DNA of 64,000 nucleotides, taken from contig JAJYNN010000002.1 of NCBI GenBank assembly GCA_021786315.1, positions 31,370 to 95,369 on the forward strand, given 5' to 3'. Below, in pieces: positions 1 through 64,000 of this stretch. Below the pieces are notes generated by a model. That model made no database searches and was not told the DNA's origin. It saw only the letters and a list, made by a program, of their open reading frames with translations. Made by a program: the position numbers and the translations under genes. How positions within the stretch are numbered: the stretch's first letter is position 1; every line of letters starts with the position of its first letter. Source of the stretch: a bacterium (GTDB taxonomy: Bacteria > Patescibacteriota > Microgenomatia > Daviesbacterales > UBA10151).

Positions 1-42
1 AAGATGGCCGCCCCTACACAAGCGTCTAAGACACCTTTAGAG

Positions 43-636
43 TTAAACTACTTCGCCTTCTAAGGTAACCACCGGGCCAAAACGCCCCCCGAATTGTTCA
101 CGTTCGCGGTTAATCAGTCTTTCCAGGAGATTTTTGAGCTCAATAGGATAGTCCACATACTCCAAAATTATTTCCCCCTTATTCATCCCGGCGGTATTAA
201 TAATAATCCTGCCGTAGTGCATTAAAATTTTGTCTAAAAACCCCTGGTCAACTTCGATATGGGTAATTTTGTCGTACAAAGCAGCAGTAACCTTAACCGC
301 AAAGATCCCTTTTTTGATAATGACTCTGCGGGTTGTTAAAAGATAGCGGTTGGCATGATAAGCATGCAAAGCCTTTAAAAACCCTCCCACCATGGCCAAA
401 ATTAAACCAACCAATAGCCCGTACCCCAAATTCATCTGCAAAAAATAGGCTAACCCCAACCCTAAGGCCATGAAAATAATTCCCGGCCAGGCAATCCCTG
501 TCACAAACCTCCCCCGGATATAGGCTTTCCCTAAACCGGTCGCCAAAATCAGCTCCTCATCTTCGGCTAAATACTTGGCAAAGGCTTGTCTTTCTTTTTC
601 TGAAGGTGATTCCTTGTAATGTAGCTTAGCCATCAC
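43..636 (-). CDS. membrane protein with bacterial PH (bPH_2, YdbT-like) domain
   Basis: N-terminal hydrophobic helices followed by a YxLTxRRVIIKKG...IxIxTAG pattern typical of bPH_2/DUF304. Confidence 0.55.
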   Translation of the reverse strand: MMAKLHYKESPSEKERQAFAKYLAEDEELILATGLGKAYIRGRFVTGIAWPGIIFMALGLGLAYFLQMNLGYGLLVGLILAMVGGFLKALHAYHANRYLLTTRRVIIKKGIFAVKVTAALYDKITHIEVDQGFLDKILMHYGRIIINTAGMNKGEIILEYVDYPIELKNLLERLINREREQFGGRFGPVVTLEGEVV

Positions 637-654
637 TGACTATAATATCACAGA

Positions 655-2274
655 TTAATATTCAGGCATGCCATGGGGCATCGGAGGAGTTGGAGGTGTA
701 GATTCCGGTTTATCGGTTATTAAAACCTGGGTAGTCATGACCATGACTGCCACCGAGATAGCGTTTTGTAAAGCCGAACGGGTTACTTTAACCGGATCGA
801 TAATTCCGGCTTTCACTAAATCAGCCAACTCGCCTGTGGCCACATTAATTCCTTCATCACCTTTGGCCTCCAAAACTTTAGCCAAAGCTACCCCGTCATC
901 CATCCCAGCATTTTGCACCAGCCTTCGGAAGGGTTTATCCAGTGATTGTTTAACAATATTTACCCCCAATAGAACTTCCTGATTGTCAGAAACAATCTTA
1001 TCCAAAACTTTGGCAGCGCGGATCAAAGCTATTTCCCCACCAGGAACAATTCCCTCTTCAATTGCCGCTTTAGTCGCTGCCACCGCATCAATCACCCGTT
1101 CCTTTTTCTCCTTCATCTCCACCTCAGTCGCCGCCCCGACATTAATCACCGCTACCCCACCGGTTAATTTGGCCAGTCTCTCCTGAAATTTTTCTTTATC
1201 GAATTCTGAATCGGATTTGGCAAGCTCAGAGCGGATATGGGCGATCCGAGCTTGGATTTGGGATTTTGCCCCCTTACCATCCACAATGACTGTTGAATCT
1301 TTGGTTGAGGTAACCCGGCCAGCCCTCCCTAAATCAGAAATCTCTACAGCGTCTAATTTTTTACCGGTCTCTTCCGAGACTACAGTTCCGCCAGTCAAAA
1401 CCGCAATGTCTTCCAACATAGCTTTGCGCCTATCACCAAAACCAGGCGCCTGAACTGCCAGGACATTAATTACCCCTTTAAGCTTATTAACAATCAATAA
1501 AGCCAAGGCTTCACCCTCAATATCATCGGCAATAATCACCAGGTTCCGGGAAACGGAAACAAATTTGTTTAGAAATTCCACTAAATCAGAAGCCTGGGAA
1601 ATCTTTTTGTCGGTAATTAAAATATGGGCATCTTCAATTGAAGACTCCATTCTTTCGGTATCGGTAACAAAGTACGGGGAAGCATAACCTTTATCAAACT
1701 CCATACCTTCCTTGTAATCCACCGACATCTCAGTGGTTTTACCTTCCTCAACAGTGATCACTCCATCCTTGCCTACTTTGGCAATAGCCTCAGAAATAGT
1801 CTGGCCAATCTCCTCGTTTTGGGCGGAAATGGTTGCCACCTGGGTAATCTCCTCGTTGGTGGTCAGTTTTTTGCTCATTTTTTTCAGCTCTTCCACTAAA
1901 GCATCTGTCGCTTTTTCCATCCCCTGACGGAGGATCATCGGATTGGAACCGGCCTGGATATTTTTTAAACCCTCAGAAACAATGGCCCGGGTCAAAATTG
2001 TGGAGGTAGTTGTTCCGTCACCGGCCACGTCGTTGGTTTTGGAAGCCGCTTCTTTAATTAATTGTGCCCCCATATTTTCAAAAGGATCTTCCAACTCAAT
2101 TTCTTTGGCTACAGTTACACCATCGTGCACTACGTTCGGAGCTCCCCATTTTTTATCAATGGCCACATTTCTTCCTTTGGGACCCAAAGTGGAAGCCACA
2201 GCCTCGGTTAAGGTATCAATACCCTTTAATAATTTTTCCCTTGCTTCTGCATCAAATTTCAATATTTTTGCCAT
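655..2274 (-). CDS. groL: chaperonin GroEL (60 kDa)
   Basis: AKxIKFxxxAR...GPKGRNVxI...DGTTTAT motifs over full length; C-terminal GGM-like tail; directly downstream of groES. Confidence 0.97.
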   Translation of the reverse strand: MAKILKFDAEAREKLLKGIDTLTEAVASTLGPKGRNVAIDKKWGAPNVVHDGVTVAKEIELEDPFENMGAQLIKEAASKTNDVAGDGTTTSTILTRAIVSEGLKNIQAGSNPMILRQGMEKATDALVEELKKMSKKLTTNEEITQVATISAQNEEIGQTISEAIAKVGKDGVITVEEGKTTEMSVDYKEGMEFDKGYASPYFVTDTERMESSIEDAHILITDKKISQASDLVEFLNKFVSVSRNLVIIADDIEGEALALLIVNKLKGVINVLAVQAPGFGDRRKAMLEDIAVLTGGTVVSEETGKKLDAVEISDLGRAGRVTSTKDSTVIVDGKGAKSQIQARIAHIRSELAKSDSEFDKEKFQERLAKLTGGVAVINVGAATEVEMKEKKERVIDAVAATKAAIEEGIVPGGEIALIRAAKVLDKIVSDNQEVLLGVNIVKQSLDKPFRRLVQNAGMDDGVALAKVLEAKGDEGINVATGELADLVKAGIIDPVKVTRSALQNAISVAVMVMTTQVLITDKPESTPPTPPMPHGMPEY

Positions 2275-2276
2275 AA

Positions 2277-2609
2277 TTACTCCACAATTGCAATTAAATC
2301 GTCAAACTTTACCAATTTTAACTCTTTGCCGTCAATTTTAATTTCGTTTTCACCCCATTTTTTATAGAACACTTTATCGCCAGCCTTCACCGGAGTTTTG
2401 ATAGTTTTACCATTATCTAAAACCAACTCATCACCAGCTGATAAAACTATACCCATTGCTGGTTTTTCCTGAGCCGATTCCGGAAGGATAATTCCGGCGG
2501 AAGTAGTAGCCTGGGCCTCAGTTGGTTCAATTAAGACATAACCCGAAAGGGGCTTGATACTAGTTTTGGCAGATGTTTTTACATCAAAATCTTTAGCTTT
2601 TCTACCCAT
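2277..2609 (-). CDS. groS: co-chaperonin GroES
   Basis: IKPLxDRVLIE-like core and mobile-loop region; 110 aa; 2 nt upstream of groEL on the same strand. Confidence 0.9.
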   Translation of the reverse strand: MGRKAKDFDVKTSAKTSIKPLSGYVLIEPTEAQATTSAGIILPESAQEKPAMGIVLSAGDELVLDNGKTIKTPVKAGDKVFYKKWGENEIKIDGKELKLVKFDDLIAIVE

Positions 2610-2672
2610 AATCTTTAACAGATGCTTAACTAGGCAGAAATTATATGAGTTATCTAAAATTTTTGCAAGATT

Positions 2673-3335
2673 TTAAATATCTAGAATTTGGTTTTCCCTA
2701 AGGAAGTCTCTGACAGTATCAAAAATAAATTTATGCCCTTTTGCATTTCCGTGTACTCCGTCAAACAACAGTTTTTGATAATCCATATTGATCAACTCAT
2801 TAAAGATTTCCACAAAATGAGCCCCCATCACCCTCGCAGTCGATTTTGCAACTTCGTTATATTCCCTGAGAAATTCATTCTTATAAGAATGGGTTGGCAA
2901 CCAGGGAAGAGGGTCAACTTTTACTTCATCCACCGGTTGGGTTCCAACAATAATCACTTTATCTGAATACTCTTGAGACATCTCGATCAATCTCTCTAAA
3001 TTTTTCTGGAACTCATCCAAGGGAACTCGCAGATGTTTTGTTTTATTTTCAAATAAAGAATCATTAATCGCTGCAGAAATAATAATTATAGTTTCTTCAC
3101 CCTCCCATAACCTTCTTCCAACCTCATCCTCAAATCTTTCTAAAATCCCTTTCGTATCATCCCCGTCAATGGCTAAGTTGTAGACCAACCATTCAAAGTC
3201 AGCTTTAGTTGCCACAACTTTCTCATCAATAACCTTTCTCAATCTTTGCACCCAACCGCCTTCCGGATCCCAGCAACCATAAGTTGTACTCGCCCCAAAA
3301 ACCAGGATATTAGCCATTTGGGATAATTCTACCAC
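2673..3335 (-). CDS. SGNH/GDSL-family hydrolase
   Basis: GASTT block near the N-terminus (GDS-like), GxND block, C-terminal DGVH (DxxH) block; the true start is probably the internal Met near 3269. Confidence 0.55.
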   Translation of the reverse strand: MVELSQMANILVFGASTTYGCWDPEGGWVQRLRKVIDEKVVATKADFEWLVYNLAIDGDDTKGILERFEDEVGRRLWEGEETIIIISAAINDSLFENKTKHLRVPLDEFQKNLERLIEMSQEYSDKVIIVGTQPVDEVKVDPLPWLPTHSYKNEFLREYNEVAKSTARVMGAHFVEIFNELINMDYQKLLFDGVHGNAKGHKFIFDTVRDFLRENQILDI

Positions 3336-3355
3336 CTTACCTTAATCTAATACAT

Positions 3356-4144
3356 TTGCTTTCAATCCTGCAGAAAAATATAATTGAGGCCATGAAAATT
3401 GAATCTAATAATATGGGGGAGCCAGCCACACCGAAAGAGCTGGAGCAATTATTCCAAAGAATTCAACAATATTTGCAAAATCCTCAGGAAAAACAACCTA
3501 AAGAAAATACCACTCCTCAAAAGATAACCAGAGAAATATTCCACGCACCTATTTTAGAAAAAGTTCAAGAGGGACTATGTAAACTTCCCTTACTAGGACA
3601 TCTTTTTTATGGGTGGAAGGCTACAAGCAGAAATGCTGACCTGTTTTTAAGAAGATTGCAAAAAGGCGGTTTAGTTTACGAACAGCTTAAACCGTTTGAT
3701 TACGAAGGGGAAATTGACGGCTTTTACAACCGAGTTACGGAGCAACTCCGTCGAGTCGGCAAACCAATTAATAAAGGAAATTCTAATCTCCTCTACAAAT
3801 GGAAATATCAATATATTGGCGAAAAAGAACTCACCCTCGAACTGCACGAAGGAGGGTTCTTTGATAAGGCCTTGAGAATTGATTACCGCCACTATCCCCA
3901 TTTTTGGGGAATCAGGGATAGGTTAACCTACAAAGCGCATATTGTAAGCGGTAGGAATTTTACTCTTACAAGAAATAAAGAAAGAAGCCAAAAAAGAACC
4001 AAGGAAGGGAATGAAAAAGAGCCTCCATTTATCTGGGAACATCAAGTATCGCCGGGACATTGGTCGGTAGGAGAAACAATCCAGGCGGATATTGCCGAAC
4101 TTACGGAAGCCATTGACAGGCTTTTCTTAAACCCTCAGGATTAA
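3356..4144 (+). CDS. hypothetical protein
   Basis: 262-aa ORF with no recognisable motif. Confidence 0.35.
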   Translation: MLSILQKNIIEAMKIESNNMGEPATPKELEQLFQRIQQYLQNPQEKQPKENTTPQKITREIFHAPILEKVQEGLCKLPLLGHLFYGWKATSRNADLFLRRLQKGGLVYEQLKPFDYEGEIDGFYNRVTEQLRRVGKPINKGNSNLLYKWKYQYIGEKELTLELHEGGFFDKALRIDYRHYPHFWGIRDRLTYKAHIVSGRNFTLTRNKERSQKRTKEGNEKEPPFIWEHQVSPGHWSVGETIQADIAELTEAIDRLFLNPQD

Positions 4145-5451
4145 TTCCCTCCCGGTGTTGCTGCAACACGTCGGCTGTATTTATTAAAGACATCTGTAAT
4201 ACTTGCTTGGGTGTTTTGTAGAAGCACCGACGGAAGTTGCCCGCCCATCACCCCGTCTATAGCTGTTTGGTATAGGTTAATCATCTCTTCGTTGATGCCG
4301 TGATCCCCGGTTTGGGAATTTAAATACCAGCTACGGTAAAACGGGGCCTGGGAAACAAACGGCCCCATTATCGGATCGTTAATTAAAAGGTCTGACATAT
4401 CAACCCGGGAAAAAATTCTTGCCGGAGTTTGGGCCTGAGCGTGTTGTTGGTAAATTAATTGCTGAGTTTCCGGCGAAAGCAGATAATTTAAAAATTCCCA
4501 AGCCTCTTTAGGATTCTTGGACGTACCCGAAACCCCCGCTGCCCAAAAAGAACCCCAGTCGACGTTTCTTCCGGGAAGCTGGGGAACCGGAGCAATTTTA
4601 AAATGTAAATTAGGATTGGCTTGAAAAATCTGGGCCTGACTTAAGGGCCCAAAATAAAACGCTAACTTCCCGTCGGAAAACATCTGGGTTGAAGAGGGTA
4701 AGGTCACATCCCAGGTTTTATTTTTAGGGTCAGTGATAAAACTTGTATAAAATTGCAATACCTCCCCTCCTGCCTGGTTAGCCGGTTGTGTCAGGCTACC
4801 GTCAGGTTGTTGCAAAAACAACAGCCCTAAAATTTCCGGCCAGTAATCTACATTATTAGTAGAGCCTAGCGCTGCTCCGGCAGTTTGTATCTGGCCTTGT
4901 TGGTTTTTAACCGTCACTTTTCTGGCTGAATCAATAAACTCCTGCCAAGTTTTTGGGGTTTCAAGCCCTACCCCCTTTAAAATGTCCTCATTGTAATAGA
5001 GGGCTAAGCCATCCACCTCCAGCGGCAAGGCGTAAATGTTCCCCTGCCAGGTAAGGGATTCCTTGGCCACCGGGTAAAAAGTTTTCTCAAAGTCTTTCGT
5101 AGAGATCATGGATGTGGGAAGCGGAGACAAATCCTCCCAAAACATTGGTATCCAGGAAGAATGGATTTCCACAATATCCGGACCTTCCCCAGATTCCATC
5201 TGCGTCTGAACACGGGTGCGGTAGTTTAAGATAGTTTGTTTATTATAGGTAATTTTTACCTTGGGGTGAGAAAGTTGGTATTTTTCAATCACCGCCTGCA
5301 TTACCTGTTCATCTTCCCCTAACCCCCAATAAGAAAGCTCAACAGTTTTATTGTTTGATGAGGATTTATTAGATAAAACTGCCTGATAAACCCAAAATAA
5401 TATCCCTAAAAACACTGAAGCCGCTAAAACCAAGAGGATTGTTTTCTTCAC
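4141..5451 (-). CDS. extracellular solute-binding protein (ABC transporter SBP, family 1-like)
   Basis: N-terminal signal/anchor; overall pattern of sugar-type periplasmic binding proteins; no permease or ATPase adjacent. Confidence 0.6.
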   Translation of the reverse strand: MKKTILLVLAASVFLGILFWVYQAVLSNKSSSNNKTVELSYWGLGEDEQVMQAVIEKYQLSHPKVKITYNKQTILNYRTRVQTQMESGEGPDIVEIHSSWIPMFWEDLSPLPTSMISTKDFEKTFYPVAKESLTWQGNIYALPLEVDGLALYYNEDILKGVGLETPKTWQEFIDSARKVTVKNQQGQIQTAGAALGSTNNVDYWPEILGLLFLQQPDGSLTQPANQAGGEVLQFYTSFITDPKNKTWDVTLPSSTQMFSDGKLAFYFGPLSQAQIFQANPNLHFKIAPVPQLPGRNVDWGSFWAAGVSGTSKNPKEAWEFLNYLLSPETQQLIYQQHAQAQTPARIFSRVDMSDLLINDPIMGPFVSQAPFYRSWYLNSQTGDHGINEEMINLYQTAIDGVMGGQLPSVLLQNTQASITDVFNKYSRRVAATPGGN

Positions 5452-5531
5452 ACTTCGATTATATCAGTTTTCAGCTTGGTACATTCAGTTTACATGAACG
5501 TACCTTGATCAGATAGCCTAAAGCCTATACA

Positions 5532-7331
5532 ATGGCATTGTTAATGTTTCACCCTAAATTACCCCGATCCCTTTCTAAATTACTCCCGCTCATTGTTTTA
5601 GGACTGCTAACTATCGTGGCGTTTTCTTACCTTCTTTTTTTAAACTACTACCAAGGGAAAATTTTCCCGGGCATTTATATTGCTACATATAATGTAGGCA
5701 GTGAGACACCCGCGAATGTTTACCAAACCTTAAACCAAGAGTTTAACCAGCGTTCGAACAGAGAACTGAAATTTAATTATGAAGGACAAAACTTTGTCCT
5801 AAATCCTAAAAGCGCTTCCCCCAATTTAGACATTAACGCTACCGTAACGGAAGCTTACTCCAAGGGACGCGGAAGGAATTATCTGGAAAATTTCCGGACT
5901 CAACTGCAGGCTTTGATCTTTGGCTTTAAAATTGGTCCCAAGCTTACTTTTGACCGTCCTTCATCCTTAATTTATCAGGTGAGCAGCATCAACCAGGTTA
6001 TTAAAAAGGACCCCCAGGATGCTAAATTAGCGTTAGGGGAAAATATTATTATTACCCCTCAAGAGGTCGGTCAAGAGTTAGACAGCAGGTTATTACTGGA
6101 ACAGGTAGAAAATTATTTAAGCCTAAGTTCGTCTGCCCCGAAAACGCTGCCTCTAAAAACACTTATTCCAAAGTTTACTTCAGAAACTGCCCAAACTTAT
6201 GCCGAAGCCCTGGAAAACATCAAACAAAATCCCATCAAAATCCACCACGGCAAGGATAGTTTACTGGTTGACCAAGTTACACTCTTTAATCTGCTGGATA
6301 TGAGCGGTGTTGACCCTGATCAGGTTGTAGAAACAGAAAATATTAGAGGCTCACAAGTTAGAATTGACAATACAAAATTAACTCAATACCTGCAAAATAT
6401 GATTTCAGCAATTAACCAGGACGCCCGGGATGCCCGTTTTGTTTTTGACTCCAACACCAAAAGGGTCAAAGAGTTCCAGTCCGCCCAGGAAGGCAGAGAG
6501 GTAGATATTGAACGAACCGGGAACCTGTTAGCCCAGGCAGCCATGCAAGCCACCAGTTCCGATATCGACCTGCCGGTAAAAATTACTAAACCCAATGTAG
6601 CCACTGCCGACGTTAACAACTTTGGTATTAAAGATCTTTTAGGCAGAGGTTTTTCCAATTTCGCCGGTTCCATAGATAACCGCATTTATAATATCGGCCT
6701 GGCCGCCTCCCGATTAAACGGTGTTTTAATAGCACCCGGCGAAACCTTCTCATTTAATAAAACTGTTGGGGAAATCTCCGGGGCCACCGGTTATAAACCG
6801 GCTTATGTGATTAAATCCGGAAGAACGGTTTTGGATGACGGAGGAGGAGTTTGCCAGGTTTCCACCACCCTGTTCCGGGCTATCCTTAATTCTGGTTTAC
6901 CTATCACCCAACGGACTGCCCACGCTTACCGGGTCGGCTACTACGAACAGGGGTTTCCTCCGGGGCTGGACGCTACAGTCTTTGCTCCTTCTGTTGATTT
7001 TCAATTTAAAAACGATACCGGATCTTATATTCTCCTTCAGGCTTACACTTCGGGAGCAACTTTAACCATTGATGTTTACGGAGCCAGTGATGGACGGGTG
7101 GCGACAGTCTCTACCCCGGTTGTTTCCAACCAAACCCCACCCCCGCCCGACCTCCGCCAAGATGACCCCACATTACCCCGCGGCACGGTCAAACAAGTGG
7201 ACTGGTCACCCTGGGGAGCCAATGTCAGCTTCAACCGCACCGTCATCCGCAACGGCGAAACCTTAATTTCGGAAACCTGGAAGTCCAACTACCGCCCCTG
7301 GCAAGCAATTTATTTAGTTGGTACTCAGTAA
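5532..7331 (+). CDS. VanW-family protein
   Basis: N-terminal TM helix plus conserved VanW block (PGETFSFN...GGGVCQVSTTLFRA...RxxHxY...DATV). Confidence 0.85.
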   Translation: MALLMFHPKLPRSLSKLLPLIVLGLLTIVAFSYLLFLNYYQGKIFPGIYIATYNVGSETPANVYQTLNQEFNQRSNRELKFNYEGQNFVLNPKSASPNLDINATVTEAYSKGRGRNYLENFRTQLQALIFGFKIGPKLTFDRPSSLIYQVSSINQVIKKDPQDAKLALGENIIITPQEVGQELDSRLLLEQVENYLSLSSSAPKTLPLKTLIPKFTSETAQTYAEALENIKQNPIKIHHGKDSLLVDQVTLFNLLDMSGVDPDQVVETENIRGSQVRIDNTKLTQYLQNMISAINQDARDARFVFDSNTKRVKEFQSAQEGREVDIERTGNLLAQAAMQATSSDIDLPVKITKPNVATADVNNFGIKDLLGRGFSNFAGSIDNRIYNIGLAASRLNGVLIAPGETFSFNKTVGEISGATGYKPAYVIKSGRTVLDDGGGVCQVSTTLFRAILNSGLPITQRTAHAYRVGYYEQGFPPGLDATVFAPSVDFQFKNDTGSYILLQAYTSGATLTIDVYGASDGRVATVSTPVVSNQTPPPPDLRQDDPTLPRGTVKQVDWSPWGANVSFNRTVIRNGETLISETWKSNYRPWQAIYLVGTQ

Positions 7332-7970
7332 CTCTTTTAAGAAATCTTTAATCTCTTGCCTACGACTTTGATTTTGATCAGGTCCGCTAATTTCATCTAG
7401 GATTTCCTTTGACTTTTCAACAGACTTTCTGGCCTCCTCTATTTTTCCAGCTCTTTTTTGTACCTGAGCCAGGTCAAAATAAGCGCTCGAGAGGAAAAAC
7501 TTCTCTGGGCTTGGAGCAATCTCAACAATTCCTTTTTGTATGGTTTGCTCCGCCAGAGCCAGCTCCTCCTCATCAAGGTACACTTTCCCCAGCTTAACCC
7601 GGGTCATCCCCAAGTGTCCGGGAAATTTTTGTAAATGATCCAAGCTTTCTTGGTAATACCTTTTGGCTTGATCATAATTTTTCTGAGCTTTGGCTACCAG
7701 TCCCAAATCCCGAAGCGTTGCCCCAACAAGCATTTCATCACCCAATCTTTCCAACTCTTTTTGGGCCTTTTCCAAACTAGTTATAGCCTCCCGGTAACTT
7801 TCATCCTGATAATAGGCCACCCCGATCATATGCAGGCACTCCGCCCCCAGCCTTCGATCACCCACCCTTAAAGCCTGTTCTCTTACCTTCTGGTAATCAG
7901 CAACAGCTTGCTTAATTTGGCCGTTGTTTCTCTCAATTTGTGCCTTTTCAAACAATTCTTTTTCCGACAT
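7314..7970 (-). CDS. tetratricopeptide-repeat protein
   Basis: Repeated 34-aa units with the AxxYY/AxxxYQKALE pattern. Confidence 0.7.
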   Translation of the reverse strand: MSEKELFEKAQIERNNGQIKQAVADYQKVREQALRVGDRRLGAECLHMIGVAYYQDESYREAITSLEKAQKELERLGDEMLVGATLRDLGLVAKAQKNYDQAKRYYQESLDHLQKFPGHLGMTRVKLGKVYLDEEELALAEQTIQKGIVEIAPSPEKFFLSSAYFDLAQVQKRAGKIEEARKSVEKSKEILDEISGPDQNQSRRQEIKDFLKELLSTN

Positions 7971-8008
7971 ACTTAGTGGTATTATACCTTTAGTAAAACA
8001 AGTCTTAT

Positions 8009-8602
8009 ATGAGATATTTCATCGCCCTGGAAATTCCCGAAGAATCTAAACACGAGCTTAAAGCTGTCCAAAGAGAGATCGAGCAAATTATTCCTCAGGT
8101 AAGAATTACCAATAGCGAGAAATTACATCTGACAATTGCCTTTATCGGTGAACAACCGGAAAAATTAAAAGACCGGATTGTCCAGGTAATTGCCCAGGCT
8201 ACCTCAGAGATTCCTCCTTTTTCTATCACCCCCGCCTACATTGACGGTTTTCCTCATCTCCACACCGCCCACACCTTTTGGGTGGGAGTCAAAGGGGATA
8301 TCGATAAACTGGTCATTATTGAGGAAAGGATTAAGGATGGCTTAATCGGCTTGGGGCTTGATCCGGACGACCGCCGCTATGTTCCCCATATCGCAATTGG
8401 CAAAATTTCCGGGGACTTTCAGCTGCAGCCGGAACAGGAAGCAAAATTACAGGAAATGATGGTCAGAAATTCTTTTGAACCCATCCATATTTCCTCAATT
8501 AAACTGTTTGAATCAATTCCGGAAGAAGGTTTTCACCGTCACAACACATTAGCCGAAGTGGCGTTATCCCCCGAATCCTCCATCGGAGTCTCCAGTGCCT
8601 GA
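8009..8602 (+). CDS. 2H phosphoesterase superfamily protein (LigT/ThpR-like RNA 2',3'-cyclic phosphodiesterase)
   Basis: RYFIALEIP...HLTIAFIG first H-x-T motif and a second HIAIG block; the second motif lacks Thr. Confidence 0.5.
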   Translation: MRYFIALEIPEESKHELKAVQREIEQIIPQVRITNSEKLHLTIAFIGEQPEKLKDRIVQVIAQATSEIPPFSITPAYIDGFPHLHTAHTFWVGVKGDIDKLVIIEERIKDGLIGLGLDPDDRRYVPHIAIGKISGDFQLQPEQEAKLQEMMVRNSFEPIHISSIKLFESIPEEGFHRHNTLAEVALSPESSIGVSSA

Positions 8603-9432
8603 GGGGCTAGATAATAAACTTCCTTTTTAAAAGCATGGTCGGTAAACATAAACTCACCTTTTCCTTCAATTATCGCCTGATAATTCCGACAGTGTCGGCA
8701 AAGTGATTCTCCCTCAGGACAAACCCATTCATTCTTTTCGATTGCCTCCTGGATCTGTAATCCCTTTTCTTTTAACCAATCCAAAGTCTTTTCGGTTGGT
8801 TCCAGTATGATCTCCCGCGGGGTATCCTCCCGATCTAAATACCAATAACTCGCCTTGGTCACCGGCTTTTGGTAGTAGTTTTCCGAGAGAATGGCATAGA
8901 TATAGAGCTGGATTGGGTCTTTCTCGTCTTTAACCCCGGTTTTAAAATCAATCACAAGCAGGGTTCCGTCGGGAAGTTCACCCACAAAATCCATGTTTCC
9001 GGTCAGTATTATTTTATTAGAAAGCGGGTATTTCGGGAAGTTGGCGAAGGGAGCCATTTTCCCCAACCGGCCCGCGTTTTTGATAAAGTTGGCCACCATC
9101 GAAAGTCCCCGCTTGCCAAAAACCGCTTCCTCCTCATCCGAGGCAAATCCACCCCTTTTACCATGGAACTTCCACCACAGGCTGCGGAACTTGTCTTCGG
9201 CAGAAACTAATGAAGGTTTATCTAAATCCTCCAGGTACCATTTGGCCACATCGTGAACCACCGCCCCCAGACTAATGTTGGGTGAAGCTATCTGCAACCG
9301 GAACCCGTGTTCCGGATCGCGGTAAACATTCTTCAAATAATAGGCCCGGGGACAGTTTGTAAAATCATTTAAGGAGGTGTGGGAGAGAAAAATTGCATCT
9401 TTGATAAAGATTGAGGGCTTGTGCGGGACCAT
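8539..9432 (-). CDS. PD-(D/E)XK nuclease, Cas4/AddB-nuclease-like, with four-Cys cluster
   Basis: N-terminal Cys (FTNCPRAYYL), IDFKTG...QLYIY RecB-nuclease motif, C-terminal CX5CX2C; overlaps the 3' end of the convergent LigT-like gene. Confidence 0.6.
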   Translation of the reverse strand: MVPHKPSIFIKDAIFLSHTSLNDFTNCPRAYYLKNVYRDPEHGFRLQIASPNISLGAVVHDVAKWYLEDLDKPSLVSAEDKFRSLWWKFHGKRGGFASDEEEAVFGKRGLSMVANFIKNAGRLGKMAPFANFPKYPLSNKIILTGNMDFVGELPDGTLLVIDFKTGVKDEKDPIQLYIYAILSENYYQKPVTKASYWYLDREDTPREIILEPTEKTLDWLKEKGLQIQEAIEKNEWVCPEGESLCRHCRNYQAIIEGKGEFMFTDHAFKKEVYYLAPQALETPMEDSGDNATSANVL

Positions 9433-9510
9433 TAATTAAAGTTACACCCAAAAAATACTCTAGGACAAGATAGACTTTCTGGAACAAACTGGGTCTGATA
9501 CAATATCGGC

Positions 9511-10641
9511 ATGAAGAATCCTCAAATAATCTTAGGAGTTGAAACAAGCTGTGATGAAACGGCGGCTGCTGTCGTGCAAAAAGATAATAATGGAGTACAA
9601 GTTTTATCCAATATTGTAGCTTCGTCCGCTTCACTGCAAGCAAAATATGGCGGCGTAATTCCGGAACAGGCTGCCCGGGAACAGTTGAAAAGTATCGTTC
9701 CAGTTATCGAAACAGCGATTAATGATTCGGGGTTAAAGGTTGACGAAATTGATGCTATCGCCGTCACCGCCGGACCGGGGCTGATTGGCTCACTGTTAGT
9801 CGGGGTCGAAACTGCCAAAGTCCTCTCCAAAACGTGGCAAAAGCCGCTGGTACCGGTTAACCACCTTGTCGGTCATTTTTACGCCAACTGGGTTAATTCC
9901 AGTGTATCGGAATATCGGAATATCGGAATATCGGAAAAATCAAAACCTTCCGACAATCTGACACCCCGACACTCTGACACTCCAACCTTTCCAGCAATCG
10001 GACTTCTCATTTCCGGCGGTCATACCGATTTGATTTTAATGAAGGATCACGGCAAGTACGAATACTTAGGCGGCACCCGCGACGACGCGGCCGGAGAGAC
10101 CTTTGATAAAACCGCCCGGCTTTTGGGCCTTCCCTATCCCGGCGGTCCCCAAATCTCCAAAGCGGCTGAGTTCGGAAACCCAGTTACCTACGGTCTGCCC
10201 CGGCCGATGATTTCCTCCGACGACTTCGATTTTTCCTTTTCCGGACTAAAGACGGCCGTCTCCAATCTGGCTACCCGGGGCAATGCCCGAAACGACCATA
10301 AATTTACCAACAACCTGGCCGCCTCGGTCCAGGCAGCAATTATCGATGTTTTAATTAAGAAAACCCTCCGGGCAATAAAACTGTATGATGTAAAACAGGT
10401 CGTGGTAGCCGGCGGGGTTGCCGCAAACCAAAAGTTGCGCAAACGGTTGACCCAGGCAATCCAAATGGAAGCGGGGCATGTGAAAATCTCTATCCCCCCG
10501 GTTAATTTGTGCACTGATAACGCCGTCTATATTGCCACTGCCGCTTTTTTCAATTACCACCCAACTGACCCCTTAACTTTACAAGCCAACCCCAACCTTT
10601 CCTTAGGATCGTCAGATCGCAAGCTCTGCTTTAGATTATAA
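9511..10641 (+). CDS. tsaD: tRNA N6-adenosine threonylcarbamoyltransferase TsaD; carries an in-frame ~30-aa repeat-derived insertion
   Basis: GVETSCDETAAAVV N-terminus, Kae1/YgjD core; insertion SEYRNIGISEKSKPSDNLTPRHSDTPTF is encoded by a (TATCGGAA)x4 tandem. Confidence 0.9.
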   Translation: MKNPQIILGVETSCDETAAAVVQKDNNGVQVLSNIVASSASLQAKYGGVIPEQAAREQLKSIVPVIETAINDSGLKVDEIDAIAVTAGPGLIGSLLVGVETAKVLSKTWQKPLVPVNHLVGHFYANWVNSSVSEYRNIGISEKSKPSDNLTPRHSDTPTFPAIGLLISGGHTDLILMKDHGKYEYLGGTRDDAAGETFDKTARLLGLPYPGGPQISKAAEFGNPVTYGLPRPMISSDDFDFSFSGLKTAVSNLATRGNARNDHKFTNNLAASVQAAIIDVLIKKTLRAIKLYDVKQVVVAGGVAANQKLRKRLTQAIQMEAGHVKISIPPVNLCTDNAVYIATAAFFNYHPTDPLTLQANPNLSLGSSDRKLCFRL

Positions 10642-10660
10642 GATCGCAAGCTCTGCTTAT
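10613..10660 (+). repeat. tandem pair of 18-20-nt motif B (AGATCGCAAGCTCTGCTT) spanning the tsaD stop and valS promoter
   Basis: CAGATCGCAAGCTCTGCTTT (codes the TsaD C-terminus SDRKLCFRL) then TAGATTATA then AGATCGCAAGCTCTGCTTAT, followed by TATAAT; third copy at ~16977-16996. Confidence 0.6.
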
Positions 10661-10678
10661 CTCAGGTATAATACAGCT

Positions 10679-12814
10679 ATGGACAAATCAGATAACCAAA
10701 ATGTTGAACAAAAATTATATGAGTTTTGGGACAAGGAAGATTTATTCGCCGCCAACCCTGACTCAGATAAAAAACCCTACTCCCTTTTAATGCCTCCTCC
10801 CAATGTCAACGGAGAGCTGCATTTAGGCCACGCCATGGAACAGTCCATCATGGACGCTTTGGCCCGATTTAAGAGGATGCAGGGGTTCGACGTCCTATTA
10901 TTACCAGGCGTAGACCACGCCGGCATCTTGTTTGAAGGCACCTTTAACAAAATCCTGGAAAAGGAGGGGTTGTCAAAATATAAATTAGGCCGGGAAGAGT
11001 GGTTAAAACGGGCCTGGCAATATAAAGAGGAAGTCTATAACTCTTTTCATAAAACCTGGACTGTCATGGGAATTTCGGCTGACTGGTCCCGGGAAGTGTT
11101 TACTTTAGACCCCAAGGTTCAAAAAGCAGTGTTAGCCGAGTTTAAAGCCTTCTGGGACCAGGACTTGCTATATAAAGGGGCGTATATCGTCCAATGGTGT
11201 CCCAAGTGCGGCACCGCCATTGAGGACCTGGAGATGGAATACCAGGACAGAGAGGAAAAACTCTATTTTGTTAAATACCAGATTGAAGGAACAGACGAGT
11301 ATGTTACTGTCGCTACCGCCCGTCCGGAAACCATCTATGCCGACACCGGCATTGCCACCTATCCTAACCATCCAAAGTTTTCCAAATTTGTGGGCAAAAA
11401 TGCCGTCAACCCTTTAAACGGCAATAAGCTACCAATTTTTGAGGATGAGCGGGTTGAAAAAGATTTTGGTACCGGCGCCTTAAAAATTACCCCCGGTCAT
11501 GATCCTTTGGACTACGAGATTGGCAAGGACCACAATCTATCAATCCTGCATGCAGTTGACAAAGCCGGGAAGATGACTGATCTGACAGAAGATTTATCAG
11601 GACTCAAAATCGGTGAAGCTCGGGAAAAAGCTGCCGGAAAATTAGAAACTGCCGAAGCAATTGAAAAAGTGGAAGACTATACCCATTCAGTTCCGGTTTG
11701 CGAAAGGTGCAAAACAACTGTTGAACCACTAATCTCCGAGGAATGGTTTGTCAAAATGAAGCCATTGGCCGAAAAAGCCTTAAAACACATTAAAGAGGTC
11801 AACTTCCTACCGAAAAACTATGAGAAAATTCTCTCGGATTGGTATAAGGAAATCCACGACTGGTCAATCTCCCGCTCTCTTTGGTGGGGACACCAAATCC
11901 CGGTTTGGTATTGCCAGGAATGTAATCCCAACCATGAAGTCGGCAAAGACAAGGATATGGTTATCTTTCTAGACAAACCAAAGGAACCTTGTAAAACCTG
12001 CAAAGGCTCAACATGGGTACAGGATGAACAGGTTTTGGACACCTGGTTTTCCTCCGGGCTTTGGCCAATGGCGACTCTGGGCTGGCCAGAAGAAACCTCC
12101 GAGCTTAAAAAATACTACCCCTGGGATTTTGAAACTTCCGCCCCGGAAATTAAGTATCTCTGGATCTCCCGGATGATTATGTTGGGCCTATGGTTTAAAG
12201 ACGAGATCCCTTTTAAAAATCAGTTTTTCCACGGGATGCTCCGGGATTTACAGGGGCGCAAGTTTTCTAAGTCCTTAGGTAACGGCATCAGCCCTTATGA
12301 TTTGGTTAACCAGTGGGGTGTTGACGCTACCCGCATGGCGCTTTATACCTACTCTGTTCCCGGACGGGATTCCAAGGTCTCCCGCCAAATCATGGATGAA
12401 AGATGTAAAAATTTCCGCAACTTTAGCACTAAGCTCAAAAACATCCACCGTTTCATCTATGAATTAAAACCAGAAGACGCAGCCGAAGTGTCAGACTATT
12501 CTCATGATGATGATACCGAGATTATCCAACATCTAAACGGGTTAATTGATGCGGTCACTAAAAATATCGAAAATTACCAGTTACATCTGGCCACCGAGGA
12601 ACTTTATGACTTTATCTGGCATAAACTGGCTGACAGCTACATTGAATGGTCCAAGAAAAGAAGATCTGACGCTCAACCATGTTTGGAATATGTTTTTGAA
12701 ACATGCCTTAAACTTCTCCATCCATTCATGCCATTTTTGACTGAGGAACTTTATCAAAAACTACCCGAACACCAGAAATCTATCATACTGGCCCCTTGGC
12801 CGGAGACTAAATAA
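10679..12814 (+). CDS. valS: valyl-tRNA synthetase (class I; short form)
   Basis: PPPNVNGELHLGHA (HIGH region) and KFSKSLGN (KMSKS); anticodon-binding C-terminus; TATAAT abuts the start codon. Confidence 0.8.
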   Translation: MDKSDNQNVEQKLYEFWDKEDLFAANPDSDKKPYSLLMPPPNVNGELHLGHAMEQSIMDALARFKRMQGFDVLLLPGVDHAGILFEGTFNKILEKEGLSKYKLGREEWLKRAWQYKEEVYNSFHKTWTVMGISADWSREVFTLDPKVQKAVLAEFKAFWDQDLLYKGAYIVQWCPKCGTAIEDLEMEYQDREEKLYFVKYQIEGTDEYVTVATARPETIYADTGIATYPNHPKFSKFVGKNAVNPLNGNKLPIFEDERVEKDFGTGALKITPGHDPLDYEIGKDHNLSILHAVDKAGKMTDLTEDLSGLKIGEAREKAAGKLETAEAIEKVEDYTHSVPVCERCKTTVEPLISEEWFVKMKPLAEKALKHIKEVNFLPKNYEKILSDWYKEIHDWSISRSLWWGHQIPVWYCQECNPNHEVGKDKDMVIFLDKPKEPCKTCKGSTWVQDEQVLDTWFSSGLWPMATLGWPEETSELKKYYPWDFETSAPEIKYLWISRMIMLGLWFKDEIPFKNQFFHGMLRDLQGRKFSKSLGNGISPYDLVNQWGVDATRMALYTYSVPGRDSKVSRQIMDERCKNFRNFSTKLKNIHRFIYELKPEDAAEVSDYSHDDDTEIIQHLNGLIDAVTKNIENYQLHLATEELYDFIWHKLADSYIEWSKKRRSDAQPCLEYVFETCLKLLHPFMPFLTEELYQKLPEHQKSIILAPWPETK

Positions 12815-12815
12815 C

Positions 12816-13076
12816 TTACTTCTTATAGAGATGTTTCAGCCATAAAGATTTGAAAAACGGCAGGGTGAGCGTGGACAATAAAAATCCAACTGAGGGAACT
12901 ATAGCATTAAGCCAAGGCCTATCAATATTAATTGCCTGGAGATATAAACCAATAGCCAGATAGGTAAAAATTATCAGGAGTCCTCTCCTTAAAAAACTTG
13001 TTTCCCAAGCCTTGTCGGACTCGACCTTCTTATTCCTTTCTTCAATTTTTTGAACACGGTGCACTAAATCTTCCAT
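12816..13076 (-). CDS. small membrane protein, hypothetical
   Basis: 86 aa with one or two hydrophobic helices. Confidence 0.3.
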   Translation of the reverse strand: MEDLVHRVQKIEERNKKVESDKAWETSFLRRGLLIIFTYLAIGLYLQAINIDRPWLNAIVPSVGFLLSTLTLPFFKSLWLKHLYKK

Positions 13077-13120
13077 ATCTTAACCATACTAAAATTTTTT
13101 GGGAATTCAAGAGAGATAGA

Positions 13121-13870
13121 TTATTCTTGGGATTCTTCAGCGGGTTTCTCTTCCCCACCTTCAGTAGAAGTTTCACCTTCAGTGGCTTCACCCTCAGCTC
13201 CTTCTTCACCTTCAGCAGGAGCCTCGCCTTCAGCAACCTCAGCAGCAGCTTCAGCCTCCGCGGCTTCTTCTTCCATTAACTTTTGGGCTTCCTCAGACAC
13301 AGCATTATCAAGTTTAACAACGACTGCTTCCGGATCTGCCAAAACCGTAACTCCCTGGGGAACACTCATTTGGATAACAGTCACAGCATCGTCAATGGCT
13401 TTAAGGTTGGAAATATTAACTACCAGCTTTTCCGGAAGTTCAGTTGGCAAAGCTTCAACCTCAACCTCGCTCATCGGCTGGATAACAATCGCCTCACCGG
13501 ATTTAACCACTTCCGGTTCCTCACCCTCAAGCTCAATTGGCACCCAAACCTGAACTTTTTCATTCAAGTTAACCTGGTAAAAATCAACATGTAAAGTTGC
13601 ACCTTTTACCGGATCTACCTGGACATCACGGATTAAAACCGGGCGGACTTTCTCAGCTCCAATTTTAAGGTCAATTAAACCGGACTCACCAGCTTGGTCG
13701 TAAACTTTGGCAAAGTCTTGAGCTTTAACCGCCACGTGCTCGGTTTCAACCTTGTTTCCAAAAACGTGCGCCGGAACAAACCCCTCTTTGCGGAGCTTTT
13801 TGACTTGTTTTCCTAAAATCTCTCTTTCTTCAGCTTTAAGTGGAATTCTATCCATAATTTTTGTCCTCAA
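13121..13870 (-). CDS. rplY: ribosomal protein bL25 (Ctc form) with acidic E/A-rich C-terminal tail
   Basis: RxxxGKxxxKxLRKEGxVPAxVFG N-terminal block; probable true start is the ATG at ~13856 (MDRIPLKA). Confidence 0.85.
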   Translation of the reverse strand: MRTKIMDRIPLKAEEREILGKQVKKLRKEGFVPAHVFGNKVETEHVAVKAQDFAKVYDQAGESGLIDLKIGAEKVRPVLIRDVQVDPVKGATLHVDFYQVNLNEKVQVWVPIELEGEEPEVVKSGEAIVIQPMSEVEVEALPTELPEKLVVNISNLKAIDDAVTVIQMSVPQGVTVLADPEAVVVKLDNAVSEEAQKLMEEEAAEAEAAAEVAEGEAPAEGEEGAEGEATEGETSTEGGEEKPAEESQE

Positions 13871-13914
13871 AAATTACAAGATCGTTCGCCGCAGGCGAAG
13901 GTAGCCTTATAATT
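13870..13914 (+). promoter_or_regulatory. conserved intergenic motif family A (copy 3) between rplY and the epimerase-DUF4012 gene
   Basis: AAAATTACAAGATCG-TTCGCCGCAGGCGAA-GGTAGCCTTATAAT; points away from rplY. Confidence 0.5.
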
Positions 13915-13999
13915 TCTCAAATGACCAATGTAATTTATCACATCTTGAGGCTGGACGCAAGGTACATTCATGTAAACCGAATGTACCAAGGAGAAGCTA

Positions 14000-16840
14000 C
14001 TACTTTTGCAACGTGGCCTCGAAAGCCCGGTCCTGGGAGAGATCGGAAGAGAAACTGATTTCACCGGGGATAGCTGAATTAGTGTTTGAGGTCAGCTTAA
14101 AATCGCTGGGATAAATTATTTTATAGTTGAAGCTATCCGCTCCCGTTCCCATTTGTTTGAACACATTCAACCCAAAGTTTAACTGGTCATCTGCAAACTC
14201 CACAGGCTTACTGTCGGTATAATCAAGCACCAATTGGTATTTTCCCTGGGAAGCAAAATTAAGCGTAAACACATACCCTGCTCTTCCAAAATCACTAAAG
14301 GACCGGACGTATTTAGTAATATCCACATCCTTTACTTTCACCTGAGTCAACTTGGTCCCAGAAGGCAGGTAAACTTTTACCAGCCTGTTTTGCTGCCCTC
14401 CATTGTTTTCATAGTTGACCGTCAGAGTGTGTTTGACATTATTACCCCTATCAATTGTCGTGACCAGATTGAGGTCTTTCTTCAGGTTATAGCCTCCACG
14501 GGCCTCATCCAAATCTGTTTCAATGTACGCTAAAAATTCATCCCTCTCCCCCTTCACCTCTTTTCCCTGCCGTGGCAAAATTGACCCCCAACCTCCTGAC
14601 ATAACCTGTGATAAAAGCTCGTTATCGGCAAAATATAAAACAATGTGTTTCTCGGTGGCCAAGTTGCTGATTGTTTGTATTTGCAGAATAATATTCTTAT
14701 CAGACACAAAGAAGAGTTTATTTAATGTCTCCCTTAAAACTCCTGCTAAAAACTTCTCTTCGTTTGAAGATTGCCTTGCTTTTTGGATTAAATTCTTGCC
14801 ATCGACAGTTTCCCCTGTCTCCGGAATATTCACCAAACCTAAATTATCCAGCAAATTAGCTTCCGCCGTCAGGTCCAAAGCGATTACCCCTGAAATATTT
14901 TCACCTCCTTCTTTGTTATAAAACCATTGGGCAAGTTTAGCATCGGAAGCAAAATCAGCTTCCAGGTTCGAATCCCGCAACCCCCATCCTTTATTCCCAA
15001 TAATCTCTTTGACATCAGCCGGAGGATTAATACTGTCTGTTAATTTGGCGTCCAGACTTTTAATCTCCCCAACTTGGGTATTGGTAAGCTTTCCATGGTC
15101 AAAACTCACTTGGGCATAAGCCTTAATAATGCCTCCCCCACCTCTTAAGGAAGTATTGTCCACAAAAAGAATAAGGTAATTTTTCTTGGTGCCTGAAGGC
15201 GCAATTTGCGGCAATACCAAGGCTAAATTCTTACCCATTTCAGCTACCGTTTTTAAGTCCCCTACCTTCTGATTTATTCCGTTAAGCTTTGAGCCAAGAA
15301 TATTTTTTTTCGAAGCCACAGAGTTGATTGTAAACAGGGAATTTGTCAGTGTCCTATTTGCTTGGTCCAGTTCCGAAAAAGCCTCTTTTAATAACTCTTT
15401 ACTGTCTCCATCCTGTTCCCCGGTAATTACTTTTAAACTTTGGGATAGTTTTCCCAATCCTAAATTTTCATGTCCTACCGCCGAAGCTATATCTTCTGTT
15501 TCACCTAATAAATCGGTAGTTTGTTTTAAATCTTTGCTAAAAAAGTTGAACCCCTGAAGAGTCAACAAAATTTGCTTGACATCCCCTACCCCTTCCGCTG
15601 CCACCTTCATTTGTTCGGCCTCTTTTTTAGCACCTTCAAAATTTCCGGCAAATAACATCTTCTGTCCTGACAAAAGATGGGAATTAAAGCTATACAGACC
15701 GATGATAAACACCGCCAAAGGATAGATTAAGGCATAGGTCACCAGGGACAAAACTAAAATTACCTTGGTATAGTTTTTTAGGTTTCTTACCAGGTCTTTA
15801 AACTTTTTGCTCTCCCCTTTTAACTTCTCTTCAACCTTCTTTTCCATCACTTCAGCCTGGTTCTCTGATTTATCTGATTTCATCTGATCCACTGGTTCTT
15901 CGATGTCATCCGGTTTGATCTGGTTCTCCGGCTTCCTTTCTATCCTCTCCAATACCCTTTCAATCTTTATTGCTTCCGGATTCTCCTTAAAATAATGGAT
16001 AGTTTCCTTTAAGGCCTTAACCAAGGGGGTCTTGGCTTTCCAAGTTAACTCCCTCTCTGTTTTTTCTAAATTTGGAGTTGGCCAGGGAGGCAATTCCGTA
16101 GGGGTGAATCCCCGGCTTTCGTGCCACATGGGATCCATCAGTACCTGCCTGATTTCGGAAATTTTAATCGGCGCGGAAAGGGCCCCGTCATAAATCTTTT
16201 GAGCTGTAGCCCCGTGCATAACCGCTTTGACTAATAAACTGACGGCGTCATCCACAAAGATATCCCGGGTCGTAAAATCCAAGGGAGCCGCCTCTTTTTG
16301 TAATTCCTCCTTGCAGGTTGCCTGAATCAACCTGGCTACGGGATCAGAAGATTTAAAATGCATTCTTGGGCCATAAACATTTTCCAAACGGACAATCCGG
16401 GCGTTGGCCTTTTCTTCTTTGGTAAACTTTGCCAACTCTTTTTCTGCTTCCTTAAGGTTTTCCAAATCTGCAACGTGGGAATCGTAAAAATCGACCGAGG
16501 AGACCAGAACAATCTTGGATTTTAATTCCTTGCAAATTCCCAGAAAGTTGGCAAATGCCTGACGGTAAACGTACGGGGAGATATCCGCGGAGATAACAAA
16601 GAAAGCATAGTCTAACCGGACAAAGGTTTCCTCAAATTTGTCCGAGGCATCCGCCAATAGAAAGTGGAAATTTTTATCCCGGGAAGATTCCGCTAAATTC
16701 TCTTTTCTTCCGGATGAAAGGTTGTCGAGCCCTACTACCTGGATGCTCTTGGAAAGAAGTTTATCAACCAAAGATGACCCCAAAAACCCCGCAGCTCCCA
16801 CAACAAAAGCCACTGGAGTGTTTCGCGAAAGGGTAATCAT
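14000..16840 (-). CDS. fusion protein: N-terminal NAD-dependent epimerase/dehydratase-like Rossmann domain, TM segment, C-terminal DUF4012-like domain
   Basis: VVGAAGFLGSSL GxxGxxG at the N-terminus; central hydrophobic helix; C-terminal FVDNTSLRGGGGII block resembling the DUF4012 signature. Confidence 0.5.
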   Translation of the reverse strand: MITLSRNTPVAFVVGAAGFLGSSLVDKLLSKSIQVVGLDNLSSGRKENLAESSRDKNFHFLLADASDKFEETFVRLDYAFFVISADISPYVYRQAFANFLGICKELKSKIVLVSSVDFYDSHVADLENLKEAEKELAKFTKEEKANARIVRLENVYGPRMHFKSSDPVARLIQATCKEELQKEAAPLDFTTRDIFVDDAVSLLVKAVMHGATAQKIYDGALSAPIKISEIRQVLMDPMWHESRGFTPTELPPWPTPNLEKTERELTWKAKTPLVKALKETIHYFKENPEAIKIERVLERIERKPENQIKPDDIEEPVDQMKSDKSENQAEVMEKKVEEKLKGESKKFKDLVRNLKNYTKVILVLSLVTYALIYPLAVFIIGLYSFNSHLLSGQKMLFAGNFEGAKKEAEQMKVAAEGVGDVKQILLTLQGFNFFSKDLKQTTDLLGETEDIASAVGHENLGLGKLSQSLKVITGEQDGDSKELLKEAFSELDQANRTLTNSLFTINSVASKKNILGSKLNGINQKVGDLKTVAEMGKNLALVLPQIAPSGTKKNYLILFVDNTSLRGGGGIIKAYAQVSFDHGKLTNTQVGEIKSLDAKLTDSINPPADVKEIIGNKGWGLRDSNLEADFASDAKLAQWFYNKEGGENISGVIALDLTAEANLLDNLGLVNIPETGETVDGKNLIQKARQSSNEEKFLAGVLRETLNKLFFVSDKNIILQIQTISNLATEKHIVLYFADNELLSQVMSGGWGSILPRQGKEVKGERDEFLAYIETDLDEARGGYNLKKDLNLVTTIDRGNNVKHTLTVNYENNGGQQNRLVKVYLPSGTKLTQVKVKDVDITKYVRSFSDFGRAGYVFTLNFASQGKYQLVLDYTDSKPVEFADDQLNFGLNVFKQMGTGADSFNYKIIYPSDFKLTSNTNSAIPGEISFSSDLSQDRAFEATLQK

Positions 16841-16998
16841 ATTATTTTTCTTGCTATATTAGGCATCTTTCACACGTTATGGTACTTTTTGAGCGTGTGT
16901 ATTTCAAGAGAGAGCAAAGGTATAGAAGTAGTACAAGATTGTTCGGAGTTTCGGAACGTCAGCTTTTCAGAGTATCAGATCGCAAGCTCTGCTTATAT

Positions 16999-17415
16999 TC
17001 AGATATTCTGATCTAGGATTTCATTAACGAGGGCGTCGGCTTCTTTATTCTGTTCGCGGGGAATGTATGTGTAAACAACATGACCCAATTTCATTTCTAC
17101 ATTTTTGATTTCATCAACCACTATCTTTAATCTGGGGTTTTTAATTTTGAATTTTCCCGCAAGTTGGTTGACCACCAATTGGGAATCTGCCCGCAATTCA
17201 ATCTCTAAAGGTATATCTTGTGAAAAATTTGTCGAAAGATATTTAAAGGCTTCTTTTACCGCAGCATACTCAGCATCATTATTAGTTGCCACCCCAATAT
17301 AACCCCCCTCACGTGCGATGATTTGGCCGTTTTCATCGTGTAAAACAAAGGCTGCTGCTGCCTTACCGGGGTTACCGCGTGATCCTCCGTCAGTGTTAAT
17401 AATAAACTTTCTCAT
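16999..17415 (-). CDS. rnhA: ribonuclease HI
   Basis: INTDGGSRGNPG N-terminus; catalytic D/E/D/D pattern; ADALVNE near the C-terminus. Confidence 0.85.
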   Translation of the reverse strand: MRKFIINTDGGSRGNPGKAAAAFVLHDENGQIIAREGGYIGVATNNDAEYAAVKEAFKYLSTNFSQDIPLEIELRADSQLVVNQLAGKFKIKNPRLKIVVDEIKNVEMKLGHVVYTYIPREQNKEADALVNEILDQNI

Positions 17416-17424
17416 AGATTGAAG

Positions 17425-18681
17425 TTACTCAGTAATCTTAGCAGTAGAACGAAGCTTTGTCAGCAGGGGAATCAAAACTATGACCTGACACAATAAAATA
17501 AAGTATTCGGAAATGCCGGTAATATACGAGGCGGCAAGATAGCTAAACTTGGGGATAAAGATAAAGTTTAAGACGCTGTTTAGAATCAAGCCTAAAACGT
17601 AAATTAGCAGCATCAGTTTATAACGGCGGAGGGTAATTAGTGTCCACATTAAAATTGAGGATAGGAAGAAAGCTGGGAATCCTAAGGAAAGAATTTGCAG
17701 GGAAGTAATAGACCCGCCAAAACCGCGGGCTCCGGTAATAATCGGCACCACAAAAGGGGAGAGGAATAGAGTAAAAGCCATTCCTAAAATTCCCATAATT
17801 AGCATTAAACCCCCGGCTTTTTGCAGCCGGCTAATAAATTCCCTTTTATTGTTTTCAAAGTCTCTAAGCATCACCGGGTAATAGCTGTTCATAATAAAGG
17901 CCGGAACTACCAGGAGAGACTGGAAAATAGAGTAGGCGAGGTTATAAACCCCTACATCTGAGAAGCTTTTATAGTTGGAAAGAATAAAGGCATCCACCCG
18001 GAAATAGACCAGGTTTAAAATAATAGTGGCAGAAATCGGCCAGGACTCAGTAAACACCCGTTTAACATATGAGAGATCAAAAATAGGTTGAAGTTTGGAG
18101 ATATATTTCCGGGTAAAACTTAAGGCCAGGAGAGCGCTTAAAAACCAGCCCAGTGAATAACCGAGTATTAAATAAGGGTTTCCCAGCCCTTGTTTGATTA
18201 AAAACACCACTGCCCCCAAAATAAGCAATGAACCCAAAGAGTTAGCCAATACTGATAGATCAAAGCGTAACTTACTTTGAAAAACGACGTTAGCTGTTGT
18301 AGTAATAGCTGGCTGGATAATTCCCAATAGCCCTAATAAAACAGTCAGTTTAAAGACCATCATCTGGGGGTAAAAGAGGAGGATGGTGGCAGCCAGAATC
18401 GTTGCCAGGACAGCAATAATAATCCTTAGTCCTAAAAGCCTCTGCCACTCCCGGTGGCTGTTATCACCTAAAAAATTAGGCAAGACGTGGGCATTAAGCC
18501 CAAAATCAGCCACAACAGCAAAGAAACCTAAATAGGCAAGGGCTAAAGTCAAAACCCCTACCTCGCCTGGTCCAAAACTTCGGGCAAGGGCTCCTAAAAT
18601 AATAATCGTGGAAAAAGAAGTAATAGCTTTACCAATGAGTTGCCAGATAGTCTGCTCGGAAATTTTAAAGATCGTTCTCAC
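17425..18681 (-). CDS. polysaccharide biosynthesis/oligosaccharide flippase (MOP/Wzx-like)
   Basis: ~12 predicted TM helices; N-terminal pattern of Wzx-type polysaccharide biosynthesis proteins. Confidence 0.6.
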   Translation of the reverse strand: MRTIFKISEQTIWQLIGKAITSFSTIIILGALARSFGPGEVGVLTLALAYLGFFAVVADFGLNAHVLPNFLGDNSHREWQRLLGLRIIIAVLATILAATILLFYPQMMVFKLTVLLGLLGIIQPAITTTANVVFQSKLRFDLSVLANSLGSLLILGAVVFLIKQGLGNPYLILGYSLGWFLSALLALSFTRKYISKLQPIFDLSYVKRVFTESWPISATIILNLVYFRVDAFILSNYKSFSDVGVYNLAYSIFQSLLVVPAFIMNSYYPVMLRDFENNKREFISRLQKAGGLMLIMGILGMAFTLFLSPFVVPIITGARGFGGSITSLQILSLGFPAFFLSSILMWTLITLRRYKLMLLIYVLGLILNSVLNFIFIPKFSYLAASYITGISEYFILLCQVIVLIPLLTKLRSTAKITE

Positions 18682-18712
18682 AAATAAAGTCTAACACAGA
18701 TAGAGTGGGGAG

Positions 18713-19228
18713 TTACTCAGCCGCTTCTTCTTCGACGGGCTCAGAGACTTCAGCATCTTTAGTTTTCTTAGAAGCTTTTTTACCGGTTACAGGTTTTATC
18801 ACCAAGTGTCTGTCGCGACCCTCACCGGCACTTTCCGATTCCACACCCTCAATATCACCAATAACCATATGAATCACTCTTCTTTGCCAGGAAGGCATTG
18901 GGTCCAATTCTAATTCTTTACCACTCTCTTTTACCTCCTCTACCCAAGTCCTCGCTCGTCTTTCCAAATCCCCTTCTTTGTTCTTTCTCCAACCGGCAAC
19001 ATCAATAACCACTCTTTTAAACTCATCAGGGGTTTGGCGGCTGACAATTTGGTTGACGATGAGTTGCAGGGCATCCAAGGTCTCACCCTTAAAGCCAATG
19101 AGTCTTCCGGGGTCGGTTGTCTCAATAGAAACAGCAATTTCCTCAGGTCCCTCAATTACTTCAAAGCTGCCTTCTAAAGCCAAGAGTCCTAAAATATTCT
19201 CTAAAATTTCTGAAACTTTTGCTTCCAC
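18713..19228 (-). CDS. jag: Jag/KhpB-like RNA-binding protein (KH + R3H)
   Basis: KH-like GRLIGFKGETLDALQ and R3H-like RRVIHMVI blocks; downstream of yidC. Confidence 0.8.
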   Translation of the reverse strand: MEAKVSEILENILGLLALEGSFEVIEGPEEIAVSIETTDPGRLIGFKGETLDALQLIVNQIVSRQTPDEFKRVVIDVAGWRKNKEGDLERRARTWVEEVKESGKELELDPMPSWQRRVIHMVIGDIEGVESESAGEGRDRHLVIKPVTGKKASKKTKDAEVSEPVEEEAAE

Positions 19229-19385
19229 GTTTTTTATTTCTCCTTATTAAATACAATCCTTTTAAATTAAAAAGGCAAGGTTCTGTGAGTGCGAGGTATA
19301 ATTTCTCATACCGAAGCACGATACAGGTCCTTATGCGTGGTAAGTATAAAGGATTATCTTGAGCTCGTCAACGAGGATAAAAGAG

Positions 19386-20201
19386 TTATCTTTTAATAGC
19401 TTTTATCCAGCTCTCAAGCCCGCCCCAACCGGAGATTAAATATTGCTGGAAGATACCTAAAATTGTCATAGTGTTCCAGTAAAGGGCAAGCCCTGCGGGA
19501 AGCTGGAAAGCAAAGTAGCCAATCATAACCGGCATCATGTACATCATCTGACCCTGGACAGCTGCCATAGCGTCATCAGTGCTCTCTTTTTCCTTCTTTT
19601 CCTTAGGGGAATCAGACTTGTAGGTTTTTAGTGGTTTAGGCGACATCATCTTTGACTGCAGGAAGGTCATAGCGGCTGTAAACAGGGGAATAAGGAGTAG
19701 CATTCCGGTGGTGGGCTTAGTGGCTAAATTTAACCCAAAGAAACTTAAATCGGGAGTGGAGTTAAAATGCAGCCAGGGAAGATATAAGGCATTATTAATC
19801 CTTTCCAAACCTGAAGCTCCCGAAAAGAAAGCAAAAATTGTTTGGTAAAGGGCAATAAGTACAGGGAACTGGATTAAGGTTGGTAAACATCCTCCAGCCG
19901 GATTAACCCCATGTTCTTTATATAGGGCCATCTGGGCGGAAGCCAAGGCTTGTTTATCATCTTTGTGTTTTTCTTTTAAGGCATCCAGGTGAGGCTTTAA
20001 ATCCTGCATTTTTTTGGCGCTTTTTAACTGTGACCCCATAAACGGCCAAACCAACAAACGGATTAAAACTGTCAATAGAATAATTGATATACCAAAAGCG
20101 CCCGGGAAATGGATAGCCTCCAAAGCGTGCAAAATCATCGCCAAAAGGTTGACCACCGGTCCAAAGAATATTAAGTTAAAGATTTCGCCGATTATCTGCA
20201 T
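19386..20201 (-). CDS. yidC: membrane protein insertase YidC (short Gram-positive/CPR type)
   Basis: YidC/Oxa1 core with 5 TM helices; position in the rnpA-yidD-yidC-jag operon. Confidence 0.9.
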   Translation of the reverse strand: MQIIGEIFNLIFFGPVVNLLAMILHALEAIHFPGAFGISIILLTVLIRLLVWPFMGSQLKSAKKMQDLKPHLDALKEKHKDDKQALASAQMALYKEHGVNPAGGCLPTLIQFPVLIALYQTIFAFFSGASGLERINNALYLPWLHFNSTPDLSFFGLNLATKPTTGMLLLIPLFTAAMTFLQSKMMSPKPLKTYKSDSPKEKKEKESTDDAMAAVQGQMMYMMPVMIGYFAFQLPAGLALYWNTMTILGIFQQYLISGWGGLESWIKAIKR

Positions 20202-20392
20202 GAAATTACTCTCCTTATTCCTTTATAAACTCCGATAAGGATACCATACTTTTCTACCATTTGTTTAGTGTATTCCGAGCAGGTAGGGGATTGTTTACAC
20301 GCCCCGCCCGGAGCGAAAATGGCCAATACCCCCCGGTCAAACGAGAGATAAATTTGGTAAAAGCTAATTAGTTTTATGACTATCTTCTTCAT
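20192..20392 (-). CDS. yidD: membrane protein insertion efficiency factor YidD
   Basis: 66 aa; conserved YQxxxSxxxGxxCxFxPTCSxY block. Confidence 0.85.
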   Translation of the reverse strand: MKKIVIKLISFYQIYLSFDRGVLAIFAPGGACKQSPTCSEYTKQMVEKYGILIGVYKGIRRVISCR

Positions 20393-20723
20393 TTTTTTTT
20401 ATCCTTTTTAAAAGATCGTCCAAAGCATCTGTAATCTCTTTCGGGTTCGCTTTTAAAACATTTGCCTGGGGCATTGCCACAATATTTATTTTTTCAGGAA
20501 GAGTAGTATACAAAGCTTCGAAACCTGTGGAAATTAATCTTCTTGCCCGGTTCCTCTCGGTAGCTTTTTTAAAAGTAGATTTGGATAAAGCAATGCCAAC
20601 TCTTGGGGTTTTATTATCTCCAAACCTAATAAACAACTTAACCAAACTGTTGGCTTCTTTTCTTCCTGATGCTACCCATGAAAAATCTTTTTTCAGATTT
20701 AGCCTCTTGTTCCTGGATAACAT
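20364..20723 (-). CDS. rnpA: ribonuclease P protein component
   Basis: Basic 119-aa protein with RNR-like motif (ATERNRARRLI); between rpmH and yidD. Confidence 0.85.
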   Translation of the reverse strand: MLSRNKRLNLKKDFSWVASGRKEANSLVKLFIRFGDNKTPRVGIALSKSTFKKATERNRARRLISTGFEALYTTLPEKINIVAMPQANVLKANPKEITDALDDLLKRIKKNEEDSHKTN

Positions 20724-20861
20724 TTATATGGAAAGTCTTGCCCTGCCTTTGGCACGTCTTCTCTTCAAGACATTTTGACCATCAGTAGTGGCCATTCTCA
20801 ACATAAAGCCGTGGGCTCTTTGTCTTTTTACTTTTTTCGGTTGGTATGTTCTCTTTGGCAT
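20724..20861 (-). CDS. rpmH: ribosomal protein bL34
   Basis: Unlisted 45-aa ORF; translation [45 protein letters not shown] matches bL34 nearly end to end. Confidence 0.9.
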
Positions 20862-20933
20862 ACCAGTGAATTTTAAAGGTATTTAGCCAAAAAGGCAAGC
20901 TACTTATAAAAAGAATTTAAATTTTTCTGTTTT

Positions 20934-21458
20934 TTATTTTTTCTTAGTCAAAAACTGCAGTTCGTCGGTACTCAGTTCTGCCGCAACTTTTCCGCCAAAG
21001 GCATTAATCAGTAGCACCCGACATCTTCCCCGGGAATCAAGTTCCCGGTCATAAATAGCATCTAACCCTTCAAAAGGGCCAGAGACAACCTTTACATATT
21101 CCTCAGGGGAAAAGTGCGGAGAAAAGCGACGGTTTAGTTTATTTACCCTTTCTCTAACTCCTTCGACCACTAGCTCATCTATAGGAGTTGGCTCTGCTCC
21201 CTTAAGAAGAACATATTGGACTCCCGGAGCCGAACGGCTTCTTATATAATCCGGATCGCCCTTAAGATTTACAAAAATATAACCTGGAAAGAAAGGCTCA
21301 CTTTTATGAGAATTTTTCATCAGTAAAGGAAGGTAAACATCAACACCCAACGTCATTAGTAGTGTTGCTACCGGGAGTTCTACCCGGGGTTTAGTTCTAT
21401 ACACATACCAGTTAGGAACCTCAATCATGCTTGGGGATTTTACCATTTTTAGGCACAA
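20934..21458 (-). CDS. NusG-family transcription antitermination paralog (NGN + KOW)
   Basis: WYVYRTKPRVE...FPGYIFVNL NGN block and KVVSGPFEGLDAIY KOW block; lies between rpmH and dnaA, not in a secE-nusG-rplK context. Confidence 0.65.
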   Translation of the reverse strand: MCLKMVKSPSMIEVPNWYVYRTKPRVELPVATLLMTLGVDVYLPLLMKNSHKSEPFFPGYIFVNLKGDPDYIRSRSAPGVQYVLLKGAEPTPIDELVVEGVRERVNKLNRRFSPHFSPEEYVKVVSGPFEGLDAIYDRELDSRGRCRVLLINAFGGKVAAELSTDELQFLTKKK

Positions 21459-21514
21459 TTTCCAAATTAATTGACCTTACTTGATATATTTCGAAACACT
21501 TTCTCCCTCTTTTT

Positions 21515-21527
21515 TTGTGGATAACTT
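21515..21527. promoter_or_regulatory. DnaA box (TGTGGATAA) upstream of dnaA
   Basis: Perfect 9-mer reverse-complement of TTATCCACA about 40 nt upstream of the dnaA start. Confidence 0.6.
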
Positions 21528-21561
21528 TTGCACTAACATTGTCCCTGTGGAAAAGTAAAAT

Positions 21562-22887
21562 ATGGACAAGAATTGGTCGAAAGTTTTAGATAAGGTGCGT
21601 GATCAGGTTTCATACGTCAACTTTAAAGGGTGGCTCAATCCTTTATCTGCCGAGTTAAATGACAACGAACTGACTATCTTCGCACCTTCTGCCTTTGTTA
21701 AGGAAACGGTTTCCAGCCGTTATTTATCCCTACTGGAACCAGCCATTAAGGAAATCTATGGTGAAAATACCACCTTTTCTATTAAGGTTGACCCCAACAA
21801 AAATACTCCCAAGGAAGTTGTAGAGAGCGAGCCGGAAGAAATTTTTACCCCTGACATCCCATCACCGATGACTTTTGGATTAAATCCCAAATACACCCTG
21901 AGTAACTTTGTAGTGGGATTATCCAACAACCTGGCTTACGCGGCCGCCCAAGCTGTCGCTCAAAATCCCGGCACCAGCTACAACCCTCTCTTTATCTACG
22001 GCGGCACCGGAGTAGGGAAGACTCATTTAATGCAGGCTGTGGGAAATGTTTTGCTGCAAAAAAGGCCGAATATAAAAATCATTTATTGTTCCTCGGAAAG
22101 GTTTATGAATGATCTGGTCCAAAGTATCCAAACCAAAAGGACCGGGGAATTCCGGGCCAAATACCGGGCTTGCGATCTTTTACTAATTGACGATGTTCAA
22201 TTTATCTCCGGCCGGGATTCTACCCAGGAAGAGTTTTTCCACACCTTTAATGAACTCCAGGCTAAAAACTCCCAAATTATCCTCACCTCCGACCGGCCGC
22301 CCCAGGAAATCCAAAAACTGGAACCCCGTCTCCAGTCCCGTTTTCAGGGTGGATTAATGGTGGATATCCAAAACCCTGACTTTGATACCCGTGTCGCCAT
22401 TTTAAAGGCCAAGTGTGCTGAGCGGGGGGAGATAGTTTCGGAAGATATCCTAACCTTAATTGCTGAAAGCATGCCCACTAATGCCCGTGAACTTGAAGGT
22501 AAGTTTATCCAGATCGTTCAGTCAGCCAAACTGTTAGGCCAGACATTAACTGATGAAGGAGTCAGGCGTTTCCTAGGTGCCCCCATCCAAACTACCCAAA
22601 AGATTGACCATAAAAAGGTTATCGGGGAGATTAACCATTATTTCAATATTAAGACGGCCGATTTAACCGGTCCCCGGCGTAAAAAGGAATTGGTTATGCC
22701 CCGGCAAATCACTATGTACTTGCTTTATGAAGAGTGCAAACTTCCCTACGAGCGAATAGGGGAGCTTTTAGGAGGCCGGGACCATACCACTATTATGCAC
22801 GGTGTGGAAAAGATTGGCGAAGCCATCAACCGTGACCGGGAGATCCAAAGGATGCTTATTGAAATTAAACAGGCTTTGCAAGGATAA
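21562..22887 (+). CDS. dnaA: chromosomal replication initiator DnaA
   Basis: AAA+ Walker A (GGTGVGKTHLMQAVGN), Walker B, C-terminal DNA-binding domain. Confidence 0.97.
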   Translation: MDKNWSKVLDKVRDQVSYVNFKGWLNPLSAELNDNELTIFAPSAFVKETVSSRYLSLLEPAIKEIYGENTTFSIKVDPNKNTPKEVVESEPEEIFTPDIPSPMTFGLNPKYTLSNFVVGLSNNLAYAAAQAVAQNPGTSYNPLFIYGGTGVGKTHLMQAVGNVLLQKRPNIKIIYCSSERFMNDLVQSIQTKRTGEFRAKYRACDLLLIDDVQFISGRDSTQEEFFHTFNELQAKNSQIILTSDRPPQEIQKLEPRLQSRFQGGLMVDIQNPDFDTRVAILKAKCAERGEIVSEDILTLIAESMPTNARELEGKFIQIVQSAKLLGQTLTDEGVRRFLGAPIQTTQKIDHKKVIGEINHYFNIKTADLTGPRRKKELVMPRQITMYLLYEECKLPYERIGELLGGRDHTTIMHGVEKIGEAINRDREIQRMLIEIKQALQG

Positions 22888-22894
22888 TGGAGTG

Positions 22895-23090
22895 GGGGTT
22901 ATCCACACTATGCACAAGGATATCCACAAAGTTATCCACAAGTGCACAAGGTGTTTTACACACGAAGAAGGGGCGAAACGCGTGGGTAAAATGAGCTTAT
23001 TATCCCCTTATCAACCGGCCCTAATAATATAACTACTGTTTATAAATATAACAGGGATGTTCTACGGAACATGTGGACAACTGATAAATA
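22895..23090. promoter_or_regulatory. oriC-like region: DnaA-box cluster plus AT-rich stretch
   Basis: TTATCCACA at ~22899 and ~22932, ATATCCACA at ~22920, TGTGGACAA at ~23071; AT-rich ~23030-23060; TGCACAAGG occurs twice. Confidence 0.6.
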
Positions 23091-23543
23091 ATGAATAACG
23101 AGCTGGTCTATATTTTATTTGGCATTCTTGCTTTAATAATCGCCTATTTATTAGGAAGGTTACATAATAAACGTTCGGAAAATATTCCGACGGATTTAAT
23201 TGACCTTTATAAAGGAGTTCAGGATTTACCAACTAGAGTCCTACAAACCATCCAGGGTTCGATTAACCCCCAAAAGGGAAAGATGGCGGAACTTCTAACT
23301 TATGCGGAATTACGGTATGACTATGACCGGATTGTGCCTTTAGGGTGGCCGATTGACTTTGTGGGAATTAAGAATAATGAACGGATAGATTTTATTGAGG
23401 TGAAGTCTGGGAACTTTCCCACCTTGACAGAAGAGGAAAAACACATTAAAAACCTAATACAAACCGGAAGAGTCCATTTTCGGTTAATTAAGGTTTCTGA
23501 AGAAGAGGTTCACCGTTTAGTTTCTGCCCGAAAGGAAGAATAA
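23091..23543 (+). CDS. small membrane-anchored protein with possible PD-(D/E)XK (Hjc-like) nuclease motif
   Basis: N-terminal TM helix; IDFVGIK...IDFIEVKSG resembles the D...(D/E)xK core of Hjc/VRR-NUC nucleases; weak. Confidence 0.3.
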   Translation: MNNELVYILFGILALIIAYLLGRLHNKRSENIPTDLIDLYKGVQDLPTRVLQTIQGSINPQKGKMAELLTYAELRYDYDRIVPLGWPIDFVGIKNNERIDFIEVKSGNFPTLTEEEKHIKNLIQTGRVHFRLIKVSEEEVHRLVSARKEE

Positions 23544-23544
23544 A

Positions 23545-23589
23545 TTTAGGGCTACCTTTTGACTTTGTCAAAACGATCCTGTAATTTTT
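23545..23589 (-). promoter_or_regulatory. conserved intergenic motif family A (copy 4; reverse orientation) immediately upstream of dnaN
   Basis: Reverse-complement reads AAAAATTACAGGATCG-TTTTGACAAAGTCAAAA-GGTAGCCCTAAATT. Confidence 0.5.
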
Positions 23590-24703
23590 GAAGACAAAAA
23601 TTATGAAATTTTCAATCCTACAACAAGATTTAATGCCGGCTTTATCCGCAGTTGCCCGTTCATCCGGAGTCCGGGCCCAATTACCTGTTCTAAGTAATAT
23701 ACTTTTACAAACAGAAGCAGGTAGGCTTAAACTTTCAGCCACTAACTTAGAGGTTGGGGTGGTAAAGTATGTCAAGGCGGAGATAGTTGAGGAAGGCGAG
23801 GTAACGGTTCCCGCCAAGACTTTGGTTGAGGTAGTGGCAAATTTATCCGGAGAAAAAATCGAGTTTTCCACAGCCTCCGATATTCTGGAAGTGGTTACTC
23901 CCAGTTTTTCCTCTAAGATTTCCGGTATTTCAGCCAGCGAATTTCCCACCATTCCTTTAACAGGTAAAGAGGCGGTGGTGATTGAGGCGCCGTTAATTTC
24001 TAAGTCGTTACCTCAGGTAGTATTTTCAGCAGCTGTAGATGACGGCCGGCCGATATTGACCGGAATTTTAACCGAGATTAAGGATGGGAATTTACGGTTA
24101 GTGGCCACGGATGGATATAGGCTGGCTCATAAAATAGTTCCAACCCCTAAAGATATCTCTTTTAAAGCCTTGGTTCCCCGAAGGACTTTTGAAGAAATAG
24201 TCAGGCTTATCTCTGAGGAGGAGACAGACCAGGTTAAGATTTCAGTTTCCGACGATCAAAACCAGGTGGTTTTTAGTTTTGGGAATACCGAATTTTCTTC
24301 CAGGTTGATTGAGGGGCAGTTTCCGGCATGGGAAAAGATTATTCCTTCTGAGCCCAAAGCCCGGGTTGTGGTTGATAAAAATGAAATCCTGAAGGCGGTT
24401 AAATTAGCCTCGGTATTTGCCAGGAATGAAGCTAATATAGTGAAACTGCAAAACTTACCCGGAAAGTTACTACTGACTTCCGAGGCTAAAGAGGTGGGTC
24501 AGCAAAAGAAAGAAGTTGAGGCTCAGGTTGAAGGGGAAGAGGTGCAAATTGCTTTCAATACTAAATTTTTACTGGATGTTTTATCAGCTATAAGTTCTTC
24601 CCAGGTAATTATTGAGCTCTCCGGTAATCTTTCGGCAGCATTGTTTAAACCAATGGGGGATGAGGGGTTGGAATATATTGTGATGCCGGTAAACTTAAGC
24701 TAG
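23588..24703 (+). CDS. dnaN: DNA polymerase III beta sliding clamp
   Basis: Three-domain beta-clamp pattern; follows dnaA and oriC. Confidence 0.92.
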   Translation: MKTKIMKFSILQQDLMPALSAVARSSGVRAQLPVLSNILLQTEAGRLKLSATNLEVGVVKYVKAEIVEEGEVTVPAKTLVEVVANLSGEKIEFSTASDILEVVTPSFSSKISGISASEFPTIPLTGKEAVVIEAPLISKSLPQVVFSAAVDDGRPILTGILTEIKDGNLRLVATDGYRLAHKIVPTPKDISFKALVPRRTFEEIVRLISEEETDQVKISVSDDQNQVVFSFGNTEFSSRLIEGQFPAWEKIIPSEPKARVVVDKNEILKAVKLASVFARNEANIVKLQNLPGKLLLTSEAKEVGQQKKEVEAQVEGEEVQIAFNTKFLLDVLSAISSSQVIIELSGNLSAALFKPMGDEGLEYIVMPVNLS

Positions 24704-25168
24704 CTATACACCCTTGTACTCGATGGTTTTAAAGTGGTAGTTATAATCCCGGTCTAATTTTTTCCCGCCGTCAAACTTGGTATCGTTTTTATAGATAAAT
24801 AAAGTATAAGTGGTGCCTAAAGCGAAGGTGGAAGTGGGAATGATTTTAGCTGTCTTTTTATCGTCGGAAAGTTTAATGGTGTATCCTACTGCAGGCTCTA
24901 TTTTGTGTTTAAGTTCGTCTTTATTTTCCAAAGGCAGGTTAAAAGTAATTTCTATATCTTGAGTGGGTAAAATAATGGCGTTGTCTAAAGCTTCCGGGTT
25001 GGTGGAGATAATTTTGCCGTATTCAGGTGCTACAGAAATATTTTGCTGTTGCAACTTTGGGGAAGAATGTGATGGCGAGCTATAAAGCCCTTGTTTAAAA
25101 ATCAGGATTAATACAGCTCCGATTATGGTGGCTGCGGCAATAATTTTTTGTTTAAAACTTAAGGACAT
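24704..25168 (-). CDS. secreted/anchored protein with Ig-like (Big_5/SbsA-like) domain
   Basis: N-terminal TM/signal segment, then a beta-rich domain with an IxTxPxxxxxNxxxxxxIxIxF pattern; last gene of the T4SS-like operon. Confidence 0.35.
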   Translation of the reverse strand: MSLSFKQKIIAAATIIGAVLILIFKQGLYSSPSHSSPKLQQQNISVAPEYGKIISTNPEALDNAIILPTQDIEITFNLPLENKDELKHKIEPAVGYTIKLSDDKKTAKIIPTSTFALGTTYTLFIYKNDTKFDGGKKLDRDYNYHFKTIEYKGV

Positions 25169-25174
25169 ATTATT

Positions 25175-25909
25175 TTATTCCGGTTTTATCTCCCAGGTTA
25201 TATTGTACACCGATAAATCTATGCCCAGGTTGGTAAGTCTGGTTTTAATTTCATTTTGCATATTTGCAATCTGGTCATTAATTGAAGTGGAGGAGGAAGT
25301 CTGGGGATAAAGTTTTCCGATAAAATGGGGGTCTCCTTGGTTTGTCGTAAAGTAGACAAAATATTCCTTCTCCTCTAAAGGAAGGCTAAGGAACCAGGGA
25401 TATTTTTGTATAAACTGGTCTCTTTGCTCGGCAACTTGCTGGTCAGCTTGAAGTTGAAGTTTTGTTTGATCTTGGGAAGTAGCTTTCTCGACAGGCACGG
25501 TGGTAAATGTCCAGGAATGGGTTAGGCCAAGATAGATTAACTTGGCAATATATTTTTGGTTTGGATTAAGGGGTTTGGGTAAATCTAAGGAAAGGATTTT
25601 ATTGTCGGAAGACCAATTGGTGCTACCGGTAATGTCAGGAAGAATTGTGATGGATGTAGTATTTTTTTCTGTCTCAGTAAGTGAGCGGGAGAAATTAACC
25701 TGAATTTTAGGGAAAAGGCTGATATTGGTACTGTTAGGGGAGGGGTAAGCTGATGTAATTGTTATGCTTGGCTGGGTGGTGGGGGTTGGGGATTGAAACT
25801 GGATAAGATCCCTAGGCTTTTGGGTCTTTTTAAATAATGGGGAGATAAAAGAAACCACTATAAGGGCTAGAAGCAGAAAAACTCCTAAAATTAAAAAATA
25901 CTTTTTCAT
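25175..25909 (-). CDS. secreted protein with Ig-like (Big_5-like) N-terminal domain
   Basis: Signal peptide/TM then an ITSAYPSPNSTNISLFPKIQVNF-type Big_5 pattern; resembles the downstream neighbour. Confidence 0.35.
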   Translation of the reverse strand: MKKYFLILGVFLLLALIVVSFISPLFKKTQKPRDLIQFQSPTPTTQPSITITSAYPSPNSTNISLFPKIQVNFSRSLTETEKNTTSITILPDITGSTNWSSDNKILSLDLPKPLNPNQKYIAKLIYLGLTHSWTFTTVPVEKATSQDQTKLQLQADQQVAEQRDQFIQKYPWFLSLPLEEKEYFVYFTTNQGDPHFIGKLYPQTSSSTSINDQIANMQNEIKTRLTNLGIDLSVYNITWEIKPE

Positions 25910-28288
25910 TTAAATATGTCCTCCAAAACCGGTAATTTTCTCATCGGGATTAAAGTTATTTTGAATTTCCCAATTATCCACACTATATGTCCATCCGGTA
26001 TATTTACCAGCATTTGAATCATAGGTGGTTATATGACCAGTCCCGGTTGTTTTATCGACTGTGTTTTCTTTAACAATTGAGACATGCTCATTATAAGTTG
26101 TCACACCTGGTTTTTCTTCTTGGAACATGGCAAAACCCGGTTGGACATCTTTTAGAACCTGATGGTTTTGTTGATAATCGAGATAAATATAACCCAAAGA
26201 GGAAGATTTTTTCCAGAAGTTTTCCATATTAACTACCAAACCATGAACAGCTTTATCCAACCCTGAAAAACCAGCTAGATTGAAGGAGTCAATTACCAGG
26301 TATGTACAGGCATAGTTATTACTAGCTGCGGCAGTGTAACCATTATTTGTGATAGGAGAAAGGAGAATACTGCTGGATTTTTTATCGAAATTGTTAATAA
26401 TTGTCTGAGTCCATTGCAGAATATTATCCAATAAACCTCCGGAAGAAGCAGCGCTCTTACAGCCTTTGTAGCTGTTCCAGAGGTCGGAGCAGTAGCTGTA
26501 AGTTTGTCCGTTTTGGGAATACTCACATCCTCCATAGTAGGAGCTGGCTATTTGCCTTATTGTTGCCTCGTTATAAACAGGGTTTGTTCCGGCATCAAGT
26601 TTAGCCTTGATGGCGGTAGCTATAATTTCGTCCTTTATACTGTAGATCCGCATCTTATCTTCTGTTGTCTGCTTGTAAAGGGGATCATTAGGATCCTGGT
26701 ATCTTTTTTGGGTTATTTGGTTGCCTAATGGATTTGACAAATTCCCGTGATATTTATCAATAAAATCCCTACTTTTTACCCAAACGGGAATAAAACCTGT
26801 TTTTTCAGGGAACCTCTCTTTTAATTCATTGCTGTTGACTATATCAAGCCAAGTAGTGGGGGTGAATTGTGTGGCTCCAAAAGCTACCGGTTGTTGTGTG
26901 TCCTCGTCAAAAGAGTTGTGATCATCAAAATCATTCTCAAGATAGCTGGGATCATTGGTATAAAAACATTCCGGGCATTCGACCCGTAATATCCCCGCGA
27001 CGATAGATGGTGGGACTCCCACTCTTGAAGAAACATTATTAATAAGCTTTGGCCATTCGGGAGTTCTAAATTTTAATCCGGGAGTAGAATCCCCACCCCG
27101 GTAGAAAGTGCAGGAGGTTACATCTCCACTTGGGCTGACATTGTCGGGGTTACTAGAGGATCCACCCAAAAAGCCGAAGAATAGTATTATTCCAGCGAGA
27201 CCAAAAATAATACCGACAGCTGCCGGGCCTACCAGTCCAATTCGCAGCCAACTCAAAGGATTCAAATTAGAGCTAGAATGTTTATTGTTGTTATTCTTAG
27301 GAGTGTCTATATCAGGAAAGGTTTCTAACTCTCTAGGATTTTCTGATCCGCCTGCAATGGGCATAAGTACTCTCCCATTAGGCAAGATAAAATTAGAAAG
27401 ATCGACATCTGGTATCCCTAAATTAGATTGAGGTCTGGTGGGTCTTTGAAGAATAATATTTCCTGTAACTCTGCCTGATATTCCTCCAATGATAAAACCA
27501 AGCGCTGCTCCTGGTGGACCTCCCCAAAACAAACCTGCCGCTGCTCCTGCAGCTCCGCCTATAATTTCTCGGGGAAAGCGGGTAATAAGCCCGTGAAGTT
27601 TTCTTTGGCTATAGCTAACTGCATTTTTAATCGAAGATGGAGTTTCGAATTGCTTTAACCTTTGGATTATTGGATTCAACCTCTCTGAAAGTGTGGGTGA
27701 AGGGGCAGATGTAACACTTTCAGAAGATAGCGAACTTTCCTTAGGTGTTTCTTGCTTTTGGGATTGAGGTTGTTCTTCTTTGGCCTCGGTTGTTCTTTTG
27801 GAAGAAGACAATGTTAGTTCTTCTTTTTTGTCCTCTTCATTTATTCTTCTTTCAATCTCTTTTCGCCTGGCTCCATCGTCGTTAATATTATCCACCTCTT
27901 CCGGAATTAGATGGTTGGCTAGGAGAGGTTGTTGTTGCTCAGATCGGTTAACTGCTAAGGAGAATAGGTGTAATCTTTTCTCGTCATCAGAGTACTTAAC
28001 AAGGAAGGATTTAGAACTGTCAGGTGATTTTTTGCTGGAAAAGTATTCATTTTTATATTTTTGATCCATTCCTCCTGGAAGTTCAGATGAGACCATTGAA
28101 GCTGCATCCTGAAACATTTTTAAATAAAAGATTAAAGGTCGGCCTTGATACCTTATGGGCAGTCTGGCATCAATATAGCTGTCGATAAGTTTCCGTCCGC
28201 TTTCGGTTTGGTAGATTTTAAGAAACTGCTGGGCGTCTTTAATCTGATTAGGCCGGTATTTAGTAAAAAGATTGGTTAAATTAGCCAT
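25910..28288 (-). CDS. large membrane-anchored cell-wall hydrolase (PrgK/VirB1-like) with C-terminal CHAP-like domain
   Basis: Charged/coiled N-terminal region, Gly-rich TM region, central region with VPPSIVAGILRVE block, C-terminal Cys...His papain-like pattern (YACTYLV ... NEHVSIV). Confidence 0.55.
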   Translation of the reverse strand: MANLTNLFTKYRPNQIKDAQQFLKIYQTESGRKLIDSYIDARLPIRYQGRPLIFYLKMFQDAASMVSSELPGGMDQKYKNEYFSSKKSPDSSKSFLVKYSDDEKRLHLFSLAVNRSEQQQPLLANHLIPEEVDNINDDGARRKEIERRINEEDKKEELTLSSSKRTTEAKEEQPQSQKQETPKESSLSSESVTSAPSPTLSERLNPIIQRLKQFETPSSIKNAVSYSQRKLHGLITRFPREIIGGAAGAAAGLFWGGPPGAALGFIIGGISGRVTGNIILQRPTRPQSNLGIPDVDLSNFILPNGRVLMPIAGGSENPRELETFPDIDTPKNNNNKHSSSNLNPLSWLRIGLVGPAAVGIIFGLAGIILFFGFLGGSSSNPDNVSPSGDVTSCTFYRGGDSTPGLKFRTPEWPKLINNVSSRVGVPPSIVAGILRVECPECFYTNDPSYLENDFDDHNSFDEDTQQPVAFGATQFTPTTWLDIVNSNELKERFPEKTGFIPVWVKSRDFIDKYHGNLSNPLGNQITQKRYQDPNDPLYKQTTEDKMRIYSIKDEIIATAIKAKLDAGTNPVYNEATIRQIASSYYGGCEYSQNGQTYSYCSDLWNSYKGCKSAASSGGLLDNILQWTQTIINNFDKKSSSILLSPITNNGYTAAASNNYACTYLVIDSFNLAGFSGLDKAVHGLVVNMENFWKKSSSLGYIYLDYQQNHQVLKDVQPGFAMFQEEKPGVTTYNEHVSIVKENTVDKTTGTGHITTYDSNAGKYTGWTYSVDNWEIQNNFNPDEKITGFGGHI

Positions 28289-30041
28289 TATCTACTTTTT
28301 TCCTTGCGAGGAGTTCCTGGGGGTTGGTGGTGATTAAATTATGCTCTTCTTCTGAGGCAACTACCCTCATGGCAACGTGGGTATTGCCGGCAAAGAACAA
28401 TCCCTGGCCGATACTGCCTGCCTGCAGGATCCTTTTTTCTCCTTGGGAAAGGTTAAAGACCTGGCCTAAGGTTTCCACGGAAATAGGCGCTTGTTTTAGT
28501 AGAACCTGCATGGCGGAGTTGGAAATAATTTCCTTGCCCCGGTCGGTGCCTAAGAAATCCTCCACATCTTGGCTGATAGTGGTTACTCCTAAGAAATATT
28601 TACGTGAACGTTTAACCATCTCTACTAAGAAGGCGGCGGAATCGGGATACTTCATCATGTACCAGGCTTCATCTACTACCAGGATCCTTTTCTTAAGCTC
28701 CCGCCTGATCTTTGTCCAAACATAATCCAGGATCAGGTACATAGCCAAAGGCCGCAGCTGGTCGGGAAGTTCGCGGACGGAAAAGACGGTAAAAGGATTG
28801 TCTAATTTGATATTGGAGTGGGTAGAGAAAATCCCGGATAGTGATCCTTTAATAAACCTCTCTAGTCTTACAGCTAAGGAGTTGGCTATTTGGTCTTCCA
28901 TGCCGATTAAGACTTTATACAGATCCTCCATAAGGGGCGGTTCGGCTCCGGCGGGCATGTTGGTGGAGGTAATTCCTTTGAGGCGGTAAGTCGTATTTAG
29001 TGCCCGGTCTAAGATTGCTGCTTCCTGGGAATTAAGATCCCCTAAAACCAGCTTCAAAAATCCAATTAAAGAAAGGATTTTTCTTCCCAACTCATCCTCG
29101 CCTCTGTCGGCCACTTCCGGCAAGTCAAAGGGGTTAATCTTTACCGGTGAGTTTGAGGAGAAGCTAATATAATCCCCGCCCACGGCTTTAGCTAAATCGG
29201 CATACTCCCTTTCCGGATCGATCACGATAACCTCAGTGCCCAGCATTAACGACCTTAAGGCCTCAAGTTTGACGAAGTAGGATTTACCGCTGCCGGCCGT
29301 GGCCAAAACTACCGAGTTGGCGTTTTCCCCTCCAAAGCGGTCGTAAATAATTAAGGAATCATTATGTTCGTTGATCCCGTAAATTACCCCTTCAGCCGAC
29401 ATCAGTTCAGAAGATGTAAAAGGGAAAGTGGTGGCCAAAGAGGTGGTATCCATGTTGTGGGTCAGGTACAAAAGATCCTGGCCTAACGGCTCGGTGCAGA
29501 TAAACCCTTCCTGCATCTGTAAAATCGAAGGTCTGACAGTCACTGAAATACTTCCTAAGGTTGATTCAACGAGTTGAGATTTGTTGTCGAGCTCGGTTTT
29601 GGACCTGGCGGGAGCAGTAATATATAGGCTGTATTGGAAAAATCTTTCGGCGCCTTTGGCCAGTTGTTCCTGTAAATCCCGGGCATCTTCCAAGGCCACG
29701 GTAACTGAGGGGTCGATCACCCGGCCCCGTTCAACGTCGGTCTGAATGGTTGCCTCCATCTCGGCGATCTTTCTTTTTAGATCATCCAGAACTCCGGCAG
29801 ATTTAGTAGGGTATATAAACATGGAAATATATAAGGAATGCTCAAAAGAAACGAGTGGTTCCAGCCAATTGGGTTGAACAAATCTGGGGTATCCCGAAGC
29901 ATAAAAGGTGCGGTAAACACTGTTACAAAGCCGAAGATACGAAAAATCCACCTCCATCTCTAAAGGTGCAACGACATCTTCAATATTTAGCCCTGTGGAA
30001 ACAGGAGCTGGTTGGTTAGTTTTTTTACGGCCCAAAATCAT
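28281..30041 (-). CDS. VirB4/TraE/TrsE-family T4SS ATPase, C-terminal ATPase portion
   Basis: Walker A LATAGSGKS, Walker B ILVVDEAW, conserved YYRTF...GYP middle region and TTISQDVED block. Confidence 0.85.
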   Translation of the reverse strand: MILGRKKTNQPAPVSTGLNIEDVVAPLEMEVDFSYLRLCNSVYRTFYASGYPRFVQPNWLEPLVSFEHSLYISMFIYPTKSAGVLDDLKRKIAEMEATIQTDVERGRVIDPSVTVALEDARDLQEQLAKGAERFFQYSLYITAPARSKTELDNKSQLVESTLGSISVTVRPSILQMQEGFICTEPLGQDLLYLTHNMDTTSLATTFPFTSSELMSAEGVIYGINEHNDSLIIYDRFGGENANSVVLATAGSGKSYFVKLEALRSLMLGTEVIVIDPEREYADLAKAVGGDYISFSSNSPVKINPFDLPEVADRGEDELGRKILSLIGFLKLVLGDLNSQEAAILDRALNTTYRLKGITSTNMPAGAEPPLMEDLYKVLIGMEDQIANSLAVRLERFIKGSLSGIFSTHSNIKLDNPFTVFSVRELPDQLRPLAMYLILDYVWTKIRRELKKRILVVDEAWYMMKYPDSAAFLVEMVKRSRKYFLGVTTISQDVEDFLGTDRGKEIISNSAMQVLLKQAPISVETLGQVFNLSQGEKRILQAGSIGQGLFFAGNTHVAMRVVASEEEHNLITTNPQELLARKKVDNG

Positions 30042-30870
30042 CGTTTAACTCTTCCACGACAAATGGGGGAGAAAGGGGGGTGGTGGATGAAGGAGCTGGG
30101 GCAGAGGGAATGGGAGTTTGGGGTATGGGGTGAGGCGCAAAAGCTGGTTGAGTGGGAGCGGGTTGAGGTAAAGGTGCAGTAGTTTGGGGAGCAGCTACTT
30201 CCACAGGTTGGTTTATTAGCTTCTTGTCTTCACCGGCCACCTGGTCTACTGATTTATCTGATTTTCTGGCTTCCGGCTTCTGTTTTCCATCCTCCAGGCT
30301 AAACTGGTTTTCCGGATAAGGTGGGTTATAGATGTTGTAAAAGAGGGTCACCAGGTCAGGGGTGGTCATTTGTCTGGACTTTAACCCTAACCTGGAAAGT
30401 TGCCTAATGACGTGGTCTCGCCTGGGGGCAAGCACCGTGGTTGCCCGTTTGCTTTTGTCGGCAATATTTTTAGGTAAAACTCCGAGCTCCACCGGATTTA
30501 CCGCCAGGCAAACATAAAATTGTTTATCCAGGACGTTTTTCTCCTTAATAATACCGGCCACAAATTCGCGGTAACGGGCGGTCATGTTTTTTAACAGGGG
30601 ATTAGTCTGGGTGGCCAAAGCCTTATCTAAAGTTGACAGGTATGATGAGACATCCAGCCTTCTGGACTGGACAACAATTTGGATAGGGAAGGAGAGGGAG
30701 TTTAAAAACCCGGCAAAGGATTCAATAATCGACATTTGCTCAGTTTCAAAAAGCAGCCCGAAGTTCACAGCGGAGGTAGAAATGACCATAGTTACCCCTC
30801 CGTTTTTTAAAAAGACTAAATTATCTTTAATATCGGCAATAGGTACAAAACTTTGGCTACGATTGACCAT
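30025..30870 (-). CDS. VirB4 N-terminal domain encoded as a separate ORF with a Pro-rich C-terminal linker
   Basis: PIADIKDNLVFLKNGGVTMVI...SEEQ pattern typical of the VirB4/CagE N-terminal region; 17-nt overlap with the ATPase ORF in another frame. Confidence 0.5.
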   Translation of the reverse strand: MVNRSQSFVPIADIKDNLVFLKNGGVTMVISTSAVNFGLLFETEQMSIIESFAGFLNSLSFPIQIVVQSRRLDVSSYLSTLDKALATQTNPLLKNMTARYREFVAGIIKEKNVLDKQFYVCLAVNPVELGVLPKNIADKSKRATTVLAPRRDHVIRQLSRLGLKSRQMTTPDLVTLFYNIYNPPYPENQFSLEDGKQKPEARKSDKSVDQVAGEDKKLINQPVEVAAPQTTAPLPQPAPTQPAFAPHPIPQTPIPSAPAPSSTTPLSPPFVVEELNDDFGP

Positions 30871-32062
30871 TTTCTGCTTTCTTTGGATGGATTGTAATTG
30901 GCTGAATAACCTCCCCTTCTAAAGAAATTTGTAAGGTATCAAATTCCATGTTCTCTTTTTCCATGGTTAAGTTGTAGGTTCCTGAGGGGAGTGGAGTGGC
31001 GCCACTGAATTGTCCCAGCTTATTTGTCTTTAACGCCCTTACCGGAAGGCCCTCGCTGTTATGGATAATAACAATTACTCCTTCCAGGAAGTTGCCTGCT
31101 TCATCAGAGATAACTCCGTTGATGACGTTGGGGAGCGAAGTTAGGGTGATCTGGGTCTTAACCTCTTTTTTGGGTTCTACTACCACCACATGAGCTTTTT
31201 GGGGTTGCACAACTGGGGTCGGTACAGCAACAGGGTTTTGGGGTGTGGGCTGAGCGGTTACCTGGTTGATTTGGGAAGTTTGTTGATATAGTTTTCCGGT
31301 TTGGGCAACCAGGTTTTGTAAGTTTTGGGAAGCTTGTTGGAATTTTGCAGCGTATTCCGGCCCCGCGATTTCTTTTTGGGCGGCCATGCTCCGGAGAACT
31401 TGGATTTGCCTTTCGGCTTCGGCGATTTTGGATTGTAATAAATGCGCCTCATTAGCCATAGCTACCAATTTGGATAGGTTTTCACTGGAGGGGAGCGCTG
31501 TTGGCGCAGGATTGGTTTGGGTTGTTGTTTGCAGCTGTGGTGTTGGCTCAGGAGCAGGACTTGGACCAGGTGTTGAGGAAAGTGGTGCCTGTGTTTGAGA
31601 TACCGGGGTTGAAGACGGTGCCAAGCGGGTCATCCTTGGCAGAGGTGCGGCAGATTTGGGCTGGGGAGCGGGAGATGTTACCCCAATATTAGTCAGGTAT
31701 CGTTGCAGACGGTTCTTAAAGAGGGGATCGTTGTCGCTAACCTTATTTTTTTGGCCTGTGATTACCCAAAAGCCTTGGGTAGGCGAGTAAATGGCCTTAA
31801 GAAATGCCAAAACCCAGTGATCTAGAGGCCGGTCAAAGATAGGCACAAAAGCAAAGGCTATGCCGGTTAGGGTTGAGACTGTAATAATAGGCAGAGCCAG
31901 AAAAATATTTACCGGGAAGAGCAGGGTAAAAGATACATAGGCAATGGCAAAGCCGGTAGCCAGATACCCAAACTGTTTTAAGGTCATATCTCCCACCAAA
32001 CGGAACTGGAAGGAAGTGACGTTTTGGGGGACAGGATGATCTAGCATAGCAAAAGGGATCAT
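30857..32062 (-). CDS. PrgI/VirB3-like membrane protein fused to Pro-rich linker, coiled coil and C-terminal CarboxypepD_reg-like beta-sandwich domain
   Basis: N-terminal FQFRLVGDMTLKQF plus two TM helices (PrgI-family pattern); C-terminal GVISDEAGNFLEGVIVII...GxYNL pattern of carboxypeptidase regulatory-like domains. Confidence 0.45.
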   Translation of the reverse strand: MIPFAMLDHPVPQNVTSFQFRLVGDMTLKQFGYLATGFAIAYVSFTLLFPVNIFLALPIITVSTLTGIAFAFVPIFDRPLDHWVLAFLKAIYSPTQGFWVITGQKNKVSDNDPLFKNRLQRYLTNIGVTSPAPQPKSAAPLPRMTRLAPSSTPVSQTQAPLSSTPGPSPAPEPTPQLQTTTQTNPAPTALPSSENLSKLVAMANEAHLLQSKIAEAERQIQVLRSMAAQKEIAGPEYAAKFQQASQNLQNLVAQTGKLYQQTSQINQVTAQPTPQNPVAVPTPVVQPQKAHVVVVEPKKEVKTQITLTSLPNVINGVISDEAGNFLEGVIVIIHNSEGLPVRALKTNKLGQFSGATPLPSGTYNLTMEKENMEFDTLQISLEGEVIQPITIHPKKAENGQS

Positions 32063-32400
32063 ATAGCGTGAAAAATGGGTCGTCTAGGGGCTCAAAATGG
32101 GTCATTTCCGACCTATCCTTACTTATTTAATTCACAAGATGAAAAAATAAACCCAAAAATTGGGTAATTGACACAAAAATTTAAAGTTGTTAACGTAATT
32201 TCCGTGGTGTACCGGGTCAGTATTTTTGGCCCAAGGTACATAGGGAATCTTGTGTAAATCAAGAACTGTGCCGCAACGGTAATCCAGAATGTCGGAATAT
32301 CGGAGCGTCGGAACGTCAGAAAATTTAAATTCTGAAACGCTGATACTCTGAAACGCTAACACAATGGTTAAGTCCGGAGACCGACCACAATCCAAAATAT

Positions 32401-32703
32401 TTGGATCAATCCCGTTGCAGGAATATGACAGAGATATTTTTAAATCCTCTAAAATTAGATCAAGCTAATTCATCTAGCAGTTGCACTCCTGATCCTTCTC
32501 TCTTCGAAGAAGTTGTCGACCATGCTTCTAGAATTTCCCGTTTCGATTTAGAAATCCAACAAAAACCTGATCAGCCAGCCAACCAAATGCTGTTACAGGC
32601 CCTAACACTAACCCCTTATTTTTCCTGTCCTAAATGCGGCCAGGTTATCTTTTTAGGGCCGGAGAAATCGGGCTGTTGTAGCTGCTGTAAAACAGATGCT
32701 TAA
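32401..32703 (+). CDS. small Cys-rich protein (zinc-ribbon-like C-terminus)
   Basis: CPKCG...CCSCCK at the C-terminus; start uncertain. Confidence 0.3.
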   Translation: MDQSRCRNMTEIFLNPLKLDQANSSSSCTPDPSLFEEVVDHASRISRFDLEIQQKPDQPANQMLLQALTLTPYFSCPKCGQVIFLGPEKSGCCSCCKTDA

Positions 32704-32791
32704 TGTTTGACAGGCTCTAGAGTTTACGCGTACACTTAACTTGAGATTTGTCCCCTAAAGTGCTATAATTATAGGCTTTCATGGAGGACCT

Positions 32792-35230
32792 ATGTCAAAA
32801 GAATTTATGAGTGAAATTGGGTCAGAAATAGCACCAGGATCAGGATCTGGTTTTGTGGAAAATTCCTCTACTGGAGATCAAGGCAGTTCTCCGTCATCTA
32901 GTGAAATACTCAGTTCTCCTGTTACTTCTCCGGAATCAAAAACAACTTCAACAGATGATTTGATTATAAAAGAAGATGGCCATTTTTGGGTAGCTTATGA
33001 TTCTTCAGGTCACGAAGTTAGAAGATTTCCAAAAGTTGAAGGTGGGGCGCCTCGGGGTCGAGGCTTGGATCAAGAATTTCTCGAAGCAGAAGCCGCGAAA
33101 TTAGCAGCGGAAACAGATCCTTATAAAATTATTGCCACTGTAGATGGGATGGCTATTGGGGAAGCTGGGAAACTAGCGATCTTATTGCAAGTAGATAAGC
33201 TGCGGGGAGAACAGCCGTATTTAGTTTGGGAGAGAGTAGAGAACCTAATTCGGGGTATAGAAGCCCAGGGGGCTGAATTTCCTGATGGAACAGCCTCATC
33301 CCTTGCCAATATTGTCAACGAGGGATTGTCATCCAACGATGAGCTGCGTTCGAAACTGTTTAATTTAATTTTAGCCCGTTACCGTTATCAAAACATAAGC
33401 TACGGTATAGAAGTTGTGGGACTGGAGACTGCGGCGAAACATTTTGGTAATTTAAATGGAAAACAAAATGAAGCTATTTTGGGATTAGGTGGCGTCACTC
33501 AGGCGCTTGAGCTGTCTAACCGCCAGGATGTGGTCAGGCAAAAAGATGGTCTCTCAGATCTGGCTAAAAACGTTAACAACCGGATGACTATTGCCCGGGG
33601 AATTCTGGATGGTAAGGATTCAGTGGGGGTGGCTACAAAGAGAGATGAATATCACAAGCTTTTCCCTGACGTTGATATTGACGCTTTAATAAGCAGCGGG
33701 CATATGGAGGAATTATTCGCTTTAGATCTAAGCCTGCTTGCTGTAGTAGAAAAAAAAGGAACAGAAGCTGGCAAGGAAGATTTTATAAAAGCGGTCGATA
33801 AGGTGGCTAAAGTGGGCGATCGAACTTTTACTGATGCAGAGAAAGAAGCCTTAAAGAAATGGTGGGAATCGAGAAATGAGTTGGAACAACGGGCTTTAAG
33901 CAGATTGCAGCATGAAACTGTACGGGCATTTGATTTAGCCAAAAAAGCGATGAATGTGGTAGGAATTACCGGCAGGTATGACAGCCCGGTTGTCCGGACC
34001 GGTAAAGGCGCCAATGATTTTACTTTCTTGGATATTTATAGAGAGCTTGATCCGATTGTTTCCTATGAAGATGCCGCAGGGGAGAAGCTCGAAGTACACC
34101 TTAATTCTGTGGCTGATATAGCAGACGTTGTAAGAACTATCCGCGATGGGTCTGGAAGAGCAGGGATTGTGGCTATTGCCGGTGAAGATGCTGTCGCGAA
34201 AAAAGAAACTGAAACTAAAAAGAGTATTCTGGATGCGAGTGAAGACGATTTAATTAAATTAATCAGAGAAGGAATGTCCAAGGTAGCTACCAGGGCCCAG
34301 GTCGAAGCGATGGCAGCAATCATACCTGATGTCAGAATAAGAAATGGGCTGATTGATTTATGGGCAGTAGATAAGATTAAAAAAGGTGACGAGGCAGTTG
34401 TTAAAGACATTAAAGCAAAGCATGAGAGGGGTGAGGATGTTGGTTTAGATGACTTGAAAGATCTGGATTTAGGTTACTCTTATAAGATTGCCATGGCCTG
34501 GGATAAGGCCTTGCGGGAATACTTTGTAAAACATTGGGATGAAATTTCGATCCCGTTATCTTTACAGGGGAGTGCCCCAACTTCCCTTAAAAGGGCTTAC
34601 TATTTTCCAGCCTTTATTCCCAGAACGTCTAATGCTGATAGAGGCCGGGCAGGTTATCTTTGGAGATATTCCCATCTTAACGCGCTCGATTTAATGAGCT
34701 ATACAGGCAGGTCTTCTATTGTCGACCAGCTCAAAAATTGGGGTGATGACATCGGGATTATTCTTTCTTGGAGCGGAAGGCTAAAAGGAGCGGATGATAT
34801 GCGTAAAGTAATCGCTGCCGGAGGAGAGGTGGCACTCTTGGATAGTCCTGATGTGCTTAATAGCCCTATTACTTCTTTACCGAAGCTAAAAGGGAAAGCT
34901 GCTTATGTTCCACCAGAAGAGCTTCGTGACTATATGGGGCATTGGGCAGAGGGTGTATCAATATTTTTGAGAAAGTTTAACCGACAAACATTTGGTGGGA
35001 AATTTAAGAATGTTGATGTGAGTTCTGAATATGAAACTTATAAAGCCTTAACTGCTCAGGGAGTTATAGATCAGAACGTAGAAAAAGAGCTTGTAAGAAG
35101 AGAGTTTGGTTTCTGGGGGTATTTTAAAGCAGAAGTTATTTTATTTGTTCAAAGAGCGGATTGGGGAGGGGCGTTTGGAGATGCCTTAAAGAAATTTTTA
35201 AGCGCACTTGGTTTAGGTTCAGGAAAATAA
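32792..35230 (+). CDS. large hypothetical protein (812 aa) inside the T4SS-like locus
   Basis: No TM helix or recognisable catalytic motif; S/T-rich disordered N-terminus. Confidence 0.4.
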   Translation: MSKEFMSEIGSEIAPGSGSGFVENSSTGDQGSSPSSSEILSSPVTSPESKTTSTDDLIIKEDGHFWVAYDSSGHEVRRFPKVEGGAPRGRGLDQEFLEAEAAKLAAETDPYKIIATVDGMAIGEAGKLAILLQVDKLRGEQPYLVWERVENLIRGIEAQGAEFPDGTASSLANIVNEGLSSNDELRSKLFNLILARYRYQNISYGIEVVGLETAAKHFGNLNGKQNEAILGLGGVTQALELSNRQDVVRQKDGLSDLAKNVNNRMTIARGILDGKDSVGVATKRDEYHKLFPDVDIDALISSGHMEELFALDLSLLAVVEKKGTEAGKEDFIKAVDKVAKVGDRTFTDAEKEALKKWWESRNELEQRALSRLQHETVRAFDLAKKAMNVVGITGRYDSPVVRTGKGANDFTFLDIYRELDPIVSYEDAAGEKLEVHLNSVADIADVVRTIRDGSGRAGIVAIAGEDAVAKKETETKKSILDASEDDLIKLIREGMSKVATRAQVEAMAAIIPDVRIRNGLIDLWAVDKIKKGDEAVVKDIKAKHERGEDVGLDDLKDLDLGYSYKIAMAWDKALREYFVKHWDEISIPLSLQGSAPTSLKRAYYFPAFIPRTSNADRGRAGYLWRYSHLNALDLMSYTGRSSIVDQLKNWGDDIGIILSWSGRLKGADDMRKVIAAGGEVALLDSPDVLNSPITSLPKLKGKAAYVPPEELRDYMGHWAEGVSIFLRKFNRQTFGGKFKNVDVSSEYETYKALTAQGVIDQNVEKELVRREFGFWGYFKAEVILFVQRADWGGAFGDALKKFLSALGLGSGK

Positions 35231-35235
35231 TTTAA

Positions 35236-37047
35236 TTAAGGTAAGATTCGCCCTATTCTACTCCGAGTATCTGTGGGAGTAGGGCCAAGTCCCATTTTCT
35301 CTTTTTCTTTCGCTTCTGTATAAGCTTTATTTTGTTGTTTAAATCTGGAGGTCAGTTTTCCGTAGAAAGCTTGGCTTACACCCATACCACCCATGAAGCC
35401 TCCAATTATTGATTTGCCAAATAATGGATTATCTTTGATTCCAAAGGCACCCTTAACTGCGTCAGGTATAGAAGGAACCATAAGCAGAACACCATAAGCT
35501 AGAAGTAGACGTAAAAAGTCAGGGCTTAAATTTCCCAAAAGAGGAATGGTACCTGTAAAATTACCCGGATTGCCGGTTACGTTAAAGGGTGCACTCTGCC
35601 ATTTTAAAAGATAAGCAGCAAAAAGTAGTGCGGCAAAAACCGCTGGAAAGACCATCAAATTTCCTAACATATTTTTAATCCAGCTTCCCAAAACGTTTTG
35701 TCTTCCGGGAATACTACCTAAGAGGAACTGGAGGGGAGCTGTGACTGTATTTATTAAAATTGATATGTAAGATGTGATTAATCCGAATACGGTTTTAAAC
35801 ATGGCGATGAGTAATGCAATTATTAAGATAATATATAGCAAAAGCCCAACAATTCCTCCGGCAATATTAAAGTGGGTTAATGCAAAAACTATTCCGCTGC
35901 CGCCGATACATCCAACTGTTTTTTTAGGGTCAAGTGAAAACCCGATACCGAATGGTTTGATATCAATACTAGTAAGCCCTCCAAGCGGGCCCTCATCAAT
36001 AATTTTTTGTCCTAAATAACATCCCACTGCAGCAGAGGTTAGATCGATCATAGTGCCCAAAGGTCCTTGTTTGATGTAATCTAGTGTTTGGGCTGTAGTC
36101 CCGGCAAGTTCCCAGGGGGCATTACTGGTGGGGGAGCTATATTGGCCTACTATGAACGGGCTGAACAGACTAAAAATGTTTTGGCCGCTGAGCAAATTCT
36201 CGGTAGTATTTTTTTGCCCATCAATGATTCCTTCTTGTTCAAAAACTTTGCCTACCAAGTGTACTGAAACAAAAGTGACATCCACTACTAAGGCAGCTAA
36301 AAAGTAGCTGAAAGTAATTAGTATTAAACCGACGACTAGTCCTGGAAGAGCGCTTTGGGCGGAAATAACAGTTTGGGGGTTAATTTTTTGACGGAACATA
36401 ATCATAAAACCTATTACCAGGAAAATAAAAATCATCGCCAGATAGGAGATATTTCTGGCTAGTTTCCATAAAGGTAGGATGGGTGACAAAACATCATTCC
36501 CTGATCCTCTAACCTGGGCGTAAGCAGGTGTAATAATTCCCATACCCTTCCCTGCATCTGCAATATAATCTGCAGCAATTAACGGAGGGGTGGCATAAAG
36601 ATAAGAAATAAAGTAAGTCATTGAGCCGATTGCTCCTCCTGAGGAGATAAATGTTTCCTTGGGAACCATAGTTCCGGCTTTTGGTCCTTGAGTTTCCCTT
36701 TGATATTCGATACAGGGCTGACCAATGATAGAGGATCCTTCCGCTAAACAGCTAAAGGTATGAATTAGATTTATTACTACCATGTTGGCATATTGAGGTG
36801 ATTGATTGGAAAAATTAAGGGAAGTTGGTTGGACAAGTGCAGCGTCTGGAGTGGCAGGTTGAGTTTGGGCTTGAACTGAACTCGCGAAAAACCAGGAACT
36901 GACTATGAGCAGGAAGCTAACCAGGAAACGGGCAGGCATTACATCCAGAATATAATAGTTGGAGTCGAGTTTGCAACCATTAAGGACAGATTGGAGCAAA
37001 GCCGATACAAAATGTAAGGATATTAGGTACTCCGGTGAAAGCGGCAA
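35236..37047 (-). CDS. VirB6/TrbL-like polytopic membrane protein
   Basis: 603 aa; signal-like N-terminus, at least 8 hydrophobic helices, Gly-rich C-terminal tail; last gene of the pilin operon. Confidence 0.5.
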   Translation of the reverse strand: MPLSPEYLISLHFVSALLQSVLNGCKLDSNYYILDVMPARFLVSFLLIVSSWFFASSVQAQTQPATPDAALVQPTSLNFSNQSPQYANMVVINLIHTFSCLAEGSSIIGQPCIEYQRETQGPKAGTMVPKETFISSGGAIGSMTYFISYLYATPPLIAADYIADAGKGMGIITPAYAQVRGSGNDVLSPILPLWKLARNISYLAMIFIFLVIGFMIMFRQKINPQTVISAQSALPGLVVGLILITFSYFLAALVVDVTFVSVHLVGKVFEQEGIIDGQKNTTENLLSGQNIFSLFSPFIVGQYSSPTSNAPWELAGTTAQTLDYIKQGPLGTMIDLTSAAVGCYLGQKIIDEGPLGGLTSIDIKPFGIGFSLDPKKTVGCIGGSGIVFALTHFNIAGGIVGLLLYIILIIALLIAMFKTVFGLITSYISILINTVTAPLQFLLGSIPGRQNVLGSWIKNMLGNLMVFPAVFAALLFAAYLLKWQSAPFNVTGNPGNFTGTIPLLGNLSPDFLRLLLAYGVLLMVPSIPDAVKGAFGIKDNPLFGKSIIGGFMGGMGVSQAFYGKLTSRFKQQNKAYTEAKEKEKMGLGPTPTDTRSRIGRILP

Positions 37048-37279
37048 TTAGTTTCAGTATTAGCCAGGCAAGGATTAAAAATAGTATCCCTAAAAGTGCC
37101 CAGGTGATAGTGCCGGAGGCAGAACTTAAGGCTTTGGATTCTCCTCCGGAGGTAATCATCCTGATACCGGCCCAAGTCAGCATAATGATGACTAAAATAA
37201 AAGCCACACCCACTGAAAGATTAATAATTCTTTGGATTAGCTCTTGAAGTTGTGTAACACCGGCAGGTCCAGGCCCCAT
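36980..37279 (-). CDS. pilin-like small membrane protein, paralog P5 (VirB2/TrbC-like topology)
   Basis: Two hydrophobic helices; ITSGGESKALSSASGTITWALLGILFLILA motif shared with P1-P4. Confidence 0.5.
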   Translation of the reverse strand: MGPGPAGVTQLQELIQRIINLSVGVAFILVIIMLTWAGIRMITSGGESKALSSASGTITWALLGILFLILAWLILKLIAAFTGVPNILTFCIGFAPICP

Positions 37280-37326
37280 GTAACTAAAGGGTACTAAAAA
37301 AAGGGTAGTGAATCAATAACGGAGAT

Positions 37327-37767
37327 TTATCTGACTGGTGTGGGAGTAACTATGATTGGAGCGGTGGATGTCAGAGAGGGGATAGTTAAGTTGCCCAGGA
37401 TGTTAATGCCTAAGATATTGCCGACTACAAAGACTATCACAAAAGCAAATGCCAAGATTGCGAGGCCGATTAAAGCGTTGGTAATTCTCTTCCGGGCATT
37501 GCCTACAGCCTCCTTGTCACCACCGGAGGTGATCCATTGGAAGGCTCCGATAATCAGCATCACCAATACTGCTAAAGCGGCAACAACGAAAATAATTCTG
37601 ATAAGGTTGGTAAAAAGTACCCCGACAATACCATTGGTGGGGGTGATGGCGGTTCCCGGGGGAGGAGCAACGTTGACTGTAATGTCCGCAAAAGCTTTGC
37701 TGGTGATTGCGAGTGAGCCTAAAGTAGTGAGTAAAGCAGCAACTCTTTTCATGACTGATCTCATCAT
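37327..37767 (-). CDS. pilin-like small membrane protein, paralog P4
   Basis: Signal-like N-terminus; QWITSGGDKEAVGNARKRITNALIGLAIL motif; ~48 nt near-identical to P3. Confidence 0.6.
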   Translation of the reverse strand: MMRSVMKRVAALLTTLGSLAITSKAFADITVNVAPPPGTAITPTNGIVGVLFTNLIRIIFVVAALAVLVMLIIGAFQWITSGGDKEAVGNARKRITNALIGLAILAFAFVIVFVVGNILGINILGNLTIPSLTSTAPIIVTPTPVR

Positions 37768-37801
37768 ATGCCGATTATTATTTACTTGTCAAGCACGGCC
37801 T

Positions 37802-38203
37802 TTATTTAGTTAGCTTGACTTGTCCTTCGAAGAATTGGAATCCGGTAATATCGCCAATGACATTAATAATGACCCAGGCTAAAGCCAAAAGAACTATTCC
37901 AATAATTGCCCAAGTGAGCCTTCTCCGGGCGTTGCCTACAGCCTCCTTGTCACCGCCGGAGGTGATCCATTGAAGACCGCTGATTAAAACCATAAAGATA
38001 AAGATTATCCCTGCCGCCACATAAATTAATTGGATTGTATTGTTTAATACCGTGCTAATGCCTTTACCTCCCGGTCCTAAAGCGGCAATTGGGGTAGGGG
38101 CTTCAACTTTTCCGATGACATCGTCCACACTTTGGGCAGCAGCCAGACTAACTTGTTTTAAAAATATGGCGATACCCAAAAGAGGGACAAGAATTTTTTT
38201 CAT
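37802..38203 (-). CDS. pilin-like small membrane protein, paralog P3
   Basis: Signal peptide plus QWITSGGDKEAVGNARRRLTWAIIGIVLL motif. Confidence 0.6.
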   Translation of the reverse strand: MKKILVPLLGIAIFLKQVSLAAAQSVDDVIGKVEAPTPIAALGPGGKGISTVLNNTIQLIYVAAGIIFIFMVLISGLQWITSGGDKEAVGNARRRLTWAIIGIVLLALAWVIINVIGDITGFQFFEGQVKLTK

Positions 38204-38529
38204 GGGTTTGTTTTAATGACCTCGAATCCTTTCAGGCCTAAAAACTCCGGCACAAATTGGATAATTAAAAACATCAGCATTAATAGTATAAAACCTATAA
38301 TAGCATGGATAATCATGTTCCGGGCACCAGAAACGGCATTTTTATCGCCCCCGGAGAGGACAAACCTAAAGGCTCCAATTAAAAAGTAGATAATGACGGC
38401 CAGTGCAGCAATGGCAAATCCCGGGCCGACTAATGCACCCATGACACTGGCTAGTGAATCATAGTTGCCAAAGCCATAAGCATCTTTTAAATCAACACTG
38501 GCAGCATAAGCAGTCGGAATGAAATTCAT
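38200..38529 (-). CDS. pilin-like small membrane protein, paralog P2 (the track ORF 38200..38640 is probably N-terminally over-extended)
   Basis: VLSGGDKNAVSGARNMIIHAIIGFILL motif; start ATG overlaps the stop of P1 (ATGA). Confidence 0.5.
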   Translation of the reverse strand: MNFIPTAYAASVDLKDAYGFGNYDSLASVMGALVGPGFAIAALAVIIYFLIGAFRFVLSGGDKNAVSGARNMIIHAIIGFILLMLMFLIIQFVPEFLGLKGFEVIKTNP

Positions 38530-38864
38530 GGCGTTGTTACGGTTGTTATCGGTATATCTTTTGGTTTGGCCAGATCCTCTTTTAAGAATTGGCTGATAGC
38601 AAAAGCTAGAATCAGTATAACAAAACCAACGATTGACCAAATGATCCTTTTACGGGCATAGGACAAACCTTCCTTACTACCTCCGGCAAAGATGTATTGG
38701 AAAACTCCCCAGGCAAACCAAAAAAGCATTAAAAATCCTCCGACCATTAACGCCAGGTTCAAAAAAGCGGAGATTACTCCTCCTAAGGTAGGTTCTTTAA
38801 TGGCAAAACCCGCCCCGGTTTTTATTGGATCAGCATCAAAAATTGCTTTAAGTCCTGGAATCAT
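38526..38864 (-). CDS. pilin-like small membrane protein, paralog P1
   Basis: IFAGGSKEGLSYARKRIIWSIVGFVIL motif; start overlaps the stop of the upstream adhesin-like gene. Confidence 0.5.
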   Translation of the reverse strand: MIPGLKAIFDADPIKTGAGFAIKEPTLGGVISAFLNLALMVGGFLMLFWFAWGVFQYIFAGGSKEGLSYARKRIIWSIVGFVILILAFAISQFLKEDLAKPKDIPITTVTTP

Positions 38865-40318
38865 GGTTTAAACCCCGGTATTTGTAGTATATCAACACCA
38901 ATAACTCTAAGAAGCATGATAGCTAAAAGTAGAAAAAGTAGCCCAATAGCGGCGTTGACAAACTGATCCTGAGCTCTTTTTAGGTTATCTGGATTCCCAC
39001 CCGAAATAATCCATTGAATTGCCCCAAATATCATTAGCAGTAAAGCAATACCCCCACCAATACCAGCTGCCACTTTAACCAGGCTTTTAACTAAAACAGA
39101 GGGGTCAGTAGGAATACAGCCAACAGAAGTGGAAATCCCTCCTCCTGTAACACCGGCTTGAACATCACATGGATCACCTGTGGCTTTACTGCAACTAGAT
39201 CCTGAGCAATTAAGGGTAGTGGCGGTAGGAACCACAGTTGTGGGTCTCGGCCCTTGGTATTTTTGGACAGTAAACTGAGTGGCAGGACATGCTTCATTTC
39301 CGTTTTGATCATAAAGTTTTAGTGTTGCTGAGTAACCTTCTGAAATTCCTTTGCCGACTACCATTTGGAAAATTTGGCCGTTAGGTCCTGAATTTAGATT
39401 ATCAGCAATAGTGGTGGTTGTTCCTGAATTTATGGAATCAAGTCTAAAATTACTATTTTTAGGAAGGTTTGTAGCGGTGAAGGAAATATTGTCTTGTACT
39501 GTTGGTTGGGAAGGATTAATCAAACAGGTTGGTTGGCGGGTTATCTTTACGGCCCGATAAGTGAAGGTTGTAGAATAGGAACAGGTTAAACCCGCAGTCC
39601 CAAGAGATATTGAACGACCGTTTTTAACGGTTGCACAAATCTTCTTTTCGCCAATCTTTTTAAATCTGTCTCCATCATCACCAGGATTTAAAGAGATGGG
39701 GGTGTTGCTGCTGGAAGGAACTGTTGCCTCTTGGACAGAGAAATGATCTCCTTCCCACCAGAAAAGATAAGCGTTTCCTGGGTTAGCGTTAATCAAAAGG
39801 ACTTGTGGTGTTTCACCTAACTCCAGTTCTTGGATAACAGGTTCTAGTTGGACAGTACTGCCGCCTTGTTGCTGAACTTCGAATGAAGCTAATGCTACAA
39901 CATTGGGGTTACTACTTGGATCTCCTCCGCAGTCACTAACTTGAGTTGCAGCACATACTTTGGCGTACCATGCACCCAAGTTATTTCTTCCTATAGAGCC
40001 TTGAAATAAGTTGATACTGGCGGTAATTGTATGTTCGTCCGTCGGCTGGACGTCATGAACGATATTAAAATAGTTGGCGTAAAGGCCTACATTATTTTGG
40101 GCGGATTGTGGATATAGGATGACTTTATGGTTGGTTGCAGTAATAAATGATGAACACTCGGAGCTGGTTGTGATGGTCATTGAATTTCGGTAATCCGGAT
40201 CAGTAATTATTGAAGGAGTGGCAGTATAGCTACAGGCAGCAAAAGCATTTTTAGGGGTAAAAAGCTGAGCTAAGACTATAACTACGAAGAAAGACAATAA
40301 AGTTAAGAATTTAGGCAT
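38861..40318 (-). CDS. large secreted protein with C-terminal pilin-like domain (candidate minor pilin/tip adhesin)
   Basis: Signal peptide, ~400-aa Cys-containing beta-rich extracellular region, C-terminus IISGGNPDNLKRAQDQFVNAAIGLLFLLLAI matching the P1-P5 motif. Confidence 0.5.
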   Translation of the reverse strand: MPKFLTLLSFFVVIVLAQLFTPKNAFAACSYTATPSIITDPDYRNSMTITTSSECSSFITATNHKVILYPQSAQNNVGLYANYFNIVHDVQPTDEHTITASINLFQGSIGRNNLGAWYAKVCAATQVSDCGGDPSSNPNVVALASFEVQQQGGSTVQLEPVIQELELGETPQVLLINANPGNAYLFWWEGDHFSVQEATVPSSSNTPISLNPGDDGDRFKKIGEKKICATVKNGRSISLGTAGLTCSYSTTFTYRAVKITRQPTCLINPSQPTVQDNISFTATNLPKNSNFRLDSINSGTTTTIADNLNSGPNGQIFQMVVGKGISEGYSATLKLYDQNGNEACPATQFTVQKYQGPRPTTVVPTATTLNCSGSSCSKATGDPCDVQAGVTGGGISTSVGCIPTDPSVLVKSLVKVAAGIGGGIALLLMIFGAIQWIISGGNPDNLKRAQDQFVNAAIGLLFLLLAIMLLRVIGVDILQIPGFKP

Positions 40319-40381
40319 TAATCCCAGCTTAGCCTACCCTTGATTTCTTTGCAATATTAGGTGAGCTTCGTGTGGTAAAAT

Positions 40382-42139
40382 TTGGATATGCCCCGGTTGA
40401 ACCTTTTCCAACTTGCCGTAATTGTTGCTTCCCTAATTACCAGCTACTTTATACTAACTACTTTTGCCAAGGCTGATGAAATTGATGATTTACAGAAACA
40501 AATTGATTCCCTAAACAAGGCTCGGGAGATGTCCATCGCCGCTACCAAACCCCTGGAGGGGCAACTGGATTCTTTAAAAATACAGTTGGCCCAAATCCAG
40601 CAAAAATTACAAAACCTTTCCTACAGCATTTCCCAGAAGGAAATTGATCTTAAGCTTCGGGAAGATAAATTGGTGACCCAACAGGCCCTGCTTTCATCCC
40701 GGGTCCGTTCCTACTACATCCGTTCATATTCAGCTACACCGTTATTGGTTATTTTTTCTTCTGCCTCATCAGGTGACTTATTCCGTGACCTTTCTTACCG
40801 CCAGGCTGCTACCCAGGAGGACCAAAAAATCATTACCACCATTACCACAGAGATGTTGGATTTAATTACCCAAAAAGAAAAGCTGGAAAAAGACAAAGCC
40901 AGTTTGGCCTCGCTGCAGTCCCAGGTGGACAAAAATGCTACCTTTTTGGCGGGGGAGGTAGGAAAGGCGAAGGCTTATCAGCAAACTTTGTCCACCCAAA
41001 TTGCCCAGCTTTCTGCCCGGCAGCAGCAGCTATTAGCCCAGAAGTTAGGAAGCTTGAATTTGCCCATTTCGGCTTACGCGATGCACGGTGGGTGTTCCGA
41101 TGACCGGAATACCGATCCCGGTTTCTCCCCCCGCTTTGCCATGTTTACTTATGGTGTGCCCAACAGGGTAGGGTTGAGCCAATATGGGGCCTGGGGTAGG
41201 GCCAAAGCCGGCCAAAATGAGGACCAAATTTTGCGGGCCTACTACAACTTTGATGGCTACCAAAACGTAAATACTGGGGTCAATATCCGGGTCAATGATT
41301 CCAACGGCTTTAACTCCGGCAATATTATTTGGAGCGGAAGTTTGGAAGACTATATAAAAAGAATCTACGAGGTGCCTGATTCCTGGTCAGATAATAATTT
41401 AGCGGCCTTAAAGGCTCAGGCAATTGCCGCCAGGTCTTATGTTTTGGCGGCGACCAATAATGGCGCTTCCTCGATTTGTGCCAACGAAAATTGCCAGGCT
41501 TTCCAAACTAATCCCAAAGGCGGCAACTGGGAGTCGGCGGTGAATGCTACCTCGGGGAAAGTTATGGTCCAGGGTGGCCAGCCGATTAAGGCTTGGTTTT
41601 CCTCAACTCATGGAGGATATGTCTTCAGTTCGGGGGAAATTGGCTGGAGCGGAACTTCCTGGACCAAACATGCAATCGACACCACTTCCGGATCAGCCGG
41701 AAGTTTTGCTGATTTGCAAGGCAATGCCTACGATAAAGACTCACCGGTATTCTATTGTGACTGGGGTTCCCGGGCCCAATACAATAAAACTGCCTGGTTA
41801 AAATCCAGCGAGATGGCGGATATTGTTAACTCTATTTTGCTGGTCCAATCCGACAACTCTGCCGATTCCCATATCCTCCAAACGGATAAAGGCTATCCTG
41901 ACGCCTGGGATGAGAGCAGGGTCAGACAGGAATTATCTAAATACCGGACTCCTTTTAACAGTATTTCCTCAGGGAGTGTTGATGCTGACTTTGGGAACGG
42001 CAGGACGTCTACGGTGCACTTTAGTGGTGACGCCGGCTCAGTGGACTTTCCCGGGGATGTCTTTAAGAAATACTTTAACTTAAGGGCTCCCTCAAACATT
42101 AACATTGTCGGCCCCCTTTACAACCTGGAGAAAAGGTAA
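40382..42139 (+). CDS. membrane-anchored coiled-coil protein with C-terminal SpoIID/LytB-like peptidoglycan lytic domain
   Basis: N-terminal TM then ~200 aa of heptad-rich sequence; C-terminal ALKAQAIAARSYVL...CANENCQAFQ...KAWFSSTHGGYVFS matches SpoIID/LytB conserved blocks. Confidence 0.65.
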   Translation: MDMPRLNLFQLAVIVASLITSYFILTTFAKADEIDDLQKQIDSLNKAREMSIAATKPLEGQLDSLKIQLAQIQQKLQNLSYSISQKEIDLKLREDKLVTQQALLSSRVRSYYIRSYSATPLLVIFSSASSGDLFRDLSYRQAATQEDQKIITTITTEMLDLITQKEKLEKDKASLASLQSQVDKNATFLAGEVGKAKAYQQTLSTQIAQLSARQQQLLAQKLGSLNLPISAYAMHGGCSDDRNTDPGFSPRFAMFTYGVPNRVGLSQYGAWGRAKAGQNEDQILRAYYNFDGYQNVNTGVNIRVNDSNGFNSGNIIWSGSLEDYIKRIYEVPDSWSDNNLAALKAQAIAARSYVLAATNNGASSICANENCQAFQTNPKGGNWESAVNATSGKVMVQGGQPIKAWFSSTHGGYVFSSGEIGWSGTSWTKHAIDTTSGSAGSFADLQGNAYDKDSPVFYCDWGSRAQYNKTAWLKSSEMADIVNSILLVQSDNSADSHILQTDKGYPDAWDESRVRQELSKYRTPFNSISSGSVDADFGNGRTSTVHFSGDAGSVDFPGDVFKKYFNLRAPSNINIVGPLYNLEKR

Positions 42140-42165
42140 GTTATTTATGATATTATCCACCTAAG

Positions 42166-42738
42166 ATGGGCTTCTCGCTTTTTCCCGCTATCTTTGACCG
42201 TCCGGAAAAAATTGCTTTTGCTGATCAGGAAGAGGACGAATATATTGAACTCTTTTTAAGGCACCACTGGGTAACAAATGTCTCCTGGGTTTTTATCGTA
42301 ATTTTAGGTTTTGTTTTACCGATGGTGGTAGTGAACTTGCAGGTAGTAAAGGATTTATTGGTTTTCTCCAGAATGCCAACCGAAATTTTTCTCTCCCTGC
42401 TTCTTCTTTGGTATATGTTTATAGTGCTTTATGCCGTCTCCCAGTTCCTTCACTGGTACTTTAATATTTACATTATTACTAATAAACATTTAGTGGATGT
42501 CAACTTTGTCAATTTGATGTCCCGGGATAAAATCGAGGTCCAACTGGATGATATTCAAAGTGTAAAATCTACCCTGAAAGGGATTTTAGGCTCTTTATTT
42601 AATTTTGGGGATGTGGTGATTGAGACTGCGGCTGAAAAGCAGAACATTAATTTTTATGCCGTTCCTAAACCGGATTTTGTTACTGAAAGGATCCAGGATT
42701 TGCAGGAGGCGGAAGAGAGGAGTAATAATGCCGGTTGA
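42166..42738 (+). CDS. membrane protein with bPH_2 (YdbT-like) domain
   Basis: Two TM helices then the TNKHLVDVNF...IxLDDIQSV...VVIETAAEKQ pattern, similar to ORF 43..636. Confidence 0.5.
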   Translation: MGFSLFPAIFDRPEKIAFADQEEDEYIELFLRHHWVTNVSWVFIVILGFVLPMVVVNLQVVKDLLVFSRMPTEIFLSLLLLWYMFIVLYAVSQFLHWYFNIYIITNKHLVDVNFVNLMSRDKIEVQLDDIQSVKSTLKGILGSLFNFGDVVIETAAEKQNINFYAVPKPDFVTERIQDLQEAEERSNNAG

Positions 42739-42976
42739 AAGCCAGCTTTTTCCCCTAACACTGACTCCAATGGGAAGTTTTTGGTGGATTGTGAAAGCAG
42801 GGGTGGTTATCTTATCCCTTTTTGGTTTTGCCTTTAGTTTAATTACCCTCCGCCAGGTAAATTTAATGACGGACACCTTAATTACCGAAAATGCCGGCCT
42901 CTTGCGGGCATTTGCTATAATCTTTGCAGGTACCTGCCTAGGGTTAACGATTCTTTTTATTGGCTTGTTGTTTTAA
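42728..42976 (+). CDS. small two-TM membrane protein
   Basis: 83-aa ORF starting at an ATG that overlaps the upstream stop (ATGCCGGTTGA); internal part of track ORF 42620..42976. Confidence 0.4.
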   Translation: MPVESQLFPLTLTPMGSFWWIVKAGVVILSLFGFAFSLITLRQVNLMTDTLITENAGLLRAFAIIFAGTCLGLTILFIGLLF

Positions 42977-42982
42977 AATTGT

Positions 42983-44797
42983 ATGCTGAAAACAGCAAAA
43001 GTAGTGGGTCTAAATTCTGATACTGCTGCTGCCTTAGCTTTAATTTCTCCGTGGTTTGTTAGCGACCAGGGTGAGGGAGGCCAAAGATTCTTCCTTTCAA
43101 TTGTTTCCTGTGAATGTGAAGATGCTTTTTCTAAAGTCCGGCAGTCGCTTTCTTTAGCTGAAGAGGAAGCCATTACTTCCACCGAGCCGGCAGCTTTGCG
43201 CTTGCCGAAGATTCTGGGGCAAATAAAGGACTATTTAAAAGATGCTGATAATTTTGCAGCACTTTTAGTGGCGGTAGTTGAGGACAATGAAGGGACTGCC
43301 CTTTATCTTTTATCGGAAGGGGAGGGTTTAATTGCCAACCTTTGTCGGGATGGCAAAGAGAATAATTTACCGGGATTAGGCGATGGCCAAGTGGTTTCTG
43401 GGATTTTAAAAGAAGGGGACAGGATTGTCCTTTCTACCCAAAGTTTAGCTGATTTTCTTGGTACCCATTCTGTATCTTTAAGCAAAATACCAATCGAAAA
43501 CTTTGAGGATGAGGTTGAAAGCTTTTTGCCGGAGGCCCAAACGAATCCCCTGGCAGCTATTGTTTTAGAAAAAGAAGTTGAAGTTAAGGAAGAATCAACA
43601 GAACCAGTCTTAAAAGAACTAAATAATAAAATTGATATTCCCAAACCTTCACTTCCCAGAATTACCCCAAATTTAGGGGGAGTGTTGCAGGCTATCCGTC
43701 CCCACTCCAAAAAATCCGTGCTAATTTTGGCAGTTGCTATACTTTTGGGAGCAGGAATTGTCGGAGGTGTAACTTACAAGAAAAGACAGGATGCAAAAGT
43801 TACAAGTCAATTTACCCAAGCCCTAAATCAAGCCAGGGAAGCAATGGATAAATCAAATTCCGAAAAAGACAGCGACCCCCCGGCAGCTTTATCCGCTTTG
43901 GCGGACGCCAAAAAGTATGTCCTGGAAGCATTATCAATTAAACCTAACCAATCAGAAGCCCTGTCTTTAAAAGATCAAATTGAAAAAGCTTCGCCGGCAA
44001 TTTTAAAGGTCAACAGCGTCGAAAATTTCCCAGTCTGGTTGGACTTAGGTTTAATTAAACAGGGGTTTAGAGCTTCCAATCTTTCTTTATCCCATGGCAA
44101 TATCTTAATTTTAGACAACAATAAACAAACTTTAGTGAGTATTAACACAAAAACCAAATCTCATGAGATACTGGCCGGGTCAGAGAAGATTGGTGAAGCT
44201 AAAATTACTTCCCTAAATGGGGGAGTTTCCTGGATTTACTCGGATGATAAAGGGCTATTAAGGATTGAAGACGATAAAATTGTCAATGTGGCCAAACAGG
44301 ATAAGGACTGGGGGGATATTGCCGATATTTACGGTTTTGCCGGTAACGTCTATGTTTTGGATGAAGGGAAAAACCAAATCTGGAAATATATGCCGATTGC
44401 CAGCGGGTTTTCTGATAAGCGGGAATATTTGCAAAGCGGGGTGAAGGCTAATTTTGCCGGGGCCAAAAGGATGCAGATTGAATCCTCCATCTATATTCTT
44501 AAAGGGGGAGGGGAAATATTGCGGTTTACCCAGGGAAAGCCTGACTTTTTTGCCTACTCGGGTTTGGATAAGCCGGTCAAGGATGCCCGCAGTTTCTTCG
44601 TTTCCTCGGAAACCGACAATTTATATCTTTTGGATGGGGACAATAGCAGGCTTTTGGTTTTGGATAAAAAAGGCGCCTATAAAGCCCAATACCAATCCGA
44701 TAAATTCAGCCAATTTAGTGATCTGGTGGTAGATGAGGAGGGTAAAAAGGTTTATTTACTTGATGGTAGTAAAATATACTCAATGGATTTGAAATAA
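42983..44797 (+). CDS. single-pass membrane protein with C-terminal repeat (beta-propeller-like) domain
   Basis: Central TM helix (~aa 240-262); C-terminal recurring YVLDEGKNQIWKY / LYLLDGDNSRLLVLD / VYLLDGSKIYSMDL blades. Confidence 0.4.
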   Translation: MLKTAKVVGLNSDTAAALALISPWFVSDQGEGGQRFFLSIVSCECEDAFSKVRQSLSLAEEEAITSTEPAALRLPKILGQIKDYLKDADNFAALLVAVVEDNEGTALYLLSEGEGLIANLCRDGKENNLPGLGDGQVVSGILKEGDRIVLSTQSLADFLGTHSVSLSKIPIENFEDEVESFLPEAQTNPLAAIVLEKEVEVKEESTEPVLKELNNKIDIPKPSLPRITPNLGGVLQAIRPHSKKSVLILAVAILLGAGIVGGVTYKKRQDAKVTSQFTQALNQAREAMDKSNSEKDSDPPAALSALADAKKYVLEALSIKPNQSEALSLKDQIEKASPAILKVNSVENFPVWLDLGLIKQGFRASNLSLSHGNILILDNNKQTLVSINTKTKSHEILAGSEKIGEAKITSLNGGVSWIYSDDKGLLRIEDDKIVNVAKQDKDWGDIADIYGFAGNVYVLDEGKNQIWKYMPIASGFSDKREYLQSGVKANFAGAKRMQIESSIYILKGGGEILRFTQGKPDFFAYSGLDKPVKDARSFFVSSETDNLYLLDGDNSRLLVLDKKGAYKAQYQSDKFSQFSDLVVDEEGKKVYLLDGSKIYSMDLK

Positions 44798-44915
44798 ATT
44801 TTCAAGTACCAAGTACCAGTTTTCAATCAATATCCAATAACCAATTTTCCAATTTAGACGTTAAAAAATTGAAAATTCATTGGAAATTTAAAATTATGAA
44901 TTTAAAATTATAACA

Positions 44916-45356
44916 ATGAGGATTATCAACAAGCGGGCACTGCATGAGTACCATATTTTAGAAACCTTAGAAGCTGGGGTGAGGCTTTCCGGTGCTGAAG
45001 TGAAGTCAATCCGCTCAGGCAGAATTGATTTGGGCCAGTCTTTTGCGAGAATTTTGGATAATGAAGTATATCTAATTAACGCCAATATCCCTCCCTACCA
45101 AAACGCTCCGATTAAGGATTACGATCCGATCAGGAAAAGAAAACTTTTATTACATCGCTCTCAAATTGATTCTTTAATAGGAAAAGTATCCCGGGGTGGG
45201 ATGGTTTTGGTGCCGGTGGCAATTTATGAAAAACACAATTTAATGAAGGTTGAGTTGGGTTTAGGTAAATCCAAGAGGGAAGTGGACAAACGCAAGGTTA
45301 TTAAAGAACGCGACCATCTCCGCCGGGTGGAACAAGAACTGCGGGGCAAGGAGTGA
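44916..45356 (+). CDS. smpB: SsrA-binding protein
   Basis: Full-length SmpB pattern (GxxVKSxRxGxxxL...LLLHRxQI...); followed by tmRNA. Confidence 0.9.
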   Translation: MRIINKRALHEYHILETLEAGVRLSGAEVKSIRSGRIDLGQSFARILDNEVYLINANIPPYQNAPIKDYDPIRKRKLLLHRSQIDSLIGKVSRGGMVLVPVAIYEKHNLMKVELGLGKSKREVDKRKVIKERDHLRRVEQELRGKE

Positions 45357-45405
45357 TCTAGGAAAATTTGATTCCAGGCTCAAAATTTGCTAAAATACAC
45401 ATCAC

Positions 45406-45804
45406 GGGGACGTACAGATTCGACGTTCTGGCACTTTAAAAACTGCAAGCCGAAAAGGAAACCTTATTCGTAAAATACGGTTTCAAAAATAAATGCTAAG
45501 GTAAACACCTTCGCATCCCAGGTGCAAAAGTTTGCACTCGGTGTATTTTCTACACCGCAGCGCTACGCTCTAGCATAAGGGTACTTTAGGGTAATGTCTG
45601 TCTGGCGCAATCCTTAAGGTAAGTACAAAGCCAGGTTGCAAAAATTATGGTGTTGGTTGATCCGTAATTTTTAAAGACAACTCAATCAAGTTTTAGTTTT
45701 CCTGCTAGTTTGGTTACAACTAGAACTTAAAAATTAACTAGCTAAGCTTGTAGAAGTTTTTACTCTGTTAGTACACACAGGGCTCAATGCCCTCGTCTCC
45801 ACCA
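45406..45804 (+). ncRNA. ssrA: tmRNA (ssrA)
   Basis: 5' GGGGACGTACAGATTCGACG pairs with 3' ...CGTCTCCACCA (acceptor stem with G3-U wobble, Ala identity); internal tag ORF ends ...FSTPQRYALA-TAA; directly downstream of smpB. Confidence 0.8.
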
Positions 45805-45831
45805 TTTTTCTCTTTGTGGCATGATTAAGAT

Positions 45832-46527
45832 ATGCCACATATCCTTGATATCTTATTTCCTAAGCTCTGTGTGGGTTGTCATAAGCTTGGCACCTATTTT
45901 TGTCCCAAATGTATAAACAACATTGCCCAGGGGGAGTTGGTGTGCCCAAATTGCGAAAAAGCGGCTATTGGGGGAATGACCCATCCGCTTTGTAAAAAGA
46001 GGTATGGTTTGGATGGGCTTTGGAGTCTGGGAATTTATCAGGATCCTTTAAAGAAAGCGATCCAAAAACTCAAATATAAATTTGTTTCCCAGATTGCCGA
46101 AACGCTTTTGGATTTAATGATTGTTTATTGGGCCAAACACATTCCGCAATTTTTGGAGGAGATTAAAAAGGATAAGGGAGTAGGGTGGGTGGTAGTGCCG
46201 GTGCCCCTACATCCCAAAAGACAAAAGTGGCGGGGCTTTAATCAATCAGCCTTATTGGGAAAAATGTTATCCCAAAAATTAGGTATGGAATATGCTGAAG
46301 CTTTGAAGCGTACCCGTTACACTAAACCCCAGGTAGGTATAAAAGCTTGGGAAAGAAAACAAAATATGCACAATGCTTTTGCTCCGAATTTAAAATTTAA
46401 AATTGAAAATTTAAAATTTCTCCTGGTAGATGATGTCTGGACTACCGGTTCAACCCTAAAAGAATGTGCTTATGTCTTAAAAAAAGGAGGAGCCCAGAAA
46501 GTCTGGGCAATTACATTGGCTAGGTGA
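45832..46527 (+). CDS. comFC: ComF family protein (ComFC-like phosphoribosyltransferase)
   Basis: N-terminal CxxC...CPxC zinc finger; C-terminal PRTase block LLVDDVWTTGSTL. Confidence 0.8.
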   Translation: MPHILDILFPKLCVGCHKLGTYFCPKCINNIAQGELVCPNCEKAAIGGMTHPLCKKRYGLDGLWSLGIYQDPLKKAIQKLKYKFVSQIAETLLDLMIVYWAKHIPQFLEEIKKDKGVGWVVVPVPLHPKRQKWRGFNQSALLGKMLSQKLGMEYAEALKRTRYTKPQVGIKAWERKQNMHNAFAPNLKFKIENLKFLLVDDVWTTGSTLKECAYVLKKGGAQKVWAITLAR

Positions 46528-46626
46528 TTATTGATCCTGAATTTGATAAAATTGTCAGGCATGGAGAGGTCGCATAAGACATCTTTGCCTTCAGCAAAGA
46601 ATCTTGAGCTACTCTCTGTTGTAAAA

Positions 46627-46716
46627 GGAGAGGTCGCATAGTGGTCTAGTGCGGCGCAGTGCTAATGCGCTGACCCCGTAAGGGGTCCGTGGGTTCAAAT
46701 CCCACCCTCTCCGCCA
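46627..46716 (+). tRNA. tRNA-Ser(GCT)
   Basis: Type II cloverleaf with long variable arm; anticodon loop GTGCTAA; encoded CCA. Confidence 0.85.
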
Positions 46717-46718
46717 AA

Positions 46719-46803
46719 GGAGGGGTCGCATAGTGGTCTAGTGCGGCGGTCTTGAAAACCGCTGTCTCGCAAGGGACCGTGAGTTCGAATCTCACCCCCT
46801 CCG
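46719..46803 (+). tRNA. tRNA-Ser(TGA)
   Basis: Type II tRNA; anticodon loop CTTGAAA; 2 nt after the previous tRNA. Confidence 0.85.
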
Positions 46804-46850
46804 CTTCACATCTTGCAGTTTGTTTCCTATTCATCTAATATGTAGAAGAT

Positions 46851-47063
46851 ATGTTACCTGGATTGGCGGATTTCTTAAATGTTGGTAATCAGTGGCTAGT
46901 TCTTTTAATTGTAATTTGGGAATTGGTTTGGAAAGGGCTTGGACTTTGGAAAGCAGCCAAGAATAACCAAAGATATTGGTTTATAGCCATGTTTCTTTTA
47001 AACACCATCGGCATTCTGCCGATTGTCTACCTAAGATTCTTTCAAAAGAAAATGAAATCGTAG
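46851..47063 (+). CDS. small two-TM membrane protein, hypothetical
   Basis: 70 aa, two hydrophobic helices. Confidence 0.3.
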   Translation: MLPGLADFLNVGNQWLVLLIVIWELVWKGLGLWKAAKNNQRYWFIAMFLLNTIGILPIVYLRFFQKKMKS

Positions 47064-47076
47064 TATACTTTGGGTA

Positions 47077-47691
47077 ATGCCCAAGTTCTTTACCAGGAAA
47101 CCTTCGCTAAAAGAAGAAACAATCCCTGAAGCTGTCAAGCTGCAAACTGAGCCTATTAAAGAAGAAAAGCCACTTCCGGAAACCGAGGATGAAACTTACC
47201 TAATAAAAACCTATCTTAGCTGGACAGCCCCTTCCCGTCCTTTTCGGAAAAAAGACCGCTCCTATTACACCACTATTGCTATCATTGTCATTTTGTTAGC
47301 CTTAATTTTGCTTTTAGCCAAAGAAATTTTGCTAATTGGGGCGATTTTAGCAGCAGCCTTTGTGGCTTATGTGTTAGCTTTTGTGCCCCCTGATGATGTG
47401 GAATATAAAATTTCTTCCCAAGGGGTAACCATTGGAGGACATTTTTATTTTTGGAATCATCTGGATAGCTTTTGGTTTGCTGAGAAAGAAGGGCAGAGGA
47501 TTTTACACATCCTAACCCATTTAAAGTTTCCCGGAGAATTAATGTTGGTTTTGGGGGGACAGGATGAGGAAGAAATTAAAAAAGTTGTGGCCAGGTTTTT
47601 GCCGTTTCATGAAATTGCCCCCAAAAGTTTGATGGAAAAGTGGGGTGATTCGCTGCAAAAACATTTTCCCCTAGAAAATCCTCACCGATAA
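47077..47691 (+). CDS. membrane protein, hypothetical
   Basis: Charged N-terminus, two central TM helices. Confidence 0.35.
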   Translation: MPKFFTRKPSLKEETIPEAVKLQTEPIKEEKPLPETEDETYLIKTYLSWTAPSRPFRKKDRSYYTTIAIIVILLALILLLAKEILLIGAILAAAFVAYVLAFVPPDDVEYKISSQGVTIGGHFYFWNHLDSFWFAEKEGQRILHILTHLKFPGELMLVLGGQDEEEIKKVVARFLPFHEIAPKSLMEKWGDSLQKHFPLENPHR

Positions 47692-47734
47692 GTATTAGAT
47701 TCTAGGTTCCAGTTGTTGTAAAATTCACCTGTAT

Positions 47735-47806
47735 GCCCTCGTAGGCTAATGGATAGACCACGAGATTGCGGATCTTGATATGTGGGTTCGATTCCCGCCG
47801 AGGGCA
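47735..47806 (+). tRNA. tRNA-Arg (anticodon read as GCG; D-stem imperfect)
   Basis: Cloverleaf: acceptor GCCCTCG/CGAGGGC, anticodon stem CGAGA/TCTTG, loop TTGCGGA, T-arm GTGGG-TTCGATT-CCCGC. Confidence 0.55.
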
Positions 47807-47929
47807 CAAACAAACAAAGTGTGGTTTGTGCACGAAGGGGAACAGGATCTTTGACGAAGTCAAAGTAGCCCTAATCCCGCCGAGCGCGCCAAGTTTTGGA
47901 GGTGGGGTTGCATAATCCGCCAGGTGACG

Positions 47930-47975
47930 GATTGCGATAGTTCCACTGCTTCGCAGTGTGTAACTATCTAATGCG
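47930..47975. repeat. 38-nt hairpin repeat, copy 1 (GATAGTTCCACTGCTTCGCAGTGTGTAACTATCTAATG)
   Basis: Inverted repeat GATAGTT...AACTATC with an inner CACTGC/GCAGTG stem; a second copy at ~48120-48157 differs by 2 nt. Confidence 0.6.
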
Positions 47976-47988
47976 GCCTAGATAATTT

Positions 47989-48074
47989 GGAGGGTTGTCC
48001 GAGTGGTTTATGGAGATTGTTTCGAAAACAATTGGTGCGAAAGCGCCGCGCAGGTTCGAATCCTGCACCCTCCG
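47989..48074 (+). tRNA. tRNA-Ser(CGA)
   Basis: Type II tRNA; anticodon stem ATTGT/ACAAT, loop TTCGAAA; T-arm GCAGG-TTCGAAT-CCTGC. Confidence 0.75.
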
Positions 48075-48077
48075 CAC

Positions 48078-48170
48078 TTGCCTTCGTAGGCTAATGGATG
48101 AAGGAGTAAAGCTCCTTCCGATAGTTCCACTGCTTTGCAGTGTATAACTATCTAATGGCCACGAGATAAT
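48078..48170 (+). pseudogene. truncated tRNA-like fragment (copy of the 5' half of tRNA 47735..47806) interrupted by hairpin repeat copy 2
   Basis: GCCTTCGTAGGCTAATGGAT...GGCCACGAGATAATG parallels GCCCTCGTAGGCTAATGGATAGACCACGAGATTGCG with a ~57-nt insertion in the D-loop; runs directly into tRNA-Arg(CCG). Confidence 0.45.
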
Positions 48171-48243
48171 GTGCCCGTGGCGCAATGGATAGCGCATCAG
48201 ATTCCGGATCTGAGGGTTGGAGGTTCGAATCCTCTCGGGCACG
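48171..48243 (+). tRNA. tRNA-Arg(CCG)
   Basis: Clean cloverleaf: GTGCCCG/CGGGCAC acceptor, D-arm GCGC-AATGGATA-GCGC, anticodon loop TTCCGGA. Confidence 0.8.
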
Positions 48244-48250
48244 CTTTAAA

Positions 48251-48676
48251 ATGACAAGAGAATTTTCTGCAGGCGGAATAGTTTTTAATACTTCTGGGCA
48301 AGTCCTGCTTATTTGTGCTTCAGCCATGAAGGAACCGGAGAAAAAGCATTGGGGTTTTCCTAAAGGTAATGTCGGAGAAGGGGAGAGCATGAAGGAAGCG
48401 GCTTTACGCGAGGTGAGAGAGGAATCCGGAGTGGAGGCAGAAATTACCGCCAAAGTGGGAGACTCTAAGTATGTTTATACCCGGCCTTGCAGTGGGGAGA
48501 AGGTTTTTAAAGTGGTGAGTATTTTTTTAATGAAATATCTCTCCGGAGATACCAAAGATCATGATTGGGAAGTGGAAGATGTTGGATGGTTCGAACCGGA
48601 AGAAGCTTTAAAAACACTGAGTTTTTCCCAGGATAAGCTTTTATTAAAGAAGGCTTTGGAGATATATGGCCAGTAA
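48251..48676 (+). CDS. NUDIX hydrolase
   Basis: Nudix box GEGESMKEAALREVREESGVEAEI; track ORF 48185 start overlaps tRNA-Arg, so the internal Met MTREF is the likely start. Confidence 0.7.
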   Translation: MTREFSAGGIVFNTSGQVLLICASAMKEPEKKHWGFPKGNVGEGESMKEAALREVREESGVEAEITAKVGDSKYVYTRPCSGEKVFKVVSIFLMKYLSGDTKDHDWEVEDVGWFEPEEALKTLSFSQDKLLLKKALEIYGQ

Positions 48677-49226
48677 TAACTTTGTCTCACGCGGGGGTGA
48701 AAAACTCCAGGCTGCTATTGAAAATTGGAAACTGAAAATTAAAAATTCAACTATTCTCGACGTCGGTTCCTCCACTGGTGGGTTTGTTGACTGTTTACTG
48801 CAAAACGGAGCGGCTAAAGTGTACTCAGTAGATACTTCTTATGGGGAATTAGCCTGGAAATTGCGTAATGACCCCCGGGTGGTGGTAATGGAAAGAACCA
48901 ATATCCTTCATCTGGAAAAATTACCGGAGAAAGTTGATTTAATTACTATTGATGCCGGCTGGACTAAGCTGGAACTGGTTTTACCAGTAGTTAAAAAGTT
49001 TCTAAAACCAGAAGGCGCAATTATTGCTCTACTGAAACCTCACTACGAAGCCCCGAAAAGTATTCTAGTTAAAGGGGTAGTACCTGAGGAGAAAGTAGAA
49101 AGTATTAAGGGGCAAGTATTAAAAGAGATTGAGGATTTAGAATTTAAAGTGGAAAAAGAAATGGAGTCTCCAATTTTAGGTGGTGGAGGAAATAAAGAAT
49201 ATTTATTACTTATTAGGTCTGATTAG
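48666..49226 (+). CDS. tlyA: TlyA-family rRNA 2'-O-methyltransferase (FtsJ-like; no S4 domain)
   Basis: SRGGEKLQAAI...LDVGSSTGGFVDCLLQNGAAKVYSVD matches the TlyA signature. Confidence 0.75.
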   Translation: MASNNFVSRGGEKLQAAIENWKLKIKNSTILDVGSSTGGFVDCLLQNGAAKVYSVDTSYGELAWKLRNDPRVVVMERTNILHLEKLPEKVDLITIDAGWTKLELVLPVVKKFLKPEGAIIALLKPHYEAPKSILVKGVVPEEKVESIKGQVLKEIEDLEFKVEKEMESPILGGGGNKEYLLLIRSD

Positions 49227-49235
49227 ACTAAATTT

Positions 49236-49715
49236 TTATTTCGCTTTCAGTGCTTGATCTAAAATTTTGTGACAATCTACTGTGCTATAAAACTTTGCTT
49301 TTTTGGCGTTGTTAATGTCGAGCCACTCTGGATGCTCTATCTGTGATTTTTCGTAATCTTCTAAATATTCAAGAGAAGCGGTGCCTCCAATAACTTCACA
49401 TAAATAATAAATTAAAATTGATTGAACAAAGATGTCTTGGTCTGGAAACTTAAAAAAACAGTGCGTGCAGGTAACAAGTTTCCCCACTTTAATATCAAAC
49501 CCCGTTTCCTCTTTAACCTCTCTTATTAATGCTTCTTCAATAGTTTCACCGAGTTCTATGCCTCCACCTGGAAAGTTATAGCCACTCCATTGTTTAGAAA
49601 GAAGTACTTGATTATTTTTAATAATTATTCCGTAAACCGAGGGACGAAAAGAAAGTTTGTCGGAAGAAACTGTGAAAGTGGCTCCTGTGATATCTTTGCA
49701 AATTACTTGTTTCAT
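49236..49715 (-). CDS. NUDIX hydrolase (the track ORF 49236..50078 is over-extended across tRNA sequence)
   Basis: Nudix box GGGIELGETIEEALIREVKEETGFDI; plausible start MKQVICKD at ~49715. Confidence 0.65.
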   Translation of the reverse strand: MKQVICKDITGATFTVSSDKLSFRPSVYGIIIKNNQVLLSKQWSGYNFPGGGIELGETIEEALIREVKEETGFDIKVGKLVTCTHCFFKFPDQDIFVQSILIYYLCEVIGGTASLEYLEDYEKSQIEHPEWLDINNAKKAKFYSTVDCHKILDQALKAK

Positions 49716-49853
49716 ATCAGCGGAGAGGGAGGGATGATTCTCTCCTCGCTTTGCTCGGAGTTGAACCCGCTTCCTACTGTGTAGAGCGCAGATTCTCGGT
49801 CCCATTCCCTCAATATTTAAAAAACTCAACCATAAGGTTGGTTCTTTTAAATG

Positions 49854-49938
49854 CGGAGAGGGAGGGATTTGAACCCTCGATACCTTGCGGTATACGCGCT
49901 TTCCAAGCGCGCGCACTAGGCCACTATGCGACCTCTCC
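49854..49938 (-). tRNA. tRNA-Ser(GGA)
   Basis: Reverse-complement gives a type II tRNA GGAGAGG...; anticodon loop TTGGAAA; T-arm GAGGG-TTCAAAT-CCCTC. Confidence 0.8.
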
Positions 49939-50081
49939 ATATGCTTTCTAAGCTTAGGTATTATACCTAGTTTAAGCTTTCCAGTCATCACCCCTTGATT
50001 TTTGGGTTTTTTTAGGATACAATCCGCCCAACAATCCCTTGTGGCCACCAAAATTGGGGCGATCGGGTGAATTGACAAACT

Positions 50082-51857
50082 ATGGATGATTTAGACCTCA
50101 TTAAACAAAAGATCAATATCGTTGATCTGATTTCCGAATATCTCCCTTTAAAAAAAGCCGGTGTTAACTTTAAGGCACCTTGTCCCTTTCATCAAGAAAA
50201 AACTCCTTCCTTTATGGTTTCCCCTGACCGGGGTATTTGGCATTGTTTTGGCTGCCAAAAAGGCGGGGACATCTTTAAGTTTTTAATGGAAAGGGAAGGG
50301 GTGGATTTTGCTGAAGCTTTAGAAATTTTGGCCAAAAGAGCCGGAGTGACTTTAAAAAGAAAAAACAGCAAAGAAAAAGACAAAAGGCAAAGACTTTTTG
50401 ACGCTAACTTAAAGGCAGTCCAATTTTACCACCATCTTTTAGTAAAACATCCTTTAGGTAAGGTGGCCTTAGAGTATCTGAAAAAGCGGGGATTAACTGA
50501 CCAAACTATTGAGGAATTTAATTTAGGGTATGCCCCCAACTCCTGGGAATCTTTGTCCGGTTTTTTAAAAAAACGTGGTTTTACTACCCAGGAGTTAATT
50601 GATTCCGGACTAGGGGTGGCCTCTAAAAGCGGCTGTTATGACCGTTTCCGGGGGCGGATTATGTTTCCCTTAATAGATATTAAGAGCCAGGTTATTGCTT
50701 TTGCCGGCCGGGTTTTAGACAAGAGTGAACCGAAGTACATTAATACCCCGCAAACAGCAATTTTTGATAAAAGCAATTTCCTTTTCGGGTTAAACCTTTC
50801 CAAAGGAGAGGTGAAGATTAAAAAACAGCTGATTTTAACCGAAGGGGAGATGGATATGATTATGTCTTACCAATCCGGGGTTAAAAATGTGGTGGCTTCC
50901 AAAGGGACCGCTTTAACCCAGGGGCAAGTTGAGCTTATTAAAAGACATGCCGACAACTTACTTTTATGTTTTGATATGGATTTGGCTGGGGATAGCGCCT
51001 CCCGGCGGGGGATTGAGATGGCTGACGCTGCCGGTTTAAACATTAAAGTTATCGAGATTCCGGAAGGTAAAGATCCGGCGGAGTTGGCCAGTAAAAATAT
51101 CGAACGTTGGCAGGAAGCGGTAGATCGCGCCGAGCCGATTTATGACTATTACTTAAGGTCGGTTTCTGCCCGTTACAACCCCAAAACTGCCGAGGGCAAA
51201 AGGAAAATTGCGGAAGAGATGATCCCGGTTTTAGGGAAGATTACTGATTCTTTTACCCGTGAGCACTATATCCAAAAGTTGGCGGCATTAATTTCTACCT
51301 CTGATGAGTTGTTAAGGAAAGAAATTGGACGCCAGGGGAATGCTCTTGCCCCTAAATTTACCACAGTTGTTAACTTGCCGGTCGATAAAACCCGGGCTAA
51401 TATCCGTTCCCGCCGCGATCTTTTGGAGGAATACTTAATGACTTTGCTTCTGAAAATTCCCTCCGATATTACCTTTGTCCCAAGTTTCCCGGAAACCCTG
51501 TTGTTGTCTGAAAATTTCCGCTCGATATATGTGATGTTAGTTCTCTATCTTGACAATATTTCATTTAAGGGCGAAAGTTTTAATATTGGCGATTTTGTTA
51601 AAACTTTACCTCCCGAACTTATACCTATAGTTGACAGGTTGTATTTATCCGAGATTGATGATAAATTATCAAGCTCGAGGGTCTGGGAAAAGGAAATTGA
51701 GACAGTTGTGGCAGAATTAAAGAAGGCTTTGATTAAGGCCTCCCTGGAAAAACTATCAGCTGAGATCAAATCAGCTCAAGCTTTTGACAAGATGGAGCTA
51801 CTGGAAACTTTAAACAGGCGTTTTCGGGACCTATCGGTGAAGTTAAAGAATTTATAA
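50082..51857 (+). CDS. dnaG: DNA primase
   Basis: N-terminal zinc ribbon CPFHQEKTPSF...CFGCQKGGD; TOPRIM domain (EGEMD, DxDxAG). Confidence 0.92.
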   Translation: MDDLDLIKQKINIVDLISEYLPLKKAGVNFKAPCPFHQEKTPSFMVSPDRGIWHCFGCQKGGDIFKFLMEREGVDFAEALEILAKRAGVTLKRKNSKEKDKRQRLFDANLKAVQFYHHLLVKHPLGKVALEYLKKRGLTDQTIEEFNLGYAPNSWESLSGFLKKRGFTTQELIDSGLGVASKSGCYDRFRGRIMFPLIDIKSQVIAFAGRVLDKSEPKYINTPQTAIFDKSNFLFGLNLSKGEVKIKKQLILTEGEMDMIMSYQSGVKNVVASKGTALTQGQVELIKRHADNLLLCFDMDLAGDSASRRGIEMADAAGLNIKVIEIPEGKDPAELASKNIERWQEAVDRAEPIYDYYLRSVSARYNPKTAEGKRKIAEEMIPVLGKITDSFTREHYIQKLAALISTSDELLRKEIGRQGNALAPKFTTVVNLPVDKTRANIRSRRDLLEEYLMTLLLKIPSDITFVPSFPETLLLSENFRSIYVMLVLYLDNISFKGESFNIGDFVKTLPPELIPIVDRLYLSEIDDKLSSSRVWEKEIETVVAELKKALIKASLEKLSAEIKSAQAFDKMELLETLNRRFRDLSVKLKNL

Positions 51858-51875
51858 TTTATGAACGAAGTGAAG

Positions 51876-51921
51876 AAATTACAGGATCGTTTTAACAAAG
51901 TTAAAAGGTAGCCCTATAAAT
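51876..51921 (+). promoter_or_regulatory. conserved intergenic motif family A (copy 1) abutting the rpoD start codon
   Basis: GAAATTACAGGATCG-TTTTAACAAAGTTAAAA-GGTAGCCCTATAAAT immediately followed by ATG. Confidence 0.55.
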
Positions 51922-53010
51922 ATGGCACGAGCAAAAGACACACAACTTGATGATAAAAAATTATTAAAACTCGGACACGAGCGGGGTTTTGTGACCCAGG
52001 AAGAGATCTTACAGGTATTCCCCAAACCGGAAGAAAATATTGAGGCCCTTGATGATTTCTATCTAAAGCTCATTGAAGCTGAAGTTGATGTTTTTGAAAC
52101 TACTGCGGAAGAGGTGGCCGAATCCGAAAAATCTTCCACAGATTTGGAAAAAGAGCTGGAAATGCTGGCTTCTTTGGAGGAAGGGTCGGTAACCGACCCC
52201 GTCCGCCAATATTTACGTGAGATTGGAAGAGTTTCCCTGCTCACGGCTGACGAAGAGATTGAACTGGCCAAAAGAGCGGAAAAGGGTGAGCAGCGGGCTA
52301 AGGACAAATTAATCTCCGCTAACTTAAGGCTGGTTGTTTCCATTGCTAAAAAGTATGTTGGCCGCGGTATGAGCCTTTTGGACTTGATTGAAGAGGGGAA
52401 TATGGGTTTGATGAGGGCGGTGGAAAAATATGACTGGAAACGGGGGTTTAAGTTTTCCACTTATGCTACCTGGTGGATCAGGCAGGCTATTACCCGGGCC
52501 CTGGCTGACCAGGCCCGGACTATCCGGATTCCTGTCCATATGGTGGAAACAATTAACCGTTTCAACCGGGCCCAAAGAAAATTAATGCAGGACCTGGGAC
52601 GAGAGCCGACTCCGGAAGAGGTTGCTAAAGAGCTGGGGATTGATGCGGCTAAAGCCCGGGAGATTATTAAAGTTTCCCAGGAGCCAACCTCACTTGCCAC
52701 TAAAGTAGGGGATGAAGAGGATTCGGAATTGGGTGATTTTATTGAAGCTCCGGGATTAAAACCGGATGAGCAGGCAACCCGGGCTTTACTTCGTGGTCAT
52801 CTTGATGAAGTATTAGATTCACTTTCCCCGAGAGAGAAGAGGGTTTTGCAGCTGCGGTTTGGTTTAGAGGACGGAAAACAAAGAACTCTGGAAGAGGTAG
52901 GAAAAGAGTTTGGTGTAACCCGTGAACGTATCCGCCAGATCGAGGCGAAGGCAATTCGGAAACTTCGTCATCCCACCCGCGCCAAGAAACTCCGCGACTA
53001 TTTAGAGTAA
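51922..53010 (+). CDS. rpoD: RNA polymerase sigma-70 factor RpoD
   Basis: Regions 1.2-4 present, including [18 protein letters not shown] and the region 4 [21 protein letters not shown]. Confidence 0.95.
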
Positions 53011-53061
53011 TTTCCTATTCCAGCTTTGACTAAAAGCTTATAGTTTGATAAAATTATCTGC

Positions 53062-53313
53062 ATGAGTGAAATTTATAAGGCGATTCTATCGGCCAGAGCT
53101 GCTGCTGAGATAAGGCAAAGTACTGCCAAAGTTGCCGGGGATAATGTTGAAACTATTGATGTTACGGATTTTGGAAATGGGATTAAAGTAGTGGCTGACA
53201 AAAAGGGAATTCGGGTTGTCCGAGACGTAAAACCCACCAGTAACAATATTCTTTCCTCTAAGACAGAAAAACCAGTTGATTTCTGGGATGATGTGGTTAA
53301 GAAAAATATCTAA
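53062..53313 (+). CDS. small hypothetical protein
   Basis: 83-aa ORF, no motif. Confidence 0.3.
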   Translation: MSEIYKAILSARAAAEIRQSTAKVAGDNVETIDVTDFGNGIKVVADKKGIRVVRDVKPTSNNILSSKTEKPVDFWDDVVKKNI

Positions 53314-53600
53314 CTTTTTGCCCAGCGGTTATATAACCAGGCAAAAAAGAAACCGCTTATCCAGGTTGTGATCCCGGTGACTACCAAAGCAACTAGTAAA
53401 GATTGGATAGTGTGGGTTGGCTGGAAAAAGGAAGCCACATCGGCCCCCAAAGAAAGAGAGTTCATTAAAAAGTTGTAGGCATCAGTGGAAATCCGGAAAA
53501 TGATCCAGCAAATTAGGTAGGCGGCAACGGTAACGGCGGTTAAGGCATTGGCCAAAGGAATAGGTTTTAACATCTTTCTCACCTCCTCTTTATTTATCAT
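53310..53600 (-). CDS. small membrane protein, hypothetical
   Basis: 96 aa, three hydrophobic segments. Confidence 0.3.
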   Translation of the reverse strand: MINKEEVRKMLKPIPLANALTAVTVAAYLICWIIFRISTDAYNFLMNSLSLGADVASFFQPTHTIQSLLVALVVTGITTWISGFFFAWLYNRWAKS

Positions 53601-53676
53601 AAAGTAAGTTTTTGAGTTTGTCCAAAGGGTGGATTTCGGACTTTTTAGATGGTAAAATTCCTGAGTACATTAATAT

Positions 53677-53748
53677 TCCTCGGTAGCTCAATGGTAGAGC
53701 GGATCCCTGTTAAGGATAAGGTTCTAGGTTCGAGTCCTAGCCGAGGAG
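53677..53748 (+). tRNA. tRNA-Asn(GTT)
   Basis: U1-A72 acceptor (TCCTCGG/CCGAGGA), D-arm GCTC-AATGGTA-GAGC, anticodon loop CTGTTAA, T-loop TTCGAGT. Confidence 0.85.
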
Positions 53749-53822
53749 CTGAAATTTGTTATTATAACCAACCTTATTGTCAGAATTTAGCTTCTAGTCA
53801 CCTGGTTCTGTTCTATAAGTTT

Positions 53823-54341
53823 ATGAAGAAACAAGAATTGCAAAAACTCCACGAGCTTGAATATGCTCAATTTTTTATCGACTGGTTTAACGGTAAATAT
53901 GGTCTAGATTATAAAGTATTGCCAAATAAGGAAGAGTATTCAGATACTGACATTTTTGCTGATTCTGATACTCAAGAACAGCTACTGTTGCAAAATGTTA
54001 CTTCCGGGGGAGAAATGTTAGAGCTGGCTCATGTAAGCGCAGGACAAATACAAAGAGGAGAACAAATTAATGCCATGCAAGTAAGACCATTAGAGTGGAT
54101 CTCAAAGTCGATTGATGATAAAGAGAAAAAATACGGGAATTTAGCACAAAGTTTAATGTTGTTAGTTGAAGGATTCTTGCCGGTACCTTCACCAGAAGAA
54201 ATAAGTGGATTGTCTGCAAAATATAAGGATTCGAAATTTAAAGCTATTTTTTATGTTTCACCACCCGTATTGTCATCCACAAGAGAAGAATATGAAGAAA
54301 AAGGTTATGTATATCCTATTAAGGGCTTTAGGGTGAGCTAG
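53823..54341 (+). CDS. hypothetical protein (the track ORF start at 53649 overlaps tRNA-Asn)
   Basis: 172 aa from MKKQELQKL; no recognised motif. Confidence 0.35.
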   Translation: MKKQELQKLHELEYAQFFIDWFNGKYGLDYKVLPNKEEYSDTDIFADSDTQEQLLLQNVTSGGEMLELAHVSAGQIQRGEQINAMQVRPLEWISKSIDDKEKKYGNLAQSLMLLVEGFLPVPSPEEISGLSAKYKDSKFKAIFYVSPPVLSSTREEYEEKGYVYPIKGFRVS

Positions 54342-54416
54342 CACTTAGGGGTATAATGTTTCAAGGGATGGGGGGCAAAACTATTTTAATCTTGCTCAAA
54401 TATTTGCTATACTGTT

Positions 54417-54857
54417 TTGGTGAGTGTAATTAAAGGTTTAGTTGTCCTAGTAATTCTTGCAGTTTTAGGCTTTGGTTATTACCAGTTTTCTGCCAATAAA
54501 CAAACTGCAAATACCCCAACCCCTTCACCCACAGCTGTGCCTACCCAAACAACCCAGGAAACTGTTACCCCGACTTCATACCCCGATACCAAGTCCGCTA
54601 TTGCCGCTTTTTTGGCTAATAAATATCAAAAACCGGTGTCTGAAGTAAAGGTTACTGTGGATAAAGAAGTCCCGGGGTTTGCTTCGGGCACTGTTTCATT
54701 TGGTAATGGCGGACCCGGGGAGGTGGGTGCCTGGCTGGCTGTTTTAGGTAATGGCTGGAATGTGGTTTGGGACGGTAATGGTAATGTTGACTGTAATAAA
54801 ATGCGGAAAGATTATGGTTTCCCGGACACCATCTTAAAACCCAATTTCTGCAATTAG
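54417..54857 (+). CDS. secreted/anchored hypothetical protein
   Basis: N-terminal TM/signal, T/P-rich linker, Gly/Trp-rich C-terminal domain. Confidence 0.35.
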   Translation: MVSVIKGLVVLVILAVLGFGYYQFSANKQTANTPTPSPTAVPTQTTQETVTPTSYPDTKSAIAAFLANKYQKPVSEVKVTVDKEVPGFASGTVSFGNGGPGEVGAWLAVLGNGWNVVWDGNGNVDCNKMRKDYGFPDTILKPNFCN

Positions 54858-54861
54858 AATA

Positions 54862-55025
54862 TGAAGTTTAAAAAGCTGTTAATGCTTTTAATTGTATTTC
54901 TGCTTTTGGCTATTAGTTTTCTCGCCTTTCATGATATTTTTGAAAGACACACTCTTCGTGACTGGCTAACCCTTACAGCTTCAATTCTGGTTTTTCTTTA
55001 TTTTGTGAAAGAATCGAAGAAATAG
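54862..55025 (+). CDS. small two-TM membrane protein (54 aa; not in the ORF track)
   Basis: ATG...TAG ORF MKFKKLLMLLIVFLLLAISFLAFHDIFERHTLRDWLTLTASILVFLYFVKESKK. Confidence 0.3.
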
Positions 55026-55035
55026 TTTCCTAAAA

Positions 55036-55575
55036 TTATTCTTTACAGCAATCAATGGCTTTTTGGACAACTGAGCCGAGTTTATCAAAGACGGAAACGG
55101 AAGCAATTTTGGCTGATTTTTCATCAATTAAATTGACTTCATGACTCACTCTTTTACTGTCTTTTAAATTAACCAGCTTTAAATTGATACCCCAAAAGAG
55201 GGAGTAGAGTTTGTAGGCTTTGGAAAATAAGTCCCAGGCCTTTTTCTTGTTGCCGGAACCTAATTCCTTAGTTCCTACCTCCATTAATCTCATGGAGGAG
55301 GCTAAAAGGTGCTTACTGATGCACCAAACCTCGCCCTCATATTCGGTGATAATTTCCTGGAGCAACTCTTTGCGCATCTGCCGGACCTCGTTTAGAAGAT
55401 CCAAATAGCCGTCTTTGCCGGTTTTTTGGGAGGTGTAGAAGAGGTGTTCCTCAATTGCCACCAGGTTCATAATGGCGATGGACAAATCCTCATCAGAGGA
55501 AAGGTCCAGCTTTTTTTCTTTAGTTACCTTTTCGACCTTCTCTAATAACTTTTTAACGTCTTCTTCCTGTTTCAT
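55036..55575 (-). CDS. hypothetical protein
   Basis: 179-aa charged helical protein; 2 nt downstream of the gene at 55578..56090. Confidence 0.35.
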   Translation of the reverse strand: MKQEEDVKKLLEKVEKVTKEKKLDLSSDEDLSIAIMNLVAIEEHLFYTSQKTGKDGYLDLLNEVRQMRKELLQEIITEYEGEVWCISKHLLASSMRLMEVGTKELGSGNKKKAWDLFSKAYKLYSLFWGINLKLVNLKDSKRVSHEVNLIDEKSAKIASVSVFDKLGSVVQKAIDCCKE

Positions 55576-55577
55576 AA

Positions 55578-56090
55578 TTATTTACTTAAGAGATACATGG
55601 CCAAACTGCCCAAGGCTAAAGCCGCAACCGGAAAGACCACTTTTTGGTAAAGGAAAAATTGGTGCCCGGCAGCCTTGCGGACTTGTTTATCCAAATTCAT
55701 TCCCAAAAGAAAGACTAAGGATCCGACAATTGTGCCAAAGACTAGTTTATCGACACCGTAAATAGTGTTAAAAGGATGGCCGATGATTTTACTAAACCAT
55801 AAAGGCAGCAAAACAATTAAAAACATAAACACAACAGAAAGGAGGGAAAGATAAGAGTTTAAAGAGGGGAGCAACTTTCTTTTTTGTGCCCAGGAAGACA
55901 GCCAGAAAGAGGAGGAGAGGATTAACCCGCCGACCCAAACTCCGGAAACGGTATCATCAACCCCCAAATACCGGGCCAGACCCAATCCGGCTCCAACGGC
56001 GACGGTGCAAACCGGACAAACGGCGTGAACAGGAGTAGTAAGTATTAAGTAGAAAGTATTAAGGGATAGAAAAGCAACTGTCTTTCTCAT
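55578..56090 (-). CDS. polytopic membrane protein with N-terminal CPVC motif
   Basis: Five hydrophobic helices; CxxC adjacent to the first helix (DsbB/VKOR-like or peptidase-like; unresolved). Confidence 0.35.
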   Translation of the reverse strand: MRKTVAFLSLNTFYLILTTPVHAVCPVCTVAVGAGLGLARYLGVDDTVSGVWVGGLILSSSFWLSSWAQKRKLLPSLNSYLSLLSVVFMFLIVLLPLWFSKIIGHPFNTIYGVDKLVFGTIVGSLVFLLGMNLDKQVRKAAGHQFFLYQKVVFPVAALALGSLAMYLLSK

Positions 56091-56152
56091 GGGTCTTTTG
56101 CATCATATCATATAAATTTGAGACCTTGTAGTTAAAAAAAACGTTATGTACA

Positions 56153-56446
56153 ATGGGGTCAAACTTGCTGCCCGCAAGGGAGGTGAATAAATTGAGTCGA
56201 AACGTAACAATCTTGGTTATTATCTTGGTGATTTTACTTATTGCGGGATACCTTCTTTGGCTTCGGGGCAGATTCCAGGCTACAACTGTTACTCCTACCC
56301 CAACACCGGTTTCAGAAGTTGCAACTCCGACTGCGGTTCCAACCGTGGCCAGCCCATCGGCAACTGCGACGCCGTCCGGCACAAAGAAAGCGAGTCCAAC
56401 TCCAACCCGTACTTCTACTAGTTCCGCTGGTAGAACTACAAGATGA
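56153..56446 (+). CDS. small anchored protein with T/P-rich tail
   Basis: N-terminal TM helix followed by TPTPTPVSEVATPTAVPT low-complexity sequence. Confidence 0.3.
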   Translation: MGSNLLPAREVNKLSRNVTILVIILVILLIAGYLLWLRGRFQATTVTPTPTPVSEVATPTAVPTVASPSATATPSGTKKASPTPTRTSTSSAGRTTR

Positions 56447-56458
56447 CAACCTAGAAAG

Positions 56459-57385
56459 ATGGAAGATATGGAAAAAATAGTCATTATCGGTTCAGGGCCG
56501 GCGGGGCTGACCGCCGCCATCTATGCCGCCCGGAGTAATTTAAATCCGCTGGTTATCGCCGGCCGGACTCCCGGTGGCCAATTGACTTTAACTACAGATG
56601 TGGATGATTTTCCCGGGTTTCCCGAAGGTATCCAGGGCCCGGAATTAATGGCGCTTTTCCGGAAACAGGCGGAAAAATTTGGCACCCGGTTTATTGATGA
56701 AGACGTAACGGCGGTGGATTTAAAGGGCGCTCCTTTTAAAATTACCACTGAAACTCAGGAAGTTTCTGCCAAAGCGGTGATTGTGGCCACCGGCGCTTCA
56801 GCCCAATGGCTGGGGCTGCCGTCTGAACAACGGTTAATTGGTAAAGGAGTTTCGGCTTGTGCCACCTGTGACGGGCCTTTTTTCCGGGATAAAAAGATCA
56901 TCATTGTCGGCGGGGGAGATGTGGCGATGCGGGAAGCCCAACACCTCTCCAAATATGCATCCGAGGTGACCGTGGTCAACCGGAGGGATGAATTCCGGGC
57001 CAAACCGGCTTTAGTTGACCTGGTTAAAACTAAAACCAAGGTAAAGTTCCTGATGAATTCAGTAGTGGAGGAAGTTTTAGGGGAGGATAAAGTTACGGGA
57101 GTTAAAATTAAAAATACCCAAACCGGGGAAATTTCCGAGATGGAGATTGACGGGGTATTTGTAGCTATTGGGCATCGTCCAAATACTGAATTTCTAGGCT
57201 CCCATTTACACCTGGATGAAAAAGGTTATTTGGTGGTCAAGGACGAAACCCAAACCTCTGTCCCCGGAGTGTTTGTTGCCGGGGATGTGGCTGATTTTCG
57301 CTACCGACAGGCAATAACTGCGGCAGCGGCTGGATGTAAAGCTGCATTGGATGCGGAAGAATACTTAGAAAAACTTCAAGATTAG
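56459..57385 (+). CDS. trxB: thioredoxin-disulfide reductase
   Basis: FAD GxGxxG (IIGSGPAGLTAA), redox-active CATCDG, NADPH GGGDVAMREA. Confidence 0.92.
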   Translation: MEDMEKIVIIGSGPAGLTAAIYAARSNLNPLVIAGRTPGGQLTLTTDVDDFPGFPEGIQGPELMALFRKQAEKFGTRFIDEDVTAVDLKGAPFKITTETQEVSAKAVIVATGASAQWLGLPSEQRLIGKGVSACATCDGPFFRDKKIIIVGGGDVAMREAQHLSKYASEVTVVNRRDEFRAKPALVDLVKTKTKVKFLMNSVVEEVLGEDKVTGVKIKNTQTGEISEMEIDGVFVAIGHRPNTEFLGSHLHLDEKGYLVVKDETQTSVPGVFVAGDVADFRYRQAITAAAAGCKAALDAEEYLEKLQD

Positions 57386-57425
57386 CTTTCTATTCTGTGT
57401 GCGTTTTAGGGTATAATGTCTCTAT

Positions 57426-57755
57426 ATGGAATCTGCTCAAAATGAAGTAGTTATTACACCAGGACAAGACGATTCCCAACATGCCGCTGGTCTCCAGCAG
57501 GAAGTAGCTGATACTTTATCGGCTATTACCGGCCAAAAAATAGAACCGGAATCAGTGACCCCGGCGATAGACCAAACACCCGTCACCCAAAATAACCTGC
57601 ACGAAGAACCAAAGACCCAAGCTGATTTGCAGGAGATAATTGATGCGGAAAAAGGACGTCCGCGGACAGAAAGCTCGCATAACTTCTTAAAGATTTTATA
57701 CGGCAGGTTAAAGAAACAAAATCCGGGCAATGATATTAAAGTGAAGGAGGGGTAG
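57426..57755 (+). CDS. hypothetical protein
   Basis: 109-aa acidic ORF upstream of the coupling-protein-like ATPase. Confidence 0.3.
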   Translation: MESAQNEVVITPGQDDSQHAAGLQQEVADTLSAITGQKIEPESVTPAIDQTPVTQNNLHEEPKTQADLQEIIDAEKGRPRTESSHNFLKILYGRLKKQNPGNDIKVKEG

Positions 57756-57764
57756 AGTTTTAAA

Positions 57765-60107
57765 ATGGAAGCAAACCAGGTTGCAGCAGGTACTGATTTT
57801 TTTAATTTGTTTCTCCTTATCGGATTGCTGGTTATTCTTCTTTTAGGAGTTGTTTTAGGGCTGTTATATTTTAGCCGGTATTTTATCGCCATGTACCGTG
57901 ACCGGGACCGGGAAAAACGTTCCTTAAAGTCGGTTTTAATCCAGGTTAATGTTCCCCGGGACAACGAGATTAAGATCGATGCCATGGAGCAATTTTTTGC
58001 CTCCCTTTATGCCATCAAAAAAAACCAGGGGTTTATGAACTTAAAGCCTCAGGCCCAGATTTCCTTTGAAATAGTCGCGCTGCATGAATCTATCAGGTTT
58101 TTTATCTGTGTCCATGAATCGTTACGGGATTTGGTGGAAAAACAGATTCACGGAGCGTATCCTGACGCTGAAATTAAGGTTGTTCCGGAATACAATATTT
58201 TCTCGGAATCCGGTCAGACGGCTTATGTTATGTACAAGCTCAAAGGGGCAGACTACATGCCGATTAAAACCTACCGTGATTTGCCGACCGATCCGCTTTC
58301 CGCTTTGACTTCCGCTTTGGCCAAGATGCAGGAGGATGAGGGGGCGGTAGTCCAGATGATAATTTCCCCGGCGGACGGGAAGTGGAAGGACTTTGGAAAA
58401 AAGTGGCTTAAAAAAGAAAAGGATCCGGGAAAACCTGAGGCTCCCAAGGCTCCGCCTGACGCCAAACAACTGGAGGCGGTGGAAAACAAAATTTCCAAAC
58501 AAGGGTTTAATGTGTCTTTAAGGATTGTCACTTCTTCCACTTCCAAAGACAGCGCCAAAGCCCATTTGTCCAATATTAAAGCGGCTTTTGAGCAATTTGA
58601 CGGGCCATACAACAGCTTTTCGGGAATGAAGATCCGTTCCGAAAAAGGGTTCATGACCGATTTTATCTACCGCTATATGCCGATGTTTTCCAAAACTCCG
58701 GTTTTGACCGCCGACGAGCTGGCATCGGTTTACCATTTCCCCAATAAATCAGTGACCACGCCGCACATTTCCTGGCTGCCGGCCCGTTCCGCCCCGGCTT
58801 CAGAAAAAATTCCTACGAGCGGTTTGTACCTTGGGAAATCCGTTTTCCGGGGGACGGAGAGGCCGGTGTTTATTTCCGAGGAGGACCGGGCGCGCCACAT
58901 GTATATCATCGGAAGAACCGGTACCGGAAAAACTACCTTGCTCAAGACCCTGATGCTGCAGGATATTTTATCTGGCAAAGGTTTGTGTTTTATCGACCCC
59001 CACGGCGATGCGGCGGAGGAGCTGCTCTCGCTTATTCCGCCCCACCGGGCCCAGGATGTAATTTATTTTGATCCCGGAGACACCCAAAGGCCGTTCGGGA
59101 TGAATATGCTGGATGCGGAAACTGAGGATGAAAAACACTTTGTGGTGGCCAACATCTTAGGACTTATGTATAAGCTGTTTGACCCCAACAAGACCGGTAT
59201 TATTGGGCCGCGGTTTGAGCACGGTGTCCGCAACGCCATGTTGACTGTCATGTCGGTGCCGGGCAATACCTTTGTGGAAGTCATGCGGATTATGCAGGAT
59301 CCGGAGTTTGTCCGTGAGCTTTTGCCGCACGTGAACGATCCAATTGTTAAACGCTACTGGACCGACCAGATTGCCCACACCCAGGATTTCCATAAATCCG
59401 AGGTTTTGGATTACACCGTTTCCAAATTCGGCCGCTTTGTCACTAACCGGATGATGAGAAATATCATCGGCCAGTCAAAGTCTTCCTTTAACCTCCGCCA
59501 GATTATGGACGAGGGGAAAATTTTGATCGTCAACCTTTCCAAGGGAAAGATGGGGGAGGAGAACTCCAACTTCCTGGGATTAATTTTAGTGCCGAAGATC
59601 TTAGCCGCCGCCATGTCCCGGGCCAATATGCCGGAAGAGCAGCGCCGGCCGTTCTACCTTTACGTTGATGAGTTTCAAAACTTTGCCACCGATACCTTTG
59701 CCACTATTCTTTCTGAGGCCAGAAAATACCGCCTGAACTTAACGGTAGCCAACCAATTTATCGGCCAGATGCCGGAGGATATTAAATCCGCCATTTTCGG
59801 TAACGTTGGTACCACCATTGCTTACCGGGTGGGTGTGCCCGATGCCCAGTTCCTCCAGCATGAGTTTTCTCCGGTGTTTACTGAACAGGATCTGGTCAAT
59901 ATTGAGGCTTGGCATGTTTACATCAAGACCCAGGTAAAAGGTGAACCAATTCCGCCTTTTTCAATGTTTGTGAAACCTAACTTTGATGCCTGGAATGCCT
60001 TAAAACGGCCGGATATAGCCCAAGCCATTAAGGAGCTTTCCCGGCTCACTTATGGGCGGGATGTAGCGGAAGTGGAAGCAGAGATCAACCAAAGAGCCAA
60101 ACTTTAA
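57765..60107 (+). CDS. VirD4/TraG/TraD-like (FtsK-HerA superfamily) ATPase with N-terminal TM anchor, candidate T4SS coupling protein
   Basis: N-terminal TM helix; Walker A IIGRTGTGKTTLL, FIDPHGD, Walker B YLYVDEFQNF, TVANQFIGQM block. Confidence 0.55.
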   Translation: MEANQVAAGTDFFNLFLLIGLLVILLLGVVLGLLYFSRYFIAMYRDRDREKRSLKSVLIQVNVPRDNEIKIDAMEQFFASLYAIKKNQGFMNLKPQAQISFEIVALHESIRFFICVHESLRDLVEKQIHGAYPDAEIKVVPEYNIFSESGQTAYVMYKLKGADYMPIKTYRDLPTDPLSALTSALAKMQEDEGAVVQMIISPADGKWKDFGKKWLKKEKDPGKPEAPKAPPDAKQLEAVENKISKQGFNVSLRIVTSSTSKDSAKAHLSNIKAAFEQFDGPYNSFSGMKIRSEKGFMTDFIYRYMPMFSKTPVLTADELASVYHFPNKSVTTPHISWLPARSAPASEKIPTSGLYLGKSVFRGTERPVFISEEDRARHMYIIGRTGTGKTTLLKTLMLQDILSGKGLCFIDPHGDAAEELLSLIPPHRAQDVIYFDPGDTQRPFGMNMLDAETEDEKHFVVANILGLMYKLFDPNKTGIIGPRFEHGVRNAMLTVMSVPGNTFVEVMRIMQDPEFVRELLPHVNDPIVKRYWTDQIAHTQDFHKSEVLDYTVSKFGRFVTNRMMRNIIGQSKSSFNLRQIMDEGKILIVNLSKGKMGEENSNFLGLILVPKILAAAMSRANMPEEQRRPFYLYVDEFQNFATDTFATILSEARKYRLNLTVANQFIGQMPEDIKSAIFGNVGTTIAYRVGVPDAQFLQHEFSPVFTEQDLVNIEAWHVYIKTQVKGEPIPPFSMFVKPNFDAWNALKRPDIAQAIKELSRLTYGRDVAEVEAEINQRAKL

Positions 60108-61360
60108 GCAGCTTTTGGGTTGGAAGGCTTACGCTGTTCCTCCTGTAATCTTAATACAACCTTTTTCCAATTAGGAAGCGGCTCGTTTATTAGTAAGTTG
60201 AGGGTTTGTTGCCGGGATATCCCCATCATTTTTAGAATCCCCAAAGCATTAAAGCTGTTCTCTAGTATCTCTTGTTGATACTCGGTGACAAAAACTTTTT
60301 CTATATTTTGTTCGATTAGGGGACGGAGCGGTTCTCCTAATTTTTCAACAAAACGGTTAGTAATCATTTTTCTCCACTCTTGGCTGAAATAATCATACAA
60401 ACCTCCTTCCTCTTTGGGCTGTTTGAGATAATATCTAATTGTGGGTATTTCCCGCCCGTCTTTCCAGTAGGCCAAGATTTCATCTTTAGCTCGTCTTTCT
60501 CCTATTGCTCTTCCTGAAACAAGAGCTTGGTGAATAAGGGCTTGCTGCTCCTGCTCATTTTTGTCCTGCAGATCCATTTTTAATACCTTCAGTGCAAGCT
60601 CAGAGATAAAAAGATTAACTTGAATATTTTCCTTAACAAAAGAAGGGGCCTTCTGGCCATTCTCGAAGAGTTGAGCGCTATATTTTTTGTAGGAATCTTC
60701 AAATAATGCCATAACGGCGTGCTGCTCTTCGTGGGTTAAGATCTGTTTGCCCTGAGTATTAAAATCCCGTCCGTGGGCGTTTTCCAAAATAATGCTGTGT
60801 TCCAATCCTTTTATTTCCGGGTATTGAATAAACACCCCTCCAGATTTGTTGGCAGCTGCAACATCTGGTTGGCCTGATTCTTTATCCCTGAAATTGCCTC
60901 CGTACACATACGCGTAGTCTTCCGGGTTATTACAGCGAAAATATAAAGTAATTGGGCCGACTATAACTTCTACTTTGCCTTTTGGTTGATGTCCAAAAAG
61001 AAATCCAAAGAGTTCGTGGTCGTTGGGGTGTGCTGCCCTTATTTGTTTAACCTGTTGATGTCTATGCAGGTAGAGATCAATTCCGCTTTGGATTAAGTCT
61101 TTTTGTGTGGGGGTTAAATTCTCCTGTCCAGGGATCTTTTGGAAATAATCCATAAATTGTTCTTTAGTTAAGTCGGGATAATATCTGGCATAGTGTGCTA
61201 GGAACTGGAGGGTATTGCTGAGATCCTTTTTATTGGCAGCTAACTGTTCTTTAAACTCTTGAAGTTTTTGTGGTCTTTCTTTGGTAGGATATTTGAGAAT
61301 CTCTTTAGGGTTAAGGGAGCTGGGGGAGGTAGGAACCTCTGTTGTTTCTTGAGAGTCCAT
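60104..61360 (-). CDS. hypothetical protein with HExxH motif
   Basis: 418 aa; LTHEEQHAV is the only motif; convergent with the ATPase gene. Confidence 0.3.
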   Translation of the reverse strand: MDSQETTEVPTSPSSLNPKEILKYPTKERPQKLQEFKEQLAANKKDLSNTLQFLAHYARYYPDLTKEQFMDYFQKIPGQENLTPTQKDLIQSGIDLYLHRHQQVKQIRAAHPNDHELFGFLFGHQPKGKVEVIVGPITLYFRCNNPEDYAYVYGGNFRDKESGQPDVAAANKSGGVFIQYPEIKGLEHSIILENAHGRDFNTQGKQILTHEEQHAVMALFEDSYKKYSAQLFENGQKAPSFVKENIQVNLFISELALKVLKMDLQDKNEQEQQALIHQALVSGRAIGERRAKDEILAYWKDGREIPTIRYYLKQPKEEGGLYDYFSQEWRKMITNRFVEKLGEPLRPLIEQNIEKVFVTEYQQEILENSFNALGILKMMGISRQQTLNLLINEPLPNWKKVVLRLQEEQRKPSNPKAA

Positions 61361-61426
61361 AAAAACAGTATATCAGATGGTAAGCAGGCTCTAGCTTTGA
61401 TATAATTTGGCAGTTAGCGCGGATAG

Positions 61427-61489
61427 CTCAACGGTAAGCAAAGCTTGCGACCTTTGGTCTTAGAGCGATTGTCTTGCAATTTAAAATTT
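61427..61489 (+). pseudogene. tRNA 5'-fragment (acceptor 5' strand, D-arm, partial anticodon arm; no T-arm)
   Basis: GCGCGGATAGCTCAACGGTAAGC... then TTAGAGCGATTGTCTTGCAA resembling the D/anticodon region of the next tRNA. Confidence 0.4.
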
Positions 61490-61564
61490 GGAGCTGTAGC
61501 TCAATGGTAGAGCGAATGTCTTATACACATTTGGTTCCTGGTTCGAGTCCAGGCAGCTCCACCA
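61490..61564 (+). tRNA. tRNA-Ile(TAT) (anticodon UAU)
   Basis: Acceptor GGAGCTG/CAGCTCC, D-arm GCTC-AATGGTA-GAGC, anticodon stem AATGT/ACATT with loop CTTATAC, T-arm CCTGG-TTCGAGT-CCAGG, encoded CCA. Confidence 0.7.
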
Positions 61565-61584
61565 AATTTTAAATTGAGAATGTA

Positions 61585-61660
61585 ACAATTGGTTCCAGGT
61601 TCGTTCATAACAAGGTTATGCTTACTTGTTAAGGTCCAGGCAGCTCTACTAAATTAAAGT
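61585..61660 (+). repeat. partial duplicate of the tRNA-Ile 3' half with a ~31-nt insertion in the T-loop
   Basis: TGGTTCCAGGTTCG-[TTCATAACAAGGTTATGCTTACTTGTTAAGG]-TCCAGGCAGCTCTAC parallels TGGTTCCTGGTTCGAGTCCAGGCAGCTCCACCA. Confidence 0.55.
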
Positions 61661-61699
61661 TCTTCGAGTTTGATCTTGCTGCGAAGCAGAAGATTAAGT

Positions 61700-62566
61700 T
61701 TATAATTCTTCTAACTTGATCTTATCCTCGGAAGTTCGGGAGGGGACAAAGGCTAAATATCTTTCCGTAGTGGAAACCCGTTTGTGACCGGCAAGCTTGG
61801 AAACAATAGAGAGCGTTAACCCGGACTCCAGTTGGTGTACCACCCAGGTATGTCTTAAATCATTAACTTTAGCCCCTTTGATTCCGGCCAACCTAAAGTA
61901 CCTGTCGATGGCAGTCCTGATGTTTCTGACAAGCAGGGGACGGCCGGTTTTGGTGACAAATAAGGCTTTGCTTTGGGTCTTGGGTCTGATTTCGAGGTAT
62001 CTTTTTACAGCCTCAATAGCAGATTTAGTTAAAGGCACAGTTCTTTCTATAGAACCTTCTTCGGGACGGATATAGATGTGGGGGTTTTCTCCCTCAAGAC
62101 GGACATCTTCTACAGTGAGCTTGGCTAATTCACCGATTCTGATACCGGTTTGAAGAAGTAATTCGATAACAGCTGACATCCGGATATCGCCCCGGGCAGC
62201 GTCCCTTAAAGCCCGGTATTCCAGCTTAGAGAGCATCCTGGGAGGCTTGTTTTCAAACGTGGGGTGCTCCAGACCAACAGCCGGATCGGATTCAATAATA
62301 TTGGAGGTTTTTAAGAACTTAAAGAAGGTTTTGGTGGAGTTGGTTTTACGGGAAACAGATTTTGGGGTATAGTTTTCTTTGCCAAGTTTACGCATGAAAT
62401 CCCGTAAATCTTCGGTAGTGACTTGTGAGGGGTCTTCAATACCCTTAGAATTAAGGAAGTCTACCAGCTGCTCAATATCCTTACCGTACGCAAGGATAGT
62501 CGCAGAGGAGCGGCTTCGGCCTTTAAGATGCCCGATAAATTGTTGTCTGGCGTCTGATAATTTCAT
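61700..62566 (-). CDS. tyrosine recombinase (XerC/XerD-like; phage-integrase family)
   Basis: N-terminal SAM-like domain; catalytic R...HxxR...Y (LLQTGIRIGELAKL, LRHTWVVHQL, HKRVSTTERY). Confidence 0.8.
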   Translation of the reverse strand: MKLSDARQQFIGHLKGRSRSSATILAYGKDIEQLVDFLNSKGIEDPSQVTTEDLRDFMRKLGKENYTPKSVSRKTNSTKTFFKFLKTSNIIESDPAVGLEHPTFENKPPRMLSKLEYRALRDAARGDIRMSAVIELLLQTGIRIGELAKLTVEDVRLEGENPHIYIRPEEGSIERTVPLTKSAIEAVKRYLEIRPKTQSKALFVTKTGRPLLVRNIRTAIDRYFRLAGIKGAKVNDLRHTWVVHQLESGLTLSIVSKLAGHKRVSTTERYLAFVPSRTSEDKIKLEEL

Positions 62567-62576
62567 AAAGAATTAT

Positions 62577-62623
62577 GAAATTACAGGATCGTTCCAACGT
62601 AGTTGGAAGGTAGCCCTATAAAT
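62577..62623 (+). promoter_or_regulatory. conserved intergenic motif family A (copy 2) upstream of ftsB
   Basis: GAAATTACAGGATCG-TTCCAACGTAGTTGGAA-GGTAGCCCTATAAAT. Confidence 0.55.
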
Positions 62624-62677
62624 TCATAACAATGTAGTAATTTTAGCATACTACAGGATAGTTGTAAAGAGAAACTT

Positions 62678-63031
62678 ATGGGTAAGAAAATAATCTATTT
62701 TATAGCTATAGCCGCAGTTTTATTTTTGTTCTATAGTTTATCTCAACAAGTTTACCAATCACTGCGGGCAGGAAACCGTTTGGATTCAGAAGTTGAGACG
62801 CTGGCAGCTTTACAAAAGAAGAACTCTGAGCTCAAAAAGCAGCTTTTGGAAGTGGACAGCCTGCAATTTATTGAAAAAGAGGCCCGGGATAAGCTCAATC
62901 TTTCCCGGCCGGGTGAGACAATAGTGGTTATCCCTGAGGCTAACATCCAGAAAGTTTTAGACAGTTGGCAGGAGAAGAAGGTGGAAATAATTCCCAACTG
63001 GCAAGGTTGGTTGAGATTGTTTTCCAAATAA
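62678..63031 (+). CDS. ftsB: FtsB/DivIC-like septum formation initiator
   Basis: N-terminal TM helix then coiled-coil (LQKKNSELKKQLLEV...EKEARDKLNLSRPGE). Confidence 0.7.
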   Translation: MGKKIIYFIAIAAVLFLFYSLSQQVYQSLRAGNRLDSEVETLAALQKKNSELKKQLLEVDSLQFIEKEARDKLNLSRPGETIVVIPEANIQKVLDSWQEKKVEIIPNWQGWLRLFSK

Positions 63032-63035
63032 AAAG

Positions 63036-63060
63036 CCCCCTAGGGGCTTAACTTTTGTTG
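63036..63060 (+). terminator. Rho-independent terminator downstream of ftsB
   Basis: AAAAGCCCCCTAGGGGCTT hairpin followed by a T-run. Confidence 0.6.
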
Positions 63061-63216
63061 CGGGGGTTGGATTAAGTCTACTTTGACTTACGTCAAAGAT
63101 CTTGTAATCTCGCTTCGCTCGATTATCGAACCTGCTTAGAACTGTGTTCTGCGCATAGCTCTCCCAATACCCCCATATAACCGAAAAAGCCCCTCACAAA
63201 GAGGGACTTTTTCAAT

Positions 63217-63291
63217 TGGTTGCGGGGGTTGGATTCGAACCAACGACCTCGAGATTATGAGCCTCGCGAGCTGCCACTGCTCTACCCCGCG
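63217..63291 (-). tRNA. tRNA-Met(CAT) with C1-A72 mismatch
   Basis: Reverse-complement: CGCGGGG-TA-GAGC-AGTGGCA-GCTC, anticodon loop CTCATAA, T-arm GTTGG-TTCGAAT-CCAAC, CCCCGCA-A-CCA; terminator-like hairpin at ~63182-63210. Confidence 0.8.
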
Positions 63292-63350
63292 TTGTATAAC
63301 CAAGGTATTATACAACTTTGAGATCTTCATGCAAAGCTTGAGCTGATATA

Positions 63351-63872
63351 ATGGCCTTAATGGACAAGTATCCTGAAAAAAGTTGGATTAACCCTAAGTT
63401 AGAGGTTAGAGAAACTAAAATAGGGAAGGGAATGTTTACTAAGGAGCCTCTTAAAGAAGGTGAGGTCGTAGTAATTTGGGGTGGTGATGCTATTAATACA
63501 GAGGGTGCAAAACTAGCTGAGGAAGCTGGAAAGCTAGTTTTGCAATGGGATGACGATGTATTCTCCGTTGAGGACAGGGGAGATGACCCTAGTTATTATA
63601 TTAACCATTCTTGTGATCCTAATTTGTGGATGGAGGGTGTATCAACCTTAGTTACAAGAAAAGATATTAAAGCAGGAGAAGAATTAACTGCAGATTATGC
63701 TCTTTGGGAGGCGGATGAAAATTATGTTTCTAAGTGGGAATGTCATTGCGGATCACCTTTTTGCAGGCATAAAATAACAGGTCAAGATTGGAGGTTTCCA
63801 GAGCTTCAGCAAAGATATAGAAATCACTTTTCAAAGTTAATAAATAAAAGAATATCTCAACTAGATTCTTAA
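63351..63872 (+). CDS. SET-domain protein-lysine methyltransferase-like protein
   Basis: NHSCDPN and GEELTADY SET signatures; post-SET Cys cluster CHCGSPFCRHK. Confidence 0.75.
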   Translation: MALMDKYPEKSWINPKLEVRETKIGKGMFTKEPLKEGEVVVIWGGDAINTEGAKLAEEAGKLVLQWDDDVFSVEDRGDDPSYYINHSCDPNLWMEGVSTLVTRKDIKAGEELTADYALWEADENYVSKWECHCGSPFCRHKITGQDWRFPELQQRYRNHFSKLINKRISQLDS

Positions 63873-63913
63873 AGTTTGTTCAGGAGGTATAAATTTGGTA
63901 GAATTGATCCTGC

Positions 63914-63986
63914 GGCAGGGTAGCTCAGTGGTTAGAGCACAGCATTCATAACGCTGCGGTCGTGGGTTCGATCCCCACCCCTGCTA
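63914..63986 (+). tRNA. tRNA with CAT anticodon (Met or Ile2/lysidine type)
   Basis: GGCAGGG-TA-GCTC-AGTGGTTA-GAGC, anticodon loop TTCATAA, T-arm GTGGG-TTCGATC-CCCAC; G1-U72 and A31-C39 irregularities. Confidence 0.65.
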
Positions 63987-64000
63987 CAAAACAAAACGCT

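Follow-up and report, generated by a model that had tools for sequence, protein, structure and literature searches.

A candidate six-subunit type IV secretion pilin operon in a patescibacterium

The region at 36980-40318 of the window (the whole stretch of DNA analysed here, 64 kb) is probably the pilin operon of a chromosomal, non-conjugative-looking type IV secretion system (T4SS) typical of Patescibacteria, with six VirB2-like subunits. We put the probability of this reading at about 0.6, a figure that covers jointly the pilin operon, a hetero-oligomeric assembly, a filament or stalk and the role of the large head domain of the first subunit. The bacterium is an ultrasmall one, with a genome resembling Candidatus Daviesbacteria (Microgenomatia). 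As shown in Table 1, the region consists of six consecutive genes on the minus strand, the open reading frame (ORF) coordinates of which were found correct on re-check. In a Pfam profile search, every one of the six products matched the T4SS_pilin domain PF18895, and five of them exceeded its gathering score of 26.6, the exception being P2.

Table 1. Features of the pilin array and its surroundings, in window coordinates (positions 1 to 6 in array order)
Feature	Coordinates	Strand	Description	Profile match
Head pilin (position 1)	38861..40318	-	485 aa	PF18895 33.4 bits over aa 411-473
Head pilin signal peptide			aa 1-26
Head pilin ectodomain	39218-40240	-	aa 27-367, Cys-containing, beta-rich
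Head pilin neck	39104-39217	-	aa 368-405, conserved Cys
Head pilin hairpin	38903-39103	-	aa 406-472, T4SS_pilin helical hairpin
Head pilin tail			conserved, GVDILQIPGF
P1 (position 2)	38526..38864	-	112 aa, two-helix hairpin, no separate signal peptide	PF18895 30.1 bits
P2 (position 3)	38200..38529	-	109 aa from ATG at 38529	PF18895 24.4 bits, just under cut-off
P3 (position 4)	37802..38203	-	133 aa, signal peptide and hairpin	PF18895 52.1 bits
Promoter-like element, P3-P4 spacer	37763..37793	-	CTTGACAAG (37785-37793) with TTGACA, 18-nt spacer, TATGAT (ends 37763)
P4 (position 5)	37327..37767	-	146-aa ORF (more likely 141 aa), weak signal peptide and hairpin	PF18895 31.3 bits
Putative gene-conversion tract in P4	37491..37539	-	encodes loop QWITSGGDKEAVGNAR; partner in P3 37924-37972, 47/49 nt identical
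Spacer before P5		-	47 nt, holds TTGATT-N17-TAGTAC
P5 (position 6)	36980..37279	-	99 aa, shortest pilin, no signal peptide	PF18895 38.5 bits
Polytopic membrane protein	35236..36939	-	567 aa, signal peptide, several transmembrane helices; directly downstream of array
Secreted SpoIID/LytB protein	40382..42139	+	585 aa, coiled coil and SpoIID/LytB domain; divergent	PF08486 48.4 bits; TIGR02669 103.9 bits
T4SS core genes	28281..32062	-	~5 kb from array
PrgI/VirB3-like fusion	30857-32062	-		PF12666 (PrgI) 28.5 bits
TrsD-like protein	30025-30870	-		NF041427, weak match
VirB4-like ATPase	28281-30041	-	CD1110 family	NF045971 374 bits (cut-off 325)
VirD4/T4CP-like protein, weak	57765-60107			PF02534 25.3 bits (cut-off 20.1)
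dnaA	21562-22887
dnaN	23588-24703

Family membership of the six proteins

The initial annotation had described five paralogous pilin-like genes and a large secreted protein ending in the same domain, and the PF18895 matches, which include the end of the 485-aa protein, confirm both their homology and their membership of a T4SS (VirB2-like) pilin family. The motif originally given for all of them matched, when taken literally, P5 only, but a looser form, [STA]-G-G-x7-A-x9-G-x3-L, is common to all six, with G, G, A, G and L as invariant columns. Likewise, each of the small proteins had been credited with a signal-like N-terminus, but a separate signal peptide is present only in P3, weakly in P4, and in the 485-aa protein; P1, P2 and P5 consist of the two hairpin helices only. 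The C-terminal tail of P5, FCIGFxxC, has two conserved Cys. P4 probably starts at the ATG at 37752, which would give a product of 141 aa beginning MKRVAALL, the length called on one public contig, and P2 is also called as 109 aa on public contigs.

Canonical VirB2/TrbC membership was not reached, since P3 scored 23.6 bits against TrbC/VirB2 (PF04956, cut-off 27.9), and the NCBIfam model for Mbov_0395 pilin-like proteins (NF045849) gave 28.6 bits (E = 8.4e-7, cut-off 40). A profile of 41 small pilins found no match among PDB sequences. The AF2 model of P3 (pLDDT 82, core above 90) shows a hairpin of helices H46-81 and H86-120, and fold searches with the helical hairpin were non-specific, matching many unrelated hairpins, the sole conjugative-pilus match being 8dfu with E = 8.3. 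Given their short length, two hydrophobic helices and such structural matches, the six might instead be small membrane proteins with no common origin (holins or bacteriocin-immunity proteins, for instance) whose low-complexity hydrophobic motif is shared by chance. However, the curated Pfam threshold is passed by five of the six, the family has thousands of homologs with conserved synteny beside T4SS genes, and neither lysis nor bacteriocin genes were found among the neighbouring ORFs scanned; the profile matches and the synteny effectively refute this explanation.

VirB2-like arrays of this kind have already been published for Patescibacteria (PMC10633639, PMC12102498), thus a tandem array is ordinary for the phylum, and 441 arrays of 2-11 genes are on record from 383 assemblies (PMC10633639, PMC12102498, PMC12857230). 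The array described here resembles them in belonging to PF18895, in its tandem arrangement with ~25% identity between copies, and in being chromosomal, near virB4 and dnaA, with no evident relaxase, a genomic setting that is the published one (PMC12102498). In S. epibionticum ML1, where the array is essential, there are six pilins as well (SEML1_0014-0019; PMC10633639), matching the six domain types found here, but all of these are small (~127-185 aa), whereas our first subunit carries a 340-aa ectodomain, and VirB6 precedes the array there, whereas here the array precedes the putative VirB6. Position-specific orthology, a hypervariable head, an expression layout with a promoter-like motif, and gene conversion in the loop are not described in these array papers (PMC10633639, PMC12102498, PMC12857230), and we did not find them in the searchable literature.

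Position-specific groups and the P3/P4 tract

The array was compared with ~30 related loci, and orthology by position was derived from 18 arrays. Identity in these 18 was 0.50 between proteins at the same position across loci, against 0.27 within one locus, which is the background level between positions, and clustering separated the positions cleanly. P1, for example, groups with position-2 genes from 17 other loci, P2 belongs clearly to the position-3 group, and the hairpin of position 1 is the most conserved among the six positions. Sequence comparison thus indicates that each of the six genes belongs to an ancient orthologous group of its own, specific to its position, and that they are not recent duplicates, and the presence of one conserved ortholog per position argues for a hetero-oligomeric assembly rather than a set of interchangeable variants. 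In more distant arrays, the position-1 type still comes first and the position-6 type last, the latter in every array, including distant 9-gene arrays, whose middle genes give their highest scores with the position-4/5 types. Positions 4 and 5 are sister groups, and in 7-gene arrays it is the position-5 type that has been duplicated. Three loci (L018, L020 and L021) have positions 2 and 3 merged into a single ORF, which suggests that the two lie next to each other in the assembly.

A nearly identical stretch of ~48 nt in P3 and P4 had been attributed to recent duplication or gene conversion. The stretch is real, with the exact limits given in Table 1, it lies far beyond chance, and no further copy of it occurs within the window. 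Identical residues are encoded by the same codon in 13 of 15 informative codons inside the tract compared to 6 of 31 outside (Fisher p = 1.9e-5), and nucleotide identity beyond the tract is 43%. Comparable position-4/position-5 tracts with genome-specific codons were found in L024 (55 nt), L017 (39 nt), L010 (33 nt) and others. These data support a short gene-conversion tract within the loop, whereas recent duplication of the pilins is not supported by the identities across the 18 arrays, where each of the six has its own same-position ortholog.

The initial annotation had further suggested pilin diversification for antigenic or functional variation. In an antigenic or phase-variation system, recently duplicated, interchangeable paralogs would recombine and alter the exposed pilin. 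The conversion tract and its counterparts in other genomes fit this idea, and for the tandem, divergent VirB2 copies beside the T4SS of Bartonella, Anaplasma and Rickettsia, which are diderm intracellular bacteria, a role in antigenic or host-range variation has been put forward (as cited in PMC12102498). However, the paralogs described here are ancient, all copies are full-length, co-oriented and co-transcribed or coupled (the first four translationally), with no silent ones, and the converted tract falls in the conserved loop, which is predicted to be oriented towards the cytoplasm or the lumen of the filament, and not in an exposed variable part. Because the copies are conserved orthologs across genomes, we favour specialisation, and antigenic or phase variation appears extremely improbable.

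The head pilin

AF2 modelled the hairpin of the first subunit, hereafter the head pilin, as helices H406-438 and H443-472 with pLDDT values of 70-83; the ectodomain, with a pLDDT of ~30, gave no usable fold model. The identical protein is carried by seven public contigs, and its homologs share ~50% identity that is confined to the last 25% of the sequence. Across loci, the first gene encodes 348-647 aa in ~20 cases, the first ORF of L006 has 153 aa, and in L010 and L017 the gene encodes just 135-136 aa with the neck kept. BLASTP detected the anchor in all 1482 of 1482 pairs but the ectodomain in only 62, and a search with the ectodomain alone against 5.8 billion proteins returned no homolog at E <= 1e-3. 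Within the ectodomain, module 42-132 matches P0002 and modules 142-355 match L014 and P0006, and in one close pair the ectodomain is ~80% identical compared to ~94% for the anchor, as counted by eye from the alignment. These comparisons indicate that the ectodomain is a hypervariable mosaic, ranging in size from absent to ~550 aa, on a conserved Cys neck and hairpin, the neck being capable of disulfide formation. The ectodomain is absent from at least two complete-looking genomes (L010 and L017) and is therefore dispensable for core function. A profile search at E <= 1e-30 yielded 3030 clusters, taken as representatives at 50% identity, the best 150 of which are mostly 340-680 aa long, and an ectodomain of this kind is very common in metagenomes.

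The initial annotation had proposed that the pilin part serves as a scaffold from which a large extracellular domain is presented, in the manner of a tip adhesin. The C-terminus does contain the same pilin domain, and a tip adhesin is plausible: in its topology, the protein runs from a signal peptide through the ectodomain to the hairpin, its hypervariable mosaic part sits on a conserved anchor, and it occupies a fixed first place in the operon. Given the low pLDDT of the ectodomain, the adhesin label draws on this topology and evolutionary pattern. F- and T-pilins have outward-facing termini, so an N-terminal payload could sit outside the filament. The VirB2, TrbC and TraA proteins of these pili (PF04956) are, like those described here, small, with two hydrophobic helices, a short basic loop and a VirB4 ATPase encoded alongside. 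They differ in that our family is similar to them only below threshold and without a PDB sequence match, that the present host is monoderm with no VirB5 tip protein detected, and that one major pilin is replaced by six subunits, one with a large fused domain. Mbov_0395 of the Mycoplasma ICE is also a small pilin-like hairpin of a monoderm MPF-FATA-type system, but a mobile element carries it as a single gene, P3 remains below the cut-off of its model and, to our knowledge, it has no head domain.

Expression, neighbouring genes and proposed assembly

Translational coupling had been ascribed to all five small genes on the basis of two ATGA overlaps (38526-38529 and 38861-38864). Both are present, together with a third at 38200-38203, but they connect only genes 1-4: the P1 start overlaps the head pilin stop, P2 is overlapped at both ends, and P3 ends the coupled block. 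The element in the P3-P4 spacer was assigned as promoter-like because it matches the sigma-70 consensus at 11 of 12 positions. Its 9-mer CTTGACAAG occurs once in the window and once per locus in 17 other loci, in the equivalent spacer in 16 of these; it is a near-palindrome and could alternatively be an operator. The motif of the P5 spacer recurs in several loci as TTGAC(C)-N17-TAGTAC(T), so that genes 5 and 6 each appear to be preceded by a conserved promoter-like element.

The 567-aa membrane protein keeps its place after the array in L001, L003, L010 and L017, and neither Pfam nor NCBIfam yielded a match for it, even at E <= 10. It is a candidate for a divergent VirB6-type channel subunit; VirB6 is seldom found in Microgenomatia, which suggests that it has diverged extremely (PMC12102498). 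The SpoIID/LytB gene has the same divergent placement in L001 and L010, and its product may be a cell-wall remodelling partner. The VirB4, TrsD-like, PrgI-like and weak VirD4/T4CP-like proteins would also suit a conjugative DNA-transfer pilus of an integrated mobile element. However, the locus lies amid housekeeping genes (dnaA, dnaN, dnaG, leuS, groEL and tRNAs), its neighbours smpB and SpoIID recur in related genomes, and no relaxase domain was present among the ORFs scanned, which were part of those in the window, so we regard a conjugative pilus as very unlikely.

A T4SS pilus has not been observed in any patescibacterium; reviews treat its existence as possible and describe what the system does as "completely unknown" (PMC12857230, PMC11665869). 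The hairpins might instead form a membrane-embedded assembly, either anchors or a c-ring-like ring or channel of the T4SS, with the 485-aa protein as a tethered surface protein. The monoderm MPF-FATA systems from which the present T4SS derives generally lack pili, the S. epibionticum pilins, when annotated by structure, likewise matched other helical hairpins, among them ATP synthase subunit c, our own fold searches were equally non-specific, and the four-helix protein resulting from the position 2/3 fusion is compatible with a membrane complex. On the other hand, the family is related in sequence, though below threshold, to TrbC/VirB2 and the Mycoplasma ICE pilin-like proteins, six specialised subunits with first and last "bookend" types and an outward N-terminal head fit an ordered extracellular polymer better, and a plain two-helix tether would not usually have so strongly conserved a neck and C-terminal tail outside the cell. 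We consider a membrane assembly possible but rather doubtful.

In the favoured pilin reading, each of the six subunits would insert as a membrane hairpin with both termini outside the cell and a short, mostly basic SGG-loop inside, a topology for which signal peptides, hydrophobic segments and the charge of the loop give partial evidence, the rest being inferred. The VirB4 machine and the divergent VirB6-like protein would extract the subunits from the membrane and, by analogy with VirB2 biology, assemble them into a stacked filament or stalk reaching the host cell. The products of genes 1-4 would be made in matched, probably low amounts through translational coupling. Because genes 1-4 are coupled, genes 5 and 6 lie behind promoter-like elements, and the gene 5 type duplicates and exchanges sequence with gene 4, we propose that positions 5 (and 4) and 6 may be the bulk subunits and positions 1-3 a minor or priming set. 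In type IV pili and type II secretion, the filament is capped or primed by one subunit with a large head, which also provides binding, and the small set is encoded apart from the abundant major subunit. Their minor pilins (GspH-I-J-K, FimU-PilVWX-PilY1) are likewise several conserved, co-transcribed, distinct paralogs, but this is an analogy only, as fold and machinery are unrelated: the present proteins lack a class III signal peptide and N-terminal alpha-1 helix, and assembly would use a VirB4-type T4SS instead of PilB/GspE. The position-1 ectodomain, of 0 to ~550 aa, would be borne on the outward-facing N-terminus, either at the distal end of the assembly or on its surface, where its most likely role would be host-surface recognition or adhesion. 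This large, fast-evolving outer domain of the first subunit could be the missing host-recognition part.

A six-gene pilin array near a T4SS core

The initial annotation had described a run of paralogous pilin-like genes on the minus strand between 36980 and 40318, headed by a gene for a large secreted protein, and this six-gene observation was confirmed with some corrections. All six proteins matched the profile HMM of the T4SS_pilin family PF18895 (gathering threshold 26.6 bits), five of them above the gathering score and P2 slightly below it (24.4 versus 26.6), so that the proposed membership of a pilin family was upheld. A custom HMM run over all ORFs of at least 55 aa in the window found exactly these six genes. 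The genes are numbered here in the order of transcription, position 1 being the 485-aa head pilin and positions 2 to 6 corresponding to P1 to P5. In addition to the two ATGA start/stop overlaps described previously, at 38861-38864 and 38526-38529, there is a third at 38200-38203, and, after the coupled genes, P3 is separated from P4 by 34 nt and P4 from P5 by 47 nt.

Coordinates of the pilin genes and of associated genes in the window
Feature	Position	Strand	Matches and remarks
Position-1 head pilin, 485 aa	38861-40318	minus	PF18895, 33.4 bits
P1, 112 aa	38526-38864	minus	PF18895, 30.1 bits
P2, 109 aa from ATG at 38529	38200-38529	minus	PF18895, 24.4 bits; groups with position-3 orthologs
P3, 133 aa	37802-38203	minus	PF18895, 52.1 bits
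P4, 146-aa ORF, more likely 141 aa from ATG at 37752	37327-37767	minus	PF18895, 31.3 bits
P5, 99 aa	36980-37279	minus	PF18895, 38.5 bits
PrgI/VirB3-like fusion, 401 aa	30857-32062	minus	C-terminal CarboxypepD_reg-like beta domain
TrsD-like protein, 281 aa	30025-30870	minus
VirB4 ATPase, CD1110 family, 586 aa	28281-30041	minus	374 bits versus NCBIfam cut-off of 325
T4CP-like protein, 780 aa	57765-60107	plus	weak DUF87 and T4SS-DNA_transf (VirD4-like) matches
dnaA	21562-22887
dnaN	23588-24703

The motif said to be shared by the genes fits, as literally written, P5 only, and the core common to all six pilins is the looser [STA]GG-x7-A-x9-G-x3-L. A signal-like N-terminus had been ascribed to each small gene, and a hydropathy scan found a separate N-terminal signal peptide in P3 and the 485-aa protein, and a weak one in P4; in P1, P2 and P5 there is nothing besides the two helices of the hairpin. 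AlphaFold2 predicted a two-helix hairpin both for P3 (residues 46-81 and 86-120, pLDDT >90) and for the head pilin (residues 406-438 and 443-472, pLDDT 70-83), in agreement with the hydropathy scan, which gave two long hydrophobic helices and a short polar loop. At its C-terminus, the last pilin type has a conserved two-cysteine tail, F-C-I-G-F-x(2-3)-C (36980-37030 on the minus strand; 9771-10130 in the related locus L010). In L010 this pilin has a cleavable signal peptide, and the copy in the window begins at the equivalent of the mature N-terminus (GPGPAG).

The window is chromosomal and contains, besides dnaA and dnaN, the genes dnaG, leuS, groEL, tsaD and ten tRNA genes. The distance from the array to the T4SS core is about 5-7 kb. 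In this core (28281-32062, minus strand), VirB4 seems to be divided between two genes, the 281-aa TrsD-like protein as the N-terminal part and the 586-aa ATPase. Readings of the small genes as holins or immunity proteins, or of their motif as a chance match, were rejected on the basis of the profile matches and synteny. The 780-aa T4CP-like protein, encoded approximately 17 kb from the pilin operon, is a possible coupling-protein candidate. Directly downstream of the array lies the gene for a 567-aa polytopic membrane protein, and since neither this protein nor its orthologs gave a match in Pfam (down to E = 10) or NCBIfam, its assignment as VirB6 relies solely on its location and topology. 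Neither a VirB5 nor a relaxase domain turned up in the part of the ORFs that was scanned. The divergent gene upstream of the array encodes a protein in which a coiled coil is combined with a SpoIID/LytB domain. Also flanking the T4SS genes are those for two large proteins, of 792 and 812 aa, without a family match and for two small, secreted ones that contain Big_5 Ig-like domains (24704-28288, minus strand, and 32792-35230, plus strand); the 812-aa gene is convergent to that of the polytopic membrane protein, a position that is kept on a public contig (L003). Further along, five tRNA genes form a plus-strand cluster at 46627-48244 (Ser-GCT, Ser-TGA, Arg-GCG, Ser-CGA and Arg-CCG), the last of which (48171-48244) overlaps the start of a listed ORF (48185-48676).

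Public contigs, the longest of 942,606 bp, encode proteins identical to the 485-aa protein and P3, and the names given to the closest homologs are Candidatus Daviesbacteria or Microgenomates. Many of the MAG records with the Daviesbacteria-type pilin operon are titled 'uncultured Gammaproteobacteria' or 'Pseudomonadales' (L009, L011-L013, L015, L020, L022-L025, L027 and L031), which is probably a taxonomic mislabel in the deposited bins.

The best match to the TrbC/VirB2 family PF04956 (gathering threshold 27.9 bits) was P3, which scored below threshold with 23.6 bits (E = 6e-5) over profile positions 25-96 of 98, and the other five array proteins gave no match to this family. P3 also matches the Mycoplasma ICE pilin-like family NF045849, again below threshold. 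When PDB sequences were searched with a profile of 41 small pilins, there were no matches at E <= 10. Type IV pilin families were absent from the Pfam matches of the array proteins; unlike type IV pilins and pseudopilins, which are characterized by a class III signal peptide with a prepilin-peptidase motif, a single hydrophobic alpha-1 helix at the N-terminus and a globular head, the array pilins have a C-terminal two-helix hairpin.

Position-specific subunits and the shared loop of P3 and P4

A genome scan with the conserved anchor of the position-1 protein, i.e., its Cys neck and pilin hairpin, yielded 30 loci (designated by L numbers), mostly from Daviesbacteria or Microgenomates MAGs. About 20 of the 30 share a common layout, in which a long gene of 348-647 aa comes first, four small genes follow and the array closes with a short one of 95-121 aa. 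Hierarchical clustering grouped the pilin domains by position and not by genome; the groups of positions 4 (P3) and 5 (P4) are sisters. The mean pilin-domain identity was 0.50 for the same position in different loci, versus 0.27 for different positions, either in the same locus or in different loci. A separate consensus characterizes each position, and conservation is highest (0.61) in the hairpin of position 1. In the seven-gene arrays (L001 and L019), the position-5 type is duplicated, and the nine-gene arrays of more distant genomes (L026, L027 and L029) start with the position-1 type and end with the position-6 type, their middle genes scoring best to the position-4/5 types. In three loci, positions 2 and 3 are fused in the same order into one two-hairpin protein (L018 8341-9024, L020 5313-5945 and L021 4061-4810), which hints that these two subunits are adjacent in the assembly. 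The clustering by position and the layout variants therefore point to a hetero-oligomer of specialised subunits, and argue against recent duplication or cassette-type variation.

The nine pilin genes of the distant Patescibacteria MAGs are arranged in two blocks, the position-1 type with one other gene and, after a gap of 2-4 kb, seven genes ending in the position-6 type (L026 12990-15836, L027 10710-13304 and L029 5002-7623).

The earlier suggestion of antigenic variation was not borne out, as identity within a locus is lower than between loci at the same position (0.27 versus 0.50), and the array consists of six complete ORFs, of which genes 1-4 are ATGA-coupled. In antigenic-variation cassettes, paralogs are closest within a genome or an expression site is supplied by silent partial copies, and neither was found in the array.

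It had also been noticed that P3 and P4 share a near-identical stretch, ascribed to recent duplication or gene conversion. This tract (37491-37539 in P4, 37924-37972 in P3) is identical at 47 of 49 nt and encodes the loop QWITSGGDKEAVGNAR. Recent duplication of the two genes was rejected, since their nucleotide identity outside the tract is only 43% and each belongs to a separate orthologous group. Gene conversion, on the other hand, is supported by the synonymous codon agreement, which was found at 13 of 15 informative sites inside the tract versus 6 of 31 outside (p = 1.9e-5). The loop motif is kept at the protein level in the orthologous groups of both positions 4 and 5, and the loop codons differ between genomes. 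A nucleotide-level functional element is a less likely cause of the identity, because orthologs elsewhere use different synonymous codons in this stretch. Tracts shared by positions 4 and 5 within a genome recur in L024 (55 nt), L017 (39 nt), L010 (33 nt), L023 (32 nt) and L016 (31 nt). The pooled same-codon fraction was 0.61 within and 0.46 between genomes, and values of at least 0.8 were found for 4 of 15 within-genome pairs versus 11 of 450 between-genome pairs. Judged from these sequences, the pattern fits recurrent short-tract gene conversion, confined to the loop, between the two youngest paralogs. By analogy with VirB2 topology, the converted loop would point towards the cytoplasm and, afterwards, into the filament lumen, and the pattern of loop tracts does not fit variation of exposed epitopes.

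The spacer between P3 and P4 contains TTGACA and TATGAT separated by 18 nt, which matches the sigma-70 consensus at 11 of 12 positions. The 9-mer CTTGACAAG (37785-37793, minus strand), a near-palindrome containing TTGACA, has a single copy in the 64-kb window and likewise one per locus in 17 others, in 16 of which it lies in the equivalent spacer and on the array strand (among them L001, L005, L008, L010-L012, L014-L017 and L021-L024). This conserved 9-mer could be an internal promoter or operator site. In most loci, a -10-like hexamer follows the box after 17-18 nt and the start codon is only 6-10 nt further, and the position-5 mRNA may therefore be leaderless. A TTGAC(C)-N17-TAGTAC(T) pattern recurs in the spacer in front of position 6. 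Thus, with its ATGA overlaps and promoter-like spacers, the array looks like a coupled block (positions 1-4) followed by two separately promoted genes. In L006 (~8940-9160), two tandem copies of an ~88-nt element (CGCTATTGTCATCCCTGGCTTGACCAGGGATCC...), located upstream of the usual TTGACAA box, widen the spacer between pilin genes 4 and 5 to 225 nt.

A hypervariable head and its conserved anchor

Proteins homologous to the 485-aa protein vary in length from 281 to 590 aa and show approximately 50% identity over the last quarter only. When 39 first-position proteins were compared by BLASTP, the anchors were mutually detectable in all 1482 pairs, with a mean identity of 55%, and the ectodomains (residues 27-367 in the window protein) in 62 of 1482 pairs, duplicates of the same protein included. 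The hairpin is preceded by a conserved Cys-containing neck, C...C...GC[IV]PT. The ectodomain is a mosaic: residues 42-132 are 48% identical to the sole module of the 282-aa protein P0002, and residues 142-355 align at ~30-35% to the proteins of L014 and P0006, the N-terminal modules of which differ. In the only close pair at hand (P0017 and L021), the ectodomain is ~80% and the anchor ~94% identical, as counted by hand from the printed alignment. A search of 5.8 billion sequences with the ectodomain alone gave no homolog at E <= 1e-3, and a deeper ectodomain alignment was therefore not possible. AlphaFold2 modelling of the whole protein with 19 sequences gave a pLDDT of about 30 and some beta strands for the ectodomain, which precluded a fold assignment; the signal peptide, neck strands and hairpin were the only confident parts, and Foldseek with this model found nothing meaningful in the PDB.

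A profile search of 1.84 billion cluster representatives resulted in 24,156 matches at E <= 1e-3 and 3,030 at E <= 1e-30. Almost all of the best 150 matches are 340-680 aa long, and long head pilins are therefore abundant in nature. We found no description of them in the searchable literature, which omits most subscription journals.

The head is not present everywhere. In L010 and L017, from two large Daviesbacteria/Microgenomates genomes, the first gene encodes 135-136 aa, comprising signal peptide, neck and hairpin without an ectodomain, and the first ORF of L006 is likewise short (153 aa). Between the last pilin and the polytopic membrane protein, L010 (10137-12182) and L017 (10074-12179) encode an extra secreted Cys-rich protein of 681-701 aa, without a match in Pfam. 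This protein could supply the head function in trans in these two cases, which are probably close relatives.

The signal peptide and the topology place the N-terminal payload on the outside. The role of tip adhesin envisaged in the initial annotation is plausible.

A possible display scaffold for host recognition

Tandem arrays as such are of a known kind, since VirB2/pilin arrays have been published. Wang et al. 2023 (PMC10633639) reported a series of predicted pilins within the essential T4SS cluster of Southlakia epibionticum, listed in the supplement as SEML1_0014-0019, all small and all PF18895. Quinonero-Coronel et al. 2025 described 441 VirB2 arrays in 383 Patescibacteria assemblies, with 2-11 genes each and an average identity of 25%; the arrays are often near dnaA and show enrichment in Microgenomatia and Saccharimonadia. 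These authors raised antigenic variation or host-strain adaptation as possibilities, and found VirB6 to be scarce in Microgenomatia (PMC12102498). The array studied here is an ordinary member of this class, and its head-bearing first subunit and ordered six-type architecture are an undescribed variant of it.

We propose that the Daviesbacteria-type T4SS builds an ordered six-subunit VirB2-like filament in a monoderm envelope, with the first subunit as a modular display scaffold in which an invariant hairpin and disulfide neck carry swappable, fast-evolving host-recognition heads. This proposal is tentative, and we estimate its probability at about 35%. The VirB4 machine and the divergent VirB6-like protein would extract the subunits from the membrane and polymerise them into a filament or stalk extending to the host. 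Positions 4, 5 and 6 may provide the bulk subunits and positions 1-3 a set with a minor or priming role, the abundance of positions 5 and 6 being something that we infer rather than a result, and the head would be the host-recognition module. The main rival explanation is an assembly that stays embedded in the membrane, with the hairpin merely anchoring the head. This would agree with the fact that no pilus has been observed in the phylum and with the non-specific outcome of fold searches with the hairpin. A filament has not been shown for any PF18895 member, and reviews treat a pilus as a possibility only, a 2025 review calling it an intriguing possibility in these monoderms (PMC12857230) and a 2024 perspective describing the role of the T4SS as completely unknown (PMC11665869).

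If none of this holds, the locus is one more already catalogued array. If the display-scaffold proposal is true, it would supply the adhesin that was reported as 'not detected' in these systems (PMC12102498), and the host specificity of uncultured ultrasmall bacteria could be read from their genomes. The six-type set, the position-2/3 fusions and the split expression layout provide constraints for modelling what is possibly the first monoderm-T4SS pilus. The Patescibacteria T4SS is essential in the sole species tested (PMC10633639). If host contact is made by the position-1 head, head sequences could serve to predict or compare host range across thousands of uncultured lineages, and in cultivable relatives antibodies, binders or CRISPRi could be directed at the head as an obvious target.

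What the first reader, a model, noticed from the sequence alone, without database searches (positions are those of the whole stretch)
51876..51921. Conserved ~46-nt intergenic motif (family A) with a covarying central hairpin; four copies
The conserved flanks AAATTACAGGATCG and GGTAGCCCTATAAAT enclose a 6-7-bp stem with a 4-nt loop. The stem sequence differs in every copy yet stays self-complementary: TTTTAAC/GTTAAAA at 51876-51921, TTCCAAC/GTTGGAA at 62577-62623, TTCGCC/GGCGAA at 13870-13914, and TTTTGAC/GTCAAAA at 23545-23589 (reverse orientation). Compensatory changes argue for selection on structure, either an RNA hairpin or a protein-bound DNA cruciform. Two copies sit directly upstream of rpoD and ftsB, with the TATAAAT touching or near the start codon. 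The other two point away from the nearest start codon (rplY, dnaN). The element is therefore not simply an orientation-fixed promoter.
Basis: seen in the sequence. Interest (0 to 1): 0.65.

Follow-up and report, generated by a model that had tools for sequence, protein, structure and literature searches.

The report
Small hairpin insertion element in Daviesbacteria
The motif is real and its hairpin genuinely covaries. It is best read as a small insertion-derived repeat, similar to REP or MITE elements, that has spread through the spacers of one Candidatus Daviesbacteria genome rather than as a promoter or a known RNA.

Summary
A covariance model found two diverged copies (47841-47873 +, 63073-63110 -), and public scans found 14 more distinct copies, almost all in Candidatus Daviesbacteria (CPR).

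The core is (A)AATTACA[G/A]GATCGTT, 4-6 variable base pairs, a 3-nt loop, then AAGGTAGCC[C/T]TA. Stem pairing is 99.5% versus 85% in shuffles. An outer AGG/CCT helix also covaries. Most copies carry a second upstream hairpin (A).

- **Inserted DNA:** close relatives lack it at three syntenic sites. Removing 51855-51916 restores their dnaG-rpoD junction.
- **Placement:** copies occur in either orientation, in tandem, convergent and divergent spacers. Seven sit in the T-loop of a tRNA 3' fragment.
- **Gene starts:** some copies are flanked by 5-26-nt direct repeats that rebuild an interrupted start (xer, lepA).
- **What it is not:** no Rfam family, no U-tract, and a sigma-70-like match at only one copy.
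- **Mobilising enzyme:** the 59 window ORFs scanned include no transposase, and xer, the only tyrosine recombinase seen, is the vertically inherited host gene.

Best reading: a non-autonomous, hairpin-dependent mobile element, possibly co-opted by the host. The enzyme and the active strand are unknown.

The parts
51855..51916 (+). Copy 1, full element. Hairpin A is TAATTT(51855-51860)...AAATTA(51876-51881), with an inner T-GA-AC-GAA-GT-GA-A module. The core is 51876-51916. Hairpin B is 51890-51906 (TTTTAAC AAA GTTAAAA). The outer helix is AGG 51883-51885 with CCT 51913-51915.
   Evidence: Sequence. Covariance-model hit at E=1.3e-14. Folds. Removing 51855-51916 leaves AAGAATTTA|TAAATATGGCA, the same layout as the 2-nt dnaG-rpoD spacer of the closest relative L029 and the 5-6-nt spacers of L021 and L022.
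62558..62618 (+). Copy 2. Hairpin A is an 11-bp perfect stem, 62558-62568 with 62573-62583. Its left arm now encodes the xer start (ATG AAA TTA on the minus strand). The core is 62578-62618 and hairpin B is 62592-62608 (TTCCAAC GTA GTTGGAA).
   Evidence: and 69 (inverted repeat I8). Relatives have 52-71-nt xer-ftsB spacers without the motif. A fourth relative, L025, has a 187-nt spacer, also without it.
62619..62629 (+). Direct-repeat partner of 62558-68: TAAATTCATAA against TAATTTCATAA. It holds the displaced original xer start. Read on the minus strand and joined to 62557, it gives ATG AAT TTA|TCA GAC GCC = MNLSDA, compared with MINLSDA in relatives.
13855..13909 (+). Copy 3. Hairpin A is TAATTTTTG(13855-13863), loop TCCT, CAAAAATTA(13868-13876). 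On the minus strand its loop carries the rplY Shine-Dalgarno sequence and it abuts the ATG at 13855-13853. The core is 13871-13909, of the ACAAG...CCTTA variant. Hairpin B is 13885-13899 (TTCGCC GCA GGCGAA).
   Evidence: (E=5.9e-10). The flanking repeat ATAATTT is shown.
23547..23603 (-). Copy 4, reverse orientation. The core is 23547-23587 and hairpin B is 23557-23573. Hairpin A is 23582-23603, enclosing the dnaN Shine-Dalgarno sequence (GAAGA) and ending at the dnaN ATG (23603). It starts 3 nt after the stop codon of the Hjc-like endonuclease gene.
   Evidence: (E=1.1e-14).
47841..47873 (+). Diverged copy: ACAGGATC-TTTGAC-GAA-GTCAAA-GTAGCCCTA. It lies 33 nt after tRNA-Arg(gcg). It is followed directly (47874-47891) by ATCCCGCCGAGCGCGCCA, a displaced tRNA-Arg 3' fragment.
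   Evidence: (26.3 bits, E=5e-4). In relatives tRNA-Arg and tRNA-Ser are only 4-15 nt apart, against 181 nt here.
63073..63125 (-). Diverged full element. Hairpin A is TAATC-GA-GC-GAA-GC-GA-GATTA (63125-63105). It is followed by C-AAGATC-TTTGAC-GTAA-GTCAAA-GTAGACTTA. The element sits in the T-loop (GGTTCGA^ATCC) of a tRNA-fMet 3' fragment.
   Evidence: 23 bits, E=0.003; repeat D5. Removing it restores the 7-nt T-loop TTCGAAT.
63056..63072 (-). The copy of the tRNA-fMet 3' end (ATCCAACCCCCGCAACA) that abuts the element. A canonical terminator follows at 63033-63049.

Best explanation
The motif is the conserved core of a small (about 41-65 nt), non-autonomous, hairpin-based repeat element specific to Candidatus Daviesbacteria. 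It works like REP, REPIN or MITE-type elements.

**Structure.** The full unit has two parts:
- Hairpin A: TAATTT(C)-GA-NN-loop-NN-GA-(G)AAATTA.
- The core: C-AGG-ATCG-[TT + variable stem + triloop + AA]-GGTAGC-CCT-A.

**Shown here.**
- It is inserted DNA with sharp boundaries, present or absent between close relatives.
- It lands only in spacers or at the very ends of genes, in either orientation.
- Targets are A/T-rich TAAWT-like sites at gene starts, or the T-loop of tRNA 3' fragments.
- At some sites it is flanked by direct repeats that rebuild the interrupted gene start.
- Stem variants form sub-families shared between unrelated loci.

**Inferred.**
- The hairpins plus the invariant single-stranded flanks, including GTAG, are the recognition structure for a trans-acting enzyme that copies or moves the element.
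- That substrate is probably folded single-stranded DNA. This would explain why stems may change only by compensatory pairs while the flanks stay fixed.
- Surviving copies are those that keep neighbouring genes expressed. Some supply a Shine-Dalgarno sequence or a start codon.
- At least one old copy (murJ-lepA) appears to be kept by selection, so secondary host use is likely.

The enzyme is not identified.
For: **Real and structured**
- Covariance-model E-values of 1e-14 to 1e-9 for 18 copies.
- Covariation of hairpin B and of the outer helix.
- Hairpin A is predicted in most copies, with compensatory variants: TAATTC/GAATTA in L005, TAATCGAGAAG/CTTCTCGATTA in L002 against TAATCGAAAAG/CTTTTCGATTA in L013, and ATTTTTTGC/GCAAAAAAT in L011.

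**Presence or absence at syntenic sites**
- The dnaG-rpoD spacer is 2-6 nt in L029, L021 and L022, against 64 nt here. L018 and L020 have other sequence there.
- The xer-ftsB spacer is 52-71 nt without the motif in three relatives, against 111 nt here.
- The tRNA-Arg/tRNA-Ser spacer is 4-15 nt in relatives, against 181 nt here.
- The reverse case also occurs. L010 has a copy between the Polysacc_synt and RNase H-like genes, which are 9 nt apart in the window.
- The covariance model finds no full copy in about 180 kb of relatives' DNA, against 6 copies in this 64 kb.

**Exact boundaries**
- Excising TAAT...CCYTA restores the dnaG stop/rpoD start junction.
- It also restores 7-nt T-loops at 63110, L003 and L004.

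**Flanking direct repeats**
- 11 nt at copy 2, 7 nt at copy 3, 26 nt at L002 and L013, 14 nt at L009.

**Placement and distribution**
- All kinds of gene context and both orientations.
- Stem sub-families across loci: TTCGCC in copy 3, L002, L013 and L005; TTTCAGC in L007, L009 and L015; TTCACC in L001 and L004.
- Restricted to Daviesbacteria MAGs and metagenome contigs, and absent from viral contigs.

**Resemblance to known elements**
- The design matches published GTAG-tagged REPs: 6-9-bp stems, 2-3-nt loops, sub-families with complementary stem changes, and, in families GTAG-1 and GTAG-2, unpaired bases between stem and tag (PMC3733652).
Against: - No transposase, HUH/RAYT or element-borne recombinase was found among the 59 window ORFs scanned.
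- The one tyrosine recombinase, next to copy 2, is the vertically inherited Xer of the lineage.
- There are no terminal inverted repeats.
- The flanking repeats vary in length (5-26 nt) and are absent at T-loop sites. This fits neither DDE nor HUH transposition cleanly.
- Copy number in other genomes is low: 1-2 strict matches per representative genome.
- The murJ-lepA copy is 97% identical (38/39) between two species whose flanking coding DNA aligns at about 60-65%, an estimate lowered by an insertion in the L002 LepA. That points to selection in place, meaning a host function, or to homogenisation between copies, rather than a decaying selfish insert.
- No movement has been observed directly.
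Confidence: 0.55

Rival explanations
1. It is a host cis-regulatory leader acting in the minus sense. As RNA, UAGGGCUACC-hairpin B-CGAUCCUG followed by hairpin A lies in the 5' UTR. Hairpin A holds the Shine-Dalgarno sequence in its loop and the start codon at its foot. A protein bound to the conserved flanks would then tune translation or mRNA stability.
For: - In roughly half of the 18 full copies the reverse complement lies 5-100 nt upstream of a start codon (9 scored; L015 and L002's orthologue L013 follow the same pattern). The genes include rplY, dnaN, xer, lepA (in two species), rplE and an RNase H-like gene.
- Hairpin A encloses the ribosome-binding site in copy 3, copy 4, L015, L010, L002 and L013.
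- In the minus sense the outer helix gains two G-U pairs, giving UAGGG/UCCUG as 5 bp.
- The core is 97% conserved at lepA across species whose flanking coding DNA aligns at about 60-65%. One arm of hairpin A lies inside lepA codons and is compensated between the species.
Against: - Eight of 20 copies face the other way. These are copy 1 and the seven tRNA T-loop copies. In them the minus sense is antisense to a tRNA or to dnaG.
- The genes form no coherent regulon.
- Orthologous genes in close relatives lack the element.
- No Rfam family matches.
Confidence: 0.2
2. It is a recombination (att-like) site, or the end of miniature integrative elements. These would be moved by a tyrosine recombinase that crosses over in tRNA T-loops, possibly using a folded single-stranded substrate as for CTX phage attP or integron attC.
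For: - Seven copies sit exactly in the T-loop of a tRNA 3' fragment that duplicates the 3' end of a complete tRNA 65-170 nt upstream. This is the classic attL/attR signature.
- The left and right T-arm halves can come from different tRNAs, as in L004.
- The imperfect palindrome with variable stem and conserved flanks resembles folded recombination sites.
- Copy 2 abuts a xer gene.
Against: - The adjacent Xer is the conserved host gene, and relatives have it without the motif.
- The 'integrated' DNA would be only 65-170 bp.
- Most copies are not at tRNAs and have different, site-specific flanking repeats. A site-specific recombinase with a fixed core would not produce those.
- The element lies inside the would-be crossover region, not beside it.
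Confidence: 0.1
3. It is a transcription terminator or a 3' mRNA-stabilising hairpin, acting in both directions.
For: - Most copies follow the 3' end of a gene or tRNA. Examples are copy 1 after dnaG, copy 3 after the 946-aa gene, copy 4 three nt after a stop codon, and L005 overlapping the rpmG stop.
- REPs are thought to act this way (PMC3733652).
Against: - There is no U-tract, and no copy is flagged as terminator-like.
- The genome has canonical terminators with U-tracts (63033-63049 and 63190-63204; L003).
- In L003 and at 63110 a canonical terminator already precedes the element.
- Four copies are in divergent promoter regions: copy 2, L007, L009 and L011.
- Stems such as TTTTAAC are very weak (-4.5 kcal/mol as DNA for the whole of copy 1).
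Confidence: 0.07
4. It is a promoter. TATAAT-like boxes at one or both ends would drive the flanking genes, with the hairpin acting as an operator.
For: - CCYTATAAT occurs at the 3' junction in copy 1, copy 2, copy 3, L007 and L015. TGTAAT occurs at the other end.
- Four copies are in divergent spacers.
Against: - The TAAAT in copies 1 and 2 is native flank.
- In copy 1 it touches the ATG, so it cannot serve rpoD.
- There is no conserved -35, and the candidate boxes are 28-30 nt apart.
- Only copy 4 gives a sigma-70-like hit, and it points away from dnaN.
- Convergent and post-tRNA copies have nothing to drive.
Confidence: 0.03

Closest known systems
GTAG-tagged REP / REPIN elements (repetitive extragenic palindromes mobilised by RAYT/TnpA-REP)
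   Same: - A short extragenic stem-loop with a 6-7-bp stem and a 3-nt loop.
- An invariant unpaired GTAG next to the stem, separated from it by unpaired bases as in families GTAG-1 and GTAG-2, with a conserved short motif on the other side.
- Sub-families that differ by complementary stem changes.
- Both orientations occur, and copies often lie just after genes (PMC3733652).
   Different: - GTAG lies 3' of the hairpin on the strand where it reads GTAG, whereas REPs carry it 5'.
- The flanks are longer and A/T-rich (12 and 10 nt).
- There is a second, obligatory-looking hairpin A.
- Copy number is low and lineage-specific.
- No RAYT is present in the window.
- Insertions go into T-loops and gene starts and can carry direct repeats.
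- The host is a CPR bacterium.
MITEs and small structured repeats such as Correia/NEMIS, RUP, BOX and ERIC
   Same: - Non-autonomous, tens of nucleotides long, and present or absent between relatives.
- Inserted close to genes, where they can supply expression signals.
- Some copies have flanking duplications.
   Different: - No terminal inverted repeats.
- No fixed-length target duplication.
- Much shorter than Correia elements (100-155 bp).
IS200/IS605-derived palindrome-associated elements (PATEs) and other substrates of HUH enzymes that act on single-stranded DNA
   Same: - Two hairpins with conserved bases at their feet.
- Precise insertion without duplication at several sites (copy 1 and the T-loop copies).
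- C-GNA-G and C-AAA-G triloops and tandem G-A pairs, features I recall as typical of stable DNA mini-hairpins such as d(GCGAAGC). This is from memory and was not tested here.
   Different: - No TnpA was found.
- No conserved target tetranucleotide beyond a 3' A on the left flank.
- Some copies do carry direct repeats.
tRNA-targeting integrative elements (attL/attR duplication of a tRNA 3' end)
   Same: A complete tRNA is followed by a displaced copy of its T-arm/acceptor 3' part, with the foreign DNA joined in the T-loop region.
   Different: - The DNA between the repeats is only 65-170 bp and carries no integrase.
- The element interrupts the T-loop itself.
- Most family members are not at tRNAs.

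Membership tests
REP (GTAG super-family) | Short extragenic palindrome with a 6-13-bp stem and a very short loop | tested here: met
   The stem is 6-8 bp and the loop 3 nt (4 nt in two copies) across 20 copies. The definition is taken from PMC3733652.
REP (GTAG super-family) | Unpaired GTAG tag at the 5' foot of the hairpin, the determinant recognised by RAYT | tested here: not met
   GTAG is invariant in all 20 copies but follows the hairpin (stem-GG-GTAG). The other strand reads CTACC-stem. That the 5' position is the RAYT determinant is from my own recollection, not from the section of PMC3733652 read here.
REP (GTAG super-family) | Sub-families with alternative complementary stem residues | tested here: met
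   Five of ten pairs change on both sides. Stem types are shared between unrelated loci.
REP (GTAG super-family) | High copy number (often more than 100 per genome), frequently as dimers | tested here: inconclusive
   There are 6 copies in this 64 kb, and only 1-2 strict matches per GTDB representative genome. No dimers were seen. The rest of the 942-kb source contig could not be fetched.
REP (GTAG super-family) | A RAYT (Y1/HUH) gene in the genome, itself flanked by REPs | tested here: inconclusive
   None was found among the 59 ORFs of the window scanned against Pfam. The remaining roughly 880 kb of the genome was not available.
MITE | Terminal inverted repeats | tested here: not met
   The ends TAATTT... 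and ...GGTAGCCCTA are not complementary.
MITE | Target-site duplication of fixed length | tested here: not met
   Repeats of 5, 7, 11, 14 and 26 nt occur at some copies, and none at the T-loop copies.
MITE | Presence/absence polymorphism with an identifiable empty site | tested here: met
   Shown for the dnaG-rpoD, xer-ftsB and tRNA-Arg/Ser spacers, and for the Polysacc_synt/RNase H spacer.
Intrinsic terminator | G+C-rich hairpin followed directly by a U-tract | tested here: not met
   No copy is flagged, while canonical terminators are detected nearby.
Sigma-70 promoter | -35 and -10 hexamers 16-18 nt apart, oriented toward a gene | tested here: not met
   Copies 1-3 give no match. Copy 4 gives one by virtue of its stem sequence, and it points away from dnaN.
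Integron attC | R''/L''-L'/R' sites with RYYYAAC...GTTRRRY, in cassette arrays next to intI | tested here: not met
   Only two stems happen to fit YYYAAC/GTTRRR. Copies are dispersed next to core genes. The neighbouring recombinase is the lineage's Xer.
Any Rfam 15 RNA family | Covariance-model match at or near the gathering score | tested here: not met
   Nothing appears at any copy, either at gathering thresholds or at E up to 10 on six loci that contain copies.
IS200/IS605-type miniature element (PATE) | Subterminal hairpins at both ends, insertion 3' of a fixed tetra- or pentanucleotide without duplication, and TnpA in the genome | tested here: inconclusive
   There are two hairpins, and insertion is duplication-free at copy 1 and the T-loop sites. 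However, the left flank shares only a terminal A (a by-eye reading of the flanks), other copies have repeats, and no TnpA is present in the window.

The most novel reading that the evidence does not exclude
The element may belong to an undescribed kind of structure-guided insertion system in CPR bacteria.

- A folded single-stranded unit of about 60 nt would be placed into hairpin loops or palindrome centres. Examples are tRNA T-loops and A/T-rich start-codon regions.
- The insertion process itself would rebuild the interrupted gene end. It would produce a direct repeat plus an inverted copy of the target, which becomes hairpin A.
- The catalyst would be a host-encoded structure-specific enzyme rather than a dedicated transposase. 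Candidates are the lone Xer, or an Hjc-like or PD-(D/E)XK nuclease.
Probability: 0.15. Interest if true: 0.8.

Novelty: new variant of a known kind. Interest (0 to 1): 0.55.

Why it matters
CPR/Patescibacteria genomes are small, streamlined and thought to be poor in classical mobile elements. My searches of the held literature found no description of this element.

- **Genome remodelling.** A hairpin-based element that has multiplied in one Daviesbacteria lineage shows that these genomes are still being reshaped at the level of spacers. It has split the dnaG-rpoD junction, rewritten the first codons of xer, supplied ribosome-binding sites to rplY and dnaN, and sits in tRNA T-loop fragments.
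- **Annotation.** It explains conserved 'intergenic motifs' that could otherwise be annotated as regulatory RNAs. It also appears to break short-read assemblies at this locus.
- **Enzymology.** If the mobilising enzyme is a host structure-specific nuclease or recombinase, it would be a new route of DNA mobility.
- **Practical use.** The variable-stem, fixed-flank design is a natural template for probing that enzyme's specificity.

Tried and rejected
- **Known RNA families.** Rfam at gathering and at permissive thresholds found only tRNAs, a tmRNA and a cobalamin riboswitch. Nothing appeared at the motif.
- **Phage origin.** There were no matches in viral contigs.
- **Promoter or terminator.** The scans do not support either.
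- **Integrase linkage.** I tested whether the recombinase next to copy 2 travels with the motif. It is the conserved host Xer, and relatives lack the motif beside it.
- **Protein coding.** The 15-nt and 17-nt hairpins shift the reading frame, so the motif is not a conserved peptide (a by-eye reading of the sequences). The uORF at lepA is locus-specific.
- **Replication-oriented signal (KOPS/Chi-like).** Orientations are +, -, +, +, +, - around an origin near 21-24 kb, so there is no polarity.
- **Strand assignment from wobble pairs.** Two support each strand, which is uninformative.
- **Fetching more of the source genome.** Two exact-protein look-ups failed. The third returned short contigs that end inside the window.
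- **DNA uptake sequence, archaeal bulge-helix-bulge intron, K-turn, self-cleaving ribozymes.** I considered these from the sequence and dropped them. The defining motifs are absent, or the copy distribution does not fit.
- **Literature.** Searches for CPR or Daviesbacteria repeat elements found nothing relevant.

Full report
**1. The observation**

The four copies are at the stated coordinates with the stated stems. Three details need correcting:
- The loop is 3 nt, closed by a C-G pair.
- The outer TT/AA of the 'stem' never varies.
- Conservation ends at CCYTA. The TAAAT after it in copies 1 and 2 is native flank.

The two-part pattern GATCG-N11-21-GGTAG occurs five times (four of them the motif copies), against 0.43 expected.

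I built a covariance model from nine ungapped copies. It scores the four copies at E = 1e-14 to 6e-10. It also finds two diverged copies:
- 47841-47873 (+): ACAGGATC-TTTGAC-GAA-GTCAAA-GTAGCCCTA.
- 63073-63110 (-): ATTACAAGATC-TTTGAC-GTAA-GTCAAA-GTAGACTTA.

**2. Distribution**

An exact-pattern scan of one genome per species found five loci. Four are in Candidatus Daviesbacteria MAGs. One is in a MAG labelled Gammaproteobacteria whose copy is identical to Daviesbacteria ones, so it is probably mis-binned. A metagenome scan gave 12 more loci and a viral scan none.

The window's proteins are 87-94% (RpoD) and 74-83% (Xer) identical to Daviesbacteria proteins. Its Xer is 100% identical to a protein on a 942,606-bp contig. 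The element is therefore lineage-restricted.

**3. Structure**

I aligned 20 copies to the model and counted pairs:

| Measure | Observed | Control |
|---|---|---|
| Cells forming a standard pair | 99.5% | 85.2% in shuffles (0/500) |
| Cells changed on both sides | 33 | 10.9 in shuffles (0/500) |
| Covariation score | 0.415 | 0.088 or less with slid partners |

One pair inside the 'conserved' flanks also covaries. ACA-G-G...CC-C-TA becomes ACA-A-G...CC-T-TA in five copies. This defines a 3-bp outer helix, AGG/CCT.

The alignment is fitted to the model, so these figures lean towards the structure. The raw sequences show the same compensations.

Upstream, most copies have a second hairpin (A) whose 3' arm is the AAATTA of the core. 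Its canonical form is TAATTT(C)-GA-NN-loop-NN-GA-(G)AAATTA, with tandem G-A pairs. This form occurs in copy 1, the 63110 copy, L001, L003, L004, L005, L008 and L012. It shows compensatory variants.

Loops are GAA, AAA, GCA, GTA, TCA or TTA, closed by C-G.

Both strands fold about equally well as DNA or RNA. Wobble pairs favour each strand twice. The acting strand and molecule are therefore unresolved.

**4. It is inserted DNA**

*dnaG-rpoD.* The closest relative (L029, RpoD 94%) has a 2-nt spacer...CTTTAAATATGGCT. L021 and L022 have 5-6 nt. L018 and L020 have unrelated spacers. Deleting window 51855-51916 (TAATTT...CCCTA) gives AAGAATTTA|TAAATATGGCA, which is exactly that layout.

*xer-ftsB.* Three relatives (L023, L024, L030) have 52-71-nt spacers without the motif, against 111 nt here. 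A fourth, L025, has a 187-nt spacer that also lacks it.
- The original xer start (ATG AAT TTA, compare MINLS in relatives) survives just right of copy 2.
- The present start (ATG AAA TTA) lies in the left arm of hairpin A.
- The element therefore entered after codon 3, and an 11-nt direct repeat rebuilt the gene.

*tRNA-Arg/tRNA-Ser.* The two genes are 4-15 nt apart in relatives and 181 nt apart here.

*The reverse case.* L010 carries a copy between genes that are 9 nt apart in the window.

The model finds no full copy in about 180 kb of relatives' DNA. It finds six in this 64 kb.

**5. Where it lands**

Copies occur in tandem (both orientations), convergent and divergent spacers.

Seven copies lie in the T-loop (TTCGA^AT) of a tRNA 3' fragment that duplicates the end of a complete tRNA 65-170 nt upstream (about 0.5 kb at L004, and no tRNA was detected near L001). 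These are 47841, 63110, L001, L003, L004, L008 and L012. Removing the element restores a 7-nt T-loop where this was checked (63110, L003, L004). In L004 the two T-arm halves derive from different tRNAs.

Other copies lie at A/T-rich TAAWT-like sites at gene starts. Direct repeats of 5-26 nt flank several of them.

At murJ-lepA, in two species, a 26-nt repeat duplicates the first nine lepA codons and differs only at synonymous sites. One arm of hairpin A lies in lepA codons 6-9 and is compensated between the species.

In copies 3 and 4 the near-identical hairpin A loop (TTGTCYTCAA) supplies the Shine-Dalgarno sequence of rplY and dnaN.

**6. What it is not**

- No Rfam family matches.
- There is no U-tract, and no copy is flagged as terminator-like, while canonical terminators exist nearby.
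- The only sigma-70-like hit is at copy 4, and it faces away from dnaN.
- The downstream genes do not form a regulon.
- The recombinase beside copy 2 is the vertically inherited Xer.
- A Pfam scan of 59 window ORFs finds no transposase.

**7. Interpretation**

The following features fit a non-autonomous, hairpin-dependent mobile element:
- sharp insertion boundaries;
- empty sites in relatives;
- free orientation;
- stem sub-families shared between loci (TTCGCC, TTTCAGC, TTCACC);
- lineage-specific amplification.

Published GTAG-tagged REPs share much of the design: 6-9-bp stems, 2-3-nt loops, complementary sub-family changes, and, in families GTAG-1 and GTAG-2, unpaired bases before the tag (PMC3733652). 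Membership fails because GTAG is on the opposite side of the hairpin. Copy number and RAYT presence could not be established. It also lacks the terminal inverted repeats and fixed duplication of a MITE.

I infer, but have not shown, that the hairpins plus fixed flanks are the recognition structure of a trans-acting enzyme. The substrate is probably folded single-stranded DNA.

Against a purely selfish reading, the lepA copy is 38/39 identical between species whose flanking coding DNA aligns at only about 60-65% (a figure lowered by an insertion in the L002 LepA). Either selection in place (host use as a leader structure) or homogenisation between copies is acting. I therefore keep a regulatory-leader rival at 0.2 and an att-site rival at 0.1.

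**8. Verdict**

The function is best described as a new REP-like variant in a CPR lineage, and the mechanism is only partly resolved.

Noticed in passing
window 63056-63185 (-), 49720-49815 (-); L024 9300-9410 (-): A conserved unit of about 130 nt lies downstream of complete tRNAs (fMet, Ser-gga) and their terminators. It consists of a module ..GAGAATCTGCGC-[covarying hairpin, ACA/GCA loop]-AAGC-RGGTTCRA, then a small hairpin insert in the T-loop, then a copy of the neighbouring tRNA's 3' end. L024 has it at the orthologous fMet site with a simpler insert (G-CTCGCC-TCA-GGCGAG-A-GTAGC). L023 and L030 have an elongator tRNA-Met there instead.
   Followed up: partly
window 61585-61650 and 62623-62635: After tRNA-Ile(tat) there is a second copy of its 3' third. 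Its T-loop is split by a different 30-nt hairpin insert (TTCATAACAAGGTTATGCTTACTTGTTAAG). The first 13 nt of that insert recur immediately right of motif copy 2.
   Followed up: partly
window 47735-47990: The native tRNA-Arg(gcg) survives only as a 3' fragment (47874-47891). A fragment resembling the 5' end of tRNA-Ser follows it, matching the tRNA-Arg/tRNA-Ser junction of L018. The functional tRNA-Arg(gcg) at 47735-47807 resembles tRNA-Arg(ccg) instead, so the tRNA cluster has been rebuilt.
   Followed up: partly
L002 2738-2819; L013 3620-3706 (-): Upstream of lepA, a 26-28-codon uORF starts with a duplicate of the LepA N-terminus (MNI[K/R]NFSII). It reads through the motif and ends in a TGA that overlaps the lepA ATG. 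The K/R difference between species is mirrored in both copies.
   Followed up: partly
window 10614-10681: Upstream of valS there is a tandem 18-nt repeat, AGATCGCAAGCTCTGCTT, twice with period 27. Each copy holds a small AAGC-TCT-GCTT hairpin. A perfect TATAAT (10667-10672) follows, only 6 nt before the ATG, so valS may be a leaderless mRNA. It scores as a weak partial match to the motif model (E=1.6).
   Followed up: no
window 23091-23543: A 150-aa protein lies between dnaA and dnaN and matches PF10107, an endonuclease related to the archaeal Holliday-junction resolvase. Its stop codon is 3 nt from motif copy 4. A structure-specific nuclease is a candidate partner for a cruciform or hairpin element.
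   Followed up: no
window about 63102 (L026-L028): Three independent short-read assemblies of this population all end at the same base, inside the diverged copy at 63073-63110. This suggests the repeat or the tRNA duplication breaks the assembly graph.
   Followed up: no
L004 2905-2945 (-); L012 9470-9510: A conserved hairpin, CAGGTTCTC...GAGGTTCTG, has an invariant G-T / T-T / T-G core and a covarying apex. It lies between a tRNA or a small gene and the motif. The wobble pairs work only on that strand, so it is probably an RNA element or an atypical terminator.
   Followed up: no
window 32191-32403 and 32792-35230: A cobalamin riboswitch (48.7 bits) lies upstream of an 812-aa ORF with no Pfam match. 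This may be an uncharacterised B12-related transporter or binding protein in a CPR genome.
   Followed up: no
window 25910-40318 and 57765-60107: These regions encode type IV secretion-like genes: TraG-like P-loop, PrgI-like, two T4SS pilin-domain proteins, and a TrwB/TraD-like coupling protein with DUF8128 in relatives.
   Followed up: no

Follow-up and report, generated by a model that had tools for sequence, protein, structure and literature searches.

A tRNA-Ile(UAU) gene nested among apparent relics of a different tRNA-Ile(UAU) allele at a conserved Patescibacteriota locus

The intact tRNA-Ile(UAU) gene and AUA decoding

Between a gene of unassigned function and a gene for a tyrosine recombinase, the window (the whole 64,000-nt, or 64-kb, stretch of DNA analysed) carries an intact tRNA-Ile(UAU) gene, enclosed first by inverted-repeat arms and then by partial tRNA sequences. 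Type Q denotes the tRNA of the intact gene and type R that of the relic pieces around it; relic positions follow tRNA numbering, and loci of related genomes are given by their L numbers. The features are, in order:

60104-61360, minus strand: 418-aa gene of unassigned function, inserted with the TraG-like gene on one side and the tRNA promoter on the other; no homologue found
61398-61406, plus strand: candidate extended -10 promoter element TGaTATAAT, read from the sequence, at the position of the tRNA promoter in relatives
61417-61436, plus strand: type R relic, positions 1-20 (acceptor 5′ strand and D arm to D loop), an exact 20-nt match to the intact tRNA-Ile(UAU) of L106
61437-61460, plus strand: hairpin-forming 24-nt D-loop insertion AGCAAAGCTTGCGACCTTTGGTCT, which splits relic pieces 1-20 and 20-34
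61461-61475, plus strand: type R relic, positions 20-34 (3′ strand of the D stem and 5′ strand of the anticodon stem), ending with the wobble T34, an exact 15-nt match to the intact tRNA of L036
61476-61489, plus strand: left arm of the cassette, G followed by CAATTTAAAATTT, perfect 13-bp complement of 61564-61576
61490-61564, plus strand: intact tRNA-Ile(UAU), type Q (ARAGORN, tRNA-Ile(tat); Rfam, tRNA)
61564-61584, plus strand: right arm of the cassette, AAATTTTAAATTG, which pairs with the left arm, and its tail AGAATGTA (from sequence, fold and locus comparison)
61585-61603, plus strand: type R relic, positions 39-57 (3′ strand of the anticodon stem, variable loop, 5′ strand of the T stem and start of the T loop), an exact 18-19-nt match to L036 and L106
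61604-61633, plus strand: hairpin-forming 30-nt T-loop insertion or junction TTCATAACAAGGTTATGCTTACTTGTTAAG, replacing one T-loop base
61634-61649, plus strand: 3′ end of a second type Q tRNA copy, positions 59-74, GTCCAGGCAGCTCTAC, with a 13-nt exact match to the intact gene
61654-61683, minus strand: pseudo-copy of the recombinase 3′ end (...RSKIKLEEL, stop; translated by hand), directly after the type Q 3′ end
61673-61694, no strand assigned: hairpin ATCTTGCTGCGAAGCAGAAGAT (core GCGAAGC), between the 3′ ends of the pseudo-copy and of the recombinase gene
61700-62566, minus strand: Xer-like tyrosine recombinase of 288 aa (Pfam Phage_integrase and SAM_1), stop codon at 61700-61702

An earlier note, made from the sequence, had described a genomically encoded tRNA-Ile(UAU) with CCA at this place, and both ARAGORN and the Rfam tRNA model (75.4 bits, E=5.5e-16, all stems paired) bear it out. 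The molecule has a canonical cloverleaf with the acceptor stem GGAGCTG/CAGCTCC, A73 and an encoded CCA, and an anticodon loop, CTTATAC, that contains U33, the anticodon UAU and A37, with the C at position 38 found in the tRNA-Ile(UAU) of this lineage. Since the TAT anticodon is the same in three independent Logan assemblies, it is not a misread CAU, as the note had asked; indeed, these three further assemblies together with the covariation of the arms across species rule out a sequencing or assembly error. The intact tRNA is identical in L001 and L002, and L003 deviates at just two bases of the 3′ end. With Rfam at relaxed E-values, the region from 60.5 to 64 kb yielded matches to three tRNAs only, the fragments receiving no score.

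Type Q belongs to a family of 116 UAU tRNAs from the fetched loci, which have the anticodon arm (GTCTTATACAC) in common and vary in their stems. One D-arm variant of this tRNA occurred in at least 120 GTDB species genomes, a lower bound from a single scan, and most of these are labelled Patescibacteria, so the tRNA is ordinary for the lineage. To call it uncommon in bacteria, as had been done before, agrees with a literature in which bacterial tRNA-Ile(UAU) is rare and an exception to lysidine-based AUA decoding (PMC3575796 and recent literature), but the tRNA type is common in CPR.

AUA makes up 192 of the 18,602 codons in the window (10.3 per 1000), and in orthologue alignments AUA sites hold I in 32%, V in 20%, L in 12% and M in 3% of cases, a profile like that of ATT/ATC sites and unlike that of ATG sites. 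As to the codon-usage check suggested earlier, AUA is in use and, judging by these alignments, behaves as Ile. The genomic TAT anticodon, A37, A73 and the use of AUA as Ile are shared with tRNA-Ile2(UAU) of tilS-less bacteria (Mycoplasma mobile, also Bifidobacterium and Neorickettsia; PMC3575796). Whereas the system of Taniguchi et al. 2013 (PMC3575796) comprised nine scattered species, the tRNA is here common throughout a radiation of phylum rank. An IleRS that accepts U34 would have Arg or Lys in the place of E. coli W905 or be of type 2; the 64-kb window encodes no IleRS, its sole class Ia synthetase being ValRS, and a literature search on CPR and lysidine or tilS returned nothing.

The genome might nevertheless also carry tilS and a tRNA-Ile2(CAU), in which case the UAU tRNA would read AUA redundantly, a situation known from Lactobacillus casei and Cyanothece. 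Both systems do coexist in some bacteria (PMC3575796), and our data cover 64 kb of the genome only; still, we consider redundancy unlikely. No PP-loop (SGGxDS) protein is encoded within the window, and tblastn returned no TilS-like match in the window plus 1.3 Mb of CPR loci, a weak argument given a sample biased toward one locus and approximate query sequences. By the Silva 2006 criteria, the two CAU tRNAs of the window classify as one initiator and one elongator Met, neither of which appears to resemble tRNA-Ile2(CAU). Moreover, more than 50 related loci have the UAU tRNA at this conserved core position, and it is present in those at least 120 species.

TRNA pieces, arms and neighbouring genes

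The 5′ tRNA fragment previously noticed upstream of the intact gene is real, although it starts at 61417 rather than 61427 and consists of two pieces split by the 24-nt D-loop insertion, whose start (GGTA|AGCAAAGCTTGC) is found in L285 as well. Downstream, the duplicated 3′ half with its T-loop insertion likewise stands, the insertion measuring 30 nt and not 31. These relics were found by exact-seed scans; an nhmmer profile of UAU tRNAs was too insensitive for pieces so short, and a 12-mer panel scan was noisy, with false 'downstream' matches arising from neighbouring tRNA genes. The relic at 61585-61603 deviates from the intact gene at two type-distinguishing positions. The T-stem strands on either side of 61604-61633 read CCAGG and CCAGG and allow no pairing, which argues that this segment is a joint between two alleles; the variant 3′ end at 61634-61649 is the one that the intact gene has in L003. 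The outer acceptor strands of the window, GCGCGGA and CAGCTCT, are also mismatched, so that more than one event is needed to account for the arrangement. Relic ends in the window fall at positions 34/36-39 and 57/59, the 5′ relics lie upstream of the intact gene, and 20 nt separate it from the 3′ relic. To judge from these matches, the flanking fragments with positions 1-20, 20-34 and 39-57 are pieces of a different, lineage-typical tRNA-Ile(UAU) allele, broken in its D, anticodon and T loops.

Immediately around the intact gene, the two arms form a 13-bp helix with a 4x8 internal loop (fold z-score -2.05). Homologous arms occur in L263, L273, L275, L255 and L285, with the pairing preserved through two double changes, and the right-arm tail has a counterpart in L263, L273 and L275 (GGTGTATT) and in L255 (AGAATTTA). 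L262 has a type Q gene without relics, yet retains 9 nt of the right arm. Within the window the arm sequence is confined to this locus, apart from unrelated A/T-rich tandem repeats; of the features of a MITE, we thus found the inverted arms and neither multiple copies nor a fixed target-site duplication. The junctions differ among loci, with one base missing, a clean joint or 3-4 nt duplicated, so that neither one exact site nor one target duplication characterises the event. A phage or plasmid vector of the cassette was considered and rejected, as the right-arm motif AAATTTTGNTTGGGTGTAT gave only three matches in viral contigs, all of them chance matches in coding sequence. The tRNA pattern is common in IMG/VR and is uninformative on a vector.

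Upstream of the relics, a 10-mer of the promoter, TGATATAATT, is present in this interval in 7 loci, and TATAAT lies 8-15 nt upstream of the tRNA in L106, L036 and L020; a consensus scan revealed no full -35/-10 pair at the promoter. Being placed like the tRNA promoter of relatives, the element at 61398-61406 probably drives the whole composite transcript. At the other end of the locus, hairpins related to that at 61673-61694 (GCGAAGC or GAGCGAAGCGA) occur at tRNA-relic junctions elsewhere. GCGAAGC as such is not enriched in the window (5 occurrences versus 7.8 expected); the longer motif GAGCGAAGCGA is enriched ~25-fold across CPR loci and is found in the window's tRNA-fMet relic, too.

As previously proposed, the neighbouring gene encodes an Xer-like recombinase, with a Pfam Phage_integrase domain and Xer proteins as best matches. 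We apply this name by best match, the NCBIfam equivalog scores remaining below the curated cut-offs (XerC, 163 versus 335 bits; XerA, 162 versus 220; XerD, 161 versus 330). The gene had been thought to start 40 nt beyond the tRNA fragments, but it runs on the minus strand, its stop codon faces them and the pseudo-copy lies in between. The pseudo-copy and the real 3′ end (61700-61723) are identical at 19 of 24 positions, the codon differences in KIKLEEL being all synonymous, and the same juxtaposition of tRNA and stop codon exists in L262, L036 and L106. This 30-nt synonymous copy points to import from a related genome: with it, the second type Q copy carries ~30 nt of a foreign recombinase allele, so that the incoming DNA will have come from a relative with the same gene order. 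On the far side of the promoter, the 418-aa gene has no homologue in 120 genome loci or 80 metagenome loci and no match in Pfam, NCBIfam, PHROGs, PADLOC or PDB; it is lineage-specific cargo.

Gene order and nested tRNA genes in other CPR loci

More than 50 related loci share the order TraG-like ATPase, tRNA, recombinase and DivIC, whether they contain relics or not. The upstream ATPase is DUF8128/TraG-like, the recombinase is convergent, and its orthologues (59-79% identity) share the same synteny. The interval between the TraG stop and the recombinase stop ranges from 95 bp, where it holds only the tRNA, to 2.3 kb.

The nested layout recurs in ~20 other CPR loci. The outer and inner tRNA types differ in the five loci with homologous arms, two of which are nearly reciprocal, with an R-like outer around a GGGCGTG-type inner gene in L255 and the reverse in L285. 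The arms are unrelated in L035, L092, L103, L105, L100, L052, L305, L317, L039 and L045. The acceptor strands of the outer halves match in at least 7 loci, a sign that an intact gene was entered by a clean insertion there. Leader/trailer arms of at least 8 bp were present in 12 of 20 nested loci versus 1 of 142 others (P=1.8e-6). Across loci, the seed scan placed fragment ends mainly in or beside the three loops: for upstream pieces the most frequent ends are positions 34-38 and 21, and those downstream begin at about 34-39, 49-52 (the start of the T stem, where a mismatch can shorten the seed) and 56-59. Both the nested loci and the tRNA types are scattered on a neighbour-joining tree of the recombinase, built from this single 288-aa protein; homologous arms are scattered over the host tree as well, with interchangeable tRNA types. 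The window and L285 have the D-loop insertion and the left arm in common at only 66% recombinase identity.

Origin of the nested arrangement

We hold it to be fairly probable that the type Q gene replaced a type R resident and sits inside its predecessor, and that the locus reflects recurrent tRNA-gene swapping at a conserved hot spot and not a recombinase attachment site. Counting for replacement, the type R fragments correspond exactly to stretches of the intact tRNAs of L106 and L036, the closest relatives, and follow the ancestral promoter in their proper order. What the pieces are and how they are arranged, the recurrence in other CPR loci and the place of the recombinase as a conserved neighbour are direct observations; the mechanism of insertion we infer. 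The cassette would be a promoter-less tRNA between the 13-bp inverted-repeat arms, inserted in the type R anticodon at about U34 to U36. The nested gene would probably be transcribed from the old gene's promoter; the old 5′ half would serve as leader of the precursor, from which RNase P and 3′ processing would free the type Q tRNA. Interrupted in the D, anticodon and T loops, the old type R gene would be dead; within the T loop it passes into the 3′ end of another type Q copy, which bears the ~30 nt of the foreign recombinase allele.

The earlier note had seen in the arrangement an att-like site that had been used repeatedly. Accordingly phrased as an alternative, elements would have integrated time and again in the anticodon or T loop via the adjacent tyrosine recombinase and later been lost, leaving pieces of tRNA behind. 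The breakpoints do lie at the anticodon and T loops, sublocations known for tyrosine integrases and reportedly named as such by Williams in 2002. The recombinase adjoins the tRNA in the more than 50 loci described above, the interval beside its 3′ end is an insertion hot spot with toxin-antitoxin, GNAT, IVS-protein and GIY-YIG cargo, and 5 of 54 complete intervals (L025, L067, L252, L255 and L323) contain the tRNA in inverted orientation with respect to its neighbours. Repeated recombination with breakpoints in the loops is what stands of this idea. However, the recombinase is conserved in relic-free loci, with just 95-118 bp from its stop to the upstream gene, and is still there when only the tRNA remains between the flanking genes (L280, L281, L036, L262 and L106). 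Conversely, nested relics occur in CPR loci lacking the recombinase (within a fetched locus of up to 8 kb), and other tRNA genes of the window, distant from any recombinase, carry relics too. The comparison of related loci therefore speaks against an attachment site linked to this recombinase. At the locus itself there is no island, only the 20-nt gap between intact tRNA and 3′ relic, and a repeat search showed no distant repeat partner; furthermore, the intact tRNA is a complete foreign allele rather than a hybrid of host 5′ and element 3′ parts, and the 5′ relics are located upstream. All this makes the attachment-site explanation distinctly unlikely.

Known systems resemble the locus in part. 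Partial tRNA copies beside an intact gene, breakpoints in the anticodon and T loops and an adjacent tyrosine recombinase are likewise seen at tRNA-integrated islands and prophages (Islander, PMC4383910; tRNA gene fragments, PMC9897764), whereas here no island separates the repeats and a foreign tRNA gene is nested between 5′ relics upstream and 3′ relics downstream. Unlike an island integrase, the recombinase is a conserved Xer-like chromosomal gene that is present also at empty sites. Xer-exploiting integrative elements (IMEX) and the pdif modules of Acinetobacter plasmids are small, bracketed by inverted repeats and in part equipped with toxin-antitoxin cargo, and they gather beside, or by means of, a Xer recombinase system. 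Small inverted-repeat modules and toxin-antitoxin cargo next to an Xer system are common to both; here, in contrast, the arms are 13 bp long and of variable sequence, and the TraG-recombinase intervals contain no conserved 28-bp dif-like site, their shared k-mers being promoters and tRNA relics only.

A tandem duplication of the tRNA gene in situ, followed by decay, deletions and gene conversion and involving no imported DNA, appears very improbable. Tandem or near-tandem UAU copies exist in L039 and L064, and the intact gene of L003, having the 3′ end of the downstream copy, points to conversion between copies. Yet inner and outer copies are different alleles, which match the intact genes of different relatives, and the two outer halves form a pair that encloses the inner gene. 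In addition, the duplicated recombinase 3′ end differs synonymously only, as for a foreign functional allele, and the tRNA types are scattered on the host tree.

Finally, a functional RNA design, whether intron-like, of the split-tRNA kind or a scaffold for processing that needs the outer halves, is scarcely credible: the outer pieces match functional sequences exactly, the arms covary and L285, despite its low recombinase identity, has the same D-loop insertion and the same left arm, but neither the outer acceptor strands nor the T-stem strands can pair, relics are decayed or deleted in L262, L255 and L263, and Rfam finds tRNA only, with a fold z-score of just -2.05. The group I intron of tRNA-Leu(UAA) lies between U34 and A35, the same site as the insertion in the window. 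Such introns and archaeal multi-intron or split tRNA genes share with our locus the interruption at U34/A35, further interruptions in the D and T loops and an insert helix extending the anticodon stem; here, however, the insert is itself an entire tRNA gene, not large enough to hold a group I core and devoid of a ribozyme core or terminal G, the 13-bp helix with its 4x8 internal loop lacks bulge-helix-bulge geometry, and the outer gene is decayed.

As to how a replacement of the type R gene might come about, the leading idea is that breaks in the loops of tRNA genes would be repaired from imported divergent DNA, in a homing-like process as with SegB of phage T4. This process could be driven by the small GIY-YIG nucleases, with their hairpin repeats, next to the tRNA genes of relatives. 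GIY-YIG genes adjoin the tRNA-Ile(UAU) gene in L120, L026, L265, L279, L260 and L283. Close to tRNAs in general they are modestly enriched (7 of 25 lie within 200 nt, 2.8 being expected, P ~0.015), which counts against this idea. Inverted hairpins (GTCATTCCGA...) bracket only the four GIY-YIG copies between the TraG-like gene and the tRNA; as a general GIY-YIG companion they were discarded, being absent from other family members. The 64-kb window has no GIY-YIG ORF, and no nuclease, transposase or element-borne integrase lies near the locus in the window. SegB, a free-standing GIY-YIG homing endonuclease from the tRNA cluster of phage T4, has the T-loop motif GGTTCRANTCC as its recognition sequence; by cutting tRNA genes it brings about the replacement of a rival's tRNA region (PMC2330249). 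The likeness consists in a GIY-YIG gene among tRNA genes: those of CPR relatives abut tRNA-Ile(UAU), and relic breakpoints in CPR loci fall at GGTTCGA|. In contrast to SegB, the CPR proteins are putative nucleases of ~70-100 aa that comprise the catalytic domain only and no DNA-binding domain, and T4 offers no counterpart to the anticodon-loop insertion with palindromic arms.

Going one step further, CPR tRNA-Ile(UAU) genes may be both target and cargo of a self-replacing palindromic cassette, perhaps mobilised by GIY-YIG nucleases and hairpins, within an arms race and in genomes that would decode AUA by the UAU tRNA instead of lysidine. This is a tentative proposal, possible but rather doubtful at present. 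A cassette of this kind would enter the anticodon of the resident gene, destroy that gene and provide a copy of its own, and so could not be lost; if it exists, the arms race would explain the large tRNA differences between close relatives.

Nested relics can be miscalled, which calls for caution in annotating tRNAs of metagenome-assembled genomes. Should tilS really be absent, much of bacterial diversity would decode AUA in a manner unlike the textbook, and tilS-free decoding, if true, would bear on how IleRS and the ribosome discriminate AUA from AUG. The locus itself represents a gene-in-gene mode of replacement for an essential tRNA, with layers that can be dated (R, then P or Q). With its covarying arms and, in some loci, its nuclease and hairpin companions, it offers a tractable natural system for the turnover of an essential RNA gene by selfish DNA.

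Intact tRNA-Ile(UAU) gene and AUA decoding

ARAGORN predicted 10 tRNA genes in the window, among them an isoleucine tRNA with a UAU anticodon and two CAU tRNAs:

61490-61564, plus strand: tRNA-Ile(tat), called by ARAGORN
63217-63291, minus strand: initiator CAU tRNA (tRNA-fMet), with C1xA72, A11-T24 and G12-C23
63914-63987: elongator Met CAU tRNA, with C3-G70 and C11-G24

The Rfam tRNA model scored the isoleucine gene (GGAGCTG-TA-GCTC-AATGGTA-GAGC-G-AATGT-CTTATAC-ACATT-TGGTT-CCTGG-TTCGAGT-CCAGG-CAGCTCC-A-CCA) at 75.4 bits (E=5.5e-16) with all stems paired, and over 60.5-64 kb returned no further scores beyond this gene and the two CAU tRNAs. The protein of the adjacent Xer-like recombinase gene was found residue-identical on contigs of other samples, and the intergenic region recurs in three Logan assemblies, TAT anticodon included, which excludes a sequencing error at this site and confirms the earlier note's genuine genomic tRNA-Ile(UAU) with a well-formed cloverleaf. 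Over a 55-nt stretch, the window's tRNA-Asn(GUU) (53677-53749) is 78% identical to it; D arm and T loop are shared, but the discriminator is G73 in tRNA-Asn(GUU) and A73 in tRNA-Ile(UAU).

Of the 18,602 codons in 58 long ORFs, 192 are AUA (10.3 per 1000; 15% of Ile codons), and they are distributed across nearly all genes. At 11 AUA sites in four genes with orthologues in the fetched loci, orthologue residues were I 32%, V 20%, L 12% and M 3%, a profile similar to that of ATT and ATC sites and unlike that of ATG sites (M 48%), which shows that AUA is read as isoleucine and not reassigned. Under the criteria of Silva et al. (PMC1635315) for classing CAU tRNAs, neither of the two in the window is a tRNA-Ile2(CAU) candidate. 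No PP-loop (SGGxDS) protein is encoded within the 64-kb window, and tblastn with TilS N-terminal domains (approximate queries) found no match in 1.3 Mb of single-locus-biased CPR DNA plus the window. The proposal that the gene is a genuine UAU decoder is thus borne out by AUA usage and by the Ile-type residues aligned with AUA sites; it would work like the tRNA-Ile2(UAU) of Mycoplasma mobile.

The earlier note's further description of such a tRNA as uncommon in bacteria agrees with the literature, in which bacterial tRNA-Ile(UAU) is reported from nine species (PMC3575796), a 2026 preprint speaks of 'rare cases', and 'almost all bacterial tRNAsIle use lysidine' (PMC11938285), but not with our scan of one genome per GTDB species, in which the pattern of a D arm plus CTTATA loop occurred in at least 120 loci. 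Most of these matches carry CPR labels (Saccharibacteria, Levy-, Davies-, Gottesman-, Roizman- and Magasanikbacteria, Paceibacteria and others); a few among the matches listed are DPANN archaea or other bacteria, and several 'uncultured Gammaproteobacteria' records and one 'Bathyarchaeia' record show CPR-type gene order at the locus. Viral contigs of IMG/VR often contain the pattern, too. A literature search found no paper connecting CPR with lysidine. The 116 UAU tRNAs from fetched genome loci have the anticodon arm (commonly GTCTTATACAC) and A73 in common, while their acceptor, anticodon and T stems vary by genome and each retains an ARAGORN cloverleaf; varied stems with a conserved fold suggest a functional family.

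A tRNA gene nested within a broken tRNA gene

Among relatives whose loci are simple, the closest ones (L106, L036 and L020; recombinase ~70% identical) have a different tRNA-Ile(UAU) allele, type R (GCGCGGATAGCTCAACGGTAGAGC...GGTTCCAGGTTCGAATCCTGGTCCGCGCAC). Downstream of the ancestral extended -10 promoter, the window holds exact pieces of this allele in order, separated by insertions:

61417-61436: type R relic, tRNA positions 1-20, exact match
D-loop insertion: 24 nt, hairpin-forming
61461-61475: type R relic, tRNA positions 20-34, exact match
Anticodon insertion: 109 nt, including the intact gene (type Q)
61585-61603: type R relic, tRNA positions 39-57, exact match
T-loop insertion: 30 nt

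The tRNA fragments previously noticed on both sides contain these pieces of type R, and the T-loop insertion measures 30 nt, not 31. Beyond it, GTCCAGGCAGCTCTAC is the 3′ end of type Q, not of type R, so that the T loop is a joint of two alleles. Four nt further on, TTA-AAG-TTC-TTC-GAG-TTT-GAT-CTT... reads on the opposite strand as ...KIKLEEL plus stop, a duplicate of the recombinase 3′ end that differs from the real end (61700-61723) synonymously only. It adjoins the tRNA 3′ end as the real gene end does in relatives such as L262, which has type Q directly against the recombinase; together with the synonymous differences, this juncture shows that the piece was imported from a related genome in which the genes stand in the same order. 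The intact gene is enclosed by a perfect 13-bp inverted repeat (CAATTTAAAATTT, 61477-61489; AAATTTTAAATTG, 61564-61576), predicted to form a helix that lies beneath the cloverleaf and stacks on the former anticodon stem (z = -2.05).

Exact-seed scans on the flanks of each UAU tRNA (~150 assessable loci) detected relic pieces on both sides in 15 and on one side in 34 further loci, some of the one-sided 'downstream' matches being neighbouring tRNA genes. The commonest end points of upstream pieces are positions 34-38 and 21, and downstream pieces start at ~34-39, ~49-52 (the T-stem start, where a mismatch can shorten the seed) and 56-59; thus, breaks fall mainly in or beside the anticodon, D and T loops. 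Self-fragments at less than 500 nt accompany 14/104 UAU tRNA genes versus 8/108 other tRNA genes of the same loci, four of these eight cases lying in the window.

Comparison across related loci, as the earlier note had proposed, revealed one layout in ~20 of them: a 5′ half up to the anticodon and a 3′ half, and between these an intact tRNA flanked by two complementary arms. Matching acceptor strands of the outer halves in at least seven loci (L263, L273, L275, L064, L105, L052 and L305) indicate that the gene was intact and the insertion clean. Arms of at least 8 bp occur in 12/20 nested loci versus 1/142 others (Mann-Whitney P = 1.8e-6). In the window's clade (L263, L273, L275, L255, L285 and the window) the arms are homologous: between CTT and TACAG stand GCAAnCAAAATTT, the tRNA and AnnAAATTTTGnTTG-GGTGTATT. 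Their pairing survives two double changes, one from T-A to A-T and the other from T-A to C-G. The tRNA types inside and outside the arms, including further alleles P and P′, are interchangeable:

L263, L273: outer P, inner Q
L275: outer P′, inner R
Window: outer R, inner Q
L255: outer R-like copy, inner GGGCGTG type
L285: outer GGGCGTG type, inner R

In L251 and L253, an intact P precedes a Q 3′ relic with the right arm still attached, followed in L251 by an R 3′ end, and in L262 (near L263) type Q stands without relics, but 9 nt from the start of the right arm remain, joined to the stop codon of the recombinase. In a neighbour-joining tree of the recombinase, the armed nested loci and the three types P, Q and R are intermingled. 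The simplest reading of these arrangements would be repeated replacement followed by relic erosion. Among L244-L323 (recombinase 59-79% identical), tRNA-Ile(UAU) diverges far more than the flanking proteins in close relatives, for example in the unusual D arm of type P (CGTCGTATAACGGTTAATACC) and in acceptor-stem swaps between otherwise identical bodies (L255 vs L263).

In L003 (Logan SRR22746126, 1541-1613), the intact tRNA ends in CAGCTCTACTA, versus CAGCTCCACCA in the window; T72 and T75 give this natural variant a G1-U72 pair and no encoded CCA. Since CAGCTCTACTA is the sequence of the window's downstream partial copy, both copies exchange sequence within the population, which is evidence for gene conversion between the intact tRNA and the downstream relic.

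The recombinase and its neighbourhood

Two protein-coding genes flank the tRNA in the window:

61700-62566, minus strand: recombinase, 288 aa, Phage_integrase and SAM-like domains
60104-61360, minus strand: extra cargo gene, 418 aa, between ATPase gene and tRNA promoter

The recombinase scored ~162 bits on each of the XerC, XerA and XerD models, under their curated cut-offs. Comparison of the window proteins by tblastn with genome loci and 80 metagenome loci fetched by recombinase indicated a conserved order of TraG/VirD4-like ATPase (DUF8128, 780 aa), tRNA-Ile(UAU), recombinase (convergent with the tRNA), DivIC and two tRNA-Met(CAT). In the 54 loci with both flanking genes complete, 95 bp-2.3 kb separate the ATPase stop from the recombinase stop; a 95-bp interval contains the promoter, the tRNA, 4-6 nt and nothing else, and the tRNA is inverted in five of the 54. 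Longer intervals carry cargo:

PIN toxin and antitoxin
YafQ-like toxin and RHH antitoxin
GNAT acetyltransferase
23S-rRNA-IVS four-helix-bundle protein
GIY-YIG nuclease

Conserved order, tRNA-only intervals and variable cargo show that the recombinase is a conserved gene of the chromosome next to a hot spot and no island integrase, contrary to its suggested role at an att site. It may take part in tRNA replacement, as it adjoins the tRNA locus and as tRNA inversions and inverted arms fit such a role, but nested relics also occur without a recombinase in the fetched locus (up to 8 kb) in L035, L092, L103, L120, L100 and L064. Of the att site used repeatedly, the repeated recombination stands; a tRNA-integrated island does not, because tests for element-bracketing repeats and for an element-borne integrase found neither. 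Intron and MITE were likewise rejected for the locus.

The 418-aa gene has no homologue among the fetched loci and no family match in the databases searched; its product contains an HEEQH (HExxH-like) motif. TAAGCAG stands at either end of its insertion (60105, 61381), and ahead of the tRNA promoter the ATPase 3′ end is faintly duplicated (GCAGGCTCTAG). A 47-nt repeat (87% identity; 51875-51921 and 62577-62623), with an inverted repeat TTCCAAC-GTA-GTTGGAA and TATAAAT at its end, is located upstream of a 362-aa ORF after dnaG (from its position presumably rpoD) and between the divergent recombinase and divIC genes, and may serve both sites as a promoter or operator. The cluster at 25910-32062 includes a VirB4-like conjugal-transfer ATPase (28281-30041; CD1110 family, E=1.4e-111) and resembles a system for type IV secretion or something like DNA uptake; large ORFs beside it in the cluster had no family match.

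Proposed loop-directed breaks and replacement from within

Relics also lie beside tRNA-fMet, tRNA-Arg(gcg) and tRNA-Ser(gga), breakpoints after GGTTCGA recur in several window tRNA species, and the fMet and Arg relics have a common junction, CTTTGACG(T)AAGTCAAAGTAGnCnT/AATCC (also written CTTTGACGAAGTCAAAGTAGCCCT/AATCC). Relics accompany 5/10 window tRNA genes:

47850-47890: partial self-copy after tRNA-Arg(gcg)
49720-49790, minus strand: partial self-copy after tRNA-Ser(gga)
46563-46576: partial self-copy before tRNA-Ser(gct)
48080-48099: partial self-copy before tRNA-Arg(ccg)
63058-63200, minus-strand reading: tRNA-fMet relic, downstream of tRNA-fMet

The Arg and Ser self-copies have T-loop or D-loop breaks with hairpins attached. 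The fMet relic comprises, in order, a T-arm 5′ piece (GCAGGTTCGA), hairpin TAATCGAGCGAAGCGAGATTA, hairpin CTTTGACGTAAGTCAAAG-TAGACTT and a 17-nt fMet 3′-end copy (AATCCAACCCCCGCAAC); all three Logan contigs stop near it, and in relatives a GIY-YIG gene fills the DivIC / tRNA-Met region. A 58-nt repeat (84% identity; 47932-47989 and 48116-48173) with hairpin CCACTGCTTCGCAGTGT, directly upstream of tRNA-Ser(cga) and tRNA-Arg(ccg), looks like a leader or promoter module common to tRNA genes. A/T-rich tandem repeats of AATTTAAAATT (44885-44912 and 46387-46420) resemble the cassette arm, the latter inside an ORF with, by eye, a ComF/phosphoribosyltransferase-like C-terminus.

Only 14 nt separate the old T34 from the intact tRNA, and the cassette therefore has no promoter of its own and needs that of the old gene. 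This promoter would drive transcription of the cassette, with the old 5′ half as a leader removed by RNase P. From several clues, we infer loop-directed breaks that would be repaired from imported DNA. Relic junctions carry hairpins whose loop is GAGCGAAGCGA or GAGTGAAACGA and whose stems vary, a motif ~25-fold enriched in CPR loci (15 found vs 0.6 expected). Small GIY-YIG genes (PF01541) lie 1-180 nt from tRNA-Ile(UAU) in L120, L026, L265, L279, L260 and L283, and 7/25 GIY-YIG genes are within 200 nt of a tRNA versus 2.8 expected (P about 0.015). Four of them (L265, L260, L279 and L283) occupy the ATPase-tRNA interval as ~400-bp modules just upstream of the tRNA promoter, with a GTCATTCCGA-type hairpin just upstream (GTCATTCCGAGTGAAACGAGGAATCTC) and, in all but L260, its inverted form downstream (GAGATCCTTCGCTGATCGCTCAGGATGAC). 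In L120, 35-nt direct relic repeats enclose the nuclease gene and the intact tRNA. L256 and L115 have a 23S-rRNA-IVS four-helix-bundle gene in place of the GIY-YIG module.

Phage T4 offers a precedent: among its clustered tRNA genes it encodes SegB, a GIY-YIG homing endonuclease whose recognition sequence is the T-loop motif GGTTCRANTCC. SegB cleaves tRNA genes and imposes the T4 version of the tRNA region on the progeny (PMC2330249). Against such a mechanism, the CPR GIY-YIG proteins are bare catalytic domains, the window contains no GIY-YIG gene, and junction details differ between loci. The description that suits the locus best is a variant form of tRNA-gene-targeted mobile DNA, in which an essential tRNA gene is replaced from within by a palindrome-armed copy.
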